Source: Myxococcota bacterium (lineage in GTDB: Bacteria > Myxococcota_A > Polyangia > Polyangiales > Sandaracinaceae). Taken from it: DNA of 64,000 nt. The translations under genes were made by a program, and so were the position numbers. The notes below the pieces were generated by a model. That model was not told where the DNA came from and did no database searches. It worked only from the letters and a program-made list of their open reading frames with translations. This document shows, one piece after another, positions 1 to 64,000 of the stretch; position 1 is the stretch's first letter, and each line of letters begins with the position of its first letter. The stretch lies in contig JAYZQJ010000074.1 in NCBI GenBank assembly GCA_036149055.1, forward strand, positions 1-64,000, given 5' to 3'.

Positions 1-67
1 ATCGGCCGCGTAAGTACGCGGAATCACATGAGCGGGGTCCGGCACGGGCGATGAAACGGGTGGCGGC

Positions 68-1303
68 GTGTCCGACCCCGCCGTCCAGGTGGCGAACGCG
101 CAGGTGGCGATCACCCGGCGCTGCACCCACCGCAAGCTCCTCTGGACTCCGTCCGAGCCGTGGATCCAGGAGGGCTTTCTGTATCTCTGGGCCTGGGCCG
201 CGCACCAGCTGAAGGTACGGATCCACGGCGTCGCGCTCGAGCCGAACCACTACCACGGCGACGTCACGCCGACACAAGCGAACTTGCCCCAGTTCACGCA
301 GCGCGCGCACCGGGACACCGCGCTCTTCTTGATGGACGCGCTCGAGGAGCTCGGCTACGACCGGCCGCCCTGCGTGTGGGACAAGGAACCCACCCACTAC
401 ATGCGCCTGATGGACACGGGCGCCTGCATCGACTGGGCGCTCTACATGCGCGCGCAGCCGGTGGCGGATGGGCTGGTGGAGCGGACGGCGGACTACCCGG
501 GGATCAACACGCCGCTGGCGTTGCGGGCGGGCGGGACGATGGCCTTGAAGCGGCCCGCGCTCCGGCACACGCCGGACATGCCCACGGAGCTGGAGGTGAA
601 GGTCTGGCCGAGCGCGCTGCTCACGCGGGGCTTCGGGGGCGACGTGCGCAAGTCGGTGCACGTGCTGGAGAAGCGGGAGCGGGAGCTGGAGGCGCGGTTT
701 CGGGCGGAGCGGAGGCGGACGGGGAAGCGAGCGCTGGGCGCAGAGGTGGTGAAGCGGATCCATCCCTACGCCGAGCCCCGCACCCCGCGTCAGCAGGGCC
801 CGAGGCCGCCGGCGTGGAAGGTCGGCGGCGAGGCGATGGAGAGCCGCGAGGACCTCGAGGCGAAGCGGGAGAGGCTGGCCGAAGAGCACGCACGCTTCGT
901 GGACGAGCACGGCGCGTGCCGGCGAAAGTGGCGCGACGGGGACCGCGACGTGATCTACCCGGCCGGCACCTACGAGATGGCGGTCGAGCATCGGGTGAGC
1001 GTCGCCGAGCCTCGCGAAGACGCCTGGCTCTGCGCGCCGGGAGACCTCTCGATGGTGCCCGAAGGGGGCCGACGGAAGGTGACGGTCGGGGTCGACGTCG
1101 ACGGGGTGATGGAGGCGTTGAAGGAGGACGCGCTCGGCGAGGTCACGCAGCCCGGCGACGTGCTGCGGCCCGACGAAGAGCGCGCGGACGGCGAAGCCGA
1201 GGGCACCGAGCTCGAGCCCCCGGCCCGCAGCGCCGAGCGCGAGCACCCGCCGCGCCAGGTCACGCCCCGCACGCGGCGGCGGAAGCCGAAGGCGCCGTCG
1301 TAG
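68..1303 (+). mobile_element. REP-associated tyrosine transposase-like (RAYT / IS200-type HUH) protein
   Basis: N-terminal 'ITRRC', HUH motif 'PNHYH' and C-terminal 'YPAGTY' resemble RAYT-like proteins. No IS ends were identified. Confidence 0.6.
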
Positions 1304-1516
1304 CTCGGCTCAGAGGCCGTCGAAGGCCACGCGCGGCTCGGTTTCGGCCCGGGCCGCGCGTTCGTGCGTCCGTCTTCGGACGTGAGGTGTAGGAATCTGC
1401 TCTGAGCGGCGAGTGGCGTGAGGATCGGGGCCATCGGTCGGCTCTCGGGACCGCACGAAGGGCGCAGAGGGTCGCGTAGCGGCGCGACGCGGACGCTGGG
1501 AGGCGTTGATCCGGGA

Positions 1517-1551
1517 CCAACCTGGGTTGCCAGACGTCCAACCTGGGTTGG
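1517..1551. repeat. Two tandem copies of a short palindrome (CCAACCTGGGTTG, period 21 bp)
   Basis: ccaacctgggttg occurs at 1517-1529 and 1538-1550. The second copy extends to the inverted repeat CCAACC-TG-GGTTGG. Confidence 0.75.
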
Positions 1552-1594
1552 CGCACAGGCCCACCTCCATGGCAAATCGTGCAACCCTCGACCG

Positions 1595-2749
1595 ATGCAT
1601 CCGACGGCGCGCACGTGGGGTCCGGCGACGCTCCCGAAGGTCGCCCCAGAAATCCGCGCCACCCACCTCCGCGCCCTGCTGGCTCGCGAGGGGCGCCACG
1701 AGCATCACCTGATGGTCGTCGCCTCCGTCGGCGAGGCGCAGCTCGAGGCCGTCTGCGCGACCGAGCCCCTCTTCTTCGCGCACGCCAACGTCTCCGACGA
1801 ATGGGTCATCCCCCTGAGGACGGGAGATCCGCTGCTCGACGCCGCGCCGCTCCGCGTGTTCCTCTCCGATCCCACCACCAACGAAGACGTCGGGCGCCTG
1901 AACCATCGCGTGGGGGACGCCGTCTTGCACCCTCACGGCTGGCTGCATTGGCCCGGGCGGCTCCGGCCTCCGTTCGAAGCTCCCGCGTTCCCCGACGGGC
2001 GGCGCCGCGCCCTGGCGAGCGTGGCCTTCTGCGCGAGCGTCCCGCTCCCGCCGCGTCCCGACCGTCCGACTCCGGTCGCGCCCGGTCGCGAGGCCGACGC
2101 GAAGGCCTACGTGTCTCCGCCCCCTCCACTCTCGCTCGTCGACGTCGAGCACCTCGACGCGCACATCGGCGACGCACACCTCCGCTGGTCGGAGCCTCCC
2201 TTCGCGCCGCCCCGCGGCGGCTACGTGCTCACACCCGAAGGCGCCCTCTTCTTCGTGCCGCCCGGCCAGTCCCTCCCCCTCCCCTCCGGCGCCCTGCTCC
2301 TCTCCTCCGCGACCCGGGACGCTCACCCGCCGCCTCGAGCCTGGGAGCGCGTGCCGGATCGGCCCTTCGACGTCTACGAAGCGCACCCTCCGCGCGCCCT
2401 CCCCCTCGACCTCGGCGACCTCCACGCGTCGGCGCTCGACGAACGCGCCGTGACCCTCCGCATCCAGTCCAGCGCCGCGGTCGTCCCTCGCCACTGGCTC
2501 GCCCGCATGCTCTTCCGGATCGCCCTCCACACCCTCGTCGTCGACGGCGTCCGCCAGCCGCTCCCCCGCCCCTGCCTCGGCTACGTCGAGACCTACGGCG
2601 GCTTCTACTACGACGATCGATCCGGCGATCACGTGCTCGGTCTCCGCGACGGCGCCTCGCTCTCTCTCCCACCCGAGTCCCTCGCGTCCACGCTCGAGTC
2701 GCTCTACCGCGCCGTCGCGCCCCGCGGTTATGTGGAAGATCCGAGGTGA
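1595..2749 (+). CDS. Hypothetical protein with a cupin-like His motif
   Basis: ORF 1418..2749, with a likely ATG at 1595. Motifs are HANVSDE and LHPHGWLHWP. Confidence 0.55.
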   Translation: MHPTARTWGPATLPKVAPEIRATHLRALLAREGRHEHHLMVVASVGEAQLEAVCATEPLFFAHANVSDEWVIPLRTGDPLLDAAPLRVFLSDPTTNEDVGRLNHRVGDAVLHPHGWLHWPGRLRPPFEAPAFPDGRRRALASVAFCASVPLPPRPDRPTPVAPGREADAKAYVSPPPPLSLVDVEHLDAHIGDAHLRWSEPPFAPPRGGYVLTPEGALFFVPPGQSLPLPSGALLLSSATRDAHPPPRAWERVPDRPFDVYEAHPPRALPLDLGDLHASALDERAVTLRIQSSAAVVPRHWLARMLFRIALHTLVVDGVRQPLPRPCLGYVETYGGFYYDDRSGDHVLGLRDGASLSLPPESLASTLESLYRAVAPRGYVEDPR

Positions 2750-2800
2750 GCGACACATTCCCGAGTTTTCCGACGCGTTTCGTGTGCTAATGGAGGGTCC

Positions 2801-4570
2801 ATGGGCTGGGAGGCCTGGTTCACCGTCGTCGTCACGCTGGTCATGGTCGTCGCCATGGCGCGCAACGTCGCGGGTCCGGACTTCGTCCTCCTCGGCGGCC
2901 TGACGCTCCTCGTGACCGCCGGCGTGGTCCCCCTGGACCGCGCGACGATCGGGTTCTCCAACGAGGGCATGCTCACCGTGGCCGCGCTCTTCGTGGTCGC
3001 CGCCGGCGTGCGCGACACGGGGGGCCTCGACTCCATCCTCCGCCAGGTCCTCGGCCGCCCCTCCCGGCTCGTCAGCGCTCAGCTCCGCCTGATGATCCCG
3101 GTCGCCGCGGTGAGCGGCTTCCTCAACAACACACCCGTCGTGGCCATGATGGTCCCGGTGGTGACGGACTGGGCGCGCCGCGTCCGCCTCCCGCTGTCGC
3201 GCCTGCTCATCCCCCTCAGCTACGCGTCCATCCTCGGCGGCACCTGCACGCTCTTCGGCACGAGCACCAACCTCGTCGTCTACGGGATGCTCCGCGATCA
3301 CGACGCGTCCATCGCGCTCGGGCTCTTCGACATCGCGGTGCTCGGCCTGCCCGCGGTCTGCGTCGGCATGGTCTACGTGGTCCTCGCCGCCCCCTACCTG
3401 CTCCCCGATCGCACCCGCTCGACCCAGCTCATCGAGCGCCCGCGCGAGTACTCGGTGTCGATGCGCGTGACCCCCGAGTCGCCCATCGTCGGCCAGACCA
3501 TCGAGGAGGCCGGCCTCCGCCAGCTCCCCGGCCTGTTCCTCGTCGAGATCGAGCGCGAGAGCGAGATCATCCCGGCGGTCGCGCCGGAGACCCGCATCCA
3601 CGCGAGCGACCACCTCCTCTTCGTCGGCGCGGTGGACTCGGTGAAGGATCTCCGCCGCATCCGGGGCCTCGTGCCCGCCTCGGATCAGGTCGATCACCTG
3701 ATGGAGGCGCGCCCCGATCGCGAGCTGCTCGAGGCGGTCGTCGCCCGGACCTCGTCGCTCGCCGGGCAGAGCGTGCGCGACAGCCGCTTCCGCACCCGCT
3801 TCGGCGCCGCGATCATCGCGGTGCATCGCGACGGCGACCGCGTCATGGGCAAGGTCGGTGACATCGTGCTCGCCGCCGGCGACGTGCTCCTGCTCGAGGC
3901 GCCGCCGAGCTTCTACCGCCGTCACCGGCACGATCCCTCCTTCGCGCTGGTCACCCCGGTCGAGGAGTCGATGCCGCCGAACCACCGCAAGGCGCCGATC
4001 GCGCTCGGCCTCCTCGCCGGCATGGTGATCCTCAGCGCGACCGGCATGCTCCCGCTGCTGACCGCCGCCCTGGTCGCCGCCGGCCTCATGCTCGCCTCCG
4101 GCTGCCTCAAGGGCACCACCGCCCGCCGCGCGCTCGACGTGCGCGTGCTGCTCGCGATCGCGGCCGCCTTCGGGGTCGGCGCGGCCCTCGAGGACAGCGG
4201 CGCGGCGGAGGCGCTCGGCCGCGGCCTGGTCGACATCGCCGTGCCGCTCGGCCCGATCGCGGTGCTCGGCGCGATCTACCTGGCCACGATGGTGCTGACC
4301 GAGCTGGTGACGAACAACGCCGCCGCCGCGCTCATGTTCCCCATCGTCGCCGCCGCCTGCGACGCCTCGACCCTCCCCCTGGTCCCGGCCGCGCTGGTGA
4401 CGATGATGGCCGCCTCCGCCAGCTTCTCCACCCCCATCGGCTACCAGACGAACCTGATGGTCTACGGCCCCGGCGGCTACCGCTTCAGCGACTTCCTCCG
4501 CTTCGGCATCCCGCTCCAGCTCCTGCTCGGCACGGTGGTGGTGAGCGTCGCGAGCCTCCTCTGGCTCTGA
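2801..4570 (+). CDS. SLC13-family permease with TrkA-C (RCK_C) domains
   Basis: Multiple TM segments, 'FLNNTPVVA', 'GTSTNLVV', 'TNNAAA' and 'PIGYQTNLMVYGPGGY', with central soluble TrkA-C repeats. Confidence 0.9.
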   Translation: MGWEAWFTVVVTLVMVVAMARNVAGPDFVLLGGLTLLVTAGVVPLDRATIGFSNEGMLTVAALFVVAAGVRDTGGLDSILRQVLGRPSRLVSAQLRLMIPVAAVSGFLNNTPVVAMMVPVVTDWARRVRLPLSRLLIPLSYASILGGTCTLFGTSTNLVVYGMLRDHDASIALGLFDIAVLGLPAVCVGMVYVVLAAPYLLPDRTRSTQLIERPREYSVSMRVTPESPIVGQTIEEAGLRQLPGLFLVEIERESEIIPAVAPETRIHASDHLLFVGAVDSVKDLRRIRGLVPASDQVDHLMEARPDRELLEAVVARTSSLAGQSVRDSRFRTRFGAAIIAVHRDGDRVMGKVGDIVLAAGDVLLLEAPPSFYRRHRHDPSFALVTPVEESMPPNHRKAPIALGLLAGMVILSATGMLPLLTAALVAAGLMLASGCLKGTTARRALDVRVLLAIAAAFGVGAALEDSGAAEALGRGLVDIAVPLGPIAVLGAIYLATMVLTELVTNNAAAALMFPIVAAACDASTLPLVPAALVTMMAASASFSTPIGYQTNLMVYGPGGYRFSDFLRFGIPLQLLLGTVVVSVASLLWL

Positions 4571-4592
4571 GCCTCGGTGTACCCTGCGCCCG

Positions 4593-5507
4593 ATGCGCGC
4601 GGCCTGCCTCTTCGCCGTCCTCCTGCTCGGGTGCGACCCCGCCCTCGGCGACTGCGACCCCGCGCGCGCGGAGACGCTCGTCTTCGACGTGAACGGCTAC
4701 CCCGCCTTCGAGGGGCAAGCGCTCGTGCAGGTGTCCTGCGGCAACGGCGTCTTCTGCCACGCCGCCGAGCTCCCGCCCGAGCGTCGCCTCGGCGCTCCGG
4801 TCGGCATGAGCTTCGACATGGTGGGATCGCGCACCCCCAGCGATCGCCTCCTCGACGTCGCCGGCATCGTCCGGCTCGAGCGCGGCCGCGAGACCCTGCT
4901 CGCCCAGGCCGGGGACTGCCTCGCGCAGGTGCGGAGCGGGGCCATGCCGCCGGGCCGCTCCGGCGTCGAGGTCCAGGCCCTCGGCCTCTACCCCGATCTG
5001 CCCCGCATCGACTCGGCCGAAGGCGAGGACGTGCTGCGGAACTGGCTCGCCTGCGGCGCCCCGGTCGTCGAGCGCACCACCGAGCCGCGCGGCGGCGTGG
5101 GCCCCGGCGAGCGCTGCGAGCCCGGCGCGGTCGGGGCCTGCGTGGTGCGCGCCGAGGTCGAGCCGGTGTCGCCCACCTTCGCCTCCATCTACGCGCGCGT
5201 GCTCTTCCCCGCCTGCGGCAACAGCTGCCACGGCCCGGGCGCGCCCGAGCTCGCGGCCTCGCACGACCTCGATCTCTCCTCGCCGAGCGTCGCCTACGAG
5301 GAGCTCCTCCGCCCGGGCGTCGAGACGGTCTGCGGCGGCGCGCCCCGCGTCGTCCCTGGCGACCCGGCGGCGTCCCTCCTCGTCTCCAAGCTCGAGGAGC
5401 GGCTCGAGCAGTGCGGCGACCGCATGCCGATCAGCGGCCCCTACCTCGACGCGCCCACCCTCCAGGCGATCCGCGACTGGATCTCTTCCGGCGCGCCGCG
5501 CGAATAA
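4593..5507 (+). CDS. Putative c-type cytochrome lipoprotein with atypical heme motifs
   Basis: Lipobox LLGC. Motifs are CGNGVFCH and CGNSCH, each followed downstream by MP...W, plus 'VVPGDPAASLLVSKL'. Confidence 0.6.
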   Translation: MRAACLFAVLLLGCDPALGDCDPARAETLVFDVNGYPAFEGQALVQVSCGNGVFCHAAELPPERRLGAPVGMSFDMVGSRTPSDRLLDVAGIVRLERGRETLLAQAGDCLAQVRSGAMPPGRSGVEVQALGLYPDLPRIDSAEGEDVLRNWLACGAPVVERTTEPRGGVGPGERCEPGAVGACVVRAEVEPVSPTFASIYARVLFPACGNSCHGPGAPELAASHDLDLSSPSVAYEELLRPGVETVCGGAPRVVPGDPAASLLVSKLEERLEQCGDRMPISGPYLDAPTLQAIRDWISSGAPRE

Positions 5508-5523
5508 CGGGTAGATTCGACCG

Positions 5524-6030
5524 GTGCAGCTCACTCTCCCCATGCTGATGACGACGGTCGGGCTGGTGCTGCTGAACTGCGGCCCGAGCGGCCCCGATCT
5601 CTGCGAGGGCGACGAGGCGCCGATGGTGCTGATCGGGCAAGGCGTCGGCGGCGCGTTCGTGGAGCTCGAGGACGCGCAGGAGGTGACCCTGTCGGTGGCC
5701 CCCCAGGGCGGCTTCGGCGTCCCGGTGGTCGTGCAGACCCAGGGCCTCGTCGCGGGCGACGACGTGCAGTCGATGGTGGTCCTCGAGCCTCGCCAGGGCG
5801 CCGAGATCCTGGGCACCTTCGAGACCCGCGCCCCGCTCCAGTGCCGCTCGGACGGCGCGGGCGGCAACGTGGTGGGCGTGGTCGTGGGCTTCGATCCCGA
5901 TCGCTACCGCAGCAACGACGACCTCCTCGCGCTCGACGGTCAGGTGGTCGAGCTGCACATCACGGTGACCGACCGAGAGGGCCGGGTCGGCGTCGGCGTC
6001 AAGCCGGTCACGATCCGCGTCGGGGGCTGA
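5524..6030 (+). CDS. Hypothetical lipoprotein
   Basis: Signal peptide with LLNC. Its stop codon overlaps the next ATG (TGATG). Confidence 0.6.
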   Translation: MQLTLPMLMTTVGLVLLNCGPSGPDLCEGDEAPMVLIGQGVGGAFVELEDAQEVTLSVAPQGGFGVPVVVQTQGLVAGDDVQSMVVLEPRQGAEILGTFETRAPLQCRSDGAGGNVVGVVVGFDPDRYRSNDDLLALDGQVVELHITVTDREGRVGVGVKPVTIRVGG

Positions 6031-8045
6031 TGCGCTGGCTGCTCGCGCTCGTGCTCGCGCTCCTCGCGGTCGGCTGTGACCGCGGCCCCCGCCGCGGCGA
6101 GGGCGGCGGCGGCGATCAGTGCCTGAGCTGCCACCGGGGCATCGAGCAGGCGCACGGCCCCATCCCGGCCGACGAGTGCACCATCTGTCACGGCGGGGAC
6201 GGCAGCGCGCGGGAGAAGGCGCGCGCCCACGTGCCCATCCCCGACAACTGGGCCGAGGTCCGCGGCGACGGCCTGCCCCCCGCGCCCGAGGGCTTCATCG
6301 AGGACTTCGCCTCCGATCAGCTCGACGCCATCGACCCGGCCTACGTGCGCTTCATCAACCCCGGCGACATCCGCGTGATGTGGTCGAGCTGCGGCCGGTG
6401 TCACCCCAGCCAGGCGCGCTCGATGCCCAACTCGGTGATGACGACGAACGCCGGTCACTACTACCCCACCCTGCTGCTCGCCGGGCTCCAGGACGAGCCG
6501 CTCGCGCTCTACGGCTCCTACGAGGCCACCGACCCCGACTGCGACCCGAGCATCCCCGGCACGGTCTGCGAGGTCCGGCGGCTGGTCCCGCCCGGGCGCG
6601 AGGCGATCCTCGACGTGGTCGGCACCGGCGACGCGGGCGCGATCGAGGCGCTCGCCTACGACCACTACCTCGCGAAGAACTGCAACACCTGCCACCAGGC
6701 CGGCTACCCCCGCAACGACTCTCCCGGACTCTACCGCTCCACCGGCTGCACCGGCTGCCACATGATCTACGGCGAGCTGGGCAGCTACGAGGGCGGCGAC
6801 CCCACGATCCCGCGCGGCGTGCCCGTGCACCCGCTCCGCCACGAGATCACGCGCGCGGTGACGACCCAGCAGTGCGCCACCTGTCACTTCCAGGGTGGCC
6901 GCATCGGCCTCCTCTACCAGGGCATCCGCGAGGGCGGCTTCGGCGCGGCCTGGACCCCCGAGCACGCCGAGCCCATCGACCGGACCCTCTACGGGCACGC
7001 GGCGGGCTACTACTTCACCGACGAGGACACGCGGAACACCTTCGACGAGACGCCGCCGGACGTGCACTTCGAGCGCGGCATGCACTGCGCCGACTGCCAC
7101 GTGGGCGCCGAGGTCCACGGTGACGGCCGCCTCTACTCCACCTCCAAGCACCAGGTCGACCTGCGCTGCGAGGACTGCCACGGCGACGCGACCACCCCGG
7201 CCGCCCCCGGCGATGACGGCTTCTTCCGCACCGCGCGCGGCCGCCGCCTGCCGCAGCTCTCGGTCGACGCGGACGGCGCGGTGGTGCTGACCGGGATCGT
7301 CGACGGCGCGGAGCACCGCGTGCCGCAGCCCGCCCTGCTCCTCGCGCCGGGCGGCGGCGCGACCGACGAGATGCGCGCCGCGATGGGCCCGATGGCGAGC
7401 GGCTTCTCGCACGTGGGCAACCTGACCTGCGACACCTGCCACACGTCCTACAACCAGACCTGCGTCGGCTGCCACGTCAGCTACGACCTGCGGCTCAGCC
7501 AGGTCGACTACCAGACCGGGCAGATCACCCCCGGCCTCACCCGGGGCAGCCGCAGCGCCTACACGCTCGACACCGTGCTGCTCGGTCAGGCCCCCGACGG
7601 GCGCATCCAGACGGTCGTCCCCTCGCAGCAGGTGCAGATGGCCGTCATCGGCGCCGACGACTTCGGCACCGCCGACGGCGAGGTGCTGGTGGGCGCGCGG
7701 GACGGCGACCGCACGATCGGCGCCTTCCGGGAGGCGTTCGGATCCACCGCGAACAACGGCTTCGCGCCCTTCTTCCAGCACACCACGTCGCGCCACGCCC
7801 GCGGCTGCGCCACCTGCCACCGCCGCGACGACTCGGCGGAGGAGCTGGAGCGGGTGCGCGGCGTCTACGGCTTCGGCACCGGCGAGTTCCTGCTCGAGGC
7901 CCACGACGGCCGCATGATCGACGGCCTGCGTTTCCTCGCCGACGACGGGACCCCGACCACCACCTGGGTACACCCGGGCACCGGCCCCGTACCCGAGGCG
8001 CGGCGCGATCGGGCCCTCGGCGTGCAGCTCGACGCCCTCCCGTGA
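6030..8045 (+). CDS. Multiheme c-type cytochrome lipoprotein (11 CxxCH)
   Basis: ATG at 6030 and lipobox AVGC. Motifs: CLSCH, CTICH, CGRCH, CNTCH, CTGCH, CATCH, CADCH, CEDCH, CDTCH, CVGCH, CATCH. Confidence 0.9.
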   Translation: MRWLLALVLALLAVGCDRGPRRGEGGGGDQCLSCHRGIEQAHGPIPADECTICHGGDGSAREKARAHVPIPDNWAEVRGDGLPPAPEGFIEDFASDQLDAIDPAYVRFINPGDIRVMWSSCGRCHPSQARSMPNSVMTTNAGHYYPTLLLAGLQDEPLALYGSYEATDPDCDPSIPGTVCEVRRLVPPGREAILDVVGTGDAGAIEALAYDHYLAKNCNTCHQAGYPRNDSPGLYRSTGCTGCHMIYGELGSYEGGDPTIPRGVPVHPLRHEITRAVTTQQCATCHFQGGRIGLLYQGIREGGFGAAWTPEHAEPIDRTLYGHAAGYYFTDEDTRNTFDETPPDVHFERGMHCADCHVGAEVHGDGRLYSTSKHQVDLRCEDCHGDATTPAAPGDDGFFRTARGRRLPQLSVDADGAVVLTGIVDGAEHRVPQPALLLAPGGGATDEMRAAMGPMASGFSHVGNLTCDTCHTSYNQTCVGCHVSYDLRLSQVDYQTGQITPGLTRGSRSAYTLDTVLLGQAPDGRIQTVVPSQQVQMAVIGADDFGTADGEVLVGARDGDRTIGAFREAFGSTANNGFAPFFQHTTSRHARGCATCHRRDDSAEELERVRGVYGFGTGEFLLEAHDGRMIDGLRFLADDGTPTTTWVHPGTGPVPEARRDRALGVQLDALP

Positions 8046-8079
8046 CCGTCTCGGCACGCGTCCTGCTAACCTGCCCGGC

Positions 8080-9083
8080 GTGACTCGCTTCGGCACAGCT
8101 CGCTCCACCGCGGCTCCGGTGATCCTGGCCGCGCTCGCGCTCCTCGGCTGCCCCGGCCCCGAGGAGCCCGACCTCACCTGGCGACCCGCGTTCGACGCCG
8201 AGGACGCGGGCTGGCTCATGAACGCGTGGGGCCCGGCCGAGGACGACATCTACGCCGTGGGGGGCGCGCTGGACGCGGGCGGCGTGATGCACTTCGACGG
8301 CGAGACCTGGTCGCCGATGACCACCCCCGAGGTCCCGCTCCTCAACTGGACCTTCGGCTTCGCCGCCGACGACGTCCACGTGGTCGGGAACGACGGCACG
8401 ATCCTGCACTGGGACGGCGCCGCCTGGAGCGCGATGGAGAGCCCGACCGACCAGGATCTGTGGGGCGTCTGGGGCGCCGCGCCCGACGACGTGTGGGCGG
8501 TCGGCGGGACCGCGCGGCGGCCCGGCGGCGTGCCCACCGTCATCCACTTCGACGGGGAGCGCTGGTCGCGGGTCGAGACCCCGACCCCGATGCGCGAGAA
8601 CGTCTTCGCCTACTTCAAGGTGTGGGGCTCCGGCCCGGACGACGTCTACGTCGTCGGCGACGCGGGCATCGTGCTGCACTGGGACGGCGCCGCGTTCGAG
8701 GAGCTCTTCGTCGGGGCCACCGACGACCTGGTGGCGGTGTGGGGCCTCGGCCCGGACTTCGTCGTCGCGGTCGGCGGCCGCGGCAACGGCATCGTGTCGT
8801 TCTGGAACGGCGAGACCTGGCGGAGCGAGATCGTCTCCCCGCTGCCCGGCCTCAACGGCGTCTGGATGCGCTCGCCCGACGAGGTGCACATCGCCGGCCT
8901 CCGCGGCACCCTCGCGGTCTTCGACCCCGAGACCTTCACCTTCGAGGAGCCGCCGATCACGACCGCGCTGGATTACCATGCGCTGCACGGAAATGGCTCT
9001 ACCCTGTATGCCGTCGGCGGGAACCTGACCTTCCCCGCGGAGCCCGTCGGCGTCGCTTTCTTGCGTGACCTGGAAGCCCCGGA

Positions 9084-9087
<4 letters not shown>
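8080..9087 (+). CDS. Beta-propeller repeat lipoprotein
   Basis: Lipobox LLGC and repeated 'vWGxxPDDvyaVG...lHwDG' blades. Confidence 0.75.
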
Positions 9088-11402
<2,315 letters not shown>

Positions 11403-11412
11403 TCCCGGCGCT

Positions 11413-11790
11413 TCAGCGACGGGACACGCCGAGGGCCGCGACCAGGGCCACCGCCGCGGCGGTGAGCGTGATCCAGAGCCCGAGGCCGGTGGTGGCGAAG
11501 AAGGCCCGCACGAGCTGCCAGCCGAGGTAGCCGAACACCCCCGCCCCGAACCCGAAGCCCACCCAGCGCGCCCGGTCGCTGCCCGTCGCGCCGGCGATCA
11601 GCATCGCCAGCCCCCCGAGCGGCACCGCCACCAGCGCCGCCCGCAGCGTCCACGGCACGTGGTCGCGGATCAGGATCTGCCACCCGGAGGCGCTGACCAG
11701 CCCTCCGAGGTCCAGGAAGGGGAGGAAGAAGGCGACGATGGCCGCGAGGCCCGCCGCGGCGAGCAGCCCGTTCGAGGTGGAGCGCGTCAT
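11413..11790 (-). CDS. Small integral membrane protein
   Basis: ATG at 11790 (MTRSTSNGLLAAAG...) and about 4 hydrophobic segments. Confidence 0.65.
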   Translation of the reverse strand: MTRSTSNGLLAAAGLAAIVAFFLPFLDLGGLVSASGWQILIRDHVPWTLRAALVAVPLGGLAMLIAGATGSDRARWVGFGFGAGVFGYLGWQLVRAFFATTGLGLWITLTAAAVALVAALGVSRR

Positions 11791-11895
11791 GCCCCGGTCT
11801 ACGCCCCCTCGCGCGCCGCGCTTCCCTTCGTTCGTCAGCCTGCCCGTTCCGATCGCGCGGCTCCGCCGTCCCTGCTTCGCGCCAGCTGACCGGCG

Positions 11896-12296
11896 GCGAG
11901 ACCGACACCGACTCCGAGTCCGACGCCGAGACCGAGACCGAGACCGAGTCCGAGTCCGAGTCCGAGACCGAGTCCGAGACCGACGCCGAATCCGACGCCG
12001 AGACCGAGTCCGAGACCGACGCGATTCCGAGTCCGAGACCGCCCCCGATCCGGAGCTCGGCGCCAACCTCGAGTCGTGGCGGCAGCGAGACCGGCAGCGG
12101 CAGCGAGACCGGCAGCGGCAGCGAGACCGGCAGCGGCAGCGCGACCGGCAGCGGCAGCGAGACCGGCAGCGGCTCCACGGCCTCGGCGAGCTCGCATACC
12201 CATTCCTCCTCGCCTCCCCCCTCTCTTCTCCCCTGATCTGCGTCGACAACGAGGTCGGACTCGGTCTCTACCTCTATCTCGGTCTCGGTCTCGGTT
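11896..12296. repeat. Low-complexity hexamer / 18-mer repeat tract with an inverted copy
   Basis: GAGACC/GAGTCC hexamers at about 11896-12040, CGGCAGCGAGACCGGCAG 18-mers at about 12081-12172, and reverse-complement CTCGGT hexamers at about 12260-12296. Confidence 0.85.
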
Positions 12297-12349
12297 GACG
12301 AGGAGGGGGGTCATCGGCTCTCCCGGAGAGAGCGCGCTAGAGTCCTCGG

Positions 12350-12700
12350 GTGCTTCACGCCCCCCCTCGGATCTTCGAACGCGTCCGCACGCTGGAGCTC
12401 GACGTGGAGCTCGGCGGCGAGCCGATGACGCTGCGTCTGGAGCTCTTCAAGGCGCGCCATCAGGCGCAGCTCTATCGCGCGCGGCTCTGGCGCCGGGAGC
12501 TCTTCCGGATGACGCCGTCGTTCCCGCGGGACGACGACGACCAGCCGACCGAGCGCACCGATGACACGCTCTTCGTCGACTGGTCGGACTTCCTCGAGGA
12601 CGACCTCGAGGAGCTCATCGCGAGCTCGGACGAGCAGGCGGAGGAGAAGGCGCTCGGCGAGCTGCGCAAGGCGCTCGCCGCCGCCTCCTGGGTGGTCTGA
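12350..12700 (+). CDS. Hypothetical protein
   Basis: 116-aa ORF with plausible composition, convergent with the RND gene. Confidence 0.6.
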   Translation: MLHAPPRIFERVRTLELDVELGGEPMTLRLELFKARHQAQLYRARLWRRELFRMTPSFPRDDDDQPTERTDDTLFVDWSDFLEDDLEELIASSDEQAEEKALGELRKALAAASWVV

Positions 12701-15817
<3,117 letters not shown>

Positions 15818-15827
15818 CGGAGGCTCC

Positions 15828-16970
15828 TCAGGTGGGATCCGCGCCGGTCTCACCCTGGACCGCCGCGCCCTCGCTCGAGGCGGCGGCGGTCTGGGTACGA
15901 ACGGGCGTCCCGTCGCGCAGGCGCGGGGGCAGCGGGCTGATGACCGACTCGTCGGCCTCGAGCCCCTCGACGATCTCGACGGTGCCGGCGCCGAGCGGCT
16001 GCACCCGGATCGAGCGCTCCTCGGCGTGGCCGTCCCGGAGGACGAAGACCCGGCGGGCGTCGCCCATGCCGCGGGTGGCCTCGGCGGGCAGCACCATCGC
16101 GGTGCGCGTGCCGCCGGCCCGCACGGTGACCTCGGCGCTCATGCCGCCGCGGATCAGCCGCTCCGGGTTGTCGACCCGCACGACGATCTCGACGGTGCGG
16201 CTCTGGGTGTCGATCTCGGGCGCGATGCGGGAGACGGCGCCCTCGAAGCTCTGGTCGAGCGCCGGGAAGCGCACCTCGGCCGCGGCGCCCTCGCGCACCC
16301 GGGCGAGCTCGCGCTCGGGGATGCGGGCCGCGATCTCCACCGCCGAGAGGTCCACCAGCCGGGCGATGGTGCTCGGCGGCGCGACGGTGGCGGTCTCGCC
16401 GACCTCCATGCCGACCTGCGAGATGACGCCCGCGAAGGGCGCCCGGACCGTGGTGTTGCTGACCGCGGTGCGCGCCTGCGAGGCGCCGGACCGGGCGGCC
16501 GCGAGCTGGGCGCGCGCGCCCTCGAGCTGCAGCTCCATCTGATCGACCTGCTGGCTCGGGATGGTGCCGCGCTGCGCGAGCGGCCGGAGCCGGGTGAGCT
16601 CCTGCTCGAGCTGGCGGACCTGAGCGTCGATGCCCTGGGCGCTCGAGGCCGCCTGGGCCGCGCCGGCGCGGATGCTGCGCGCGTCGAGGCGGGCGATGAT
16701 CGCGTTCTCTTCGACCAGCTGCCCCTCGCTCACCGGGAGGTCGACGATGGCGCCCGTGACCTGCGGGCCGAGGTCGGCCGCCCGGATGGGCTCCGCCGTG
16801 CCGACGGCGTGCACGCTCGGCTCGACCTCGCGAGCCTCGGGGGCGCGGGTCGCGACCTGCACGGGCTCGGCCTCGCCGGCGGCCTGGGCCGAGGCGGGCA
16901 GCTCCACCCCACCCTCGGCGCCGCAGCCCACGAGCGCGAGCGCGATGAAGAACGGGAACCGTCGCATCAT
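15828..16970 (-). CDS. RND periplasmic adaptor (membrane fusion protein)
   Basis: Lipobox LVGC, 'VRAPFAGVI', a coiled-coil hairpin, and position in the operon. Confidence 0.92.
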
Positions 16971-18427
16971 TCGTCCTCCGCGGCGCTGGGCGCCGCCTCT
17001 CCGACCACGCGCGCGACCTGCGCGCCGGCCACGTGAAGATCCACGTACGCGTTCACCAGCTCCAGCTGGGCCCGCGTCAAGTCGAGCTGGGCGGTGGTGA
17101 CCTCGGTCGTCGTGGCCAGCCCCGCCCGCAGCATCTCCCGGCGGTCGTCGAGCGAGAGCTGGGCCGCGGCCACCGCCTCCCGGCTCGCGCCGATCTGCTC
17201 CCGGGCCGCCTCGTGCGCGGCCACCGCCTGCGCCGCCTCGATCACCACGCCGTCGTGCAGCTGCTCGAGGTCCTCCTGGACCTGGACCAGCTCCGCCTCG
17301 GCCTCGCGCACCTGGTGCCAGCCGATCGCGGCGTCGTTGGGCGACCAGGCGACCGACGCGCCCACCGCCCAGGTGGTGTAGAAGTCGCTCGTCTGCGGGA
17401 TCACGCGCTGGTTCGGGCTCGAGGTCTCGATGTTCCCGACCAGCGAGAGCCGGGGCAGCATGCCGCCGGTGCGCGCCTGGACGACCGAGCGGCGCGCCTC
17501 GATCAGGGTGCGGAGCGCCGCGACCTCGGCCCGCTGCTCGAGCGCGCGGTCCACCAGGGTCGTCTCCGACGGCGAGGCGTCCACCTCGGCCGAGAAGAGG
17601 TCCTCTCCGATCGAGAGCGGCGCGTCGGCCGGCAGGTGGAGCAGCCGCCGGAGCACCCGCTCGGTCACCCGGACCTGCCCGTTCGCCTGCACGGCCATGG
17701 CCCGCGCCGAGGCGAGCCGCGCCCGGACCTGGGCGACGTCGGCCCGCCCGGAGACGCCGGCCGCCTCGAGGCTCTCGACGTCACCGAGGGTCGCCTCGAG
17801 GGAGCGCACCGACTCCTCCGCGATCCAGAGCCCCGCGCGCGCGCGGACGTGGTTGTAGAAGGCCTCGCGCGCCCGGAAGGCGACCGTCTGCCGCTCCGCC
17901 TCGATCTGATGCTCGGTGGCGTCGACGAAGCCGAGCGCGCCCTCGTAGCTGGGCCAGACGATGAAGAAGTAGTCGGTGACCGGCACCTGGACCGAGCCGC
18001 GGACCGCGAACAGATCGAGGATCTGCGGGAAGGGGTTGTCCGCCGGCGGCAGCCCCGGGATCTCGAAGGGCGGCAGGTCGACCTCGTTGATGCGCGTGTA
18101 GGAGGCGCTGAAGTCGAAGCGCGGCACGAACCGGCTGACGGCCTGGTCGACCTGCGCCCGGGCGGCCAGGTGCGCGGCGCGCGAGCGGCGGACCGAGGGG
18201 GCGGTGTCGACGGCGAGCTGGGCCGCGCGGTCCGCGGTCATGCCGCCGGCGGTGGGCGCGAGGAACTCCGGCATCGGGGCCTGCTCCTCGGCGACCGCCG
18301 CCATCGACGCGGCCTGGACCGGCGAGGCGATCGGGGTCTCCCCGTCCTGCGCGAGCGCGGGCAGCCCCCACGACAGCGTCGCGATGGTCAGGGTCGCCGC
18401 GATGATCTCGGCTCGTTGCATTCGCAT
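16967..18427 (-). CDS. TolC-family outer membrane efflux protein
   Basis: Signal peptide and two OEP-like repeats. First gene of the TolC-MFP-RND operon, with the start re-picked at ATG 18427. Confidence 0.88.
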   Translation of the reverse strand: MRMQRAEIIAATLTIATLSWGLPALAQDGETPIASPVQAASMAAVAEEQAPMPEFLAPTAGGMTADRAAQLAVDTAPSVRRSRAAHLAARAQVDQAVSRFVPRFDFSASYTRINEVDLPPFEIPGLPPADNPFPQILDLFAVRGSVQVPVTDYFFIVWPSYEGALGFVDATEHQIEAERQTVAFRAREAFYNHVRARAGLWIAEESVRSLEATLGDVESLEAAGVSGRADVAQVRARLASARAMAVQANGQVRVTERVLRRLLHLPADAPLSIGEDLFSAEVDASPSETTLVDRALEQRAEVAALRTLIEARRSVVQARTGGMLPRLSLVGNIETSSPNQRVIPQTSDFYTTWAVGASVAWSPNDAAIGWHQVREAEAELVQVQEDLEQLHDGVVIEAAQAVAAHEAAREQIGASREAVAAAQLSLDDRREMLRAGLATTTEVTTAQLDLTRAQLELVNAYVDLHVAGAQVARVVGEAAPSAAEDE

Positions 18428-18453
18428 GGGCTCTCCAGCGGTCTCCGACCTTC

Positions 18454-18499
18454 GGTTCGACCGGCGGTCGAACCATGTGGCGCGCCGGCGTCGAGTCAA
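18454..18499 (-). promoter_or_regulatory. Candidate RND operon promoter with an overlapping 21-bp palindromic operator
   Basis: Minus-strand TTGACT (18499-18494), a 16-bp spacer and CATGGT. A perfect inverted repeat GGTTCGACCG-G-CGGTCGAACC lies at 18454-18474. Confidence 0.55.
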
Positions 18500-18618
18500 G
18501 CGGGGGCGGGTCATTTTTCCCGGGATGCCAGTCGCTACGGGCGCGCCTTCGGGCATATTTCGGTGGTTTCGTGACGGTCAGGCGTCGCCGGGGGGGTACG
18601 GCGGCGCGGCGCACTTAT

Positions 18619-18645
18619 TTGCAGCTGCAACGATTGCGTGCGCAA
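18619..18645. promoter_or_regulatory. Twin palindromic operator upstream of the MarR gene
   Basis: TTGCAGCTGCAA (18619-18630) and TTGCGTGCGCAA (18634-18645). Confidence 0.6.
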
Positions 18646-18668
18646 AGGAATGGCGCCAGAGTCGGGGG

Positions 18669-19199
18669 GTGTCAAGCCGCTCCGACGCCGCCACCGTCCG
18701 GTCCACGCCGCGCGCCCCCTCGGGTGTGGTACGAGACTCGGACGTGCGGGACCGGACCCTTCGAGAGATCGCGCTGCGGTTCAGCTACCTGAAGCGTGTG
18801 GTGCTGAGCGAGCTGACCAACAAGCTGGCGCCGCTCGGCGTCACCCCGCCCACCTACCACCTGCTCTTCCGCCTGAAGCACGACGGCGAGCTGCCCCAGC
18901 AGGACCTGGTGGCCGACTCGGGTCTCGACGCGGCCGGGGTCAGCCGGCTGATCGCGAAGATCAGCAAGGAGGGCCTGGTGTCGACCCGGGTCGACCCCAA
19001 CGACCGCCGCCGCCGGATCGTGAAGCTCACCGAGAAGGGGCGCCGGCTCGAGGAGTCCCTGGCCCCGGTGGTGGACGCCGCGATCCGAAACGTGGTGCCC
19101 GGCCTCGAGGAGCACGAGGAGCAGCAGCTGCTCGCCCTGCTCGACAAGGCGGTCGCGGTCGCAGAGGCGCTCCGGGCCGAGCGCGAGGCGAAGGGCTAG
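18669..19199 (+). CDS. MarR-family transcriptional regulator
   Basis: wHTH region 'VSRLIAKISKEGLVSTRVDPNDRRRRIVKLTEKG'. The start is uncertain (GTG 18669 chosen). Confidence 0.9.
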   Translation: MSSRSDAATVRSTPRAPSGVVRDSDVRDRTLREIALRFSYLKRVVLSELTNKLAPLGVTPPTYHLLFRLKHDGELPQQDLVADSGLDAAGVSRLIAKISKEGLVSTRVDPNDRRRRIVKLTEKGRRLEESLAPVVDAAIRNVVPGLEEHEEQQLLALLDKAVAVAEALRAEREAKG

Positions 19200-19216
19200 A
19201 GGAAGGGTTCGCGAGG

Positions 19217-19690
19217 GGTGGGCCGACGCTCGTCCTGGCGCACCCACACGTGAAGGCGCGTCGAGGGCCGCCGGCTCGGCCCTCGTGCACCCACACGTCC
19301 TCGTCCTCGGCGGCCGTGTCGCCACGGTCGTCGCGGCGCACCGTGTGAATCGCGCGGCGGGCACATCTACGAGTACGGGCACGTCTACCAGTACGGGCAC
19401 GTCTACGAGTACGTGCACGTCTACGAGTACGTGCACGTCTACGTGCACGAGCTCCGAGCACGTCCTCGGCGGCCAGCACGCGACGCTCATCACGGCGCAC
19501 CGAGATGTGAGGCGGCGCGTCGAGTCTTCCCCGCTGCGCCGCGGGCCCGTCCCCGTGCACGTCCTCGTCCTCGTCCTCGTGCACGTCCTCGTCCTCGTGC
19601 ACCTACACGTCCTCGTCGTCGGCGGACGGGACGCGACGGTCGTGGCGGCGCACCAACATGTGAGCCGCGCGTCGGGCACGAGTACGTGGG
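19217..19690. repeat. Array of four degenerate ~35-60-bp units separated by hexamer-repeat tracts
   Basis: Core CGACGSTCRT-N3-GGCGCACC-N-TGTGA recurs at about 19224, 19322, 19481 and 19634. Spacers contain GTCTAC/GAGTAC/GTGCAC/GTCCTC hexamers. Confidence 0.75.
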
Positions 19691-19937
19691 CCGTCGCCCC
19701 GCTCGACGAGGCGGTCGCGCCTCGGAGAGGTAGCGGCGCGCGCCCAGCAGCTCACCCGGTAGCCTGCTCGCTCGCGTACGGGTGGTCGCAGCCCCCGCGC
19801 ACCGGGCCTGGTCGCCACCGCACCATGGAAACTTGGTTCCGCCCTCGCTTCGCTACACACTCGACTGGCGCATGTCGGGTTGGGCGACGGAGTAGCTCTC
19901 GAGGCGGCGACTCGAGTTCCTGGGCGTTGCCGCTCTG

Positions 19938-20291
19938 GTGATCGTCTGTCTCAGCGGTGCCGTCTTCCTGTTGGCGCCGAACGGCGATGTCGTTCTCCAC
20001 AATCGCTCGGGAGACGACCTCTGCGATGTGAAGATCTACGATCAGCTGATGTTCTGGTCGTCCCGCGTTCCGGAGGAGGCTTCGGTGCAGTGGTTCGTGC
20101 ATCTATCCGGAAGTGAGGAGGGCGCGTATGGGAGCATCATCCGGTATCGGCGCTGTCAGACGAGCGACTTCGAGTACATGAGGCTTGGCGACTACACGTA
20201 CCCTGTGCCCGGGGATGGCTTCTACATCCGGATCAACCCACCGGGCTCGCCCCCGAGCGTGTGGCTGAACGGGGAATCGGTCGCCGAGTAG
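19938..20291 (+). CDS. Hypothetical protein with atypically low GC
   Basis: 117-aa ORF with a hydrophobic N-terminus and more A/T-ending codons than its neighbours. The start is uncertain. Confidence 0.45.
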   Translation: MIVCLSGAVFLLAPNGDVVLHNRSGDDLCDVKIYDQLMFWSSRVPEEASVQWFVHLSGSEEGAYGSIIRYRRCQTSDFEYMRLGDYTYPVPGDGFYIRINPPGSPPSVWLNGESVAE

Positions 20292-20418
20292 CCTGGTGCA
20301 CGGCCCCGGGCCTGATCCAGGCAGCGCCCGGCGAATGTGCGCGTGATCATCGGCGAGCGCGGCGGGCCGCGACGAGAGACTTCAGCATTTCGGAGGAGCG
20401 ACTGGCGTTCGCCGCGCT

Positions 20419-20844
20419 CTACTGACCCTCGATCTCGGCGATGGCGGCGCGCCAGCGCTCCGGCAGCGCGATCTTCTGGCCGGCGGCGTAGTCGAAGCTC
20501 ACCACCACGCCCTCGCCCTTCGCGGCCATCGTCTGCAGGGTCTCGCTCCAGACCGCGTACTCCATCCGGAAGCGGTCCTCGCCCACCTCGGGCACCCGGG
20601 CGCCGACGATCACGGTGTCCGGGTAGGTGAGCGGCGCGCGGAAGCGGCACTGGGTCGAGGCGAGGATCGGGCCCGGCCCGTCCGGGGTCCCGCCGGAGGT
20701 GAGCAGCGCCATGCGCTCGAAGTACGCGATGCGCGCGCTCTCGAAGTACTGGAAGTAGACGGTGTTGTTCACGTGCGCGAAGGCGTCCATGTCGCCCCAG
20801 CGCACCGGCATGGACAGCCGGACCGGGAAGTCCTGGATGTCCAT
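20419..20844 (-). CDS. Acyl-CoA thioesterase (4HBT/YbgC hotdog fold)
   Basis: 'VRWGDMDAFAHVNNTVYFQYFESAR', with ATG at 20844. Confidence 0.9.
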   Translation of the reverse strand: MDIQDFPVRLSMPVRWGDMDAFAHVNNTVYFQYFESARIAYFERMALLTSGGTPDGPGPILASTQCRFRAPLTYPDTVIVGARVPEVGEDRFRMEYAVWSETLQTMAAKGEGVVVSFDYAAGQKIALPERWRAAIAEIEGQ

Positions 20845-20846
20845 CG

Positions 20847-21848
20847 TCACTCCGGCAGGCGGAAGAGGAGCTCGGGGGCGGTGAAGCCGTTCGGGAACAC
20901 CGCGCCGATCATCGAGATCACCCGCATGCTCTGGCCGGTCGCGTCGGCGACCACCGTCGCCTGGCACGCCTGGTTGCCGCAGACCGGCTGCACCAGGGCG
21001 CTCAGCGCGCTCTCCGGCTCGACCGCCTCCTGGTGGCGCACGGTGAAGGCGCCCTCGGTGGCCGGCTCGCCCTCCTCCTCCGCCTCGGTCGGCTCGGCCG
21101 GCGCGGGCGCGATGCCCTCGATCAGCTGGGGGCCGCCGCCGCCGGCGCTCTCCTCCTCCTCGGGCGCGTTCGCCTGGCGGAAGGTCACCTTCATGCCCTG
21201 CCCGCGGGTCCAGAGCTCCATGCCGAGGTCGCCGCCCTCGGCCACGTTGGCGTAGGGGCCGTCGCAGTCGATGTACTGGCCGGCGCGGCAGGCCTCGTAG
21301 ACCTCCCGCCAGTGCTCGGTGAAGGCGCTCCACGGCAGGGCGCGGCTCGCGAACTCCGCCGGGCGCTGATCGTGCGGGATCACGCGCCAGTTCGTCAGCG
21401 GCATCCACGACTTCGAGGGCGACTCGCCGAGGGTGCGCACCGCCAGGTGCGCCTGCCGCAGCCCCGCCGCGTGCACCGTGTTGAGCACGTCGACCAGGGT
21501 CAGGTAGGGCACGTTGGCGTGCACCTCGAGCGCCGCGCTGCCCCGGGCCGGCTGCGCCTGGAGCTGCTCGCGGAGCGCGGTGATGATGTGGTCGGCGCTC
21601 GCGCCGTCCGGCAGCCGCCCGCTGGTGAGCTCGAGCACCGGGCGGTGGTTCAAGCGCAGCTCCGTGGGGCTGATCTCGATGCGCGCCGCGTTCGAGGGCT
21701 CGCTGCCCTGGTTGTTGCGGCTGATCGGGAGCTCGTAGAGGCCCACGATCGGCGTCGTGTCGACCGGCTCCTCCTCCGAGTCCTCTCCGCCGCAGCCGAG
21801 CACGAGCGTGAGGGAGACGAGGCAGAGCGCGAGGGTGCGGCTGGTCAT
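20847..21848 (-). CDS. Lipoprotein with ExbD/TolR-like domain(s)
   Basis: ATG at 21848 and lipobox VLGC. 'LEVHANVPYLTLVDVLNTVHAAG' resembles the ExbD C-terminal motif. Confidence 0.55.
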   Translation of the reverse strand: MTSRTLALCLVSLTLVLGCGGEDSEEEPVDTTPIVGLYELPISRNNQGSEPSNAARIEISPTELRLNHRPVLELTSGRLPDGASADHIITALREQLQAQPARGSAALEVHANVPYLTLVDVLNTVHAAGLRQAHLAVRTLGESPSKSWMPLTNWRVIPHDQRPAEFASRALPWSAFTEHWREVYEACRAGQYIDCDGPYANVAEGGDLGMELWTRGQGMKVTFRQANAPEEEESAGGGGPQLIEGIAPAPAEPTEAEEEGEPATEGAFTVRHQEAVEPESALSALVQPVCGNQACQATVVADATGQSMRVISMIGAVFPNGFTAPELLFRLPE

Positions 21849-21927
21849 GGCCGCGGAGCGTACCCGCCGAGGCGCCGGACCGGAAGAGCGCCTTTGTGGG
21901 CGGCGCCGGCTGCCGTAGCCTGGAGGC

Positions 21928-24168
21928 ATGCGCTGGTGTGGTTCCTGGGTGATGGTGGGGCTCCTCTGCTTCGGCTGCGCGCGCAGCACGCTCAGGACGG
22001 GCGGGGAAGACGGGGGCGCGGGCCTCGACGCCGCGGCCGCCGACGCGGGGCCGTGCCTCTGCGCCGACGACGCCGACTGCGCGGCCGGAGAGGTGTGCCG
22101 CGGCTGCCGCTGCGCGCCGCCGGGCGAGCGGTGCCGGGGCGACTTCGACTGCCGGCCCGGCGAGCGCTGCGAGAGCGGCGAGTGCGTGTTCTCCGGCGAG
22201 TGCCGGAGCGACGCGGACTGCGACCCGGGGGACCGCTGCCTCGACGGGCGCTGCGCGCGCGAGGTGGAGTGCGCCCGCCGCGCGGACTGCGGCCCGGACG
22301 AGGACTGCGTGGACGGCGTCTGCGTCGCGACCCCGGACTGCTCCGACGCGAGCCCCTGCCCCGGCGCGGGCTTCGAGTGCGTCTCCGGCCGCTGCGTCTT
22401 CACCGGCGACTGCGCGAGCGACGGCGACTGCAGCGTCGGCTTCGAGTGTCGGTCGGCGCGCTGCGTCTTCACCGGCGACTGCGTGGACGACGACGACTGC
22501 GGGGTCGGGGCGCGCTGCCAGGACGCGCGCTGCGTGGCCACCGGGTGCGGGCGCGACTCGGACTGCCGCGCCGACGAGGTCTGCTCGATCCTGCTCCGCC
22601 GCTGCGTGCCCCGCGACGCGTGCGCCCGCGACGCCGACTGCGCGCCCGGGCAGCTCTGCCTGGTCGGCAACTGCACCCCGATCCCGAGGTGCACCACGAG
22701 CGCGGACTGCCCGCCCCCGCAGCGCTGCGACGGCTTCCGCTGCGTGCCGGGGCCGGAGTGCCGGAGCGACGCCGAGTGCCGCATGGACGAGCGCTGCGAC
22801 GGCGACACCTGTCAGCCCATCACCTGCGCCGCCGACCCCGACTGCCGCGGGGGCTGGCGCTGCATCGCGAGCCGGTGCCTGCCGCCCTTCATCTGCGGCA
22901 GCGACGCCGACTGCCCGTTCCCGGGCCAGGTCTGCCGGGACCGGATGTGCGAGGTCCCCGGCGGCTGCACCGCGGACGCCGACTGCCCGGCGATGGCCCC
23001 GGTGTGCATCGACGGCGCGTGCGTCCCGCTCCCGCCGCCCACCTGCAGCCGCGACGCCGACTGCCCGCGAGGGCAGGAGTGCAACTTCGGGTTCTGCGAG
23101 GAGCGGCGGGTCTGCCCGACCGACTTCACCTGCCCGCCCGGCTCGGTCTGTGAGCGCGGGGCCTGCGTCGTCCCGCCCGAGTGCTCCACCGCCGCCGACT
23201 GCATGGCGAGCGGGATGGACTGCGTGGACGGGCGCTGCGTGCCGACCGGGGTGTGCGCCGGCGACGCCGACTGCCCCAGCCTCTACGCGTGCGTGAGCGG
23301 GAGCTGCGTCTTCGTGGGCAGCTGCGGCCGCGACGCCGACTGCATGCCGGGCTTCCGCTGCGTGCTCGGCAACTGCGAGCTCGTCCCGGGGTGCACCTCC
23401 GACGCGGACTGCGGCGCCGGCGAGACCTGCGTGAGCGGCAGCTGCAGCGACGCCCCGTGCCGACGCGACGGCGACTGCGCGGCGGGCGAGGTCTGCAACC
23501 TGGGCACCCGGACCTGCGTCCCGGACATCACCTGCGGCTCGACCGCGGACTGCCCGCTCGGCTGGAGCTGCATCGGCGACCAGTGCTACTCGTTCCCCTT
23601 CTGCAGCCCGCCGGGCACGATGGGGGGCTGCCCGCCCGGCACGGTCTGCGCCGACTCGAGCGTCTGCTTCGTCGCCCCCGAGTGCGCGAGCGACCGCGAC
23701 TGCGGCGCGGGGGAGCGCTGCGACGCGGGCTACTGCCAGCCCACGACCTGCGCCGGCGACGACGACTGCGCCTTCCAGTGGAGCTGCGTGTCCAGCCGCT
23801 GCCTGCCCTGGTTGCTCTGCGGCTCGGACGCCGACTGCCCGGACATGCGCACCTGCGTCAACAACACCTGCACGGTCCCCGGCGGCTGCATGCGGGACGC
23901 GGACTGTCCACCGACCCAGAGCTGCTTCGCCGGGCTCTGCTTCAGCCTGCCGCCGCCCGCGTGCACCACCGACGCCGACTGCATCGCCGGCGAGCGCTGC
24001 CAGCTCGGCTTCTGCCAGCCGAGCACGCCCTGCCGGATCAGCCGCGACTGCCCGACCGACCAGGTCTGCGTGGGCGGCTTCTGCCGGCTGCCGACCGAGT
24101 GCCTGAGCGACGCGGACTGCGGCCCGACCGAGCGCTGCGACGAGCGCGCCCAGTGCGTGCCCAGGTGA
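21928..24168 (+). CDS. Cys-rich repeat lipoprotein (~30 CxxDxDC-type four-Cys repeats)
   Basis: Lipobox CFGC, followed by repeated C-x2-D-x-D-C-x5-C-x4-C units. Confidence 0.85.
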   Translation: MRWCGSWVMVGLLCFGCARSTLRTGGEDGGAGLDAAAADAGPCLCADDADCAAGEVCRGCRCAPPGERCRGDFDCRPGERCESGECVFSGECRSDADCDPGDRCLDGRCAREVECARRADCGPDEDCVDGVCVATPDCSDASPCPGAGFECVSGRCVFTGDCASDGDCSVGFECRSARCVFTGDCVDDDDCGVGARCQDARCVATGCGRDSDCRADEVCSILLRRCVPRDACARDADCAPGQLCLVGNCTPIPRCTTSADCPPPQRCDGFRCVPGPECRSDAECRMDERCDGDTCQPITCAADPDCRGGWRCIASRCLPPFICGSDADCPFPGQVCRDRMCEVPGGCTADADCPAMAPVCIDGACVPLPPPTCSRDADCPRGQECNFGFCEERRVCPTDFTCPPGSVCERGACVVPPECSTAADCMASGMDCVDGRCVPTGVCAGDADCPSLYACVSGSCVFVGSCGRDADCMPGFRCVLGNCELVPGCTSDADCGAGETCVSGSCSDAPCRRDGDCAAGEVCNLGTRTCVPDITCGSTADCPLGWSCIGDQCYSFPFCSPPGTMGGCPPGTVCADSSVCFVAPECASDRDCGAGERCDAGYCQPTTCAGDDDCAFQWSCVSSRCLPWLLCGSDADCPDMRTCVNNTCTVPGGCMRDADCPPTQSCFAGLCFSLPPPACTTDADCIAGERCQLGFCQPSTPCRISRDCPTDQVCVGGFCRLPTECLSDADCGPTERCDERAQCVPR

Positions 24169-24242
24169 AAGAAGGATCGCGGTGAGGCGTCGTGCTCTCC
24201 TCTTGCGCGAATGCGCGCGGGGGATGAATCTCGGGGGAGCCA

Positions 24243-24929
24243 GTGACCTCCGGTTCCTACGACGAGCCCGCCTCCGCGGGCGATGACGCGTTCATCGGGC
24301 GCTTCCTCCTCCTCGAGGACGACGGCGCGATCCGCGAGCGCCTGCGCGACCGCCTCGAGGCCCATCGGCCCGTCGAGGCGGCGGAGGGCGTCTCCCGCGC
24401 GCGGACGCTCCTGGCGGGCGAGCTGCCGTTCATCGGCTACGCCTTCGACATCCACCTGGACGACGGGAGCGGGCTCCGGCTGCTCGACCAGCTCCGCGCC
24501 GCCGGCTCCACCGTGCCCGCGGTGGTGATGACCGGCCTGCCGATGACGCGGGAGCTGGTCCTGGAGGTCGGCCCGCTCGGGCGGCTCCTGCCCAAGCCCA
24601 CCTCCCCCAACGCGGTGGACGCGTTCGACCAGGGCCTCGACGCCTTCGTGCGTGACGCGCTGCTGTTCGAGCGGCGCACCTACGGCCTCAAGGCGGCGCT
24701 CTTCGACCTCTCCGACGGCGAGCTGACGCCGACGATGATGGAGGTGGCCGTGCTGGGCGTGCGCGGCTGGTCCCGGGAGGAGATCGCCAAGCACCTCGGC
24801 ATCTCGGCGACCACGGTGCGAAACCACGTGTCGGAGGTGCTCGACCGGTGCGGGCTCAAGGGCCAGAGCCTGCGCGCGCTGCGGCGCACGGTCGAGGAGC
24901 TGATCCCCGATCGGGCCGAGCGCGAGTAG
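24243..24929 (+). CDS. Response regulator (REC + LuxR-type HTH)
   Basis: 'LLLEDD', 'FDIHLDDGSG', 'PKP', and C-terminal 'GWSREEIAKHLGISATTVRNHVSEV'. Confidence 0.85.
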   Translation: MTSGSYDEPASAGDDAFIGRFLLLEDDGAIRERLRDRLEAHRPVEAAEGVSRARTLLAGELPFIGYAFDIHLDDGSGLRLLDQLRAAGSTVPAVVMTGLPMTRELVLEVGPLGRLLPKPTSPNAVDAFDQGLDAFVRDALLFERRTYGLKAALFDLSDGELTPTMMEVAVLGVRGWSREEIAKHLGISATTVRNHVSEVLDRCGLKGQSLRALRRTVEELIPDRAERE

Positions 24930-24963
24930 CACGGCGCCTTCGACGGGGTCATCCTGTCCGGGC

Positions 24964-25749
24964 ATGGGCCAGCGCGGCGGCCAACCGAAGAGCGAGCCAC
25001 CGAGGCGCCCCGCCGTCCGGCGGACCGTCGCGAAGGACCGCGTCGGGCCGCTCCTCGAGTCCTTCTCGGAGGTGCGCCACCGCGCGTTCGGGCGCTCGCT
25101 CGAGGCGAAGCACCGCCAGACCACCGAGTCGCACCTCGCCGCGGCGCTCCTCCGCGAGGAGTCGGTGCGCCGGGCGGTCGCGGCGTGCGGCGCGGACCCG
25201 GACGACGTCGAGGCGCTCGTCGAGGGCACGGTGGATCAGGAGCCGCGCCGGCCGTGGTGGTCGCTGGCCCGCACCCGCGAGAGCCCCGGGCTGCTCTCGC
25301 TCTACGACCGCGCCCTCATGCACGCGATCAGCGCGGAGCTCGACCGGGTCAGCCCCGTGCTGCTGCTCATCCGCGTCGTCGAGTCGGCCCCGCCGAGCGT
25401 GGTGGCCGAGCGGCTCCTCGCCTTCGACGTCGACGAGGCCAGGCTCAAGCGCTGGGCGGCCCACGGCCGGGTGGACGACGCGCCGCTCCCGCGGGGATCC
25501 GGGCGCGCCGGCGTGCGGCTGCTCGACGACCCGTTCACCACGAAGGAGGCGGTGATCGCGCTGCTCACCACCCACCTCGACCTGGACGAGGAGCGCGCCG
25601 AGCGGCTGATGCTCCGGGTGCACGAGGGCGGCCGCGCGGTCGTCGGACGCGGGCCCTGGGACTGGGCGCGCCAGAAGGCGGAGGCGATCCGCGAGGAGGC
25701 CCGCGCCATGGGCTTCCCCCTCGGCGTCGAGCTCGAGCCCGAGGAGTGA
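24964..25749 (+). CDS. Clp N-terminal domain fused to a ClpS-like adaptor domain
   Basis: N-terminal Clp repeat-like 'H..TTESHLAAALL'. C-terminal ClpS-like 'VRLLDDPFTTKEAVIALL...LMLRVHEGGRAVVG...GFPL'. Confidence 0.75.
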   Translation: MGQRGGQPKSEPPRRPAVRRTVAKDRVGPLLESFSEVRHRAFGRSLEAKHRQTTESHLAAALLREESVRRAVAACGADPDDVEALVEGTVDQEPRRPWWSLARTRESPGLLSLYDRALMHAISAELDRVSPVLLLIRVVESAPPSVVAERLLAFDVDEARLKRWAAHGRVDDAPLPRGSGRAGVRLLDDPFTTKEAVIALLTTHLDLDEERAERLMLRVHEGGRAVVGRGPWDWARQKAEAIREEARAMGFPLGVELEPEE

Positions 25750-25750
25750 C

Positions 25751-26611
25751 CTACAACCCGAAGGCGAGCAGGGTACAGGTCTGCCCGACCGCGTCGGCGG
25801 GCCGGGTGTTCGGGATCTCCACCCGGTCGAGCTGGGTGGGCGCGCTCCCCGGGAAGACGACGTGCACGCGCGCGGAGCCGTGGGCGGGCACCCGCACCGG
25901 CGTCACCCAGGCGTCCGCGCCCGGCAGGCTGACCGGGCGGAGCGCGCGGCCGTCTCGGTCGGCGAAGGTCGCGGCGCCGATCGGGCCGAGCTGGAGGGTG
26001 CGGTCGGCGGGGTTCTCGAACACGAGCCAGACGCGTCGCCCGCCGTCGGGCAGCTGGCGCGGCACCGGGGCCACCGGCTCCTCGCCGTCCACCCGCACCG
26101 TCGCGCCCTCGCAGATGTCGCTGGCCCGCGCCGGCGGCAGCCCGGGCGGCGCGCTCGGCGGCGAGGAGGGAGGAGAGCGCATCCCCTGGGCCAGCTGCTC
26201 GAGCAGCTCTCGCATGCCCTCGCCGATCCCGCGCATCGCCTCGCCCAGATCGGCGCCCGGCAGCGCGCACTCGGCGATCACCGCGTCGCCCTCCCGCGGC
26301 GCGCCGGTGCCCGGGAGCAGCACCAGGGCCGGCTCGCCCCCCGCCGCCGTCGCCAGCGCGCACGCGTCCTGCCGGAGGGTCACCTGGTGGTCGCTCGAGA
26401 TCGACAGCTCCACGTCGACCTGCCCCTCGATGACGGTGACGCCCTCGACCTGGCCGACGCGCACGCCGGAGACCATCACCGGCGAGCCCTCGCCGAGGCC
26501 CGCGCCCTGGCTGATCCGCGCGTGGTGGGTGTCGTCGCAGCCGACGCACATCGACGCGGCCAGCGCGATCGCGAGCGAGACTCGAAGCTTCACGCCGCCA
26601 GTACACCGCAA
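25751..26611 (-). CDS. MlaD/MCE-domain lipoprotein
   Basis: 'GLGEGSPVMVSGVRVGQV' MCE signature and lipobox CVGC. The true start may be slightly downstream. Confidence 0.75.
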   Translation of the reverse strand: MRCTGGVKLRVSLAIALAASMCVGCDDTHHARISQGAGLGEGSPVMVSGVRVGQVEGVTVIEGQVDVELSISSDHQVTLRQDACALATAAGGEPALVLLPGTGAPREGDAVIAECALPGADLGEAMRGIGEGMRELLEQLAQGMRSPPSSPPSAPPGLPPARASDICEGATVRVDGEEPVAPVPRQLPDGGRRVWLVFENPADRTLQLGPIGAATFADRDGRALRPVSLPGADAWVTPVRVPAHGSARVHVVFPGSAPTQLDRVEIPNTRPADAVGQTCTLLAFGL

Positions 26612-26673
26612 CCGTCCGCTCTGTTCCAGCCGGTAGAGGGCGGGGCGGCGAGCGGCGCGGTAGGCTCCCCGCC

Positions 26674-27840
26674 ATGCCGAGATTCCCGAACACCGCGTCC
26701 AGCGCGGGCAGCCTCAGCGACCGCGTGTTCAGCCGCCTCGCGGCGCGCGCCCGGCAGCACGACGGCCCCCTCTACCCGCTGCACGTGGGCGACACCTGGA
26801 TGGAGCCGCTCGAGTCGGCGCGCGCGGAGGCCCAGCGCACCGAGGCGCATCCTCGCTTGCACAACTACGCGCCGGTCCAGGGAGAGCTCGCCCTCCTCGA
26901 GGCGATCGAGGCGCACCTGCAGCGCCGCGGCGAGTGCCTGGTGGACCGCGACTGCGTGCAGGTCACCAGCGGCGCGACGGCCGGGCTCAGCGTGGTGGCC
27001 GAGGCGCTCCTCGACCCCGGCGACGAGGTCCTCCTGCCCGCGCCGTTCTGGCCGCTGATCCGCGGCATCATCCGCAAGCGCGGCGCGGCCGCGGTGGAGG
27101 TGCCCTTCTTCGACCGCCTCGAGGATCCGGCGTGGGACGCGGAGGCGGCCCTCGAGGCGGCGGTGACCGAGAAGACCGCCGCGATCTACCTCAACACCCC
27201 CCACAACCCGACCGGGCGCATCCTCTCGGACGCGGAGATCGCGGCGGTCGCGAAGGTGGCCGAGCGTCACGATCTCTGGATCTGGTCGGACGAGGTCTAC
27301 GAGGAGCTCTACTTCGGGGCGTTCCCGCCGAAGCCGGTGTGGGCGCGCGCCGACTACCAGACGCGCTGCGTGGCCGTGCACTCGATGTCGAAGGCCTACG
27401 GGCTGGCCGGCGCCCGGGTCGGCTGGGCCCACGGGCCGCACGAGGCGATGAAGGCGATCCGCGGCGTGCAGACCTTCTCGACCTACTGCGCGCCGCGGCC
27501 GATGCAGCTCGGCGCGGCCAACGCCCTGCGGGAGGGCGGCGCGTGGCTGGAGCAGGCGCGCCGGAGCTACGAGGAGGCCGCCGAGCGCACCGCGCGCACC
27601 CTCGGACTGCGCAAGCCCGACGGCGGCACCTTCGTCTTCTTCGACGTCTCGGCCCGCCGCCGGGAGGGAGAGGACACCCTCGGCCTGCTCGAGCGCTGCC
27701 TCGACGCGGGCGTGCTCCTGACGCCCGGCGCCGCCTCCGGGGAGGCCTACGAGAGCTGGGTCCGCCTGTGCTTCACCAGCGTGCGCCCGGAGGAGCTCCA
27801 GGAGGCGCTGGATCGGATCGCGCCGATCGTCGGCGCCTGA
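26674..27840 (+). CDS. PLP-dependent aminotransferase class I/II
   Basis: 'NTPHNPTG', 'SDEVY' and 'SMSKAYGLAGARVG'. Confidence 0.92.
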   Translation: MPRFPNTASSAGSLSDRVFSRLAARARQHDGPLYPLHVGDTWMEPLESARAEAQRTEAHPRLHNYAPVQGELALLEAIEAHLQRRGECLVDRDCVQVTSGATAGLSVVAEALLDPGDEVLLPAPFWPLIRGIIRKRGAAAVEVPFFDRLEDPAWDAEAALEAAVTEKTAAIYLNTPHNPTGRILSDAEIAAVAKVAERHDLWIWSDEVYEELYFGAFPPKPVWARADYQTRCVAVHSMSKAYGLAGARVGWAHGPHEAMKAIRGVQTFSTYCAPRPMQLGAANALREGGAWLEQARRSYEEAAERTARTLGLRKPDGGTFVFFDVSARRREGEDTLGLLERCLDAGVLLTPGAASGEAYESWVRLCFTSVRPEELQEALDRIAPIVGA

Positions 27841-27844
27841 CCGC

Positions 27845-28177
27845 TCACCCGAGCGTGGCCCAGAGCTCGCACCAGCCGGCCGGGTGGATGGGGCCCTCCA
27901 GCACGCGGCAGCTGCCGCAGCGCCCCTCGCCGCCGGACTGGTAGTAGCGGCAGTTGTCGCAGCGCTCCTCCGGGCGCGGCGACTCGTCCACGTAGCTCTG
28001 CTGACGGCGGGCCGCGATGACGGCCTGCGAGAGCCCGGTGGTGTCGTCGCAGCGGAGCGCGGGCTCCCCCTGCTGCTCCTCGCCACACCCGACGAGCGAC
28101 GGCGCGACCGCGGCCGCCCCGAGCACGAGCAGCGCCCTCCTCCGACCGATCTTCAGAGTCGTCATCGTGTCCTCCAA
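27845..28177 (-). CDS. High-potential iron-sulfur protein (HiPIP), Tat-exported lipoprotein
   Basis: GRRRAL Tat motif plus LVGC, and the HiPIP Cys pattern CDNC...C...GWC. Confidence 0.8.
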   Translation of the reverse strand: MEDTMTTLKIGRRRALLVLGAAAVAPSLVGCGEEQQGEPALRCDDTTGLSQAVIAARRQQSYVDESPRPEERCDNCRYYQSGGEGRCGSCRVLEGPIHPAGWCELWATLG

Positions 28178-28210
28178 CAGTTTCGGCCCACCCGACCGTG
28201 TCTACAGGCA

Positions 28211-28259
28211 TGGGGGCCCGATCCCCGGGCACAGGATACCCGCTGGGGGCCCGATCCCC
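28211..28259. repeat. 16-bp direct repeat (TGGGGGCCCGATCCCC x2) in a divergent intergenic region
   Basis: Copies at 28211-28226 and 28244-28259, with period 33. Confidence 0.7.
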
Positions 28260-28341
28260 CGAGCCTCATCGCTCGTAGAGCATTCTCACAGACTTCCATC
28301 GCCAGCACGGCGATTGCAGCCGACCCGCTCGGGGGAGACGC

Positions 28342-28944
28342 ATGAACCCGCTCACACGACTCGAAGAGACCCTCTCACCCGACCTCGCTCGGTGGCTTCA
28401 CGCCGCGGAGGGGGATCTCTCGCTGGCCTGGCGCACCTGCCCTCGACCGGACTGGCTGATCCAGATCGCGCTGTCGCTCGGCGTCGATCGGAGCCTGGTG
28501 GTGCACGCGGCCCTCGAGGTCGCGGTCGACGCGGTCTCCCGCCACCGCATCGCCGATCTTCGCCCGCGCCGCGCGCTGATGACCGCCCTCGGCTGGATCG
28601 ACGGGCGCGCGCCCGGCACCGAGACGTGGGCCCACGGCTTCGCGGCCAACGAAGTGGCGGAGGCGCTCGAGGGGCCGGCGCGGCACGCGGCCCACGCGGC
28701 GGCCTGCGTGGCCTTCGCCTGCGACGATCAGGCCGACGAGGCCTACTACGCGCACCGCGCCTACGCGGCCCTCGCCGTGCGTCACGCGGCGAGCGCCCTC
28801 GACCCGGCGCGCTGCTGCGTGACGATCCGCGATCGCATCCCGCTCGCGGTCGTGCTCGAGCGCTTCGACGTGGCCTCGCGCCCGCCGCCGCCGCTCCCGC
28901 TCGGCCTCGACCCGGCCGAGATCAGCGACTCGTTCTACTGCTGA
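28342..28944 (+). CDS. Hypothetical protein (Ala-rich, helical)
   Basis: GGAG SD before the ATG and 'AWRTCPRPDWL' motif. Function unknown. Confidence 0.65.
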   Translation: MNPLTRLEETLSPDLARWLHAAEGDLSLAWRTCPRPDWLIQIALSLGVDRSLVVHAALEVAVDAVSRHRIADLRPRRALMTALGWIDGRAPGTETWAHGFAANEVAEALEGPARHAAHAAACVAFACDDQADEAYYAHRAYAALAVRHAASALDPARCCVTIRDRIPLAVVLERFDVASRPPPPLPLGLDPAEISDSFYC

Positions 28945-28986
28945 CGGTGGACGCCCCGGGGGTTCGGCCCGACACTGCGGGCACCC

Positions 28987-30126
28987 GTGGAGCTGCGCAT
29001 CGAGCTGAGGTCCGGCCTCGAGGGCATCGCGCCCGAGGCGTGGGACGCGCTGGCCGGAGAGAACGACCCCTTCGTCGAGCACGCGTTCCTGCACGCCCTC
29101 GAGGTGAGCGGGAGCGTCGGCGCGGACGCCGGGTGGCAGCCGCTGCACGTCACGGTGTGGTCGGGCGAGCGGCTGATCGGCGCCCTCCCCCTCTACGCGA
29201 AGGACAATTCCTGGGGCGAGTTCATCTTCGACTTCGCCTGGGCCCGGGCCGCGCACCAGGCCGGCCTGCCCTACTACCCGAAGCTGGTCGCGATGGCGCC
29301 CTTCACCCCGGCGACCGGCAAGCGCTTCCTGGTGGCCGACGACGTCGACCGGCTCGAGGTCACCCGCGCGCTCCTGACCGGGGCCCGCGCCGCCGCCGAC
29401 GAGGTGGACGCCTCCTCGATCCACCTGCTCTTCCTCACCGACGAGGAGCGCCGCCTCGCGGTGGAGCTCGGCTTCGCGCCGCGGCTCTCGGTGCAGTTCC
29501 ACTGGGACGACGACGGCTACGCGACCTTCGACGACTACCTCGGGCGCTTCCGGTCCAAGAAGCGCAAGCAGGTGCGGAAGGAGCGGCGCGCGGTGGCGGA
29601 GAGCGGGCTCGAGATCGCGGTGAAGGAGGGCCCCGAGCTGACCGCGGACGACTGGGACGCGATCCACCGCTTCTACCGCGAGAACTGCATGCGGCACGGC
29701 TCCTACGGGTACCTGACGCCGGGGTTCTTCGACGTCGTGCGCCGCACCGACGCGCACCGCCTGGTGGCGGCCATCGCCTACCGCCGCGGGACCCCGGTGG
29801 CCGCGTCGATCAACTTCGAGAAGGGCGCGCACCTCTACGGCCGCTACTGGGGCTGCCTGGAGGACCACGACTTCCTCCACTTCGAGCTCTGCTACTACCG
29901 ACTCATCGAGCGCGCCATCGCCCGGGGCATGACCCACTTCGAGGCGGGCGCGCAGGGCTTCCACAAGCTCAAGCGCGGGCTGCTGCCGGTGGAGATCCAC
30001 AGCGCGCACTGGATCCGCGAGCCGGCCCTCGCCGAGGCGGTGGGCCGCTACCTCCCCTCGGAGGCCTTCCAGGTGAAGGCCGAGATCGCCGCGCTGCACG
30101 ACCGAGCGCCGTTCCATCGCGAGTGA
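28987..30126 (+). CDS. GNAT/FemAB-like protein (DUF482-type)
   Basis: 'PLYAKDNSWGEFIFDFAWA', 'LYGRYWG', 'LHFELCYY' and 'FEAGAQGFHKLKRG'. Confidence 0.9.
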   Translation: MELRIELRSGLEGIAPEAWDALAGENDPFVEHAFLHALEVSGSVGADAGWQPLHVTVWSGERLIGALPLYAKDNSWGEFIFDFAWARAAHQAGLPYYPKLVAMAPFTPATGKRFLVADDVDRLEVTRALLTGARAAADEVDASSIHLLFLTDEERRLAVELGFAPRLSVQFHWDDDGYATFDDYLGRFRSKKRKQVRKERRAVAESGLEIAVKEGPELTADDWDAIHRFYRENCMRHGSYGYLTPGFFDVVRRTDAHRLVAAIAYRRGTPVAASINFEKGAHLYGRYWGCLEDHDFLHFELCYYRLIERAIARGMTHFEAGAQGFHKLKRGLLPVEIHSAHWIREPALAEAVGRYLPSEAFQVKAEIAALHDRAPFHRE

Positions 30127-30169
30127 TGCGCCCGGGCCCGGATTCGGGGTAGTCTCTCTCTCCCACGTC

Positions 30170-31321
30170 ATGCGCAGGGACAAGCCCGGAAAGATCATCG
30201 CGGGGCGCTACGAGCTGCTCGAGCCGGCAGGCGAAGGCGGCATGGCCGTCGTCTGGCGGGCGCTCGTCCGGGGCGCCGGCAAGTTCGCGCGCCCGGTCGC
30301 CGTCAAGCGCATCCACGCGACGAAGGGCGCCGACAACCACTTCATCCGCCTCTTCGAAGAGGAGGCGCGGGTGGGCGCCGGGCTCCAGCACCCGAACGTG
30401 GTGCAGATCATGGACTTCGGCGTCGACGACGACGGCGACTACTTCCTCGTGATGGAGTGGATCGAGGGGCTGGACCTGCATCACTGGGTCCGCAGCCACC
30501 CGCGCGGCCTCCAGCTCACGCCCTGGCCGCTGGTCACCGCGATCGGGGTCGACGTGCTGCGCGCGCTCGGGGCGGCCCACGAGCGCCGCGACGACGCCGG
30601 CGCGCTCTCGCCCGTCTACCACCGCGACGTCTCCCCCTCGAACGTGCTGCTCGGCACCAACGGCACGATCAAGCTCACCGACTTCGGGCTCGCGCGCGCC
30701 ATGGACCGGGCGAGCATGACCCGCCCGAACGTCATCAAGGGCAAGCTCGCCTACTGCGCGCCCGAGCTCATCAGCGGCGCCAAGGCCTCGGCCCAGAGCG
30801 ACCTCTTCGCGCTCGGCGTGGTGCTCTGGGAGGCGCTCTCGCAGCAGCGCCTCTTCACCGGCAAGAACGACCTCGAGGTGCTGCTCTCGGTCCGCAAGGG
30901 CGAGATCCCGAGGGTCAGCGAGGTGCGGACCGACATCCCGGCGCCGCTCGAGCTGGCCATCCAGCAGGCCCTCGAGCCCGATCCGAAGAACCGCTTCGAG
31001 ACCGCGACCGAGATGGCGCGCGCGCTCGCCGCGATCCTGCGCACCCACCCCGAGCCGATCGACGCGGAGCCGATGGGCAAGAGCGTCCGGCAGGCCGCGG
31101 AGCGCCTCGGGCTGGCCAAGAAGGCCAAGGGCGCCGCGCCCCAGGACCCGAGCGTGCACGACCTCAGCCTCAGCGACGTGGAGATCGTCGACCCCGAGGT
31201 CAAGAGCCTGGAGCTCGACATCTCGGTGCAGGAGGTCCCGCCTCCTTCGCCGGTCTCCTCGTCCGAGTCGAAGGCCCCGGTCCGCGGCCTCTGGTCCGAG
31301 AAGGACGACGGCAGCGGTTGA
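30170..31321 (+). CDS. Hanks-type Ser/Thr protein kinase (cytoplasmic)
   Basis: GEGGMAVV, VAVK, HRDVSPSN, DFG and APE motifs. No TM segment. Confidence 0.93.
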   Translation: MRRDKPGKIIAGRYELLEPAGEGGMAVVWRALVRGAGKFARPVAVKRIHATKGADNHFIRLFEEEARVGAGLQHPNVVQIMDFGVDDDGDYFLVMEWIEGLDLHHWVRSHPRGLQLTPWPLVTAIGVDVLRALGAAHERRDDAGALSPVYHRDVSPSNVLLGTNGTIKLTDFGLARAMDRASMTRPNVIKGKLAYCAPELISGAKASAQSDLFALGVVLWEALSQQRLFTGKNDLEVLLSVRKGEIPRVSEVRTDIPAPLELAIQQALEPDPKNRFETATEMARALAAILRTHPEPIDAEPMGKSVRQAAERLGLAKKAKGAAPQDPSVHDLSLSDVEIVDPEVKSLELDISVQEVPPPSPVSSSESKAPVRGLWSEKDDGSG

Positions 31322-31363
31322 AACGCGGTCTCTGCCACCGGTAACTTGAAACCGGAGGTGGGG

Positions 31364-33115
31364 ATGCCTCGCTTACTTGCTTGGATGGGTGCGGTCGCGC
31401 TGCTGTGCGGCTGTGGGTTGACGATCGACCACGAGCCGGCGGACGGGAGCGCCGGAGGAGACGCGGCGACGCGGCTGGACGGCGGGGCCGCGGACGGGAG
31501 CGCCGGCGACGCCGGGCCGACGGACGTGGACTCGGGCCCGGACGGGGGGCCCGCCTGCGTCGACGCCGACCTGGACGGGGTGACGGGTTGCGCGGGCGAC
31601 TGCGACGACGGAGACCCGACGCGCCACCCCGGCGCGCCCCCGATCTGCGGGGACGGGATCACGCAGGACTGCACCGACGCCCTCGAGGACGCCGCCTGCG
31701 GGGGGCTCGGCACCTTCGTGTCGAGCGCGACCGGCGACGACACGAACCCGGGCACCCAGGCGAGCCCGGTGGCCACGATCGCGGCCGGCCTCGCCCACGC
31801 CATGATCATCGGCGGGGGCGTCGACGTGTACGTGGCCGAGGGCGTCTACCCGGAGGACGTCACCCTGGTCGACGGGGTCAGCCTCTTCGGCGGCCACGAC
31901 CCGTCGAGCTGGGCGCGGGACCCGGCGCGCCTCGTCTCGACCGTGCGGCCGCCGAGCTTCGTCGGCGTGCGCGCGCCCGCCGGAGTGGGGAGCGGCACCC
32001 GCTTCGACGGCTTCCGGGTGGAGGCCTCCGGCGGGCCCTCGACCGGCACCGCGGTGACGATCCTCGCGGGCGCCGAGCCGGTGATCGCGAACAACGTGCT
32101 GCTCGGGCCCGACGTGGGCGGCGCCTCGCGCGGCGTCGCCGTCAACCCGGCGGGCGCGTCGAACCCCGGCGTCCGGCCGCGCGTCGTCGACAACGAGATC
32201 CGCCTCGGGCGCTCCGGGAGCGGCTGGGGCGGCGGCAACGGCGGCTGGGGCGTCTACGCCAACCAGACCGCGGTCGACGTGATCGGCAACCGGGTGGTGC
32301 TCTCCGAGGCCTACACGGTGCAGCGCGGCGTGGAGCTCTTCGACTGCCCCGACGGGCTGGTGGAGGCGAACGACATCTCGGGCGCGAGCGGGCCCGACAC
32401 CGCCTTCGGCGTGCGCATCGCGAGCAGCAGCGCGAGCGTGAACGCGAACGTGATCGCGCCCGGGAGCGTCGACCAGTACGGCCTCGGGATCGCGATCGAG
32501 GGCAACGTGGGCGTGGTGTCCGTCACCAACAACGTCGCGCGCGGCGCCGACGGGACCCGCCGCGCCTCGGCCGGGCTCTGGATCGCCTTCGAGGGGCCGC
32601 CCACCACCCGCCCCGACGTGCTCGTCCACTCGAACTTCTTCGCGGCGGGCGCGGCGCGCTCGGGCATGGCGGCGGGCGCCGGGCTCGTGCTGGAGCGCGG
32701 CGGCCCGCTGACGGTCGGGCGCTTCTACGACAACGTGATGTTCGCGAGCGCGAGCGGCCTGGGCGCGGCCTTCGCGGAGCTGCCGGCGGGGCAGATCGAT
32801 CCGGAGGTGTTCGTGAGCAACGCGCTCCACGACCCGAGCGGGGCGTCGGCCGGCGCGGGCCCCGGGCTCTACCTCGACGAGGGCTCGACCCGGATGATCC
32901 GGATCGCCGACGTCAACATGCTCGCCGGCGCGCGCGGCAACCTCTGGGAGTCCTGCGGGCTCCTGGGCCTGGCGGGCGGCGACTATCACCTCGCGGCGGG
33001 GTCGGCGTGCCTCGACGCGGGGGACGGGACGGAGCTGCCCGCGGCCGACTTCGAGGGCGACGCGCGGCCTCACGGGGCCGGGCCGGACATCGGGCCCGAC
33101 GAGCGCGTGCCCTGA
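31364..33115 (+). CDS. Secreted lipoprotein with a putative metal-binding motif and a right-handed beta-helix (pectin-lyase-like)
   Basis: LCGC lipobox, 'DCDDGDPTRHPGA..ICGDGITQDC', 'GDDTNPGT...VAEGVY', Asn-rich repeats and a C-terminal 'PDIGPDE'. Confidence 0.75.
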   Translation: MPRLLAWMGAVALLCGCGLTIDHEPADGSAGGDAATRLDGGAADGSAGDAGPTDVDSGPDGGPACVDADLDGVTGCAGDCDDGDPTRHPGAPPICGDGITQDCTDALEDAACGGLGTFVSSATGDDTNPGTQASPVATIAAGLAHAMIIGGGVDVYVAEGVYPEDVTLVDGVSLFGGHDPSSWARDPARLVSTVRPPSFVGVRAPAGVGSGTRFDGFRVEASGGPSTGTAVTILAGAEPVIANNVLLGPDVGGASRGVAVNPAGASNPGVRPRVVDNEIRLGRSGSGWGGGNGGWGVYANQTAVDVIGNRVVLSEAYTVQRGVELFDCPDGLVEANDISGASGPDTAFGVRIASSSASVNANVIAPGSVDQYGLGIAIEGNVGVVSVTNNVARGADGTRRASAGLWIAFEGPPTTRPDVLVHSNFFAAGAARSGMAAGAGLVLERGGPLTVGRFYDNVMFASASGLGAAFAELPAGQIDPEVFVSNALHDPSGASAGAGPGLYLDEGSTRMIRIADVNMLAGARGNLWESCGLLGLAGGDYHLAAGSACLDAGDGTELPAADFEGDARPHGAGPDIGPDERVP

Positions 33116-33118
33116 CGA

Positions 33119-33613
33119 TCACTCGGGCGGCGGCTCGAGGAGGCGGCGCACGACCTCCTCGGGCCGGCGCGCCTCGCCGTCGATCTCCTCCGCCGGCGTC
33201 CAGGACTGGTCGGCCTCGAGTCGGTAGCTGCCCCGGAAGGCGTGCGGCGGGGCGCCGCCCCAGTCGTCGGGGCTGAGCATCGAGAAGTAGAGCGTCTCGT
33301 TCGGGCGCTCGTAGAGGTGGTACACGGTGCCTGCGCGCTTCTGGAACGCGCACTCGGCGCGGTGCAGATCGAGGTCGCGGCGGGCGCCCTCGAGGATGTC
33401 CTTCGCCTCCTCCTGGAGCGCGCGGATCTGCTTGGCGATCACGTCGAGCTTCGAGGTGACGACGGTGCCGATGGTGCGGTCCGCCTGCTGGATCTGTCGC
33501 GCCACGTCCACGAGGTCGTGCGCGGGCGCGAGCCGGCTCATCGGGTACGGCGAGGTCCGCGCGGGGCCCTGGTGCAGATCCCCGGCGTCGCGGGTGGTGT
33601 CGTCGTCGGCCAC
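33119..33613 (-). CDS. DUF2452-like protein
   Basis: 'HRAECAFQKRAGTVYHLYER...YFSMLSPDDWG'. Start chosen at GTG 33613. Confidence 0.7.
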   Translation of the reverse strand: MADDDTTRDAGDLHQGPARTSPYPMSRLAPAHDLVDVARQIQQADRTIGTVVTSKLDVIAKQIRALQEEAKDILEGARRDLDLHRAECAFQKRAGTVYHLYERPNETLYFSMLSPDDWGGAPPHAFRGSYRLEADQSWTPAEEIDGEARRPEEVVRRLLEPPPE

Positions 33614-33636
33614 GGCCGCGATATGAGGCGATCCCC

Positions 33637-34686
33637 TCAGCCTGGCAAGCGCGCCCACTCTCGGACGACCTCGCCGCCCTCGATCACGTGGTAGCGGTCG
33701 TGCATCGCGGCGGTGATGCAGGCGTGGTTGGGCCACACCCGGACCTGATCGCCGACCGACAGCGCGAGCGGCGCCGCCCCGACGACCCGGCCGTGCTCCT
33801 GGTGGGTCGAGACCACCCGCCCGAGGCGCGCGCCGTCCAGGGTCGTCACCTCGCCGAAGCCCGCGCCGCCGACCGCGTCGAGGCTGCGCTCGCTGCTCAG
33901 CGCGAGGGTGCCGGCGTCGATCCACACCGAGCCGTCCGGCCGCCGGGAGATCACCGACGCGAGCACGCTCAGCGCGAGCTCGTCGCGCGCGCAGCTGCCG
34001 ATCGCGTGCTGGAACAGATCGAAGAAGACGTGCACCCCGGCGCGCACCTCGGTGACTCCGTCGAGCCGCTCGGCGTGGAGCGCGGTGGGCGTGGAGCCGA
34101 CGCTGACCTCCGGGCACGGGACGCCGGCCGCGCGGATGCGCGCTGCCGCCTCGACCGCCGCGCGACGCTCCTCCTCCGCCACCTGGCGCATCGCCTCCGG
34201 GGTGCGGCAGGCGTAGCTCTGACCGCCGTGGGTCAGCACCCCGCGGAGCCGCGGCCCGAGCGCCCGCGCCGCCTCGACCAGCGCCGGATCGCCCGGCGCC
34301 CGCCCTCCCCGGTCGAGCCCGCAGTCGACCTCGAGCCAGGCGTCGAGGCCCGCCTCCGCGATCGCCGCGGCGACGTCGGGCTCGTCGGTGAGCACCTGCA
34401 GCCCCAGCGCGCGCGCGGCCGGGAGCTTCTGCGGCGTGATCCCGACCGCGTAGACGAGGTCCTCGAAGCCGGCCTCGCGGAAGCGCCGCGCCTCGGCCAG
34501 CGTCGAGACGGTCAGCCCGCGGAAGGGCGCGTCGCCGAGCGCCGCCTCCGCGACCTCGACGCACTTGGCGGTCTTCACGTGGGGCCGCAGCCGCACCCCG
34601 TGCCGCGCCACCGCCGCTCGCATGCGCGCGCAGTTCGCCTCGAGCCGCGCGCGATCGAGCAGCAGGCACGGCGTGAGGAGGTTCAC
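33637..34686 (-). CDS. Fold-type III PLP enzyme (D-threonine aldolase / D-serine dehydratase, DSD1 family)
   Basis: 'TPCLLLD', 'LRPHVKTAK', 'VGSTPT', 'HQEHG' and 'PNHAC'. The GTG start overlaps the tdh stop. Confidence 0.85.
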
Positions 34687-35713
34687 CCGGCCTTCCGCCA
34701 GTCGAGCACGACCTTGCCGCTCTCCCCGGAGCGCATGACGTCGAAGCCCTTCTGGAACTCGTCCACCGGCAGCGTGTGGGTGAGGATCGGCGAGACGTCG
34801 AGCCCGCTCTGGAGCATCGAGATCATCTTGTACCAGGTCTCGAACATCTCCCGGCCGTAGACGCCCTTGAGCACGAGGCCCTTGAAGATGACCTGATCCC
34901 AGTCGATGGCGGTGTCCGACGGCGGGATGCCCAGGATCGCGATCCGGCCGCCGTGGTTCATGTTGCGCAGCATGTCGCGCAGCGCCTGGCCGTTGCCGCT
35001 CATCTCGAGGCCGACGTCGAAGCCCTCGGTCATGCCGAGCTCCTTCTGCACCGCCTTGATGTCCTCGGTCCGCACGTCGATGGTGCGGGTCGCGCCGAGC
35101 TTCTTGGCGAGCTCCAGGCGGAAGGGGTTCACGTCGGTGATCGCGACGTGCCGGGCGCCGACGTGCTTGCAGATCGCGACCGCCATGCAGCCGATCGGGC
35201 CGGCGCCGGTGATGAGCACGTCCTCGCCGACCAGGTCGAAGCTGAGCGCGGTGTGCACCGCGTTGCCGAGCGGGTCGAGGAACGCCGCGATGTCGTCGGA
35301 GACGTCGTCCGGGAGCTTGAAGGCGTTGACCGCCGGGATGGCGAGGTACTCGGCGAAGGCGCCGGTCCGGTTCACGCCGACGCCCACCGTGTTGCGGCAG
35401 AGGTGACGCTTGCCCGCCCGGCAGTTGCGGCAGTGCCCGCAGGTGATGTGACCTTCGCCGCTGACCCGGTCGCCGACCTCGAAGCCGCGCACGTGGCTGC
35501 CGACCTCGGCGACCCGGCCGACGAACTCGTGGCCCACCGTCATCGGCACCGGGATGGTCCGCTGCGACCACTCGTCCCAGTTGTAGATGTGGACGTCGGT
35601 GCCGCAGATGGCGGTCTTGGAGATCTCGATGAGGACGTCGTTCGGGCCGATCTCGGGGCGCGGCTGCTCCTGCATCCAGATCCCCTCCTCGGCCTTCGCC
35701 TTCACGAGGGCCT

Positions 35714-35717
<4 letters not shown>
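34683..35717 (-). CDS. tdh: L-threonine 3-dehydrogenase
   Basis: MKALVKAK..., '[14 protein letters not shown]', 'GHEF', Zn motif CGHCRNC and '[12 protein letters not shown]'. Confidence 0.97.
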
Positions 35718-36910
<1,193 letters not shown>

Positions 36911-37032
36911 GCACGCCTCCGGATTCTTTGGGGTTCCCGTTCGCCGGGAGAGGGGGAGCGGAAGTCTGCGTCGGCCCCCGACCGGCAGCAATGGGCCTCC
37001 TCACGCGCGATCGGGTGCTACGGTCCGGGCCG

Positions 37033-38100
37033 ATGTCGGAGCCGGTCTCGCGCGTGTTGGTGCTGTACACCGGGGGCACCATCGGGATGAAGAAGGGCGC
37101 CCGCGGCTACGAGCCGGTCGAGGGCTGGTTCGCCGAGGAGATCGCGCGGCAGCCGCAGCTCCACGACCCGAGCCGCGAGCGCTTCACCACCTTCCCCTCC
37201 CGCAGCGGCCGGCGCATCCGCTACGACATCGAGGCCTACTCGCCCCCGCTCGACTCGGCGAACCTCGCGCTCGCCGACTGGGCGCGGTTCGCGGCCGACA
37301 TCGGGCGGCACTACGACGCCTACGACGCGTTCGTCGTCGTGCACGGCACCGACACGATGGCGTACACGGCCAGCGCGCTGAGCTTCATGCTCGCCGGGCT
37401 GACCAAGCCGGTGATCCTGACCGGCGCGCAGATCCCCCTCGAGCAGCTCCGCAACGACGCCCTCGACAACCTCCTGGGCGCGCTCGGGCTGGCAGGGCAC
37501 TACCGCATCCCGGAGGTCGGGCTCTACTTCCACCACAAGCTCCTCCGGGGCTGCCGGGCGACCAAGGTCGACGCGGCCGGGCTCGACGCCTTCGACTCGC
37601 CCAACCTGCCGCCCCTCGCCGAGGTGGGCATCGACGTCGAGGTCCGGTGGGGCGTGGTGCGCTCGCCGCCGGTCGGCGGCCTCGACGTGCACACCGACCT
37701 GAGCCCGCACGTGGCCGCGCTGCGGCTCTACCCCGGCATCACCCGGGCCATCCTCGAGAACTTCCTCCGGCCGCCGCTCGAGGGGCTGGTGCTCGAGACG
37801 TTCGGCAGCGGCAACGCGCCCGACCGCGACGACGACCTGCTCGGCGCGCTCCGGGACGCGTCCGAGCGCGGGGTGGTGATCGTGAACGTGACCCAGTGCC
37901 TCAAGGGCCACGTGCGCACGAAGTACGCCGCCGGCCGGGCGCTGCTCGACGCGGGCGTGGTGCCCGGCGCGGACATGACGCCCGAGGCGGCGCTGGCCAA
38001 GCTCGCGTTCCTGCTCGGGCAGGGGCTGCCCCCCGACGAGGTGCGCGCCCTCGCCGGCCGCTCGCTGCGCGGCGAGCTGACCGAAGAGGTCGAGGACTGA
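37033..38100 (+). CDS. ansA: L-asparaginase type I
   Basis: 'YTGGTIGM', 'HGTDTMAY', 'TGAQ' and '[11 protein letters not shown]'. Confidence 0.9.
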
Positions 38101-38105
38101 ACGCC

Positions 38106-39323
38106 ATGGACGTGCTGTTCCTCTCGCCGAGCTACCCGCCGGAGATGCAGCAGTTCACCCGGGGGCTCGCCGAGGTCGGCGCGCGGGTCTACGGGGTGGG
38201 CGACACCCCGGAATCCGAGTTGACGACTGCCGTGCGCGGCGCGCTCTCGGCGTACCTGCACGTCCCGAGCTCGCTCGACGAGGCGGACGTGACCCGGCGG
38301 CTCGAGGGCTGGCTGCGCGGGCGCAACGTCGACCGGGTGGAGACCAACTGGGAGCCGATGATCCTGCTCGCCGCCGACCTCCGCGCCCGCTGGGGCCTGC
38401 CGGGGATGCGCCGCGAGCAGGTGCTCGCGTTCCGCGACAAGGTGCTGATGCGAGAGCGCCTCGCCGCGGCCGGGCTCCGGGTGCCGCGCACCTTCCGGGT
38501 GCGCACGGCGGACGAGGCCTGGGCGGCGGCGGAGCGCGTCGGCTACCCGCTGATCTTCAAGCCGATCGCCGGCGCGGGCTCGGCCGACACCTGGCGCGCG
38601 GGCTCACCGGCGGAGCTGTCCGACGTGCTCGCCCGGACCGCGCACGTGCCCGAGGCCAGCGTCGAGGAGCTGATCGAGGGCGACGAGCTCACCTACGAGA
38701 CCCTCTGCGTCGACGGCGCGCCGGTCCTCGAGGGCTGCTGCCGGTACTACCCGAACGTGCTCGACGCCCGGAAGAACGAGTGGATCAGCCCGATCATCCT
38801 GAGCCTGCGCGACCTCGCGAGCGAGGAGACCGCGCGCGGCGTGGCCCTCGGGCGGCGCGCCCTCGACGCGCTCGGCATGGGCACCGGCTTCACCCACATG
38901 GAGTGGTTCCGGACCGCCGCGGGCGAGGCCGTCTTCGGCGAGATCGCGTGCCGCGCGCCCGGCGCGAACATGGTCGACCTGATGAACTACGCGGGCGACG
39001 TCGACCTCTTCGTCGAGTGGGCGCGCGCGGTCGTGCACGGCCGGGTCGAGGCGCCGGCGGAGAACCCCCACCACGCGGCCATCGTCTTCAAGCGCGCCCG
39101 GGGCCAGGGACGCATCCGGGCCATCGAGGGGCTCGACGCCTTCCTCCACGCCCACCGCGCCCACGTCGCGCGGGTGGACCTCCTGCCCATCGGCGCGCCG
39201 CGCCGGGACTGGCAGCAGACCTTCCTCGGCGACGGAAACCTCGTCGTGCGTCACCCCGACCGCGACGCCGCCCTCGCCCTGGCCCAGCGCGCCGCCTCGA
39301 CCATCCACCTCTACGCCGGCTGA
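38106..39323 (+). CDS. ATP-grasp domain protein
   Basis: 'FRDKVLM', 'YPLIFKPIAGAGS', 'EELIEG' and 'HMEWF...EIACR'. Confidence 0.85.
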   Translation: MDVLFLSPSYPPEMQQFTRGLAEVGARVYGVGDTPESELTTAVRGALSAYLHVPSSLDEADVTRRLEGWLRGRNVDRVETNWEPMILLAADLRARWGLPGMRREQVLAFRDKVLMRERLAAAGLRVPRTFRVRTADEAWAAAERVGYPLIFKPIAGAGSADTWRAGSPAELSDVLARTAHVPEASVEELIEGDELTYETLCVDGAPVLEGCCRYYPNVLDARKNEWISPIILSLRDLASEETARGVALGRRALDALGMGTGFTHMEWFRTAAGEAVFGEIACRAPGANMVDLMNYAGDVDLFVEWARAVVHGRVEAPAENPHHAAIVFKRARGQGRIRAIEGLDAFLHAHRAHVARVDLLPIGAPRRDWQQTFLGDGNLVVRHPDRDAALALAQRAASTIHLYAG

Positions 39324-39342
39324 CCCCGCTTGGCGCTACGGG

Positions 39343-39509
39343 GACGGAGTTTCCTCGTTGCCGAACGCCTCTCCTCGGCCACGATCGGCCCGGTCAGAGC
39401 CTCCGGGGCCTGGGAGAGCCGAAGCGACACGGCGCCGACGCGTGCGTTCTCGGCGAGCTCCTCGCCCCTCGCGCCGCGCGGGCCCGGTTGGGCAACGAGG
39501 AGCTCCGTC
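39343..39509. mobile_element. MITE-like element with ~20-bp terminal inverted repeats
   Basis: GACGGAGTTTCCTCGTTGCC (39343-39362) is nearly the reverse complement of GGCAACGAGGAGCTCCGTC (39491-39509). Confidence 0.55.
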
Positions 39510-39534
39510 TCAGGACCTGTCCCAGGACCTGTTC

Positions 39535-40149
39535 TCAATCGCGGAACTTGATGGAGCAGCCGATCGAGCGGGTCTGGGCGTTGGCGATCGGGCGGCCGGC
39601 GACGAGGGCGTCGAGGGCGTCGGCGAGGTGGCGCTGCTGCACCTGGTCGGGCTGGTGCGCGTTGTCGTCGACCGCGCCGTGGTAGACGAGCCGGCCGCGG
39701 CGGTCGAAGAGGAAGACCTCGGGGGTGCGGGTGGCGCCGAAGCGCCGCGCGACGTTCGAGGTCTCGTCGACGACGTACGGGAAGCGCATGCCCGCCGCTC
39801 GGTGTCGCCGCTGCATCTCCTCGAAGCCGTCGGAGGGGTACTCCCCGGGGTCGTTCGGGTTGATCGCGATCACCCCGACGCCGCGGCCGAGGGCGGCGTT
39901 GCCGAGCTCGGTGATGCGCGCCTCCCAGGCCTGCGCCCAGGGGCAGTGGTTGCACGTGAAGATCACCAGGGTGCCGCGCTCGCCGGCGGCGCTCTGGATG
40001 GAGACCTGCTGGCCGTCCACGTTGCGCATGCGGTGGGTCCGCATCGGCGCCTGGGCGCCGAGCGCGAGCGCGTCCTGCGCGTGGGCGCCGGAGGCGAACG
40101 CGGTGAGGGCGAGGGTCAGCGTGGTCGCGATCGAGAGGGTCTTCGTCAT
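39535..40149 (-). CDS. Exported thioredoxin/redoxin-family protein (PRX-like1)
   Basis: Signal peptide, 'FTCNHCPW', 'TPEVFLFD', 'YHGAVDD' and 'IGCSIK'. Confidence 0.88.
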   Translation of the reverse strand: MTKTLSIATTLTLALTAFASGAHAQDALALGAQAPMRTHRMRNVDGQQVSIQSAAGERGTLVIFTCNHCPWAQAWEARITELGNAALGRGVGVIAINPNDPGEYPSDGFEEMQRRHRAAGMRFPYVVDETSNVARRFGATRTPEVFLFDRRGRLVYHGAVDDNAHQPDQVQQRHLADALDALVAGRPIANAQTRSIGCSIKFRD

Positions 40150-40730
40150 CGTCCTGCTTCGGCTTCGGTGCCCGTTCCCGGGCGAGCTGTTCTCAGATGG
40201 GCTTCGATCGGCCCTCGCAGCGCCGCCTCGTCGACGGGCTCGGGCCAGAAGTGCACGACGCGGCGCTCGCGGTCGAGGAGGAGCGTCGCCGGGAGCGCGC
40301 CAGACCACTCGGGGTGCAGCGCCTCGATGAAGGCGTCGTCGCCGCCGGTCTTGAAGTAGCTCGGCTCCGGCGCGCCCTGCTCCCGCAAGAAGGAGAGCGC
40401 CTCCGCGCGGCGGGTCGGCGGCTCGGCCGCGATCAGCGCGAGCCCGAGGCCCTGCCCCTCGTAGCGACGCGCGGTGGCGATGACGTCGGGCATCTCCTCG
40501 ACGCAGGGCTCACACCAGGTGGACCAGACGTTGACGAGCAGCGCCGGCGCCGGGTGCTCCCGCAGGGTCTCCCGCACCGACGTCGCGTCGACGTCGATCC
40601 ACGGGCTCTCCGCCGCCACCTCGGGCGCCGCCTCCGCGGCCGGGGCCGGGGCGGGGGGCTCCGCCGGCGGCTCGGGATCGGCCGCGCCGCTGCAGGCGGT
40701 GAGCGCGAGGGCGACCCAGACCGGACGCAT
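40146..40730 (-). CDS. TlpA-family disulfide reductase lipoprotein
   Basis: LTAC lipobox, 'NVWSTWCEPCVEEMP' and 'LPATLL'. Confidence 0.88.
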   Translation of the reverse strand: MRPVWVALALTACSGAADPEPPAEPPAPAPAAEAAPEVAAESPWIDVDATSVRETLREHPAPALLVNVWSTWCEPCVEEMPDVIATARRYEGQGLGLALIAAEPPTRRAEALSFLREQGAPEPSYFKTGGDDAFIEALHPEWSGALPATLLLDRERRVVHFWPEPVDEAALRGPIEAHLRTARPGTGTEAEAGR

Positions 40731-40845
40731 TCCGACCGCTGTCATGGAGGACACTGTGGAGCCGCTTCGGGACGGCGCCACCCCCAAATCCGGTCCTCGG
40801 TGGAAGCTCGCGGGGCTGCGGCGGCTCGACAGGGGTCATTCCTGG

Positions 40846-42549
40846 CTACGTGTCCATCGCCGCGCGGATCGCGGCGCCGAGCGCGCGCGGGTCGCCGGGG
40901 GCGATCTCGGTGACGCCCTCGAGGCCACGCAGGCCGCAGGCGGGCGAGGCGATCACCGGGACGCCGCGACCGAGCGCGCGCAGGAGCGGCGACGGATCCC
41001 GGGGGACCCAGGCGGGCGCGACCACGACCGCGGCGCCGTCGAGCGGATCGGCGCCCGGCGCTCGCACCGGACGGCCCCAGTCGAAGCCGCCCTCGAGGTC
41101 GCGGCCGCCCACGATCAGCGGCGAAGGCAGCCCGCGCGCCGCGTCCCGGAGGGCGTGCGCGCCCTCGCGCCCGACCACCGGCCCGAGGAACGCGATCGCG
41201 TCGCCGCGGCGAGCGGGCGCGCCTCGAGGCACGCGCCACGCCAGCTTCACCGCCCGCGGCCCGAAGGCGTCGGCGATCGCGGCGTGGGGCGTGATCACGC
41301 GCCGAGCCCGGGCGAGCGCGACCTCCTCGTCGGCGACGAGCCCGGCCGGGGCGCGGAAGTCGGCGAGGGTCGGGCTCTCGGGGTGCCGGCGCGCGGCCTC
41401 GTCGAGGCGGGCCTGGAGGAGCCGCAGGGGCCAGCGACGCATCACCACGTCGAAGGTGCGGCCGCCGAGCGCGCCCTCTCGGTGGAGGTGCGGCAGGAGG
41501 TGCTGGTGCACCACGAGGTGGGTGTCCTCGGGCCCCAGGCGCGCGGCCATCCAGCCGGCCAGCCGGGCGTCGTGCGCGAGCAGGGCCCGCTGACGGGCGG
41601 CGCCCTGACTGCCGAGCCGACGGCTCTCGAGGGCGCGGCGCGCGACGAGCGCGAGCGCCTGATCGACACGCGAGAAGCCCGCCGTCGTCCAGGCGTAGCG
41701 GGGCCGCCGCCAGCGCTGTCCGTCGCAGGGGATCAGCAGCCGGTCCCCCGGGCGACGCGCGCCGGAGAGCCAGTCGTCGATCTCCGGCGTCACGCCGTCG
41801 AGCAGGAAGGCCGTCCGTCCGACCGGCGCGGCGAGCTCCGGCGCTCTCGAGACGCAGCCGGTGCGGGCGCAGCGGTCGCAGCTCCCGGTGGGCTCCGGTC
41901 GCCGCGCCAGCGAGACCCGCGTCGGCGCCGCGCCGCGCCCCCGCAGCCGCACCTCGAGGTGGGTCGCGTCGAGCGCCACCTCCACCCCGAACGGCGCCGG
42001 CGCGGTGAAGCGCAGGTCGACGTAGCGCCAGAAGACGGTGGCGTCGCGGCCGCGCTCGGCGAGCGATCCCGGCACCACGACCGAGTGGGCGTGCCGCTCC
42101 ACGATCTCGAAGCCGGCCTCGAGCGCGGCGTCGTAGAGGGCGTTCGAGAGCTGGCAGAGGCCGCCGCCGACCGAGGGCACGAGGCACCCCTCCCGGACCT
42201 CGCGCCCGAGCGCGTACCCGCCGCGCCGGGTGGGCCGGCCGACGTGGCGCCAGAAGCTGAAGATCTCGCCGGCCTCGAACCGCCGCCCGTGCAGCGCGCG
42301 CGCCGCGACCCGGAGGTTCTGCACCTTCCCCGCCTCGAGCCGCCGCTCGGCCGCGGGCTCGGCTGAGCGGGACCAGAGCGGGGTGCGCGAGCGCCCGGCC
42401 ACCGGGAGATGGTCGATCCCGCCGCGCCGGCCGAGCGGGGTGGGCGCGCGGAGCTCCGCGGCCGCGCGGATGAGCTGATGACGCGCCGCGCGCGCTTCGA
42501 ACCAGGCGCGCGACAGCTGCTGCCGCGCCCACGAGCCCTCGCGCTCCAC
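40846..42549 (-). CDS. VanW-domain protein fused to a glycosyltransferase-like C-terminal domain
   Basis: VanW motifs 'FSFWRHVG', 'GGGLCQLSNALY', 'ERHAHS' and 'DATVFWRYVDLRF', a CDRCARTGC linker, and a GT-B-like 'REGA...LLRALGRGVPVIASPACG'. Confidence 0.8.
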   Translation of the reverse strand: MEREGSWARQQLSRAWFEARAARHQLIRAAAELRAPTPLGRRGGIDHLPVAGRSRTPLWSRSAEPAAERRLEAGKVQNLRVAARALHGRRFEAGEIFSFWRHVGRPTRRGGYALGREVREGCLVPSVGGGLCQLSNALYDAALEAGFEIVERHAHSVVVPGSLAERGRDATVFWRYVDLRFTAPAPFGVEVALDATHLEVRLRGRGAAPTRVSLARRPEPTGSCDRCARTGCVSRAPELAAPVGRTAFLLDGVTPEIDDWLSGARRPGDRLLIPCDGQRWRRPRYAWTTAGFSRVDQALALVARRALESRRLGSQGAARQRALLAHDARLAGWMAARLGPEDTHLVVHQHLLPHLHREGALGGRTFDVVMRRWPLRLLQARLDEAARRHPESPTLADFRAPAGLVADEEVALARARRVITPHAAIADAFGPRAVKLAWRVPRGAPARRGDAIAFLGPVVGREGAHALRDAARGLPSPLIVGGRDLEGGFDWGRPVRAPGADPLDGAAVVVAPAWVPRDPSPLLRALGRGVPVIASPACGLRGLEGVTEIAPGDPRALGAAIRAAMDT

Positions 42550-42606
42550 GTCGGGTCATACGCGCCGGGCCCCCGCCATTCTTCCCCGGGGACGCGGCCG
42601 CGGCGA

Positions 42607-42676
42607 CAGGCCGTCAGGGAATCGAACCCTGCGCGGCGGGGGTTGGAAGCCCGCCTGTGCGCACAGCACCCGGCCT
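42607..42676 (-). tRNA. Non-canonical tRNA-Gly(TCC)-like element
   Basis: Acceptor AGGCCG/CGGCCT, T-arm CAGGG-TTCGATT-CCCTG, anticodon arm GCGGG-CTTCCAA(CC)-CCCGC and a minimal D-arm CTGT-GCGC-ACAG. No encoded CCA. Confidence 0.65.
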
Positions 42677-42726
42677 ATGTGGATTGTTCCGGACGGAATC
42701 GTCCGTTTGATCGCGCGTGCGATCGA

Positions 42727-42820
42727 TCGGGGTGACAGGACTCGAACCTGCAATGCCCGAAGGCTCCCGGGCTACAACCGGGTGGGGGTACCAGCTCGTA
42801 CCAGCTCCCCCTTCACCCCG
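42727..42820 (-). tRNA. Non-canonical tRNA-Tyr(GTA)-like element
   Basis: Acceptor CGGGGTG/CACCCCG, anticodon arm CCCGG-TTGTAGC-CCGGG, variable arm GCC-TTCG-GGC and T-arm GCAGG-TTCGAGT-CCTGT. The D-loop carries a 10-nt duplication. No encoded CCA. Confidence 0.72.
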
Positions 42821-42861
42821 CTCTCTCCGCCGTGCGGGGGCGGCGACCGGGCGGGTGACGG

Positions 42862-42896
42862 AAAAGAAAAACCGCCCGGCCTGGAGGCCTGGGCGG
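42862..42896 (-). terminator. Intrinsic terminator (attenuator) between the leader ORF and the tRNA-like genes
   Basis: Minus strand reads CCGCCCAGGCC-TCCA-GGCCGGGCGG followed by TTTTTCTTTT. Confidence 0.85.
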
Positions 42897-42924
42897 CGAT
42901 CGATCACGACGCGTACGCGACGGA

Positions 42925-42993
42925 TCAGGCCGACACCGGACCTCCGGTCGGAATGCGCCAGACGCGCCAGAGTCGATAGGTGTGACGGCTCAT
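42925..42993 (-). CDS. Putative 22-aa leader peptide MSRHTYRLWRVWRIPTGGPVSA
   Basis: ATG at 42993 and TGA at 42927-42925, lying directly between the promoter and the terminator. Confidence 0.6.
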   Translation of the reverse strand: MSRHTYRLWRVWRIPTGGPVSA

Positions 42994-43002
42994 GATGCCT
43001 CC

Positions 43003-43031
43003 GTCTTACGTCGCCTTCGCGCCCCTGTCAA
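43003..43031 (-). promoter_or_regulatory. sigma70-type promoter
   Basis: TTGACA (43031-43026), a 17-bp spacer and TAAGAC (43008-43003). It overlaps the methylase stop codon. Confidence 0.7.
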
Positions 43032-44116
43032 GAGATCAGTGACAGTTGTTCGTCGCCCTTCAATCCGGCTTCGTGGAACGCCCGCTCCACCGAGGCCGCG
43101 GCGCGCTCCACCCGAGCTCGGTCGGGGCCGACGAGGAAGATCATCTCCCGGTTGCGGGTGTGGCTGACCTCGCCGACCCGCCGGCCCTTGGGATCGTGGA
43201 TGCCGATCTTGGCGCCGACGTACCGATCGAAGCCGGTGGTGGCCACCCGGACGTGGCCGCGCTCGGAGAGCATCGCCTCGAGCGTCTCCCGGTCGAGGAA
43301 GCCCTCGTCGCTGAAGCTCACCACCAGCTCGGGGGCGCGCACCGCGGCCACCACCCGCGCCATCGCCTCGGCGATGCGGCGGCGGCTGTTGAAGGGGTTC
43401 TTGTAGGTCTTGCAGTCGATCCGCTTGTTCGCGACGCCGTAGGTCTCCGGATCGTCCCAGCGCACCAGGGTCTCCCACACGTGGTAGTTCCCCTTGTAGC
43501 TGTGCTGGTTGTAGGGCGGGTCGAGGTAGGCCACGTCCGCCTCGACCCCGGCCGCCTCCTCCGCCTCGAGCTGGAGCGCCTCGCCCGGCCCCTCGGTGAG
43601 CGCCGGCAGCCGCAACGCGAGCGGGTTGTAGCTGCGCTTCGCCCAGCTCTTCAGGTACGCCATCTGGACGCCGGTCGTGGAGTCGACGCGGTCCGCGGCC
43701 TCCATGAGCGCGGTGAGCGCGATGGCCTCGAGCTCCGGTGAGAGCGTCTGGGCCGCGATCGCCTCGCGCATGCCCTCCACCCGGGCGCCGTTGTCGGGCT
43801 GCAGGTAGCGCGCGTCCCGGCAGAAGGCCTGCGTGAACCAGCCGTCCCGCGGCGGCGCCTCGGCCAGCGCCTCGAGCAGCCGCGCGGCCGGCTCGCGGTG
43901 CTCCCGGGCGTCCGCCGCCACGTAGCAGCGCGCGAGGGTCGCCGCGTAGGCGAGGTGGTCGTTGGAGGTCACCCGGAGCCCGGCCTCCTTGAGCGCGCGC
44001 CCCACCCGCGCCGTCCCGCTGAAGAGATCGAGCGCGCGCTTCGCGCCGCCGAAGCCGGTGACGCCGGCCACGATCGGGCCGATGAGCTTGCGCTTGCTGC
44101 CGATGTACTTGATCAC
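43028..44116 (-). CDS. DNA adenine methyltransferase (D12/Dam-like class), apparently orphan
   Basis: 'KYIGSK', SAM motif 'DLFSGTA' and catalytic 'YLDPPY'. GTG start at 44116. Confidence 0.9.
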   Translation of the reverse strand: MIKYIGSKRKLIGPIVAGVTGFGGAKRALDLFSGTARVGRALKEAGLRVTSNDHLAYAATLARCYVAADAREHREPAARLLEALAEAPPRDGWFTQAFCRDARYLQPDNGARVEGMREAIAAQTLSPELEAIALTALMEAADRVDSTTGVQMAYLKSWAKRSYNPLALRLPALTEGPGEALQLEAEEAAGVEADVAYLDPPYNQHSYKGNYHVWETLVRWDDPETYGVANKRIDCKTYKNPFNSRRRIAEAMARVVAAVRAPELVVSFSDEGFLDRETLEAMLSERGHVRVATTGFDRYVGAKIGIHDPKGRRVGEVSHTRNREMIFLVGPDRARVERAAASVERAFHEAGLKGDEQLSLIS

Positions 44117-44179
44117 GCCGAGCGCATCTTCGTCGATCCCCCTCCCGTCGCAAGGCGGTTGACTGATATTCTCGCGGCC

Positions 44180-46186
44180 ATGGATCCGCTCTGCCCGCGC
44201 TCGGTCGTCGATACGGTTCGCACGGAGCAGACGGACCTGCCCCTGGACGTCGTGGAGGGGACCTACCCGTCGGATCTGCGCGGGCACCTCTACATGGTCT
44301 CGCCGGCGCACACCTTCGACGCCGACCCGGCCGCGCGCCGCACGACGCTGATGGTCGGCGATGGGCTCGTGACCCGCTTCGACCTCGAGAACGGGCCGAC
44401 GCTCACGAGCCGGCTCGCGAAGACCTTCGACTACGTCGCCGACGAGCTGACGCACACCGATCCGGACCTGCGCGCCTTCCGGTTCGAGAACGCCGGGCTG
44501 GTCCGCATCAGCCTGCTCGGCACGCGGGACTTCGCGAACACCGCGTTCGTGCCGATGAAGATCGGGAGCGAGCCCACGCGGCTGGTGCTCACCTACGACG
44601 CCGGCCGGCCGGTCGAGATCGATCCGGTGACCCTCGAGGTCGTCACCCCGGTGGGCGCGCGCGACGACTGGCGCCCCGAGGCGCTGCCCGACCAGGTCTT
44701 CCCCACCGTGCTGAGCCCGGCGCACCCCGCCTACGACCGCGCGACCGGCGAGCTGTTCACGCTCAACTACGGCCGCGGCATCGCCAACTTCGCGCTCACC
44801 GTCCCCATCGTCTACCTGCTGAGCAAGCTGCCCCGCTGGGCGCAGCACGCCTTCCACCAGGTCGCCACCCTGCTCGGCGTCGAGCAGGCGTACCGCTGGC
44901 TGCTCAAGCATTTCGAGCGCCTCACCACGCGGGTCGATCGCTGCCTCGAGCGCTTCCAGGACCGGTGCCTGCCGTTCTTGCCCGACACCTTCACCGACGT
45001 GGTGCGGTGGGACGGCAGCGGCGCCTTCGAGCGGTGGCGAATGGTCCTTCCGAACGGGCGCGAGGTCTCGATCGCGCAGTCGGTGCACCAGATCGCGGTC
45101 ACGGCGGAGCACGTCGTCGTGCTCGAGACCGGCTTCAAGATCGGCATGCAGTCGGCCTTCAACGACCCGTTCACGCCCGACGGCTTCGACATGCTGCTGC
45201 GCGCGATGCTGACCAAGCCGCAGCTCCCCTACACCGTGTTCTACGTGCTGAAGCGCGCCGACCTGCGGCCCGACGCCCCGCGCGGCGACGACGGCGTGCG
45301 GCGGGTGCCCTGCCGCCGCGTGCAGATCCCCGTCGAGGCCGACCACTTCCTCGCCGACTACGACGACTCGGGCGGCCTGATCCTGCACGTCGCCCACGCC
45401 CCGGCCACCGATCTCGCGGAGTGGATCCGCCCCTACGACCGCTCGCACTACGACGGCGGGGAGATCGACGACGCGCTGCACGGGATGCTGGCGGTCGGCG
45501 CGATGGACGTGGGCCGCTTCGGTCGCTACCGGATCGACGGCGACACCGGCCGGGTGCTCGAGTCGGACGTGCTCGCGGACGACGAGCTGGGCTGGGCGAT
45601 CGCGCTCTACGCCGGCCAGCAGCTCAACACCGAGGACGCGCTGCCGGATCGCATCGAGAACCTCTGGTGGTGCACCGAGGGCGTCTTCCCGGATCTGCTG
45701 ACCCGCTTCGTCTACGACCTCTACGAGCGCTACCCACACCGGCTGACCCCGCTGTCCGAGATGGCGAAGCTGGCCGAGGGCGGCCGGCCCTCGGGGGTGG
45801 TGCGCCTCGACACGCGCACGCTGACCATCGCCGACCGCTTCCCCCTGCCGAAGGGCGTGATGGCCGGCTCGCTCCAGCTCGTCCCCAAGCCGAACGCGAC
45901 CTCGGATCTCGACGCCTACCTCGTGGGCACGATGTACACCGACACGCGCACCGAGCTCTGGGTGCTGGACGCGGGGGACCTCGCGGCCGGGCCCGTCTGC
46001 AAGCTCGCCTCACCGAGCTGGCGCACCGGCTTCTCGCTCCACACCGCCTGGCTCCCGACCCTGCAGCCCCGCACGTCGAGCTACGTCGTCCGCGCCGAAG
46101 ACGACCTCCGCCGACAGGTCGAGGCGCTCGGAAACCCGGCGCTGACCGATCGCTTCGCTCAGGACCTCTACCCGCGATTTCCCTGA
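44180..46186 (+). CDS. Carotenoid oxygenase (RPE65/CCD) family protein
   Basis: 'EGTYPSDLRG', 'GDG', 'ANTA', and four candidate Fe-ligating His residues (AHP, VHQ, DHF, LHT). Confidence 0.8.
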   Translation: MDPLCPRSVVDTVRTEQTDLPLDVVEGTYPSDLRGHLYMVSPAHTFDADPAARRTTLMVGDGLVTRFDLENGPTLTSRLAKTFDYVADELTHTDPDLRAFRFENAGLVRISLLGTRDFANTAFVPMKIGSEPTRLVLTYDAGRPVEIDPVTLEVVTPVGARDDWRPEALPDQVFPTVLSPAHPAYDRATGELFTLNYGRGIANFALTVPIVYLLSKLPRWAQHAFHQVATLLGVEQAYRWLLKHFERLTTRVDRCLERFQDRCLPFLPDTFTDVVRWDGSGAFERWRMVLPNGREVSIAQSVHQIAVTAEHVVVLETGFKIGMQSAFNDPFTPDGFDMLLRAMLTKPQLPYTVFYVLKRADLRPDAPRGDDGVRRVPCRRVQIPVEADHFLADYDDSGGLILHVAHAPATDLAEWIRPYDRSHYDGGEIDDALHGMLAVGAMDVGRFGRYRIDGDTGRVLESDVLADDELGWAIALYAGQQLNTEDALPDRIENLWWCTEGVFPDLLTRFVYDLYERYPHRLTPLSEMAKLAEGGRPSGVVRLDTRTLTIADRFPLPKGVMAGSLQLVPKPNATSDLDAYLVGTMYTDTRTELWVLDAGDLAAGPVCKLASPSWRTGFSLHTAWLPTLQPRTSSYVVRAEDDLRRQVEALGNPALTDRFAQDLYPRFP

Positions 46187-46272
46187 CCGCTCCCATCTGG
46201 GGACTGTGTCGAACCGGCTCGAGCGGATATGTGGAGCGGGTCGCTTTCTCCTGGGGGGGTGGAGCGCGCCCC

Positions 46273-49158
46273 GTGTCCGAACCCGATCGCACCGCCTATC
46301 GCGCACACGTCCCCCTCCCGCCGGGCTGGCCGCCCGTGCTCGAGGGTCTGGGCGCGCGCGAGGCGAGCGGAGACGCGCCCGACCTGCTGTTCTGCGACGC
46401 GGCCAGCCTCGCGGGCGTCACCGCGGCCCTCGCCTCCACGCCCCGGCCGTCGTGGCCGCTGATCGCGCTGGTGGACGACGGGCTGCCGACCGCTCGGCTC
46501 GCCGCGCTCCTCGCCGCGGGCGCCGACGAGCACCTCCCGCGCGACCTCCCGGACGCCGCGCTCGAGCGCCGGCTGATGGTGCTGCTCGCCTGCGCCCGCA
46601 AGCGCCGGGAGGTGAACCTCGCCGCCGCGTTGACCGGGATCGAGACGCTCTTCCAGGACATCGGCGACGTCTTCGGCGACATCGTCTTCGTCGTGAACGC
46701 CGACATGTCCCAGACGCTCTACGTCAGCCCCGGGCTCGAGCGCATGGTCGGGATCCCGCGGGCCGTCGCCTACACCGACGCGATGGCGTACTTCGCCCGG
46801 GTCCACCCCGAGGACCGCGAGGCGTTGATGGGGCTGTCCACCGCCACCGCGCCCATCGAGCACCGGGTGGCCGGCGCCGACGGGCGCTATCGATGGGTGG
46901 AGACCCGGGTCGAGGCCGCGCGCGACGCGGACGGCACGCCGCTGCGATGGATCGGCGTGACCAGCGACGTCGGCCGGCGCAAGCGCGCCGAGGAGGACGC
47001 GAGCGCGCTCGAGGGCCTGCTCGACGGCGCGACGCTCGCGCTCGCGACCCTCCTGAAGGCGGGCGACGCGGAGGCGGCGATGCCGTCGGTGCTCGAGACG
47101 GTGGGGCGCGCGACCGACGCCCACCGCGTCTACACCGCGGTGCACGGCGTGAGCGACGAGGGCAGGCCGACGATCCGCTTCTCCCACGAGTGGCACGCCG
47201 AAGGGATCCCGCCGATCGACGACCCGGCGCTCTTCACCGAGCGGGAGATCGCCGAGGGCACCTCGCCGGTGATCGCCAAGCTGACGGAAGGGCGCACCCT
47301 CTCCGTGGTCACCGAGCAGATGAGCCCGTCGATGCGCGAGCGGATCGCGTCGACCGGCGCGAGGGCGGTGCTGATGGTGCCGATCGTGGTGCGCGGCACC
47401 TGCCGGGGTCACATCGGCTTCGTCGACTGCGAGCGGGCGCGCGCCTGGTCGACCCCGATGCGGCGCATCCTGCAGCTCACCGCCGCCGCCATCGGCACGG
47501 TCGCGCTGCGCGAGCAGGCCGAGCAGGAGGTCGCCACCCAGGGCGCGCGGCTCCGCGCGCTCTTCGAGGCGACCAACCCGGTGGCCTCGGTGCAGGCGCA
47601 GCTCGACGCGCTGCTCGAGACGGCGGTCACCGCCTTCCACATGGAGAGCGGCGTCATCCTGAAGCTCGACGCCGACGCGCGGCGGTGCGAGACGGTGCAC
47701 GCCCACCCAGCCGGCGGCTGGCTGCAGCCCGGGAACGTGGCCGAGGCGCCCGACGAGATGCTGAAGGTGGTCCGCGACCGGCGCGCGCGCCTCGCGGACG
47801 AGCCGTCGGAGGGCGTGTGCGAGTACGGCCGCGAGCGCGCCGTGCGCGCCACGATGACCGTCCCGATCCACGTCCGCGAGGAGCCGTGGGGCGTGCTGGC
47901 GCTGCTCCGCCGCTCCCCGCGGCCTCAGCCGTCGAACGAGGCCGACCGCGACTCCCTCGAGCTGCTCGGCCGGCTGGTCGGGCTGCTCCTCGAGCGCGAG
48001 GAGTGGGAGGCGGAGCGGCGCGCGCTCGACCGCCGCATGCAGGAGGCGCAGCGGCTGGAGAGCCTCGGCGTGCTCGCCGGCGGCGTCGCGCACGACTTCA
48101 ACAACCTGCTGATGGCGATCCTCGGCAACGCCGAGGTCGCCAAGCTCGACCTGCCGCCGGGGCACGCGGCGCGCGAGTCCCTCTCTCACATCGCGCTCGC
48201 GTCGCAGCGGGCCGCGGAGCTGACGCAGCAGATCCTGGCCTACGCGGGCAAGGCGCGGACGGAGCGCGAGGCGGTCGACGTCGGGCAGGTGGTGGCGGAG
48301 ATGGGGGAGCTGCTCAACGCGGCCTTGCCCAAGAACGCGACCCTGCGCATCGCCGAGTCGGGCGGGGTGCCGCCGATCGAGGCGGATCCGGCGCAGCTCC
48401 GGCAGGTGCTCCTGAACCTGCTCACCAACGCGTCCGAGGCCCTCGGCGGCGCGCCGGGCGAGATCACCCTGTCGGTCAGCGAGACCGACGCGGCGCCGGC
48501 CGGGCGCATCGGCGCCGAGGCCCTCGACGCGGCGCGCTGGGTCTGCGTGGAGGTGCGCGACACCGGCCGCGGCATGACGCCCGAGACCCTCGAGCGCGCG
48601 CTCGACCCGTTCTACTCGACCCGCGAGCAGGGGCGCGGCCTCGGGCTGGCGGTGGTGACCGGCGTGGTCCGCGGTCACGGCGCGGTGCTCGATATCGACA
48701 GCGCCCCCGGCGAGGGGACGCGCGTCCGCATCTACTGGCCGGTGGCGAGCGCGACGACCGCGGCCGCGGCGCCGGTCCCTCCGCCGGTGGACGGAGCGCT
48801 GCGAGGGCAGCGGGTGCTGGTGGTCGACGACGAGCCGCTGGTCCTCCGCGCGGTCGAGTCCCTGCTCAGCCGGGTGGGCGCGCGGGTGCGGGTCGCGCAC
48901 GACGGCGACGAGGCGCTGAGCGCGTTCGAGGCCGAGGGGCCGTTCGAGATGGTCATCCTCGACCTGACCATGCCGCGACAGCACGGCTCGGAGGTGCACG
49001 CCAAGCTGCGCGCGCGCCACGCCGCGCTCCCCATCGTGATCATGAGCGGCTACCCGGAGGACGGCCTCGCGACCGATCCGTACACCGCGTTCCTGCAGAA
49101 GCCCTTCCGCCCGCCGGAGCTCATGGAACGCGTGGAGTCGCTGCTCGTCCGAGGGTAG
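46273..49158 (+). CDS. Hybrid sensor histidine kinase (degenerate REC-PAS-GAF-GAF-HisKA-HATPase-REC)
   Basis: 'VHPEDRE' PAS, 'AHDFNNLL', 'NLLTNA', 'DTGRGM', 'GRGLGL', and a C-terminal REC with 'VVDDE...DLTMP...KPF'. Confidence 0.92.
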   Translation: MSEPDRTAYRAHVPLPPGWPPVLEGLGAREASGDAPDLLFCDAASLAGVTAALASTPRPSWPLIALVDDGLPTARLAALLAAGADEHLPRDLPDAALERRLMVLLACARKRREVNLAAALTGIETLFQDIGDVFGDIVFVVNADMSQTLYVSPGLERMVGIPRAVAYTDAMAYFARVHPEDREALMGLSTATAPIEHRVAGADGRYRWVETRVEAARDADGTPLRWIGVTSDVGRRKRAEEDASALEGLLDGATLALATLLKAGDAEAAMPSVLETVGRATDAHRVYTAVHGVSDEGRPTIRFSHEWHAEGIPPIDDPALFTEREIAEGTSPVIAKLTEGRTLSVVTEQMSPSMRERIASTGARAVLMVPIVVRGTCRGHIGFVDCERARAWSTPMRRILQLTAAAIGTVALREQAEQEVATQGARLRALFEATNPVASVQAQLDALLETAVTAFHMESGVILKLDADARRCETVHAHPAGGWLQPGNVAEAPDEMLKVVRDRRARLADEPSEGVCEYGRERAVRATMTVPIHVREEPWGVLALLRRSPRPQPSNEADRDSLELLGRLVGLLLEREEWEAERRALDRRMQEAQRLESLGVLAGGVAHDFNNLLMAILGNAEVAKLDLPPGHAARESLSHIALASQRAAELTQQILAYAGKARTEREAVDVGQVVAEMGELLNAALPKNATLRIAESGGVPPIEADPAQLRQVLLNLLTNASEALGGAPGEITLSVSETDAAPAGRIGAEALDAARWVCVEVRDTGRGMTPETLERALDPFYSTREQGRGLGLAVVTGVVRGHGAVLDIDSAPGEGTRVRIYWPVASATTAAAAPVPPPVDGALRGQRVLVVDDEPLVLRAVESLLSRVGARVRVAHDGDEALSAFEAEGPFEMVILDLTMPRQHGSEVHAKLRARHAALPIVIMSGYPEDGLATDPYTAFLQKPFRPPELMERVESLLVRG

Positions 49159-49179
49159 AGTCGCGCCGGGAGGTCCCTG

Positions 49180-49722
49180 ATGAGGTTCACGCTGGCGCTC
49201 ACCATCCTGGCGCTCTCGGGCTGTGGCGCTCCGGCCGACGAGGAGGCCGCAGTCACCGAGGAGACGGTCACCACCGGCGACGAGGCGCCCGAAGGCGAGC
49301 TCCCCGGGCCTCCGATGGCGTGGGAGGAGATGGACCACGACGCCCAGGCGCGCTGGATGATGACCGAGGTGGTGCCGCGCATGGAGCAGCGCTTCCAGGC
49401 CTACGACGGCGAGCGCTACGCGAGCTTCGGGTGCGCGACCTGTCACGGGCCCAACCCGCAGGAGGTCCAGTTCGAGATGCCGTCGCGCGCGCTCCCGGCC
49501 CTCCCCGCCACCGGGACGCCCGAGCAGCATCAGATGGTGCGCGAGTACCCGGAGATGGTCCGCTTCATGTTCAACGAAGTGCTGCCGACGATGCAGACGC
49601 TGGTCGGCGGCGCCGACTTCGACGAGGAGACCGGCGAGGGGTTCAGCTGCTACTCCTGCCACCCGCACGCCGGCGACGAAGGCACCACGCTCGTGCACCT
49701 CGAGGGCGAGCCGGCCGAGTGA
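49180..49722 (+). CDS. Di-heme c-type cytochrome lipoprotein
   Basis: LSGC lipobox. CATCH and CYSCH each follow a Met-containing repeated helix. Confidence 0.75.
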   Translation: MRFTLALTILALSGCGAPADEEAAVTEETVTTGDEAPEGELPGPPMAWEEMDHDAQARWMMTEVVPRMEQRFQAYDGERYASFGCATCHGPNPQEVQFEMPSRALPALPATGTPEQHQMVREYPEMVRFMFNEVLPTMQTLVGGADFDEETGEGFSCYSCHPHAGDEGTTLVHLEGEPAE

Positions 49723-50621
49723 GCGAGCAGGAAGCGCCGATCACCCTGGATCAGATCCAGGTGTTCCTGTGCGTCGTCGAGGAGGGCAGCTTCTCGGGGG
49801 CGGCCAAGCGGCTGCGTCGCGTGCAGTCGGCCATCAGCTACTCGATCGCGAACCTCGAGCGGCTCCTCGAGGTGGAGCTCTTCGATCGGTCCGGCCGGAA
49901 GCCGGTGCTGACCGACGCCGGGCGCGCGCTGGTGGCCGACGCCAAGGCGGTCGACGAGCGGGTGGATCTCCTGCACGCGCGCGCCAAGAGCATCTCGTCC
50001 GGGGTGGAGGCGCGGCTCAGCCTCGCCGTCGACATGCTCTTCCCCTCGCAGCCGCTCCTCGACGGCCTGCGCGCGTTCAACGAGCGCTACCCGCTGGTCG
50101 ACCTCCACCTCCGGGTCGAGGGGCTCGGCGCGGTGGTGCAGCTGGTCGACGAGGGCACCTGTCAGCTCGGCATCGCCGTCGACTTCGACACCTACCCTCG
50201 CTCGCTCACCGTGCGCCCGCTGTGCACCGTGCCCATGTCGCAGGTCTGCGCGCCCGACCACGCGCTCGCCCGGGTGGAGGGCCCGATCCCGGAGGACGTC
50301 CTGCGCCACGAGACCCAGCTCGTGGTGACCGACCGCAGCTCGCTGACCGAGGGCCGGGACCGCGGGGTCGTCTCCGAGCGCACCTGGCGCATCGCCGATC
50401 TGCACACCAAGCGCATGCTCCTGCTGAACGGCTTCGGCTGGGGCAACATGCCGGACCACGCCATCGCCAACGACCTCGAGGCGGGCCGCCTCGTCCGCAT
50501 CCAGCCGGCGCACCGGGCCGAGGACGTCGACGTGCCGCTGAGCGCCATCGCGCGCACCGCCGATCCGCCGGGCCCCGCGGCGAGCTGGCTCCTCGACCAG
50601 CTCGCCGAGCGCTGCGCCTGA
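49719..50621 (+). CDS. LysR-family transcriptional regulator
   Basis: 'GSFSGAAKRLRRVQSAISYSIANLE...LFDRSGR'. The GTG start overlaps the previous stop. Confidence 0.93.
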   Translation: MSEQEAPITLDQIQVFLCVVEEGSFSGAAKRLRRVQSAISYSIANLERLLEVELFDRSGRKPVLTDAGRALVADAKAVDERVDLLHARAKSISSGVEARLSLAVDMLFPSQPLLDGLRAFNERYPLVDLHLRVEGLGAVVQLVDEGTCQLGIAVDFDTYPRSLTVRPLCTVPMSQVCAPDHALARVEGPIPEDVLRHETQLVVTDRSSLTEGRDRGVVSERTWRIADLHTKRMLLLNGFGWGNMPDHAIANDLEAGRLVRIQPAHRAEDVDVPLSAIARTADPPGPAASWLLDQLAERCA

Positions 50622-50626
50622 GCCGC

Positions 50627-51049
50627 CTACCAGTCGACGGACTTCCGCGACTGCTTCCGCTCGCTGCGCTGCTTCTTGGCCTTGAGCCGACGCTCCTTGG
50701 CCCCGCGCGAGGGCCGGGTCTTCTTGCGCTTCTTCGGCGGGTGGAGCGCGCTCCGGATCAGCGCCGCGAGCTTCTCCCGCGCGTCCTCGAGGTTCCGGGA
50801 CTGGTCGCGGGTGGCCTGGCTGGTGATCTGGATCCGGCCCTCCCTGTCGAGCCGGTTCGCGGCCAGGCGACGCAGCCGCCCCTTCACCTCGTCGCGGAGC
50901 GCGGTGGTGCCCTCGAGGTCGAAGCGCAGGTCGACCTTCGTCGCGACCTTGTTCACGTTCTGGCCGCCCGGGCCGGAGGAGGTCGCGGCGCTCCACGAGA
51001 GATCCGCGCTCGGGATCACCGTACGCTGACTGACGGGGAGATCGTCCAC
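50627..51049 (-). CDS. arfB: Alternative ribosome rescue factor B (YaeJ)
   Basis: 'SSGPGGQNVNKVATKV' and a basic C-terminal tail 'PKKRKKTRPSRGAKERRLKAKK'. Confidence 0.93.
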   Translation of the reverse strand: MDDLPVSQRTVIPSADLSWSAATSSGPGGQNVNKVATKVDLRFDLEGTTALRDEVKGRLRRLAANRLDREGRIQITSQATRDQSRNLEDAREKLAALIRSALHPPKKRKKTRPSRGAKERRLKAKKQRSERKQSRKSVDW

Positions 51050-51059
51050 ACCGGCAGGA

Positions 51060-52988
51060 CTAGCGCCGCCCGAAGGCGCCGACCACCTCGATGTGGTCCT
51101 CGACCGTGCGCACGCTCGGAGCGATCGCGCCGAGCTCCACCCCGGACTCGAGCCCGAAGAGGCTGAAGACGGCGCTCGTCTGGAGGCTGGGGATGGGGAG
51201 CGTCGGCGCCCCCTCGTTCAGGGCGAAGCGCGCGGTGTGGTGCGCGAACGCCACGAGGAAGGCGTACGCCCCGGGTCGGTCGCCGGGCGGGAGCGCGGGG
51301 TCACTCGTCCAGCGCAGCTCGGTGATCTCGACGTCGCCGAACTCCGGGTCCTCGCCCGCGCCGGCGGTCAGCGTCGCGCGCGCGGTCGCCCCGAAGCGCA
51401 CCCGGGTGCCGTCGCCGTAGGGGCCGCCGGCCACCGTCATCGTCATGCCGCCGAGCTGCACCTCGACCTGGTCGCCGCCCACGCTCGAGGCGACCGGCGG
51501 CAGCGCCGAGCCCACCTGGATCATGTCCGGCGCGACGATCATGTCGGGGGCCACGATCATGTCCGGCGCGACGATCATGTCCGGGGCCAGGATCATGTCC
51601 GGCGCGACGATCCCCTCGACGCCGCCGGCCCGCCAGAGCCCGTGCAGGGCGAAGTTCATGACCGCCTCGCTCACCCGGTTGCCGACCGGCATCTCGGTGT
51701 CGCTCGCCGCCCGGACGGTGGCGCCGATGGCGACGCCCAGGCTCCGGCGATCGATCGGGGCGTCCTCCTCCGCGTGCCGGGTGCCGAGGTCGAAGACGAC
51801 CCCGGCGGGGCTGGCCTCGACGCCGGTGAAGAAGCTCTCGAAGCTGAGGCTCGTCATCGCCCCGTCGAGCCCGGGCACCGGGACCGAGGCGCCGAGCGAG
51901 CGCACGTCGATGCTGGAGAGCAGGATGTCGAGGAAGCCCGACAAGCCGGTCGCGGTGAAGCTGGCGATGCTCTCGCGCAGCGAGTCCCCCGAGTCCCGGT
52001 CGATGTGGTCGGCGACGCCTCTCTCGACGATCGACCGGTAGCTGGACGGCAGCCCGGGGAAGCTCGAGGTGACCGGGCCGGTGCGCACGCTCCGGACCTC
52101 GCGCACCGTCGCCTCGAGCTCGCCGTCCTCGTCGACGCCGAGATCGAGGTCGATCTCGAGCTCGATGAATTCGATGTCGATGTCGCCGGGCGTGGGGCCG
52201 AAGCTCCGGGGCAGGCCCGCGTCCACGATCTGCTCGCCCGAGACGTCGACCGAGAGCCGGATGCCCTCCACCCGGCCGAAGAAGCGGAAGCCGCCGTCGA
52301 TCGGCGCGAGGGTCGAGGTGCTGGCGCCCAGCACCGACGTGTCCCGGAAGTCGACCGAGCTGGCGAGCTCGCACGCGTCGTCGGCCCGGCGCTGGTCACA
52401 CGAGCGCGTCTTGATGTCGACGGTCGGCGAGCTGAAGCGCATGTCGAGCAGGGACTCGAGCGCCCCGCCCTGGAGCAGCGCGAGGAAGACGTCGTTCAGG
52501 CTCTGGATGGGCTCGGCGACCCCGTCGCCGTCGTCCACCGCCTCGGGGCCGAGGCGCATGGTGACCGAGCCCGGGAGCAGCTCCGCGTCGGGGTGGAAGC
52601 GCGGCGCGGCGAGGAAGGTGCAGAGCTCGGAGAACGTCCGGCCGTCGGTCGCCTCGAGCTCGACCTCGACGTGGTTCATGCCGTAGCGGGCGGCGACCGG
52701 GATCGTGACCAGCCCGAGCGCGTCGGGCTCGAGGTCGACCCCCTCGGCCGTGACGCGGGCCGCGAGCGACGGGTCCCCGACCGCCACCACCAGGCCGACC
52801 TCCTCGCCCTCGGCCGCCACCGTCATGGCGCCGTGCTCGGGGTTCACGCAGCGCAGCGACAGCGCCCGCGGGGGGCCCGCGTCTCCGGCGCCGGCGTCCT
52901 CGGGCGCGTCCACGCCTCCGTCGGTCGCGCCCCCGCCATCACACGCGGCGAGCAGCAACATGGCGAGCGCAATCGAGCTTCGCGGCAT
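51060..52988 (-). CDS. Hypothetical lipoprotein with an internal APDMI(V) tandem repeat
   Basis: LAAC lipobox and ATG at 52988. Confidence 0.7.
   Translation of the reverse strand: MPRSSIALAMLLLAACDGGGATDGGVDAPEDAGAGDAGPPRALSLRCVNPEHGAMTVAAEGEEVGLVVAVGDPSLAARVTAEGVDLEPDALGLVTIPVAARYGMNHVEVELEATDGRTFSELCTFLAAPRFHPDAELLPGSVTMRLGPEAVDDGDGVAEPIQSLNDVFLALLQGGALESLLDMRFSSPTVDIKTRSCDQRRADDACELASSVDFRDTSVLGASTSTLAPIDGGFRFFGRVEGIRLSVDVSGEQIVDAGLPRSFGPTPGDIDIEFIELEIDLDLGVDEDGELEATVREVRSVRTGPVTSSFPGLPSSYRSIVERGVADHIDRDSGDSLRESIASFTATGLSGFLDILLSSIDVRSLGASVPVPGLDGAMTSLSFESFFTGVEASPAGVVFDLGTRHAEEDAPIDRRSLGVAIGATVRAASDTEMPVGNRVSEAVMNFALHGLWRAGGVEGIVAPDMILAPDMIVAPDMIVAPDMIVAPDMIQVGSALPPVASSVGGDQVEVQLGGMTMTVAGGPYGDGTRVRFGATARATLTAGAGEDPEFGDVEITELRWTSDPALPPGDRPGAYAFLVAFAHHTARFALNEGAPTLPIPSLQTSAVFSLFGLESGVELGAIAPSVRTVEDHIEVVGAFGRR
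51519..51610. repeat. In-frame 18-bp tandem repeat x5
   Basis: GATCATGTCCGGCGCGAC-type units encoding APDMI[LVQ]. Confidence 0.9.
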
Positions 52989-53042
52989 CCGACCTCCCCA
53001 GCGCGGCCAGCATAGCACCGCGACGCGCCGGTCCCAGCGGGG

Positions 53043-54974
53043 TCAGAAGATCGGCGGCTCGCCGACGCTCTCGGTGGTCCAGACGGCGATGTGGTTGGAC
53101 GTCGCGAGGTCCTGGAAGGGGAGCGCGAAGGCGGCGTGGCTCGGGTCCTCGCCGCGCGCGGCCGCCTCCGGCTCGACGGCGGTCATCCAGAGCCACGTCC
53201 CCCGGTCGCTCTCGCCCGAGCTGCTGCTCGGGGTCTCGCGGAGGCCGTAGCGGCGAGTGCTGGAGAAGCTGACCCACATCACCCGCGTGCTGCCCAGGTC
53301 GCCGCTGCCGAGCACGAACTCGAAGGGCGCGAAGCGCGGGAAGGTGTTGGCGAGGTCGTCGGTCTCGTCGAGCGCGCCGCGCGCCTGGGCGCGGGCCAGC
53401 CGGACCGGGGCGCCGCCGTCGCGCCCGATCGCCCAGATGGTCGCCGTCGGGTCGGTGTCCGCGTTGCAGTCCCCCGAGGCGACGTCGCCGCCCGGGCACA
53501 CGCTCTCGTCGAACAGGAGGAAGCTCGAGTCGACGGCCCAGGCCGGGTTGTACCGGTTGAGGCCGTCGCCGCGCTCCACGAGGGTGACCGGCGCGCTCCA
53601 CCCGTCCCCCTCGCGGGCCACGTAGGCGATGGCGCCGTGGCCGGGGCGCTGCGAGGTGCGGTGGTGACCCACGTCGGTGAAGGCGATGCGGCTTCCGTCG
53701 GGGGACCAGTCGGGGTGGCTGGCCTCGCGCCCCCCGAGGTCGATGCGGCCGGTCTGCTGTCCACAGGTGTCGAGGCTCGCGGCGTCGCAGCGGGTGTCGA
53801 AGAGGAAGAGGTCCCCGAAGCCCTCGCGACCGGTGTCGTCGCCGTAGACCCCGACCAGCGAGTCGCCGTCGGGAGCGAAGGCCGCGAACTGCAGGATGTG
53901 GTCGTCGTCCGACGAGGCGTTGAAGACCGGGGTGAACGACTCGAGATCCATGAGGATCATGCCGCCGCGGTTCTGGCCGCCCACCGATCCGACCAGCTTG
54001 CGCCCGTCGCGCGACAGCGCGTGGCAGCCGACGCAGCGCCCGTTCTCGGCCAGCTCGGGGCCCATCACCCGCTCGGCCGCGTCGGCGCCCGCGCCGAAGT
54101 CGTAGCGCATGATCCGGCCCCCCTCGGAGACGGTCCAGTAGTAGATGGTGCCGCTGAGCGGGTCGCGCCCGAAGCGCATCTCGAAGGCGCTCGACGCGCC
54201 CACCGCGCTCCCCTCGTCGTCGGTGCCCCGCACGGTCACCCGGAGCGGCGCGCCGCCGGCGTTCGTGTCGGCGATCCACGTCCACTGGGCGCCCGCCGGC
54301 TCCCAGACGCAGCCGTCCTCGCGCACCCCCTCCGGGCGCTCACAGCGCACGTGGGCGCGCACGTCCGTGAGGTCGTTCTCGAAGGCCACCTCGAAGAGGG
54401 TGTTGGCCTCGCTCCCACGCAGCCAGTGCACCTCCACCCGCCCGAGGTTCGGCGGCAAGACCACGCCGTCGTTCGGGTAGACCAGGGTGGGAGCGCGCGC
54501 CGGATCCTCCGGGCCCCCGAAGAGCGCGCCCGGCTCGTCGGGGATGGGCGCGCCGTCCGCCGGGGGCACGGACACCGTCTGCCGGAGCTGCACCGTCACG
54601 GAGGTCTCGGCGTACACGTCGCCGGCCGTCGCCTCGACCACGCCGCGCCCACCGACGCTGGTGCCGGTGGTGAAGACGTTGGCGCGGAAGGTGCCGAGGC
54701 GCCGGAGGGACCGCAGGCCCCAGCTCACTCGGGGCGTGACGTCGGCCTCGGTGCCGTCCTCGAAGGCGCCGATGGCGGTGTAGGTCTGCGTCGCCTGCAC
54801 CCCGCCCTCGACCACCAGCCGCGCGTCGGCGGGCTCGATGCGCATCGAGACGAGGCCCTCGATGGGCGGCGGGGCCCCGTCGAACAGCGGCTCTCCGCCG
54901 TCGCCGTAGAGCGCCGGGTCGCCCGCGCAGTCGCAGCCGGAGACGAAGAGGAGGAGGAGGCAGAGGCGTCGCAC
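53043..54974 (-). CDS. Lipoprotein with an Ig-like N-terminus and a TolB/PD40-like beta-propeller
   Basis: VSGC lipobox, 'HPDWSPDGSRIAF', 'NPAW', 'FPRFAP' and one CVGCH motif. Confidence 0.75.
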   Translation of the reverse strand: MRRLCLLLLFVSGCDCAGDPALYGDGGEPLFDGAPPPIEGLVSMRIEPADARLVVEGGVQATQTYTAIGAFEDGTEADVTPRVSWGLRSLRRLGTFRANVFTTGTSVGGRGVVEATAGDVYAETSVTVQLRQTVSVPPADGAPIPDEPGALFGGPEDPARAPTLVYPNDGVVLPPNLGRVEVHWLRGSEANTLFEVAFENDLTDVRAHVRCERPEGVREDGCVWEPAGAQWTWIADTNAGGAPLRVTVRGTDDEGSAVGASSAFEMRFGRDPLSGTIYYWTVSEGGRIMRYDFGAGADAAERVMGPELAENGRCVGCHALSRDGRKLVGSVGGQNRGGMILMDLESFTPVFNASSDDDHILQFAAFAPDGDSLVGVYGDDTGREGFGDLFLFDTRCDAASLDTCGQQTGRIDLGGREASHPDWSPDGSRIAFTDVGHHRTSQRPGHGAIAYVAREGDGWSAPVTLVERGDGLNRYNPAWAVDSSFLLFDESVCPGGDVASGDCNADTDPTATIWAIGRDGGAPVRLARAQARGALDETDDLANTFPRFAPFEFVLGSGDLGSTRVMWVSFSSTRRYGLRETPSSSSGESDRGTWLWMTAVEPEAAARGEDPSHAAFALPFQDLATSNHIAVWTTESVGEPPIF

Positions 54975-55098
54975 GCAGGCAGCTTTCCACGGTGCGCGCT
55001 GGCTGAGAAGTCGGGGCCCGCCCGACGTTGTCTCGCGCCCCGGGAGCCGGTATGAAGCGCGCTTCGCGGCGGAGCCGCGTGCCGTACGGGGGGCGTCC

Positions 55099-55824
55099 AT
55101 GGAGCGAGCGCTGCGGGTGTTGTTGATCCAGGTCCGGGACGCGGACGATCCGATGCGGGAGCACGAGCTCGAGTGCTTCGCGACCCGCACCCGGCTGCGC
55201 CGCGAGGCGTTCGGGGTCTGGGACGCGGTCGGGCGCTCGCCGACCCTCTCGGAGGTGCGCGGCTACGACGCCCTGATGGTCGGCGGCAGCGGCGACTACA
55301 ACGTCTCCAAGCGCAACCAGCCCGGGCTCGCCCCCCTGCTCGAGCTGCTCCGCGAGGTCTCGGCGGTCGGCCACCCGACCTTCGCCAGCTGCTACGGCTT
55401 CCAGTGCCTGGTCGCGGCCCACGGAGGCGAGGTCGTGCACGACGAGGCCCGGACCGAGGTGGGGACCTACGAGATGGAGCTCACCGACGCGGGGCGCGCC
55501 GACCCGGTGCTCGGCTCCCTCCCGCCCCGCTTCGAGGCGCAGCAGGGTCACAAGGACCACGCCGACCGGCTCCCCGACGGCTTCGAGAACCTGGCGCGGA
55601 GCGAGCGCTCGCCGCTCCAGGCGGTGCGGGTGCCCGGGCAGCCGGTGTGGGGCGTGCAGTTCCACCCGGAGCTCGATCACGTCGCCAACCGTCGGCGCTA
55701 CGAGCACTACCTCGACGCCTACTCCGCCGGCATGACCGCGGAGGAGCGGGCCCGGGCGCTCGACCGCTTCCGGCCGAGCCCCCAGGCGTCCGAGCTGCTG
55801 CGGGCCTTCCTCGCGCTGGTGTAG
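55099..55824 (+). CDS. Type 1 glutamine amidotransferase-like protein
   Basis: 'SCYGFQ' nucleophile elbow and 'VQFHPE'. Confidence 0.88.
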   Translation: MERALRVLLIQVRDADDPMREHELECFATRTRLRREAFGVWDAVGRSPTLSEVRGYDALMVGGSGDYNVSKRNQPGLAPLLELLREVSAVGHPTFASCYGFQCLVAAHGGEVVHDEARTEVGTYEMELTDAGRADPVLGSLPPRFEAQQGHKDHADRLPDGFENLARSERSPLQAVRVPGQPVWGVQFHPELDHVANRRRYEHYLDAYSAGMTAEERARALDRFRPSPQASELLRAFLALV

Positions 55825-55831
55825 CCGGCGT

Positions 55832-55870
55832 TTAGGAAACTCTGAGGATCCCGTAGGGAACACTTAGGAA
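55832..55870 (+). promoter_or_regulatory. Four phased heptamer direct repeats (candidate wHTH regulator site)
   Basis: TTAGGAA (55832), TGAGGAT (55843), TAGGGAA (55854) and TTAGGAA (55864), with spacing 11/11/10. Confidence 0.6.
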
Positions 55871-55946
55871 GCGCGGGCCGGAGGCATCGCTAGCTTCCAG
55901 GTCGAGAGGCGCGCCCGGTGGCGACGCCTCCCCTGGAGAGCCGATC

Positions 55947-57053
55947 ATGCGCCCCTCCCCCACCGCGCCGACCCCGGCGACGGCGCCCGCGCCCCTGCGC
56001 CCGCCCCCGCTCCGCGCCGCCTTCGCCCTGTACGTCTGCGGCGCCGCGCTCGTGCTCGGGTCGCTGACCGCGTGCCGGCCCGAGGTCACGGCGCCGGTCC
56101 GAGCGCCCGGGGCGCCGAAGCCGCCGCCCGAGCGGCTCGAGGACACCGGCCTGGCGCGCGCCGCCCTGCTGTCCTTCTCGCCGCAGTACCCGCTCTGGAC
56201 CGACGGCGCCGACAAGCGCCGCTGGATCGCGCTGCCGCCGGGGACCTCGATCGACGCCAGCGACCCCGACGACTGGCGCTTCCCCCCGGGCACCCGCCTC
56301 TGGAAGGAATTCTCCTTCGGCGGCCGCCCGGTCGAGACCCGGTACATGGAGGCGCGGTCGGACGGCTCGTGGAGCTACGCGACCTACGTCCACGGCGAGG
56401 ACGGCGTCGCGCGGCGGGCCCCCGACCGCGGCGTGCCCGAGGGCGTGCCGGTCGCGGGCGGCGCGGGCCGACACGTGATCCCCGGCCAGGCCGACTGCGT
56501 GTCGTGCCACGAGGGGCGCCCGAGCCCGGTGCTCGGCTTCAGCCTGCTCCAGCTCTCGGGCGATCGGGACCCGAACGCGCCTCACGCCGCCTTCGGACCG
56601 GAGGACGTGAGCGTCGCCGCGCTCGTCCGGACCGGCCGGCTCCGGCGATTGCCTCCGACGCTGGTCGCGCCGCGGGTGGAGGCGTCGTCGCCCACCGAGC
56701 GGGCCGCGCTCGGCTACCTGCACGGCAACTGCGGCGGCTGCCACAACGACGTGGGGCCGCTCGCGCCGCTGGGCATGGTGCTCGCCCAGTCGTTCGGCCG
56801 GCCGCGCCCGGTGCAAGGCACGCTGCTCGCGCGGGAGAGCCGCTTCCGGCTCTGGGACCGCCCCGACGCCGTGCATCGGGTCCACGCAGGCGAGCCCGAG
56901 CGCAGCGTGCTGCTGCACCGGCTGCGCTCCCGTGACCCGAACACCCAGATGCCGCCCGTGGGCTCCCTCGTCGCCGACGAGGAGGCCGCGGCGCTGCTCG
57001 AGCGATGGATCCGCGACCTGCCCGGTGGCCGGCTCGTGGGCCTCCACAACTGA
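55947..57053 (+). CDS. Di-heme c-type cytochrome lipoprotein (SO2930-like)
   Basis: 'PLWTDGADKRRWIALP', 'FPPGTRLWKEF', CVSCH, 'YLHGNCGGCH' and 'QMPP'. Confidence 0.8.
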   Translation: MRPSPTAPTPATAPAPLRPPPLRAAFALYVCGAALVLGSLTACRPEVTAPVRAPGAPKPPPERLEDTGLARAALLSFSPQYPLWTDGADKRRWIALPPGTSIDASDPDDWRFPPGTRLWKEFSFGGRPVETRYMEARSDGSWSYATYVHGEDGVARRAPDRGVPEGVPVAGGAGRHVIPGQADCVSCHEGRPSPVLGFSLLQLSGDRDPNAPHAAFGPEDVSVAALVRTGRLRRLPPTLVAPRVEASSPTERAALGYLHGNCGGCHNDVGPLAPLGMVLAQSFGRPRPVQGTLLARESRFRLWDRPDAVHRVHAGEPERSVLLHRLRSRDPNTQMPPVGSLVADEEAAALLERWIRDLPGGRLVGLHN

Positions 57054-57065
57054 AGAGAGAACGCC

Positions 57066-57644
57066 ATGACCCGCCACGCGATCATCCCCCTTTCGCTGCT
57101 CCTCCTCCTGCTCGCCGGCTGCCAGGAGGCGCCCGCCCCCGCCGAGGCCGCGCCGGCGATCGCCACCCTCAGCCCGGTCGAGCGCGGGCAGTACCTCGTC
57201 GACGTCGGCGGCTGCCACGACTGCCACACGCCGTGGACCATGCAGGAGAACGGCCCCGGCCCGGACCTCACCCGGGCGCTCTCGGGCCACCCCGCCGACC
57301 TGGAGATGCCCGACCCGCCCGCGCCGGTGGGGCCGTGGATCGTCGCGTCGGCGGCGACCAACACCGCGCACGCCGGCCCCTGGGGCGTGAGCTTCACCGC
57401 CAACCTCACCCCGCACGACGAGACCGGCCTCGGCACCTGGACGACCGAGACCTTCATCGCGACCATCCGGAACGGTCGGCACATGGGCCGCGGTCGACCG
57501 CTCCTCCCGCCGATGCCGTACTTCAACTACGCGAAGGCGACCGACGAGGACCTCGCGGCCATCTTCGCCTACCTGCAGACGGTGCCGGCCATCGACAACC
57601 GCGTCCCGTCGCCGCGCCCCCCGCGCCTGGCCCAGGCGCAGTGA
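57066..57644 (+). CDS. c-type cytochrome lipoprotein
   Basis: LAGC lipobox, 'ERGQYLV..GCHDCHTP', 'NLTP..ETGLG' and 'PPMP'. Confidence 0.88.
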   Translation: MTRHAIIPLSLLLLLLAGCQEAPAPAEAAPAIATLSPVERGQYLVDVGGCHDCHTPWTMQENGPGPDLTRALSGHPADLEMPDPPAPVGPWIVASAATNTAHAGPWGVSFTANLTPHDETGLGTWTTETFIATIRNGRHMGRGRPLLPPMPYFNYAKATDEDLAAIFAYLQTVPAIDNRVPSPRPPRLAQAQ

Positions 57645-57646
57645 GG

Positions 57647-59068
57647 TCAGCCGCTCGCGTCGAGCCGCTCCTCGAGGGAGAGGTCGCAGTCGAGCTCGAC
57701 CCCGAAGCGGCCGCGGGCCCGGCGCACGAGCCGCACGTCGGGGCACTTCTGCTCGAGGCGCTTGCGGAGCAGGATGAGCCGGCTCTCGAGGTTGTCCTTC
57801 ACCGGCGGCAGCCCGAGGGTCGGGTCGAGGCGGAGCTCGCGGTTCGTGAACTCCGTCCGGCCCGACCCGCGCAGCTCGGTGAGCAGCTTCCAGAGGATGC
57901 GCCCGGGCACGTTCCGGATGAGATACTCGCCGTCCACGAACACGCAGTCGTCGTTGCGATAGAAGACGAATCTGCGCACCGGCAGGCCCCGCGGACAGGG
58001 CGCGTGCTCCGCCTCCGCGAGCCGGTCGATGCCGGCCGCGACCTGGTCGGCGACCACCCCGAGGAACGCCTCGTGCCAGCTCTCGAAGCAGCTCCCGCTC
58101 CGCGACTCGAAGGCGAGCACGCCGACGAGGCGCTGCCCCACCTGGAGCGGCAGCGCGAGCTGACTCTGGGCGTCCGGGAGGCCGGGGAGCGGGACCGGCG
58201 GCGCGAAGCTCTTGCGCCCCTCGGCCTCCTCGCCCGCCCGGGCGGCGAGCCCGTAGCGGAGCGCGCCCTCGAGCTGCCCCACCCGCAGCACCCGGCGCTC
58301 GGCCGCGACCGTGCCGACGAGCCCGTCGCCGAGCGCGACCTCCGAGCCCACGCCGTCGTCGTCGTAGCCGTGGCTGGCGACGGTGAAGAGGCGGCGCTCG
58401 CCCTCGTCCCACAGCAGCACCATCGAGTGCGCGAAGCCGAAGTCGACGGCCAGCCGGTCGAGCACGCCGTCGAGCAGCTCGTCGAGCTCGGTCGCGCAGG
58501 CCAGCTGATGGGAGAGGCGCTGCAGCGCCCAGAGCTCCTCGCGCGCCTCGGGCGGCCGGGCGAGCTGATCGGCGCTGTCCAGCTCCTCGCCCTCGCAGGT
58601 CGCCTCGGGCTCGGGGGGCGCCAGGTGGCTCGTGACCTCCACGACGTCGTCGACCACGAACAGATCCGCCGCCTGCAGCTTGAAGATCCCCTTCATGCCG
58701 GTGTGCGAGGCGATGGCCTCGATGCGCACCGCCATCTCGTCGAACAGCGGCCCGTCGGTCTGCGACGCGAGGAAGCGCGCCCGGATGCGGTAGATGGTGA
58801 AGTCGACGGGGTCCCACAGCGAGACGAGGACCGCCGGGTTCTCGAGCACGTTGCGCGTGGTCTTGTTGAAGAACTGCCGGGAGAGGGCGACGTGCCGGTC
58901 GTCCACCCGGTAGACCTGGCTGAGCACGGCGACGTTCGGCACGCCGTTCGCCGAGCAGGTGGCCACCGTCGCCGGCACGATCCCGTCGAACAGGCGCGAC
59001 GGAAGGCGGGCGAGGGACGCGCGGGCCACCCCGGTCACAGCCTCCCCGGTCACAGCCACCCCGGTCAC
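57647..59068 (-). CDS. Putative one-component regulator (PNPOx-like FMN-binding + GAF + C-terminal winged helix)
   Basis: 'ATCSANGVPN...FFNKTTRNVLENP', a central GAF domain, and C-terminal 'FTNRELRLD...NLESRLILLRKRL...RGRF'. GTGA overlap with the upstream gene. Confidence 0.8.
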   Translation of the reverse strand: MTGVAVTGEAVTGVARASLARLPSRLFDGIVPATVATCSANGVPNVAVLSQVYRVDDRHVALSRQFFNKTTRNVLENPAVLVSLWDPVDFTIYRIRARFLASQTDGPLFDEMAVRIEAIASHTGMKGIFKLQAADLFVVDDVVEVTSHLAPPEPEATCEGEELDSADQLARPPEAREELWALQRLSHQLACATELDELLDGVLDRLAVDFGFAHSMVLLWDEGERRLFTVASHGYDDDGVGSEVALGDGLVGTVAAERRVLRVGQLEGALRYGLAARAGEEAEGRKSFAPPVPLPGLPDAQSQLALPLQVGQRLVGVLAFESRSGSCFESWHEAFLGVVADQVAAGIDRLAEAEHAPCPRGLPVRRFVFYRNDDCVFVDGEYLIRNVPGRILWKLLTELRGSGRTEFTNRELRLDPTLGLPPVKDNLESRLILLRKRLEQKCPDVRLVRRARGRFGVELDCDLSLEERLDASG

Positions 59069-59070
59069 AG
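59026..59070. repeat. 15-bp tandem repeat x3 spanning the regulator start codon
   Basis: CCCCGGTCACAG recurs three times with period 15, giving three in-frame GTG codons. Confidence 0.8.
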
Positions 59071-59547
59071 GGGCTCTCCCGCGCTCGGCCCGGGCGTCTG
59101 CTCGAACATCGAGGCCACCCGAAAGCGCACCGCCACGCACGGCCAGCTCACCAGCCGGGCGCTCACCGAGCGCGGGATGCCGACCTTGGCGAACGCCGCC
59201 TCGCGCCGCTCGAGCAGCCCGTCGAGGAAGCGGCGGTCGTCGTCGGTGGCGTCCCTCAGCGCGACCAGCCGCCCCTTGAGCTGCATGGAGCGGTCGTCGG
59301 TCACCCGGGAGACGCTGAGCGCGACCTCGCCGTTGTGGGCCGCGTTGGCGCGGGTCGCCTGGGCGAAGACCGAGGGCACGTAGGCCTCGAGGGTTCCATC
59401 CGGCAGGACCCGCGCGCCCGCGGCGAGCACGGCCTCGGGCACCCGCTCCGGATCGCGGGTGCCGAGGAACATGATCAATCCGTCCTGGAGGAACGAGGCG
59501 ACCTCGGACGGGATGACGAGGTCCGTTCCGGCTTCGGTGCCGCGCAT
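59065..59547 (-). CDS. Pyridoxamine 5'-phosphate oxidase-like FMN-binding protein
   Basis: 'FLGTRD...P', 'TRANAAHNG', 'SMQLKG' and 'FEQTPGP.AG'. Confidence 0.75.
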   Translation of the reverse strand: MRGTEAGTDLVIPSEVASFLQDGLIMFLGTRDPERVPEAVLAAGARVLPDGTLEAYVPSVFAQATRANAAHNGEVALSVSRVTDDRSMQLKGRLVALRDATDDDRRFLDGLLERREAAFAKVGIPRSVSARLVSWPCVAVRFRVASMFEQTPGPSAGEPL

Positions 59548-59595
59548 GATGACGACGCGGCCAAGATAACCCCGCCCGGGCCCCCGGGCGATAGC

Positions 59596-60234
<639 letters not shown>

Positions 60235-60351
60235 GTCAGTCCTCCCTCTGTGCGGTGTGAGCTGTCGGTGTATGCGGGAGGACAGATCTGGTCCCGCGCG
60301 GCGTCGACGTCTGTGACCTTTCTCCGCCGCCGGGACCGGAATCTTCCGGCT

Positions 60352-60690
60352 TCAGGATCCGCGGTAGGTCGAGTAGCCGAACGGGCTGAGGAGCAGCGGC
60401 ACGTGATAGTGCTCGTCGGCGCTCTTCACCCGGAACTCGATCTGCACGCTCGGGTAGAAGGTCGGCTCGCCCGCGTAGTAGGCGCCGGTGTCGAAGGAGA
60501 TGCGGAAGACGCCGGGCTCGAGGGCGCCGGGCTCCATCAGGTCGGTGATGCGGCCGTCGTCGTCGGTCTCGCCGCTGCCCACCTCGCGGAAGGCGCCGCC
60601 GTCCTTGCGCTCGAGGGTGACGGGCACGCCCCGCGCGGGGCGACCGGAGGCGGTGTCGAGGACGTGGGTGGTGATCGGGCTCTTGCTCAT
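60352..60690 (-). CDS. uraH: 5-hydroxyisourate hydrolase
   Basis: 'TTHVLDTASGRPA', 'HYHVPLLLSPFGYSTYRGS' (C-terminal YRGS). Confidence 0.95.
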   Translation of the reverse strand: MSKSPITTHVLDTASGRPARGVPVTLERKDGGAFREVGSGETDDDGRITDLMEPGALEPGVFRISFDTGAYYAGEPTFYPSVQIEFRVKSADEHYHVPLLLSPFGYSTYRGS

Positions 60691-61187
60691 GATTCGTCCA
60701 GAAGCTTGTGGAGCCGAAGCTCGGTGATCTTCATCTGCTCGGCCGCCGCCACGGCGAGCTCTTCGTCGGGGTCGTTGTCCATGCGCGCCTCGAGCAGCGC
60801 GAGCATCTCCGCCGCGCTCTTGCCGGTGGCGCACACGATGAAGATGTGTCCGAAGCGCGCCTCGTAGGCGACGTTGCCGTCCCGCAGCCGCTCGAGCGTC
60901 GCCTCGTCGGCCGCGGCGGCGCCCGCCTGCTCGCCCGCCGACCAGTCCTTCGTCGCCGCGAACTTCTCGCGGAGCTTGGCGAGGTCGGCGCCGATGCGCG
61001 GGTGATGCTCGAACGCCTCGAGCACGTCGGCGCGCTCCATCGTCGCCCACACCGCGCGGGCCCGCTCGATCGGCGCGTCGCCGAGCGGGCGCGACCGGAG
61101 CATGCCCTCGACCCAGCGGGAGGCGCCGCAGCAGCGGGTCAGCGCCGCGCGGGCCTCGGGCTCGCTCATCGCGTCGAGCGCGCTCAC
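60687..61187 (-). CDS. uraD: OHCU decarboxylase
   Basis: 'HHPRIG', 'SAGEQAG', 'N.AYEARFGHIFIVCA' and 'EQMKITELRL'. Confidence 0.92.
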   Translation of the reverse strand: MSALDAMSEPEARAALTRCCGASRWVEGMLRSRPLGDAPIERARAVWATMERADVLEAFEHHPRIGADLAKLREKFAATKDWSAGEQAGAAAADEATLERLRDGNVAYEARFGHIFIVCATGKSAAEMLALLEARMDNDPDEELAVAAAEQMKITELRLHKLLDES

Positions 61188-62188
61188 GTCGGCTTCCCGA
61201 ACAACCTCAGCCGGCTGATGCCGCCGTCGGGATAGATGTCGAGCTTGACGTGGGTGAAGGGCCCCTTCGCCTGCAAGCCGTCCTTCACGAACCGCCGGTC
61301 GTGCGCCTCGAGCTTCGTCTCCGGGAGGAGGGTCTGCCAGTCCTCGCGCTTCACCAGCTCGGTGAGCCTCGCGCCGGGGGCGTGCACGCCGCGCAGCGCG
61401 CAGCGGTCGGGGTAGTTGCCCTTGAAGTGGTTGGTGTCGATCTCGGCGACCTCGATCACGCCGGGCGCGCCGAGGCGGATCAGGATCCAGTCGTGGCCGG
61501 GCGCGGGGCGCTTGCGCCGGGTCTCCCAGCCGCCGCCCATGTTCTCGGCGCGGCTCGGGAGGAGGAGGTTGTCCATCGGCCCGAAGAAGGCGTCGCTGCA
61601 CGCGAGCGCCTTGCCGCCGCGGTTCACCGCCGCGAGGTCCACCAGCCCGGCGGGCACGTGCTGCTCCTGCACCTCGTCGAGCGCGGAGGGCTCGCGGCTC
61701 GCGGCCACCTCGCCCCACACCTTGAGCCGCGCGACGCCGCCGTCCGGGTAGATGTGCAGGCGCACGTGATCGAAGACCTCGTCCGACGCGAGGGTGAAGA
61801 GGTTCTGCGAGCCGGGCCGCAGCGGGCTCTCGGGGAGCAGCTCCACCCAGTCCCCGTCGCCGCGGCGCGCCTCGAGGCTCGCGAACGGCGGGTGGTTGCC
61901 GAGGAAGTGGTTGGTGTCGATGTCGAGGGCCCGGATCCGACCGGGCGCCCCGAGCCGCACGACGCAGTGATCGTGGCCCTCGACGCGCTTGCGGCGGCTC
62001 TCCCAGCCGTCCATCCACTTGCCGCGGTCGGTGTAGCGGTCCGGGTCGAACACGCCCCTGCCGGGCTTCACGAGGTTGTGCATCGACGCGAAGAAGTCGT
62101 CGGTGCAGGAGATGGCCTCGCCGCCGAGCGCGCCGGCCGCGAGATCGATGAGCCCGCCGAAGCGAGCGCCTTCTTCCGGTCGGCTCAC
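61184..62188 (-). CDS. alc: Allantoicase
   Basis: Duplicated domain with 'DGWESRRKR'/'GGWETRRKR', 'DTNHFxGN' and 'IYPDGG'. Confidence 0.95.
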   Translation of the reverse strand: MSRPEEGARFGGLIDLAAGALGGEAISCTDDFFASMHNLVKPGRGVFDPDRYTDRGKWMDGWESRRKRVEGHDHCVVRLGAPGRIRALDIDTNHFLGNHPPFASLEARRGDGDWVELLPESPLRPGSQNLFTLASDEVFDHVRLHIYPDGGVARLKVWGEVAASREPSALDEVQEQHVPAGLVDLAAVNRGGKALACSDAFFGPMDNLLLPSRAENMGGGWETRRKRPAPGHDWILIRLGAPGVIEVAEIDTNHFKGNYPDRCALRGVHAPGARLTELVKREDWQTLLPETKLEAHDRRFVKDGLQAKGPFTHVKLDIYPDGGISRLRLFGKPT

Positions 62189-63522
62189 GCCGTCCCTCCA
62201 CGGTGCAAGAGAGGCCGCCCGTGCGGCCCGATCACGTCGTCGCCGTCGAAGACGACGGCGCCGCGGAGCCACGTGCGGAGCACGCGCCCGCTCAGGGTGC
62301 GGCCCAGGTAGGGCGACACCGGGTGCTTGAAGCGGAGGCCACTGGCCGTGACCTCGCGGGTGGCGTCGGGATCCCAGAGCACCAGGTCGGCGTCCAGGCC
62401 CGGCGCGATGGCGCCCTTTCGGTCGGCGACGCCGGCGAAGCGCGCGGGGCGCGCGGAGAGCCACTCGGCGACGCGCGTCACGTCGGCGCCGCGCGCGCGG
62501 GCCTCGGTCCACACGCTCGAGAGCCCGAGCGAGAGCGAGGCGATGCCGCCCCACGCGTCGATGAAGTCGCCCCGCTCGGGGACCTTGAGATGCGGCGTGC
62601 ACGGAGAGTGGTCGCTGACCACGAAGTCGATCACGCCGTCCAGGAGCCCCTGCCAGAGCCGGGCCCGGTTCTCCTCGCCGCGGATGGGCGGCGCGCACTT
62701 GTACTCGGTCGCGCCGTCGGGCACGTCCTCGGCGCGCAGGCAGAGATAGTGCGGGCAGGTCTCGACCGTCAGCGGCAGGCCCTCGCTCTTGGCGGCCTCG
62801 ATCATCGGCAGCGCGCCCGCGCTCGAGAGGTGCACCACGTGCACGGGGCAGCGGGTCTCGCGGCAGAGCTCGATGAGCATCGCGATCGCCGCGTCCTCCC
62901 ACTCCGGCGGCCGCGCCCCCAGCCAGGCGTCGTACTTGCGCGGGTCGGTGGTCGCGGGGTGCGCGTCCAGCTCGAGCTCGGCGTGGGCGAGGAGCGGGAT
63001 CGCGGCGTCTTTCATGCGCGGCATCGCGGCCCGCAGCGTCGCCTCGTCGGCCTTCGGGAAGTCGTCGATGCCGGAGTGGCAGAGGAAGGCCTTGGCCCCG
63101 AGCGCCCCTTCGGTGGCGAGCGCCGACAGGTCACCCTCGTTGCCGGGCACGACCCCGCCCCAGAACCCGACGTCGACGTGCAGCTCCCCGTCGGTCGCGT
63201 CCTTCTTCCGCAGCAGCGCGTCGCGGGTCGTGGTGACCGGGATGCAGTTGAGGGGCATGTCGACGAGGCTGGTGACGCCGCCCGCGGCCGCCGCCTGGGT
63301 GGCGGTGACGAAGCCCTCCCACTCGGTTCGCCCCGGCTCGTTGACGTGCACGTGCGTGTCGACGAGCCCGGCCATGAGCACCCCGTCGACCTCGTCCACC
63401 GGCATGCCCTCGGGCCCGGCGCCGACCGGTCGCACCTCGGCGATCCGCTCCCCCTCGATCATCACGAGGGCGGGGCGGACCCCATCGGGCGTGACCACGC
63501 GTGTGCTCTGGATGCCTCGCAT
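62185..63522 (-). CDS. allB: Allantoinase
   Basis: 'DTHVHVNEPGRTEWEGF', 'DMPLN', 'ETCPHYL', 'KCAPPIR' and 'SDHSPC'. Confidence 0.95.
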   Translation of the reverse strand: MRGIQSTRVVTPDGVRPALVMIEGERIAEVRPVGAGPEGMPVDEVDGVLMAGLVDTHVHVNEPGRTEWEGFVTATQAAAAGGVTSLVDMPLNCIPVTTTRDALLRKKDATDGELHVDVGFWGGVVPGNEGDLSALATEGALGAKAFLCHSGIDDFPKADEATLRAAMPRMKDAAIPLLAHAELELDAHPATTDPRKYDAWLGARPPEWEDAAIAMLIELCRETRCPVHVVHLSSAGALPMIEAAKSEGLPLTVETCPHYLCLRAEDVPDGATEYKCAPPIRGEENRARLWQGLLDGVIDFVVSDHSPCTPHLKVPERGDFIDAWGGIASLSLGLSSVWTEARARGADVTRVAEWLSARPARFAGVADRKGAIAPGLDADLVLWDPDATREVTASGLRFKHPVSPYLGRTLSGRVLRTWLRGAVVFDGDDVIGPHGRPLLHRGGTA

Positions 63523-63585
63523 CGGAATCGCGCTGCTTACCACGTCCCGCCCTCCTCCGCGACGCGGCCGCGAAGGTCGACCCGG

Positions 63586-63966
63586 CTAGGCGCGCGTCCA
63601 GCGAGCGACCCGGTAGAGCGGGAGGCGGCGATCGACGTCGCCGACGACGCCGCCCAGCGTGGCGAGCCGGCTCCACGCCAGCCGCCTGGCGCGGACCCGG
63701 AGTCGGCTCCCCGGCGTGATCGCAGCGCCGCAGGGGATGGCCACCGCGACCGGTCGTCGCTCCCCCACCACCCGCGCCCGGTGCAGCGTATGCAGCCGTC
63801 CTCCACCCCCGCACAATGGCGCGGTCCTTGGGGCGGTCTGGATCACCACGTCGAGCGAGATCCACTCGCCGGGCCCGAGGTCGTCCCCCCGCGCCGTGGC
63901 TGACGCCCCGCCGATCGAGGCCGCGAGGACCGCCGCCACGACCCCCGTGGCGTAGCCAGCGTTCAT
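63586..63966 (-). CDS. Hypothetical exported protein
   Basis: 126-aa ORF with a signal-like N-terminus. Confidence 0.4.
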   Translation of the reverse strand: MNAGYATGVVAAVLAASIGGASATARGDDLGPGEWISLDVVIQTAPRTAPLCGGGGRLHTLHRARVVGERRPVAVAIPCGAAITPGSRLRVRARRLAWSRLATLGGVVGDVDRRLPLYRVARWTRA

Positions 63967-64000
63967 GAACCGGAGTCTAGCGCGTCCCTCCGCATCGACC

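What the first reader, a model, noticed from the sequence alone, without database searches (positions are those of the whole stretch)
40846..43031. Leader-peptide attenuator controlling two non-canonical tRNA-like genes and a VanW-fusion gene: candidate translation-stress-responsive RNA system
Seen on the minus strand, in order: a TTGACA-17-TAAGAC promoter, a 22-codon ORF, a GC hairpin with a U-tract terminator, a tRNA-Tyr(GTA)-like fold, a tRNA-Gly(TCC)-like fold, and then 58 bp later the VanW/GT-like gene. The leader and RNAs are missing from the ORF track. Established knowledge: leader peptide plus terminator arrangements mediate ribosome-stalling attenuation, often antibiotic-induced, and extra tRNA operons induced by translation stress are known in some bacteria. 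Inference: when ribosomes stall, this unit releases tRNA mimics (decoys, or substrates for repair or non-ribosomal aminoacyl transfer) together with a cell-envelope-related VanW protein.
Basis: partly seen in the sequence, partly recalled or inferred. Interest (0 to 1): 0.9.

Follow-up and report, generated by a model that had tools for sequence, protein, structure and literature searches.

The report
Attenuator-led spare tRNA-Tyr/Trp mini-operon
A 429-base unit holds a tiny reading frame, a switchable transcription stop and two odd tRNA genes (Tyr and Trp, not Gly); it is a cut-down copy of the head of the long spare-tRNA gene arrays of related bacteria, and probably lets the tRNAs be made only when ribosomes lag.

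Summary
On the minus strand lie a weak promoter-like site, a 22-codon ORF (42993-42925), a strong hairpin with a T-tract (42897-42862), a class II tRNA-Tyr(GUA)-like gene (42819-42728) and a second tRNA-like gene (42677-42605). A VanW gene starts 55 nt later.

The second RNA is not Gly(TCC). Seven homologues show a conserved Trp-type CUCCAAA loop, A1-U72 and G73 in a non-canonical but covarying fold.

The unit matches the heads of 7- to 19-gene tRNA arrays in related genomes. Twelve of 15 array heads examined carry the same ORF-stop / spacer hairpin / terminator layout. This genome's own long array on another contig is one of them.

My best reading is ribosome-dependent attenuation of spare tRNA genes. 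Translation of the leader and conditional read-through are inferred, not shown. The window's antiterminator is no stronger than background, at rank 66 of 95 terminators in this genome.

This copy looks reduced and perhaps decaying. The Tyr gene is the lowest-scoring tRNA in the genome and has a 10-nt D-loop duplication. Contigs from near-identical strains lack the whole unit.

The VanW link is found only in this genus. The "decoy" idea has no support. I found no paper on this kind of control. The scan has noted similar attenuators before tRNA arrays on other DNA.

The parts
43003..43031 (-). Promoter-like site: TTGACA, 17 nt, TAAGAC, ending 9 nt before the leader ATG. The -35 overlaps the stop codon of the upstream methyltransferase gene.
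   Evidence: Read. The same geometry (TTGACT-17-CATACC-9-ATG) is in G001. The consensus scanner found none. There is no transcript-start data.
42925..42993 (-). Leader ORF of 22 codons plus stop (MSRHTYRLWRVWRIPTGGPVSA). Tyr codon 6 and Trp codons 9 and 12 lie in the 5' half of an internal hairpin (region 1, about 42977-42956). Region 2 (about 42952-31) ends at the stop codon.
   Evidence: An in-frame homologue with the stop at the aligned place is in G001, with a 12-nt indel. Three of 21 codons are cognate to the two downstream tRNAs, against 0.78 expected (P 0.042).
42900..42926 (-). Spacer hairpin between the stop codon and the terminator.
   Evidence: RNAfold. A hairpin sits at this place in every homologous leader folded, but its sequence is unrelated between them.
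42862..42897 (-). Intrinsic terminator: 11-pair bulged hairpin (-21.7 kcal/mol) followed by T5CT4.
   Evidence: It is conserved in 9 homologous loci, with 4 of 11 pairs showing compensatory changes. A contig from an RNA library runs across it to 42827.
42728..42819 (-). Class II tRNA-Tyr(GUA)-like gene with G37 and G73. A 10-nt tandem duplication (42807-42788) in the D loop is specific to this genome.
   Evidence: It is the lowest of 51 tRNA hits in the genome, 29.5 bits against 38.9-76.7 for the rest.
42605..42677 (-). Non-canonical tRNA-Trp(CCA)-like RNA, called X here. It has A1-U72 and G73, a 3-bp D stem directly after the acceptor stem, a 6-bp anticodon stem with a 31:39 mismatch (giving a 9-nt loop), and a normal T arm.
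   Evidence: In one search, 10 of 21 pairs have compensatory changes among 7 sequences. In one search it scores 92 bits on model R1, against 36.5 for the genome's canonical tRNA-Trp.
42598..43026 (-). The whole unit (429 nt). Contigs about 99% identical to the window, from two runs of one study, skip it and join 42597 directly to 43027.
   Evidence: table 5 (records of 883 and 208 nt).
40846..42549 (-). Neighbouring gene for a 567-aa VanW-domain protein with a weak GT1-like C-terminus. Not part of the conserved unit.
43028..44116 (-). Upstream D12-class (Dam-like) N6-adenine DNA methyltransferase gene. The start is approximate.
   Evidence: PF02086, E 4e-30. The G001 homologue is 80% identical at the same place.

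Best explanation
The 429-nt unit is a small operon of spare tRNA genes gated by a ribosome-dependent transcription attenuator.

Proposed mechanism:
- Transcription starts at or just before the leader ATG, or reads in from the methyltransferase gene.
- If a ribosome translates the 22-codon leader promptly to its stop codon, it covers region 2, which ends at that stop. The 3:4 terminator then forms and RNA polymerase stops at 42862.
- If the ribosome lags or stalls in region 1, which holds the Tyr and two Trp codons, region 2 is freed. It pairs with the 5' arm and loop of the terminator, polymerase reads on, and tRNA-Tyr and the Trp-type RNA X are made and cut out.

Origin: the unit descends from the head of the long tRNA arrays of this bacterial order, which carry the same design. 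In this genus it is cut down to two genes and shows signs of decay.

What is shown: the elements, their homology to array heads, and structural conservation of both RNAs and the terminator.

What is inferred: the promoter, translation of the leader, the switch, aminoacylation, and any use in translation.
For: 1. Homology to array heads.
- The leader, terminator, Tyr and X align with G001 (same genus) and with G018 (another genus, where tRNA-Ile follows).
- The Tyr homologue heads 7- to 17-gene arrays in G004, G021, G028, G041, G093 and G105.
- X lies inside those arrays, mostly between Asn and Asp or Phe.

2. Recurring layout.
- My terminator finder found a hairpin plus T-tract within 110 nt upstream of the first tRNA in 12 of 15 array heads.
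- Two of these are the unrelated-sequence heads of the long arrays of G000 (C148) and G001 (C91).
- The T-tract lies about 12 nt (C148) to 43 nt (window) before the first tRNA, which leaves no room for a sigma-70 promoter. These tRNAs must therefore be transcribed through the terminator.

3. An ORF stop at the switch.
- In the 11 heads whose leaders I read, an ORF stop overlaps or abuts the segment that can pair with the terminator's 5' arm.
- In G028, G004, G105 and G093 the full-length minimum-energy fold is the antiterminator.
- Indels between homologous leaders are in frame: 12 nt between G000 and G001, and 9 nt between G105 and G026.

4. Exact pattern. The region 2 / terminator pattern occurs at 6 sites in 5 of 401 genomes and 0 times in the reversed control. 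All 6 sites are at array heads.

5. Window fold. Regions 1:2 and 3:4 form in the minimum-energy fold. Region 2:3 forms when the 3' arm is left out.

6. Cognate codons. Tyr plus Trp codons make up 3 of 21 leader codons in the window (P 0.042). G018 has 3 of 14 (P 0.077). Combined, P is 0.02.

7. RNA-library contigs. One 156-nt contig (depth 18) spans 42982-42827, which covers the leader, runs across the terminator and goes 35 nt beyond the T-tract. Another bridges Tyr and X.

8. Conserved RNA structure. 10 of 21 pairs in X and 7 of 16 predicted pairs in Tyr show compensatory changes.
Against: 1. Against all 95 hairpin+T5 terminators of this genome, the energy gained by pairing the window's 5' arm with upstream sequence (-6.6 kcal/mol) ranks 66th. 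It is ordinary for this GC-rich DNA. G001 is the same. Only the long-array heads are at the strong end, with rank equivalents of 0 to 41.

2. There is no sign of selection on the peptide.
- G000 and G001 differ by 3 non-synonymous and 2 synonymous codons in the 10 aligned codons.
- The two G026 copies differ at 16 codons, 14 of them non-synonymous, with no excess at third positions. I counted this by eye.

3. Open frames are common in 73% GC DNA. Amino-acid diversity of the window's leader is as expected by chance (P 0.31).

4. The -10 is weak, and the scanner finds no promoter.

5. Three of 15 array heads (G021, G041, G016, all one genus) have no such terminator.

6. The Tyr gene carries a D-loop duplication, G37 and G73, and is the worst-scoring tRNA of the genome. 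Near-identical strains lack the unit. This copy may therefore be silent or dying.

7. Contigs cannot show strand, ends or that the material was RNA.
Confidence: 0.55

Rival explanations
1. The hairpin is simply the terminator of the upstream methyltransferase gene, or an insulator. The short ORF is a chance open frame, and the two tRNA-like genes are silent or decaying relics of an old array head.
For: - The antiterminator energy is at background (rank 66 of 95).
- The leader peptide shows no purifying selection (by eye).
- The Tyr gene has a D-loop duplication and the lowest tRNA score in the genome. G001's copy has a 7:66 mismatch instead.
- The unit is missing from near-identical strains.
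- The hairpin lies 131 nt after the methyltransferase stop and would terminate that gene too.
Against: - The homologous terminator travels with the tRNA genes under different upstream genes.
- It sits too close to the first tRNA for a promoter to fit between them.
- X keeps its fold through compensatory changes between G000 and G001 (pair 4:69 changes from C-G to U-A).
- A contig from an RNA library crosses the terminator.
Confidence: 0.22
2. It is a real attenuator, but the switch is set by something other than leader translation. That could be a protein, a small molecule, or an uncharged tRNA binding the leader RNA. The ORF would then be incidental.
For: - The conserved parts of the leaders are conserved at the nucleotide level and overlap the pairing segments, for example the GGAGG-type stretch and the region 2 segment.
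- Peptide sequences drift freely.
Against: - No Rfam family (T-box or any riboswitch) reaches its threshold on the window, and none of those kinds appears even at E up to 10 in 42300-43300.
- The stop codon keeps its place at region 2 in unrelated-sequence versions, C148 and G008.
- Indels are in frame.
- The spacer hairpin has no conserved sequence that a ligand or protein could read.
Confidence: 0.15
3. One reading: stalled ribosomes trigger release of tRNA mimics (decoys, or substrates for repair or non-ribosomal aminoacyl transfer) together with a cell-envelope VanW protein, as one stress system.
For: - X is structurally non-canonical and falls below the Rfam tRNA threshold.
- No terminator is visible between X and the VanW gene.
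- Y-RNA-like (YrlA) tRNA mimics do sit inside the long arrays of relatives and of this genome.
Against: - The VanW linkage is confined to one genus.
- The part of VanW that the contigs reach persists where the unit is absent.
- In relatives, Tyr and X are ordinary members of arrays of otherwise high-scoring tRNAs, mostly 45-74 bits in L035 and L031.
- X keeps a Trp-type anticodon loop, A1-U72 and G73.
- No aminoacyl-transferase or repair gene is adjacent.
Confidence: 0.05

Closest known systems
Leader-peptide transcription attenuators of amino-acid operons (trpL, hisL, pheL, leuL, thrL, ilvL of enterobacteria). Recalled textbook knowledge; pheL is also named in the abstract of PMC3082878, seen in a search listing.
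   Same: A short ORF with codons for the regulated supply lies in region 1. The stop codon sits next to region 2. Pairings 1:2, 2:3 and 3:4 are mutually exclusive. An intrinsic terminator stands before the regulated genes.
   Different: The regulated genes are tRNA genes, not biosynthetic enzymes. There is no run of regulatory codons, only 1 Tyr and 2 Trp scattered. In the long-array versions region 1 is not evident and the antiterminator is the default fold.
Ribosome-stalling attenuators of antibiotic-resistance genes found by Term-seq (for example the leaders of vmlR, lmo0919 and ermK). Recalled, not read here.
   Same: Any stall of the leading ribosome on a short ORF frees an antiterminator and lets transcription pass a terminator. 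This fits the long-array heads, where the antiterminator is the default.
   Different: The downstream genes are tRNAs. No drug response has been tested. No conserved arrest peptide is evident, apart from a loosely kept Pro two residues before the stop.
L-arrays, the long supernumerary tRNA gene arrays, and the trn operon of Anabaena sp. PCC 7120 (PMC8421152: abstract, outline and a term search; PMC10272220: abstract and outline).
   Same: Tight arrays of many extra tRNA genes beside a housekeeping set. They are said to spread horizontally and to be silent until translation is impaired. Relatives here have 7-19 tRNA genes within 2-7 kb, and this genome has one on contig C148.
   Different: In Anabaena the array is held off by the RHH repressor TrcR (PMC10272220 abstract). 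The terms attenuat*, leader and terminator do not occur in PMC8421152. The window's unit has only 2 genes.
Canonical bacterial tRNA-Trp and tRNA-Tyr (Rfam RF00005).
   Same: - X has a CCA anticodon in a CUCCAAA-type loop, A1-U72, G73 and a normal T arm. I recall these as the TrpRS identity set.
- The Tyr-like gene has a GUA anticodon, a long variable arm and a G1-C72 pair.
   Different: - X lacks the two-base 8-9 linker, has a 3-bp D stem without the usual layout, has a 31:39 mismatch, and scores under the tRNA cut-off.
- The Tyr-like gene has G37 and G73 where I recall A37 and A73 as the rule, plus a 10-nt D-loop duplication.

Membership tests
Leader-peptide transcription attenuator | Short ORF on the same strand, just upstream of the terminator | tested here: met
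   A 22-codon ATG ORF lies at 42993-42925. In-frame homologues are in G001 and G018, and ORFs end at the switch in all 11 array heads whose leaders I read.
Leader-peptide transcription attenuator | Intrinsic terminator between the leader and the regulated genes | tested here: met
   A hairpin of -21.7 kcal/mol with a T-tract at 42897-42862, 43 nt before the tRNA. It is conserved in 9 loci.
Leader-peptide transcription attenuator | Antiterminator that excludes the terminator and is masked by a ribosome at the end of the ORF | tested here: inconclusive
   The alternative fold exists, but its energy gain ranks 66 of 95 among this genome's terminators. In the long-array heads it is strong, with rank equivalents 0, 5, 8, 8, 19 and 19, and one at 41.
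Leader-peptide transcription attenuator | Regulatory codons cognate to the regulated product, placed in region 1 | tested here: inconclusive
   Tyr6, Trp9 and Trp12 lie in region 1. That is 3 of 21 codons against 0.78 expected (P 0.042). G001 gives P 0.18 and G018 gives P 0.077.
Leader-peptide transcription attenuator | The leader is translated and read-through depends on ribosome position | not testable with these tools
   The only indirect evidence is in-frame indels and one RNA-library contig crossing the terminator.
tRNA (Rfam RF00005) | Score at or above the gathering cut-off of 29 bits | tested here: met
   The Tyr-like gene scores 29.5 bits. It was not reported in the whole-window gathering scan.
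tRNA (Rfam RF00005) | Score at or above the gathering cut-off of 29 bits (RNA X) | tested here: not met
   The best match in the tRNA clan is tRNA-Sec at 24.1 bits, against a cut-off of 47. X nevertheless has a covarying four-arm fold.
L-array (long supernumerary tRNA gene array) | Many tRNA genes in one tight cluster | tested here: not met
   The window's unit has 2 genes. Homologous heads in relatives lead 7-17 genes. This genome's own array on C148 has 17 ARAGORN calls over 23469-28563.
L-array (long supernumerary tRNA gene array) | The genes are extra to a housekeeping set | tested here: inconclusive
   For Trp this holds: a canonical tRNA-Trp lies on C47 at 70.6 bits. For Tyr, the only other gene in the assembly is an unusual short-arm one on C208. 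The assembly has 289 contigs.
T-box or other known riboswitch leader | Match to an Rfam family | tested here: not met
   No family reaches its gathering score on the window. At E up to 10 the leader gives only a 24.6-bit match to rnk_pseudo (cut-off 55) and a 20.9-bit match to the sRNA ncS037 (cut-off 112), both far below cut-off.
VanW (PF04294) | Pfam domain above the cut-off | tested here: met
   115.4 bits against a cut-off of 27, residues 75-200 of the 567-aa product.

The most novel reading that the evidence does not exclude
Several families of this bacterial order keep an inducible "spare translation kit". It consists of long tRNA arrays that also hold Y-RNA-like RNAs and a structurally new tRNA-Trp (no 8-9 linker, 3-bp D stem, lengthened anticodon stem). 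All of it sits behind a leader ORF whose translation speed sets a terminator/antiterminator switch. On this reading the window's unit is a specialised offshoot. Its leader carries Tyr and Trp codons in region 1 and senses shortage of exactly the two tRNAs it controls. That would be demand-driven feedback on tRNA supply, which I did not find described for any cellular tRNA gene.
Probability: 0.3. Interest if true: 0.8.

Novelty: new variant of a known kind. Interest (0 to 1): 0.6.

Why it matters
Bacterial tRNA genes are usually described as controlled at the promoter, by growth rate and the stringent response. The one studied long array (Anabaena) is controlled by a repressor. A leader-ORF attenuator in front of tRNA genes would be a direct feedback from decoding speed to tRNA supply, made from parts known so far for amino-acid and resistance operons.

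The comparison also turns up two things in one bacterial order:
- A set of long tRNA arrays with this design.
- A conserved tRNA-Trp-like RNA whose fold breaks several cloverleaf rules. It is worth testing for charging and decoding.

For this window the practical message is more modest. The unit is a reduced and possibly decaying copy. The VanW gene is probably just the next gene, so annotation should add two tRNA-like genes and a leader rather than a new stress system.

Tried and rejected
- **Promoter and terminator scanner** on 42300-43300 gave 0 and 0 sites. It is too strict for a bulged stem and a weak -10, so it neither supports nor refutes.
- **Rfam.** Nothing reaches gathering score in the window. 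The sub-threshold hits rnk_pseudo, mascRNA and tRNA-Sec were treated as chance or as generic likeness to a terminator or tRNA.
- **Amino-acid completeness of leaders.** This idea came from earlier scan notes. The window gives P 0.31, G001 0.56, G018 0.36, G004 0.77 and C148 0.32. Only G028 (20 of 20 amino acids in 48 residues, P 0.006) stands out, with G093 at 0.075 and G105 at 0.10. I rejected it as a property of the window's leader.
- **Antiterminator strength as evidence.** The window's value is at background, so I dropped it as support for the window.
- **Codon-position analysis of the three G105/G026 leaders by script.** The counts given were made by eye from earlier outputs and are less reliable.
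- **Terminator-only BLAST hits** in L008, L014-L016, L018-L021, L023 and L025-L029 had no tRNA gene nearby. I set them aside as GC-rich hairpin look-alikes.
- **Housekeeping tRNA-Tyr.** A search with the C208 tRNA found close copies only in G001 and G014, so which tRNA-Tyr is the housekeeping one stays open.
- **RNA-library contigs.** Parts of the stretch without cover, and the places where contigs end (42827, 42791, 42596), cannot be read as RNA ends.
- **Sequencing-run habitats.** All shares were small (0.23 or less). I make no habitat claim.
- **Literature.** Three searches found no paper on leader-peptide control of tRNA genes or on tRNA arrays in myxobacteria. The library lacks most subscription journals. 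Supplements of PMC8421152, which may list arrays by phylum, were not opened.
Full report
**What is in the window**

The minus strand between 43031 and 42549 reads in this order:
- TTGACA, 17 nt, TAAGAC (43031-43003).
- Nine bases later, an ATG ORF of 22 codons (42993-42925).
- A 27-nt hairpin (42926-42900).
- An 11-pair bulged hairpin of -21.7 kcal/mol followed by T5CT4 (42897-42862).
- A tRNA-Tyr(GTA)-like gene (42819-42728).
- A second tRNA-like gene (42677-42605).
- After 55 nt, the start of a 567-aa ORF.

A GC3 profile shows which long ORFs are real genes. Upstream lies a D12-class adenine DNA methyltransferase gene ending at 43028. Downstream lies the 567-aa gene, which has a clear VanW domain and only a weak glycosyltransferase-like tail. 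The consensus scanner reported no promoter and no terminator here. The -10 is weak and the stem is bulged.

**The two RNAs**

ARAGORN calls Tyr(gta) and Trp(cca).

*The Tyr-like gene*
- Rfam's tRNA model gives it 29.5 bits, just over the cut-off of 29, with 13 extra bases in the D loop. It is the lowest of 51 tRNA hits in the genome; the others score 38.9-76.7 bits.
- Alignment with relatives shows the extra bases are a 10-nt tandem duplication found only in this genome.
- The gene is class II, with a long variable arm and a GUA anticodon. It has G37 and G73, whereas array-type Tyr genes of other genera have A at both places.
- Its anticodon, variable and T arms covary across 9 homologues: 7 of 16 predicted pairs have compensatory changes. 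The alignment is poor at the acceptor end.

*The second RNA, X*
- It does not reach the tRNA cut-off. Its best match in the tRNA clan is tRNA-Sec at 24.1 bits.
- Seven homologues share an invariant UCCAA in a CUCCAAA-type loop, A1-U72 and G73.
- The consensus fold has a 6-bp acceptor stem with a mismatch at 7:66, a 3-bp D stem directly after it, and a 6-bp anticodon stem closed by a mismatch. The T arm is normal. Ten of 21 pairs show compensatory changes.
- A covariance model of X run on 151 genomes of the order gave two score classes. Ten sites in 9 genomes scored 76-95 bits. Ordinary tRNA-Trp genes scored near 35-42 bits, and this genome's own on C47 scored 36.5. A few array-type variants fell in between.

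**Where the unit comes from**

- DNA search found leader, terminator, Tyr and X together in G001 (same genus) and in G018 (another genus, where tRNA-Ile follows).
- In G004, G021, G028, G041, G093 and G105 the Tyr homologue is the first gene of a tight array of 7 to 17 tRNA genes. X sits inside those arrays.
- This genome has such an array on contig C148, with 17 ARAGORN calls over 23469-28563. It starts Lys-Gln-Asn-Phe, the order that follows Tyr in relatives. G001 has one with 19 calls.
- The window therefore holds a two-gene offshoot of an array head.
- Arrays of this kind are described as L-arrays in PMC8421152 (abstract read). That paper does not use the terms Myxococc*, Deltaproteobacteria, attenuat*, leader or terminator.

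**The attenuator design**

- Upstream of the first tRNA, my terminator finder found a hairpin plus T-tract within 110 nt in 12 of 15 array heads. These are G000 C74 and C148, G001 C89 and C91, G018, G028, G004, G105, G093, G008 and two in G026.
- The three heads of one genus (G021, G041, G016) had none.
- The T-tract ends about 12 to 43 nt before the tRNA where I measured it. A sigma-70 promoter cannot fit there, so the tRNA genes must be reached through the terminator.
- In the 11 heads whose leaders I read, an ORF of 15 to 64 codons ends at or next to the segment that can pair with the terminator's 5' arm. A hairpin of unrelated sequence lies between the two.
- In G028, G004, G105 and G093 the minimum-energy fold of the whole leader is this antiterminator.
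- The exact pattern of that version occurs at 6 sites in 5 of 401 genomes and never in the reversed control. All 6 are at array heads.
- The terminator stem is conserved in 9 homologous heads. Its core is invariant, and 4 of 11 pairs show compensatory changes.

**The window's own switch**

- Here the minimum-energy fold pairs the ORF's codons 6-13 (region 1, with Tyr6, Trp9 and Trp12) with codons 15-21 (region 2), and forms the terminator.
- Without the 3' arm, region 2 pairs with the terminator's 5' arm and loop.
- This is the classical four-region layout: a ribosome stalled in region 1 frees region 2, and a ribosome at the stop codon covers it.
- Tyr plus Trp codons make up 3 of 21 leader codons against 0.78 expected (P 0.042). 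G001 has 2 of 25 (P 0.18). G018, whose unit holds Tyr, X and Ile, has 3 of 14 (P 0.077). G000 and G018 combined give P 0.02.

**Results against the reading**

- The energy gained by the window's antiterminator (-6.6 kcal/mol) ranks 66 of 95 among this genome's terminators, and G001 is alike. Only the long-array heads are strong, with rank equivalents of 0, 5, 8, 8, 16, 19 and 19, and weaker ones at 28, 37 and 41.
- The leader peptides drift freely. By eye, most codon differences are non-synonymous with no excess at third positions.
- The window leader's amino-acid diversity is as chance predicts (P 0.31). Only G028, with all 20 amino acids in 48 residues (P 0.006), stands out.
- Frames stay open and indels are in frame (12 nt and 9 nt). 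In 73% GC DNA that is weak evidence.
- Translation of the leader, the promoter and the switch are therefore inferred.

**Public RNA libraries**

Four metatranscriptome runs hold parts of the stretch as contigs.
- One 156-nt contig (depth 18, one difference) covers 42982-42827. That is the leader ORF, the terminator and 35 nt beyond the T-tract.
- Another (196 nt, no difference) covers 42791-42596 and bridges Tyr and X.
- In two runs of one study, contigs about 99% identical to the window join 42597 directly to 43027. They skip exactly the 429-nt unit, with no shared letters at the joint.
- So near-identical strains lack the unit while keeping the methyltransferase gene and the 5' part of the VanW gene that the contigs reach (125 and 172 nt).
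- Contigs cannot show strand, ends or that the template was RNA, and I could not check DNA runs.

**The VanW gene**

- A homologue of the 567-aa protein was found in 3 of 32 genomes of the family: G000, G001 and G017.
- G001 has the same methyltransferase / unit / VanW order.
- G017, in another genus, has no tRNA gene within 1.5 kb on either side.
- No terminator is visible between X and the VanW start, so read-through into it is possible. It is not part of the conserved system.

**Comparison with what is known**

- The logic is that of leader-peptide attenuators of amino-acid operons. For the long-array heads it is that of ribosome-stalling attenuators of resistance genes. Both are recalled knowledge.
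- The regulated genes are new for this logic. In the one studied L-array, control is by the repressor TrcR (PMC10272220, abstract).
- Three full-text searches found no paper on leader-peptide control of tRNA genes or on tRNA arrays in myxobacteria.
- The scan itself has noted leader-ORF attenuators before tRNA arrays on other DNA, namely several phages and one other genome. Those are unchecked notes that agree with this reading but are not independent proof. Their idea of amino-acid-complete leaders did not hold for this window.

**Verdict**

It is wrong on decoys and on VanW.

This copy is a reduced member of the family, and perhaps a failing one. Tallies include one genome flagged as unpublished (G023). 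No specific claim rests on it.

Noticed in passing
window 42598-43026: Contigs from two metatranscriptome runs of one study, about 99% identical to the window, join 42597 to 43027. They lack the whole leader/terminator/Tyr/X unit, and there is no microhomology at the joint. This is a presence/absence polymorphism among near-identical strains, or less likely an RNA-level joint.
   Followed up: partly
G000 contig C148:23469-28990 (locus L061): This genome's own long tRNA array has 17 ARAGORN calls and starts Lys-Gln-Asn-Phe. About 12 nt before the first tRNA sits a 64-codon ORF, a spacer hairpin and a terminator of the same design as the window's but of unrelated sequence.
   Followed up: partly
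G000 C148:25876-25997 and 27979-28108; L035:828-960; G001 C91:108435-108550: Y-RNA-like (Rfam YrlA) matches lie in the gaps of the long tRNA arrays. They score 70.1 bits (G105) and 70.6 bits (G001), above the cut-off of 69. This genome's two score 57.6 and 52.6 bits, below it. I did not look for an Rsr (Ro) gene.
   Followed up: partly
G000 contig C208:24813-24883 (locus L060): The only other tRNA-Tyr(GUA) in the assembly is 71 nt long, with a short variable arm and a C1-G72 first pair. I recall that shape from archaeal and eukaryotic tRNA-Tyr rather than bacterial. It scores 59.8 bits on the tRNA model. Close copies, in tandem pairs, were found only in G001 and G014.
   Followed up: partly
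loci L035, L071, L074, about 150 nt upstream of the leader ATG: By eye, a conserved TGGCAC-N5-TCGCT stretch sits upstream of the leaders of G105 and both G026 arrays. It resembles the sigma-54 -24/-12 consensus as I recall it. Not tested.
   Followed up: no
loci L031:275-347, L037:293-366, L056:907-980: Arrays of relatives hold tRNA genes that ARAGORN reads as Ile with anticodon TAT, next to Ile(GAT).
   Followed up: no
G000 contigs C30, C42, C94, C128, C150, C192: ARAGORN makes six 91-nt calls of unknown type ('tRNA-???', anticodon 'ag'). Two sit at contig ends (C94, C128). They look like a repeated element rather than tRNA genes.
   Followed up: no
window 43898-46186 (+) and 38100-40787: The neighbours are an RPE65/carotenoid-oxygenase-family gene divergent from the methyltransferase, two redoxin/AhpC-like genes, an ATP-grasp ligase-like gene and an asparaginase. 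None has an evident tie to tRNA or translation.
   Followed up: no

Follow-up and report, generated by a model that had tools for sequence, protein, structure and literature searches.

A predicted ribosome-coupled transcription attenuator ahead of a two-gene tRNA cassette in a Myxococcota bacterium

Organization of the locus and its tRNA cassette

In a 64,000-nucleotide stretch of a Myxococcota genome (the window), the minus strand carries a compact element composed of a promoter-like site, a nearly leaderless open reading frame (ORF) of 22 codons, a putative 68-nt antiterminator, an intrinsic terminator, and then two degenerate tRNA genes, tRNA-Tyr(GTA) (42727..42820) and tRNA-Trp(CCA) (42607..42676), both of which had been overlooked in an earlier note on the leader. 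Upstream on the same strand lies a D12-class DNA adenine methyltransferase gene (43028..44110; PF02086, E 3e-30), the same neighbour being found in the same-genus genome G001. Downstream is a gene with a VanW-like domain (40846..42549, minus strand; PF04294, E 1.6e-33), in which the domain occupies residues 75-200 and is fused to about 360 residues without a Pfam match. This gene has been retained in G001 but is replaced by another gene in G018, and it is probably not core cargo. With the order being two tRNA genes and then the VanW-like gene, neither tryptophan biosynthesis or synthetase genes nor a whiB7 gene are found behind the switch.

The putative -35 box TTGACA (43026..43031, minus strand) overlaps the stop codon of the methyltransferase gene and is followed after 17 nt by a -10-like box, TAAGAC (43003..43008, minus strand), with the ATG of the leader ORF located 9 nt further on. 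From the position of the latter box a 5′ UTR of only 2-3 nt is predicted, in agreement with the nearly leaderless message that had been suspected. A second copy of the switch in the same genome has an identical -35 box, a 17-nt spacer, and a 9-nt gap to the ATG, and this start codon lies 8-14 nt past the -10 box in 26 of the 42 related loci with a promoter call. A GGAGG sequence (42998..43002, minus strand) could serve as a Shine-Dalgarno element only where transcription reads through from the gene upstream, and is present neither in the orthologue nor in the paralogue. A strict consensus scanner applied to 42300-43500 reported 0 promoter-like and 0 terminator-like sites, because its rules exclude a -10 box with C at the last position and a terminator stem with a bulge, both of which occur here. 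The absence of a promoter from its output would also fit an ordinary constitutive terminator of the methyltransferase gene accompanied by a chance ORF. This explanation seems barely credible to us, as no other promoter-like site was seen between the terminator and the tRNAs, and the family described below speaks against it as well.

The leader ORF (42925..42993, minus strand; MSRHTYRLWRVWRIPTGGPVSA) is identical in the sequencing run X14 and holds Tyr6, Trp9, and Trp12 within the zone where a stall is predicted to permit antitermination. Its two Trp codons are not adjacent, meaning that the tandem Trp control codons of a trpL-type attenuator are absent, and the orthologue has a single Trp. Codons 6-22 can pair among themselves in a competing leader hairpin (42930..42976, minus strand; -23.3 kcal/mol). 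The small 3′ hairpin contained in it (42951-42930), to which the earlier note had drawn attention, does fold, albeit with only -9.7 kcal/mol, and the longer structure is the main competitor. The intrinsic terminator (42862..42897, minus strand; -22.3 kcal/mol) consists of a stem at 42897-42871 with 11 bp and one bulge, and a U-tract extending to 42862. In the putative antiterminator (42880..42947, minus strand; -36.5 kcal/mol), codons 16-22 and the stop codon are paired with the 5′ arm and loop of the terminator. Its base is formed by the duplex of 42947-42936 with 42892-42880 (-15.7 kcal/mol), and it is closed by an apical hairpin at 42902-42926. At the leader, Rfam cis-regulatory families gave sub-threshold matches only (RF01772 rnk_pseudo, 24.6 bits against a gathering threshold of 55, E 0.09), while no Rfam leader match at gathering was obtained for six homologous loci. 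Short ORFs carrying RLWR/WRxWR-like motifs were sought across the whole genome, giving 111 matches; two of these had a U-tract, and the only credible leader among them was that of the window.

The tRNA-Tyr gene is called by ARAGORN at 42727-42811 and, on reading its sequence, has a long variable arm, no encoded CCA, and a C1-G72 pair. The latter is common to the mini-cassette tRNA-Tyr of all three genomes that carry it (window, L002, L003); tRNA-Tyr genes of arrays have G1-C72. By an identity rule, C1-G72 may hinder the bacterial TyrRS or affect which synthetase charges the tRNA-Tyr. The tRNA-Trp gene has a minimal D-arm and is supernumerary, given that a canonical tRNA-Trp is present on contig C47. 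A canonical tRNA-Tyr was not found in the 96% complete assembly, and on these data the cassette tRNA-Tyr cannot be called spare. The only other above-threshold Tyr call of the assembly is a short tRNA-Tyr(GTA) (G000:C208, 24813-24883, minus strand), which stands alone and has no leader, no variable arm, and a 6-bp-looking acceptor. In addition, a near-identical 91-nt sequence miscalled as a tRNA by ARAGORN occurs at six places in G000 (C30, C42, C94, C128, C150, and C192), two of them at contig ends, and is probably part of a repeated mobile element.

Several observations suggest that the cassette may be dispensable or decaying, in which case the switch would be real as a family but the window copy would control pseudo-tRNAs and no longer matter. 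The D-arm of tRNA-Tyr contains a strain-specific 10-nt tandem duplication (42788-42807) that is missing from run X14, which otherwise holds the whole cassette, and the Rfam tRNA score of this gene is barely at threshold (29.5 bits against a gathering value of 29). Of a third gene, tRNA-Ile, G018 has an intact copy and G001 a remnant, and the window has lost it altogether. Moreover, two RNA-library runs of a single study yielded contigs in which 42597 is directly followed by 43027, without microhomology, so that a 429-nt stretch (42598..43026) extending from the promoter spacer to just past tRNA-Trp is skipped; this is probably an empty allele, or else a library artefact. The lack of cover over the cassette in RNA runs X17 and X18 corresponds to contigs joining across it and therefore has no bearing on expression. 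The C1-G72 pair can be counted on the same side. On the other hand, every part of the switch is intact, from promoter and frame to antiterminator and terminator, the leader is unchanged in run X14, a second species has the cassette at the same site, and the stems of tRNA-Trp have been kept via two compensatory pair changes against the G001 orthologue (by reading of the alignment). Weighing both sides, a relic without function is considered unlikely.

Folding of the leader and the position of the ribosome

The 151-nt region folds better than its shuffled versions (z -3.06, with 2 of 200 shuffles as good), and the duplex at the base of the antiterminator likewise surpasses shuffles of its own 5′ strand (z -3.1). 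Terminator, ORF, and antiterminator duplex are present as described in the earlier note, whose proposal of a ribosome-coupled terminator/antiterminator switch is upheld in this respect. When ribosome footprints were imposed on the folding under three assumed sizes, the antiterminator was retained with the P-site at or before codon 11, 12, or 13, and lost from Ile14 on. In snapshots ending just before the terminator 3′ arm, it sequesters the terminator 5′ arm with a probability near 1 throughout this permissive zone, which takes in Tyr6, Trp9, and Trp12 (waiting in the A site) and leaves the RIP codons outside. With a ribosome placed on codons 6-12, the terminator nonetheless remains the more stable structure at equilibrium, by 7-10 kcal/mol, and its lead rises to 13-15 kcal/mol once the ribosome is past codon 12, so that a switch could only be kinetic and regulation would have to be co-transcriptional. 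According to these folding models, the antiterminator is predicted to be mutually exclusive with the terminator while overlapping the 3′ part of the ORF, and read-through would be set by ribosome position.

The reading preferred here, which we regard as probable, is a transcription attenuator coupled to the ribosome, which would control the two spare tRNA genes of the cassette by the slow-ribosome logic known from whiB7. Briefly, RNA polymerase would start a few bases before the ATG. A ribosome keeping pace would pass codon 13 and cover codons 16-22 and the stop codon, which make up the 5′ strand of the antiterminator, whereupon the terminator would fold and transcription would end near 42862. 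A ribosome lagging at codons up to 11-13 would leave this strand free to pair with the emerging 5′ arm of the terminator, and transcription would continue into tRNA-Tyr and tRNA-Trp. As for whiB7, any slowdown of translation would permit read-through, and whether the codons for Tyr6, Trp9, and Trp12 confer the highest sensitivity to loss of the very tRNAs under control is a matter of about equal chances. A role for the Trp codons, which the earlier note had proposed, is plausible because a tRNA-Trp gene is part of the cargo.

Other elements of that proposal fared less well. It held that a stall around WRVWRIP would favour the antiterminator; in the footprint folding, a stall at RIP breaks it. 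RLWRVWRIP had been highlighted as a motif, yet VWRIP is absent from the same-genus orthologue: the G001 leader, which begins MTRRTYQLWRASLL, shares the pattern of the first ten codons, with Tyr6 and Trp9 kept between the two species, and has diverged in the second half. The sensing of a specific drug also found no support, with the second half of the peptide not conserved and no R/K-x-R/K found in the first 15 codons. A drug-specific arrest peptide, in which RLWRVWRIP would stall with a macrolide-type drug or with free tryptophan and thereby induce the VanW-like gene, draws on the Arg/Trp-rich sequence, on the lack of any visible terminator between the tRNAs and the VanW-like gene, and on the retention of this gene in G001. 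The diverged orthologue, the missing R/K-x-R/K, the effect of the RIP stall, and the absence of a VanW-like gene behind the G018 cassette make this highly improbable. Finally, the earlier note took lack of conservation of the peptide among homologous loci as evidence against the switch. The peptide sequence does lack conservation, whereas the reading frame has kept its stop position.

A family of switches and the codon content of their leaders

A scan of the 9.9-Mb genome of the window for promoter, short ORF, and terminator yielded exactly two units, both situated before spare tRNA genes; the second has a 72-codon leader and precedes an array in which a Ro60 gene accompanies at least 16 tRNA genes. 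Relatives carry the cassette at the same site (G001, leader MTRRTYQLWRASLLSSTISIGAAVPV) or a homologous switch before a Tyr-Trp-Ile cassette (G018, leader cut by the contig end). Across 185,579 genomes, a three-arm pattern matched 42 loci, of which the eight titled Myxococcota, Myxococcales, Polyangiales, or Sandaracinaceae all precede tRNA arrays with the stop codon abutting the antiterminator strand, while none of the remaining 34 has tRNAs and these were dropped as ordinary gene-end terminators or unrelated. Covariance-model matches were obtained in 16 and later 20 of 32 genomes of the family, in 11 of 15 of the sister family, in 33 of 151 of the order, and in 6 of 151 of the class, with weak matches including ordinary gene-end terminators. 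A phylum sample gave matches in 11 of 151 genomes, and the 11 new loci inspected comprised one clear member (G111), two possible ones, and others that are not members. From 64 metagenome matches to the pattern, 24 were inspected together with one duplicate of a genome locus and four new members were kept; the single viral contig matched by the three-arm pattern is not a member.

After inspection, 41 loci and then 17 more were kept (58 in all), and a tRNA call lies downstream in 38 of the first 41. The rows dropped as gene-end terminators or unrelated (4 of 22 and 8 of 21) were all without a tRNA call, as were a further 28 of 47 dropped along with two duplicates of G124, among the matches listed. 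Up to several copies of the switch occur per genome, with two in G003, and the other cargo behind them comprises Hen1 with Pnkp, a kinase with Thg1, RtcB, Ro60, and HIT genes, as well as HNH-like genes recognised by eye. Tyr and Trp genes of the same type as those of the window belong to arrays of 11-29 genes in relatives, the window having two genes only.

A number of further observations were made at these loci. In several cassettes the tRNAs are followed by an SPFH/band-7 gene (L137 = G120, L135 = G124, L140 = G125), with rtcB behind it in G120, the genome whose proteins alone were scanned, and a tRNA-like gene with the anticodon TTA, which would read ochre, lies about 325-393 nt after the terminator within a small array of L122 (G013). 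A second conserved three-arm hairpin with a U-tract and a conserved interior is located behind the attenuator of L056 (~7570-7680; G000:C148, between the first terminator and tRNA-Lys) and, 60-180 nt after the terminator, of L130 (G017), L112 (G022), and L125 (G008). It gave no Rfam match at gathering in L056 or L130 and is possibly a tandem, ribosome-independent switch at these four loci. In genus g7, none of 7 genomes matched, and no such leader was found in the 420 nt preceding a Tyr-led array; the Tyr-led arrays of this genus (L006 = G021, L009 = G016) start directly downstream of a protein gene, where no unit of promoter, leader, and terminator was seen, and may be controlled differently.

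As judged from sequence comparison, the reading frame and its stop position are conserved in this family and the peptide sequence is not. Of the 42 loci with a promoter call among the 58 kept, 38 have a first ATG whose frame runs to a stop at the antiterminator, against 3.1 expected from shuffles, or 5.2 when the last 100 nt are kept. Among loci with a tRNA call the count is 30 of 34, which is the fairer figure because matches without such anatomy had been dropped. The leaders range from 15 to 117 codons, with no common peptide motif seen. The consensus helix of the terminator has 11 pairs, four of them with compensatory changes (13 sequences), and folding recovered the antiterminator topology across the stop codon in all 13 first homologues. 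The antiterminator pairs of a sequence beat swapped pairs (p 0.008, 38 sequences), with a gain of only about 1 kcal/mol; the median z was -1.4, and no more than 16 of these sequences lay under -2. A column scan of the model alignment gave the terminator and one short helix only, without any antiterminator helix reaching 75% column-wise pairing; since the arm shifts register, the antiterminator was judged by per-sequence energies. As for the constitutive terminator considered above, the weak-scoring model matches are indeed mostly of that kind, whereas the open frames, the near-pangram leaders, and tRNA cargo behind many different upstream genes argue against it.

Selection on leader codon content across the family is well supported. 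Nineteen leaders precede arrays with at least eight amino-acid types, and 11 of them encode every one of the 19 non-Met residues, where base shuffles would lead one to expect 0.9; the near-pangram excess is still present for the 12 leaders left after collapsing kin. Smaller cassettes include leaders with 8 Gln in 23 codons before two tRNA-Gln, 20 Leu/Asp in 69 codons before Asp-Leu-Leu tRNAs, and 22 Ser/Pro/Tyr in 47 codons before Tyr-Pro-Ser tRNAs (each p at most 0.001). When leaders were permuted against cargo across 16 small-cassette loci, with those lacking a match counted too, p was 1e-4; a repeat gave 2e-4, in which the G001 row included a distant tRNA-Pro outside the cassette and G003a and G019a were both in the base set. 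The p value becomes 0.04 without the three strongest loci and 0.18 when the window is removed too; the match was noticed before it was tested and is thus post hoc, the signal is driven by few loci, and the loci are kin. Four small or cut cassettes examined later showed no match (p 0.11-0.73), one of them (m195) being the same locus as G124. Two leaders of 17-18 codons with His at codon 11, one of them with three His codons (HHH), stand directly before a kinase and the gene for the tRNA-His guanylyltransferase Thg1 (L110, G004:C90; L106, G054:C489).

At the window, 3 of 21 codons are Tyr or Trp against 0.6-0.8 expected (p 0.02-0.04), and tRNA-specific tuning of this copy has about an even chance of being real. 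Trp is present in 39 of 53 leaders regardless, and the G018 leader shows no Trp in its 15-17 visible codons, yet tRNA-Trp follows. It is conceivable, if somewhat short of an even prospect, that the same switch is a general sensor of slow translation, with the Tyr and Trp codons as incidental leftovers of a longer all-amino-acid leader and a response, not specific to any tRNA, to starvation or to antibiotics acting on the ribosome. In favour of this, the majority of family leaders are near-pangrams, the later small cassettes lack a codon match, the excess at the window amounts to only three codons, and whiB7 answers many amino acids and antibiotics, as reported (10.1101/2023.06.02.543512). Such a sensor does not readily account for the strong matches in the unrelated Gln, Leu/Asp, and Ser/Pro/Tyr cassettes, for the persistence of Tyr6 and Trp9 between two species despite the diverged second half of the peptide, or for two Trp within 22 codons, the other four leaders with at least two Trp being 51-108 codons long.

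Implications and relation to known systems

A broader proposal, advanced tentatively and at somewhat less than even odds, is that Myxococcota may run a distributed tRNA homeostat, in which every cassette of spare tRNAs and every RNA-repair operon would be served by a separate attenuator with a leader written in the codons of its cargo, and loss of a tRNA, for example through anticodon nucleases of prey, rivals, or phages, would turn on a substitute of divergent structure for precisely the tRNA lost. The leaders would then hold codons of all amino acids for full arrays, Tyr and Trp at the window, Gln for the Gln pair, and His for Thg1. Supernumerary tRNA genes in long arrays are widespread, yet for the most part unexplained, and in the sources consulted their control is known from Anabaena and, indirectly, from WblC. 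If they act as predicted, these switches would constitute a second, repressor-free control of spare tRNA arrays that reads tRNA supply directly, would predict for each cassette which tRNA loss induces it, and would make the RNA element the definition of one regulon comprising tRNA arrays together with Pnkp-Hen1, Thg1, RtcB, and Ro60 repair genes.

Classical amino-acid attenuators (the trpL, hisL, pheL, and ilv leaders) exert control by a leader peptide. The Myxococcota switches resemble them in having putative control codons upstream of the antiterminator strand, predicted protector, antiterminator, and terminator hairpins, and a possible sensing of charged tRNA. However, the classical systems control biosynthetic or synthetase genes, whereas the output at the window is tRNA itself, and the latter differs from the trpL type in its nearly leaderless mRNA and in lacking tandem Trp codons and trp genes. 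No paper on leader-peptide attenuation of tRNA genes was found in a search of the titles and abstract starts of freely accessible papers, and the phrases tRNA gene, tRNA operon, and Myxococc do not occur in the main text of an attenuator survey (PMC2965389).

The tRNA array (L-array) of the Anabaena trn operon is induced when translation is impaired and controlled by direct repeats at its promoter and a repressor (PMC8421152; see also the TrcR paper, PMC10272220); the main text of PMC8421152 contains none of the words attenuation, leader, and Myxo. Supernumerary tRNA genes and linked HNH and rtcB genes are common to this array and the Myxococcota loci, the window representing a two-gene fragment of an L-array-like array, not a long tandem array.

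A close likeness is with whiB7/wblC of Actinobacteria, where, according to two studies, an upstream ORF (uORF) is followed by an intrinsic terminator, efficient translation leads to termination and stalled translation to the antiterminator (10.1101/2023.06.02.543512; PMC7157823), the codon content of the whiB7 uORF decides which starvation induces (10.1101/2023.06.02.543512), and WblC, itself a transcription factor, activates six tRNA genes (PMC7157823). The window switch has the same arrangement of uORF, terminator, and translation-dependent antiterminator logic and would work like a whiB7/wblC leader, being likened to it by logic, not by sequence relation, and not a member of that class. While the control logic itself is known from whiB7, tRNA-gene and RNA-repair cargo was not found described as a target of leader-peptide attenuation: in whiB7/wblC the cargo is a transcription factor, which feeds back positively and acts as an indirect activator of tRNA genes, whereas in Myxococcota the tRNA and RNA-repair genes stand directly behind the terminator.
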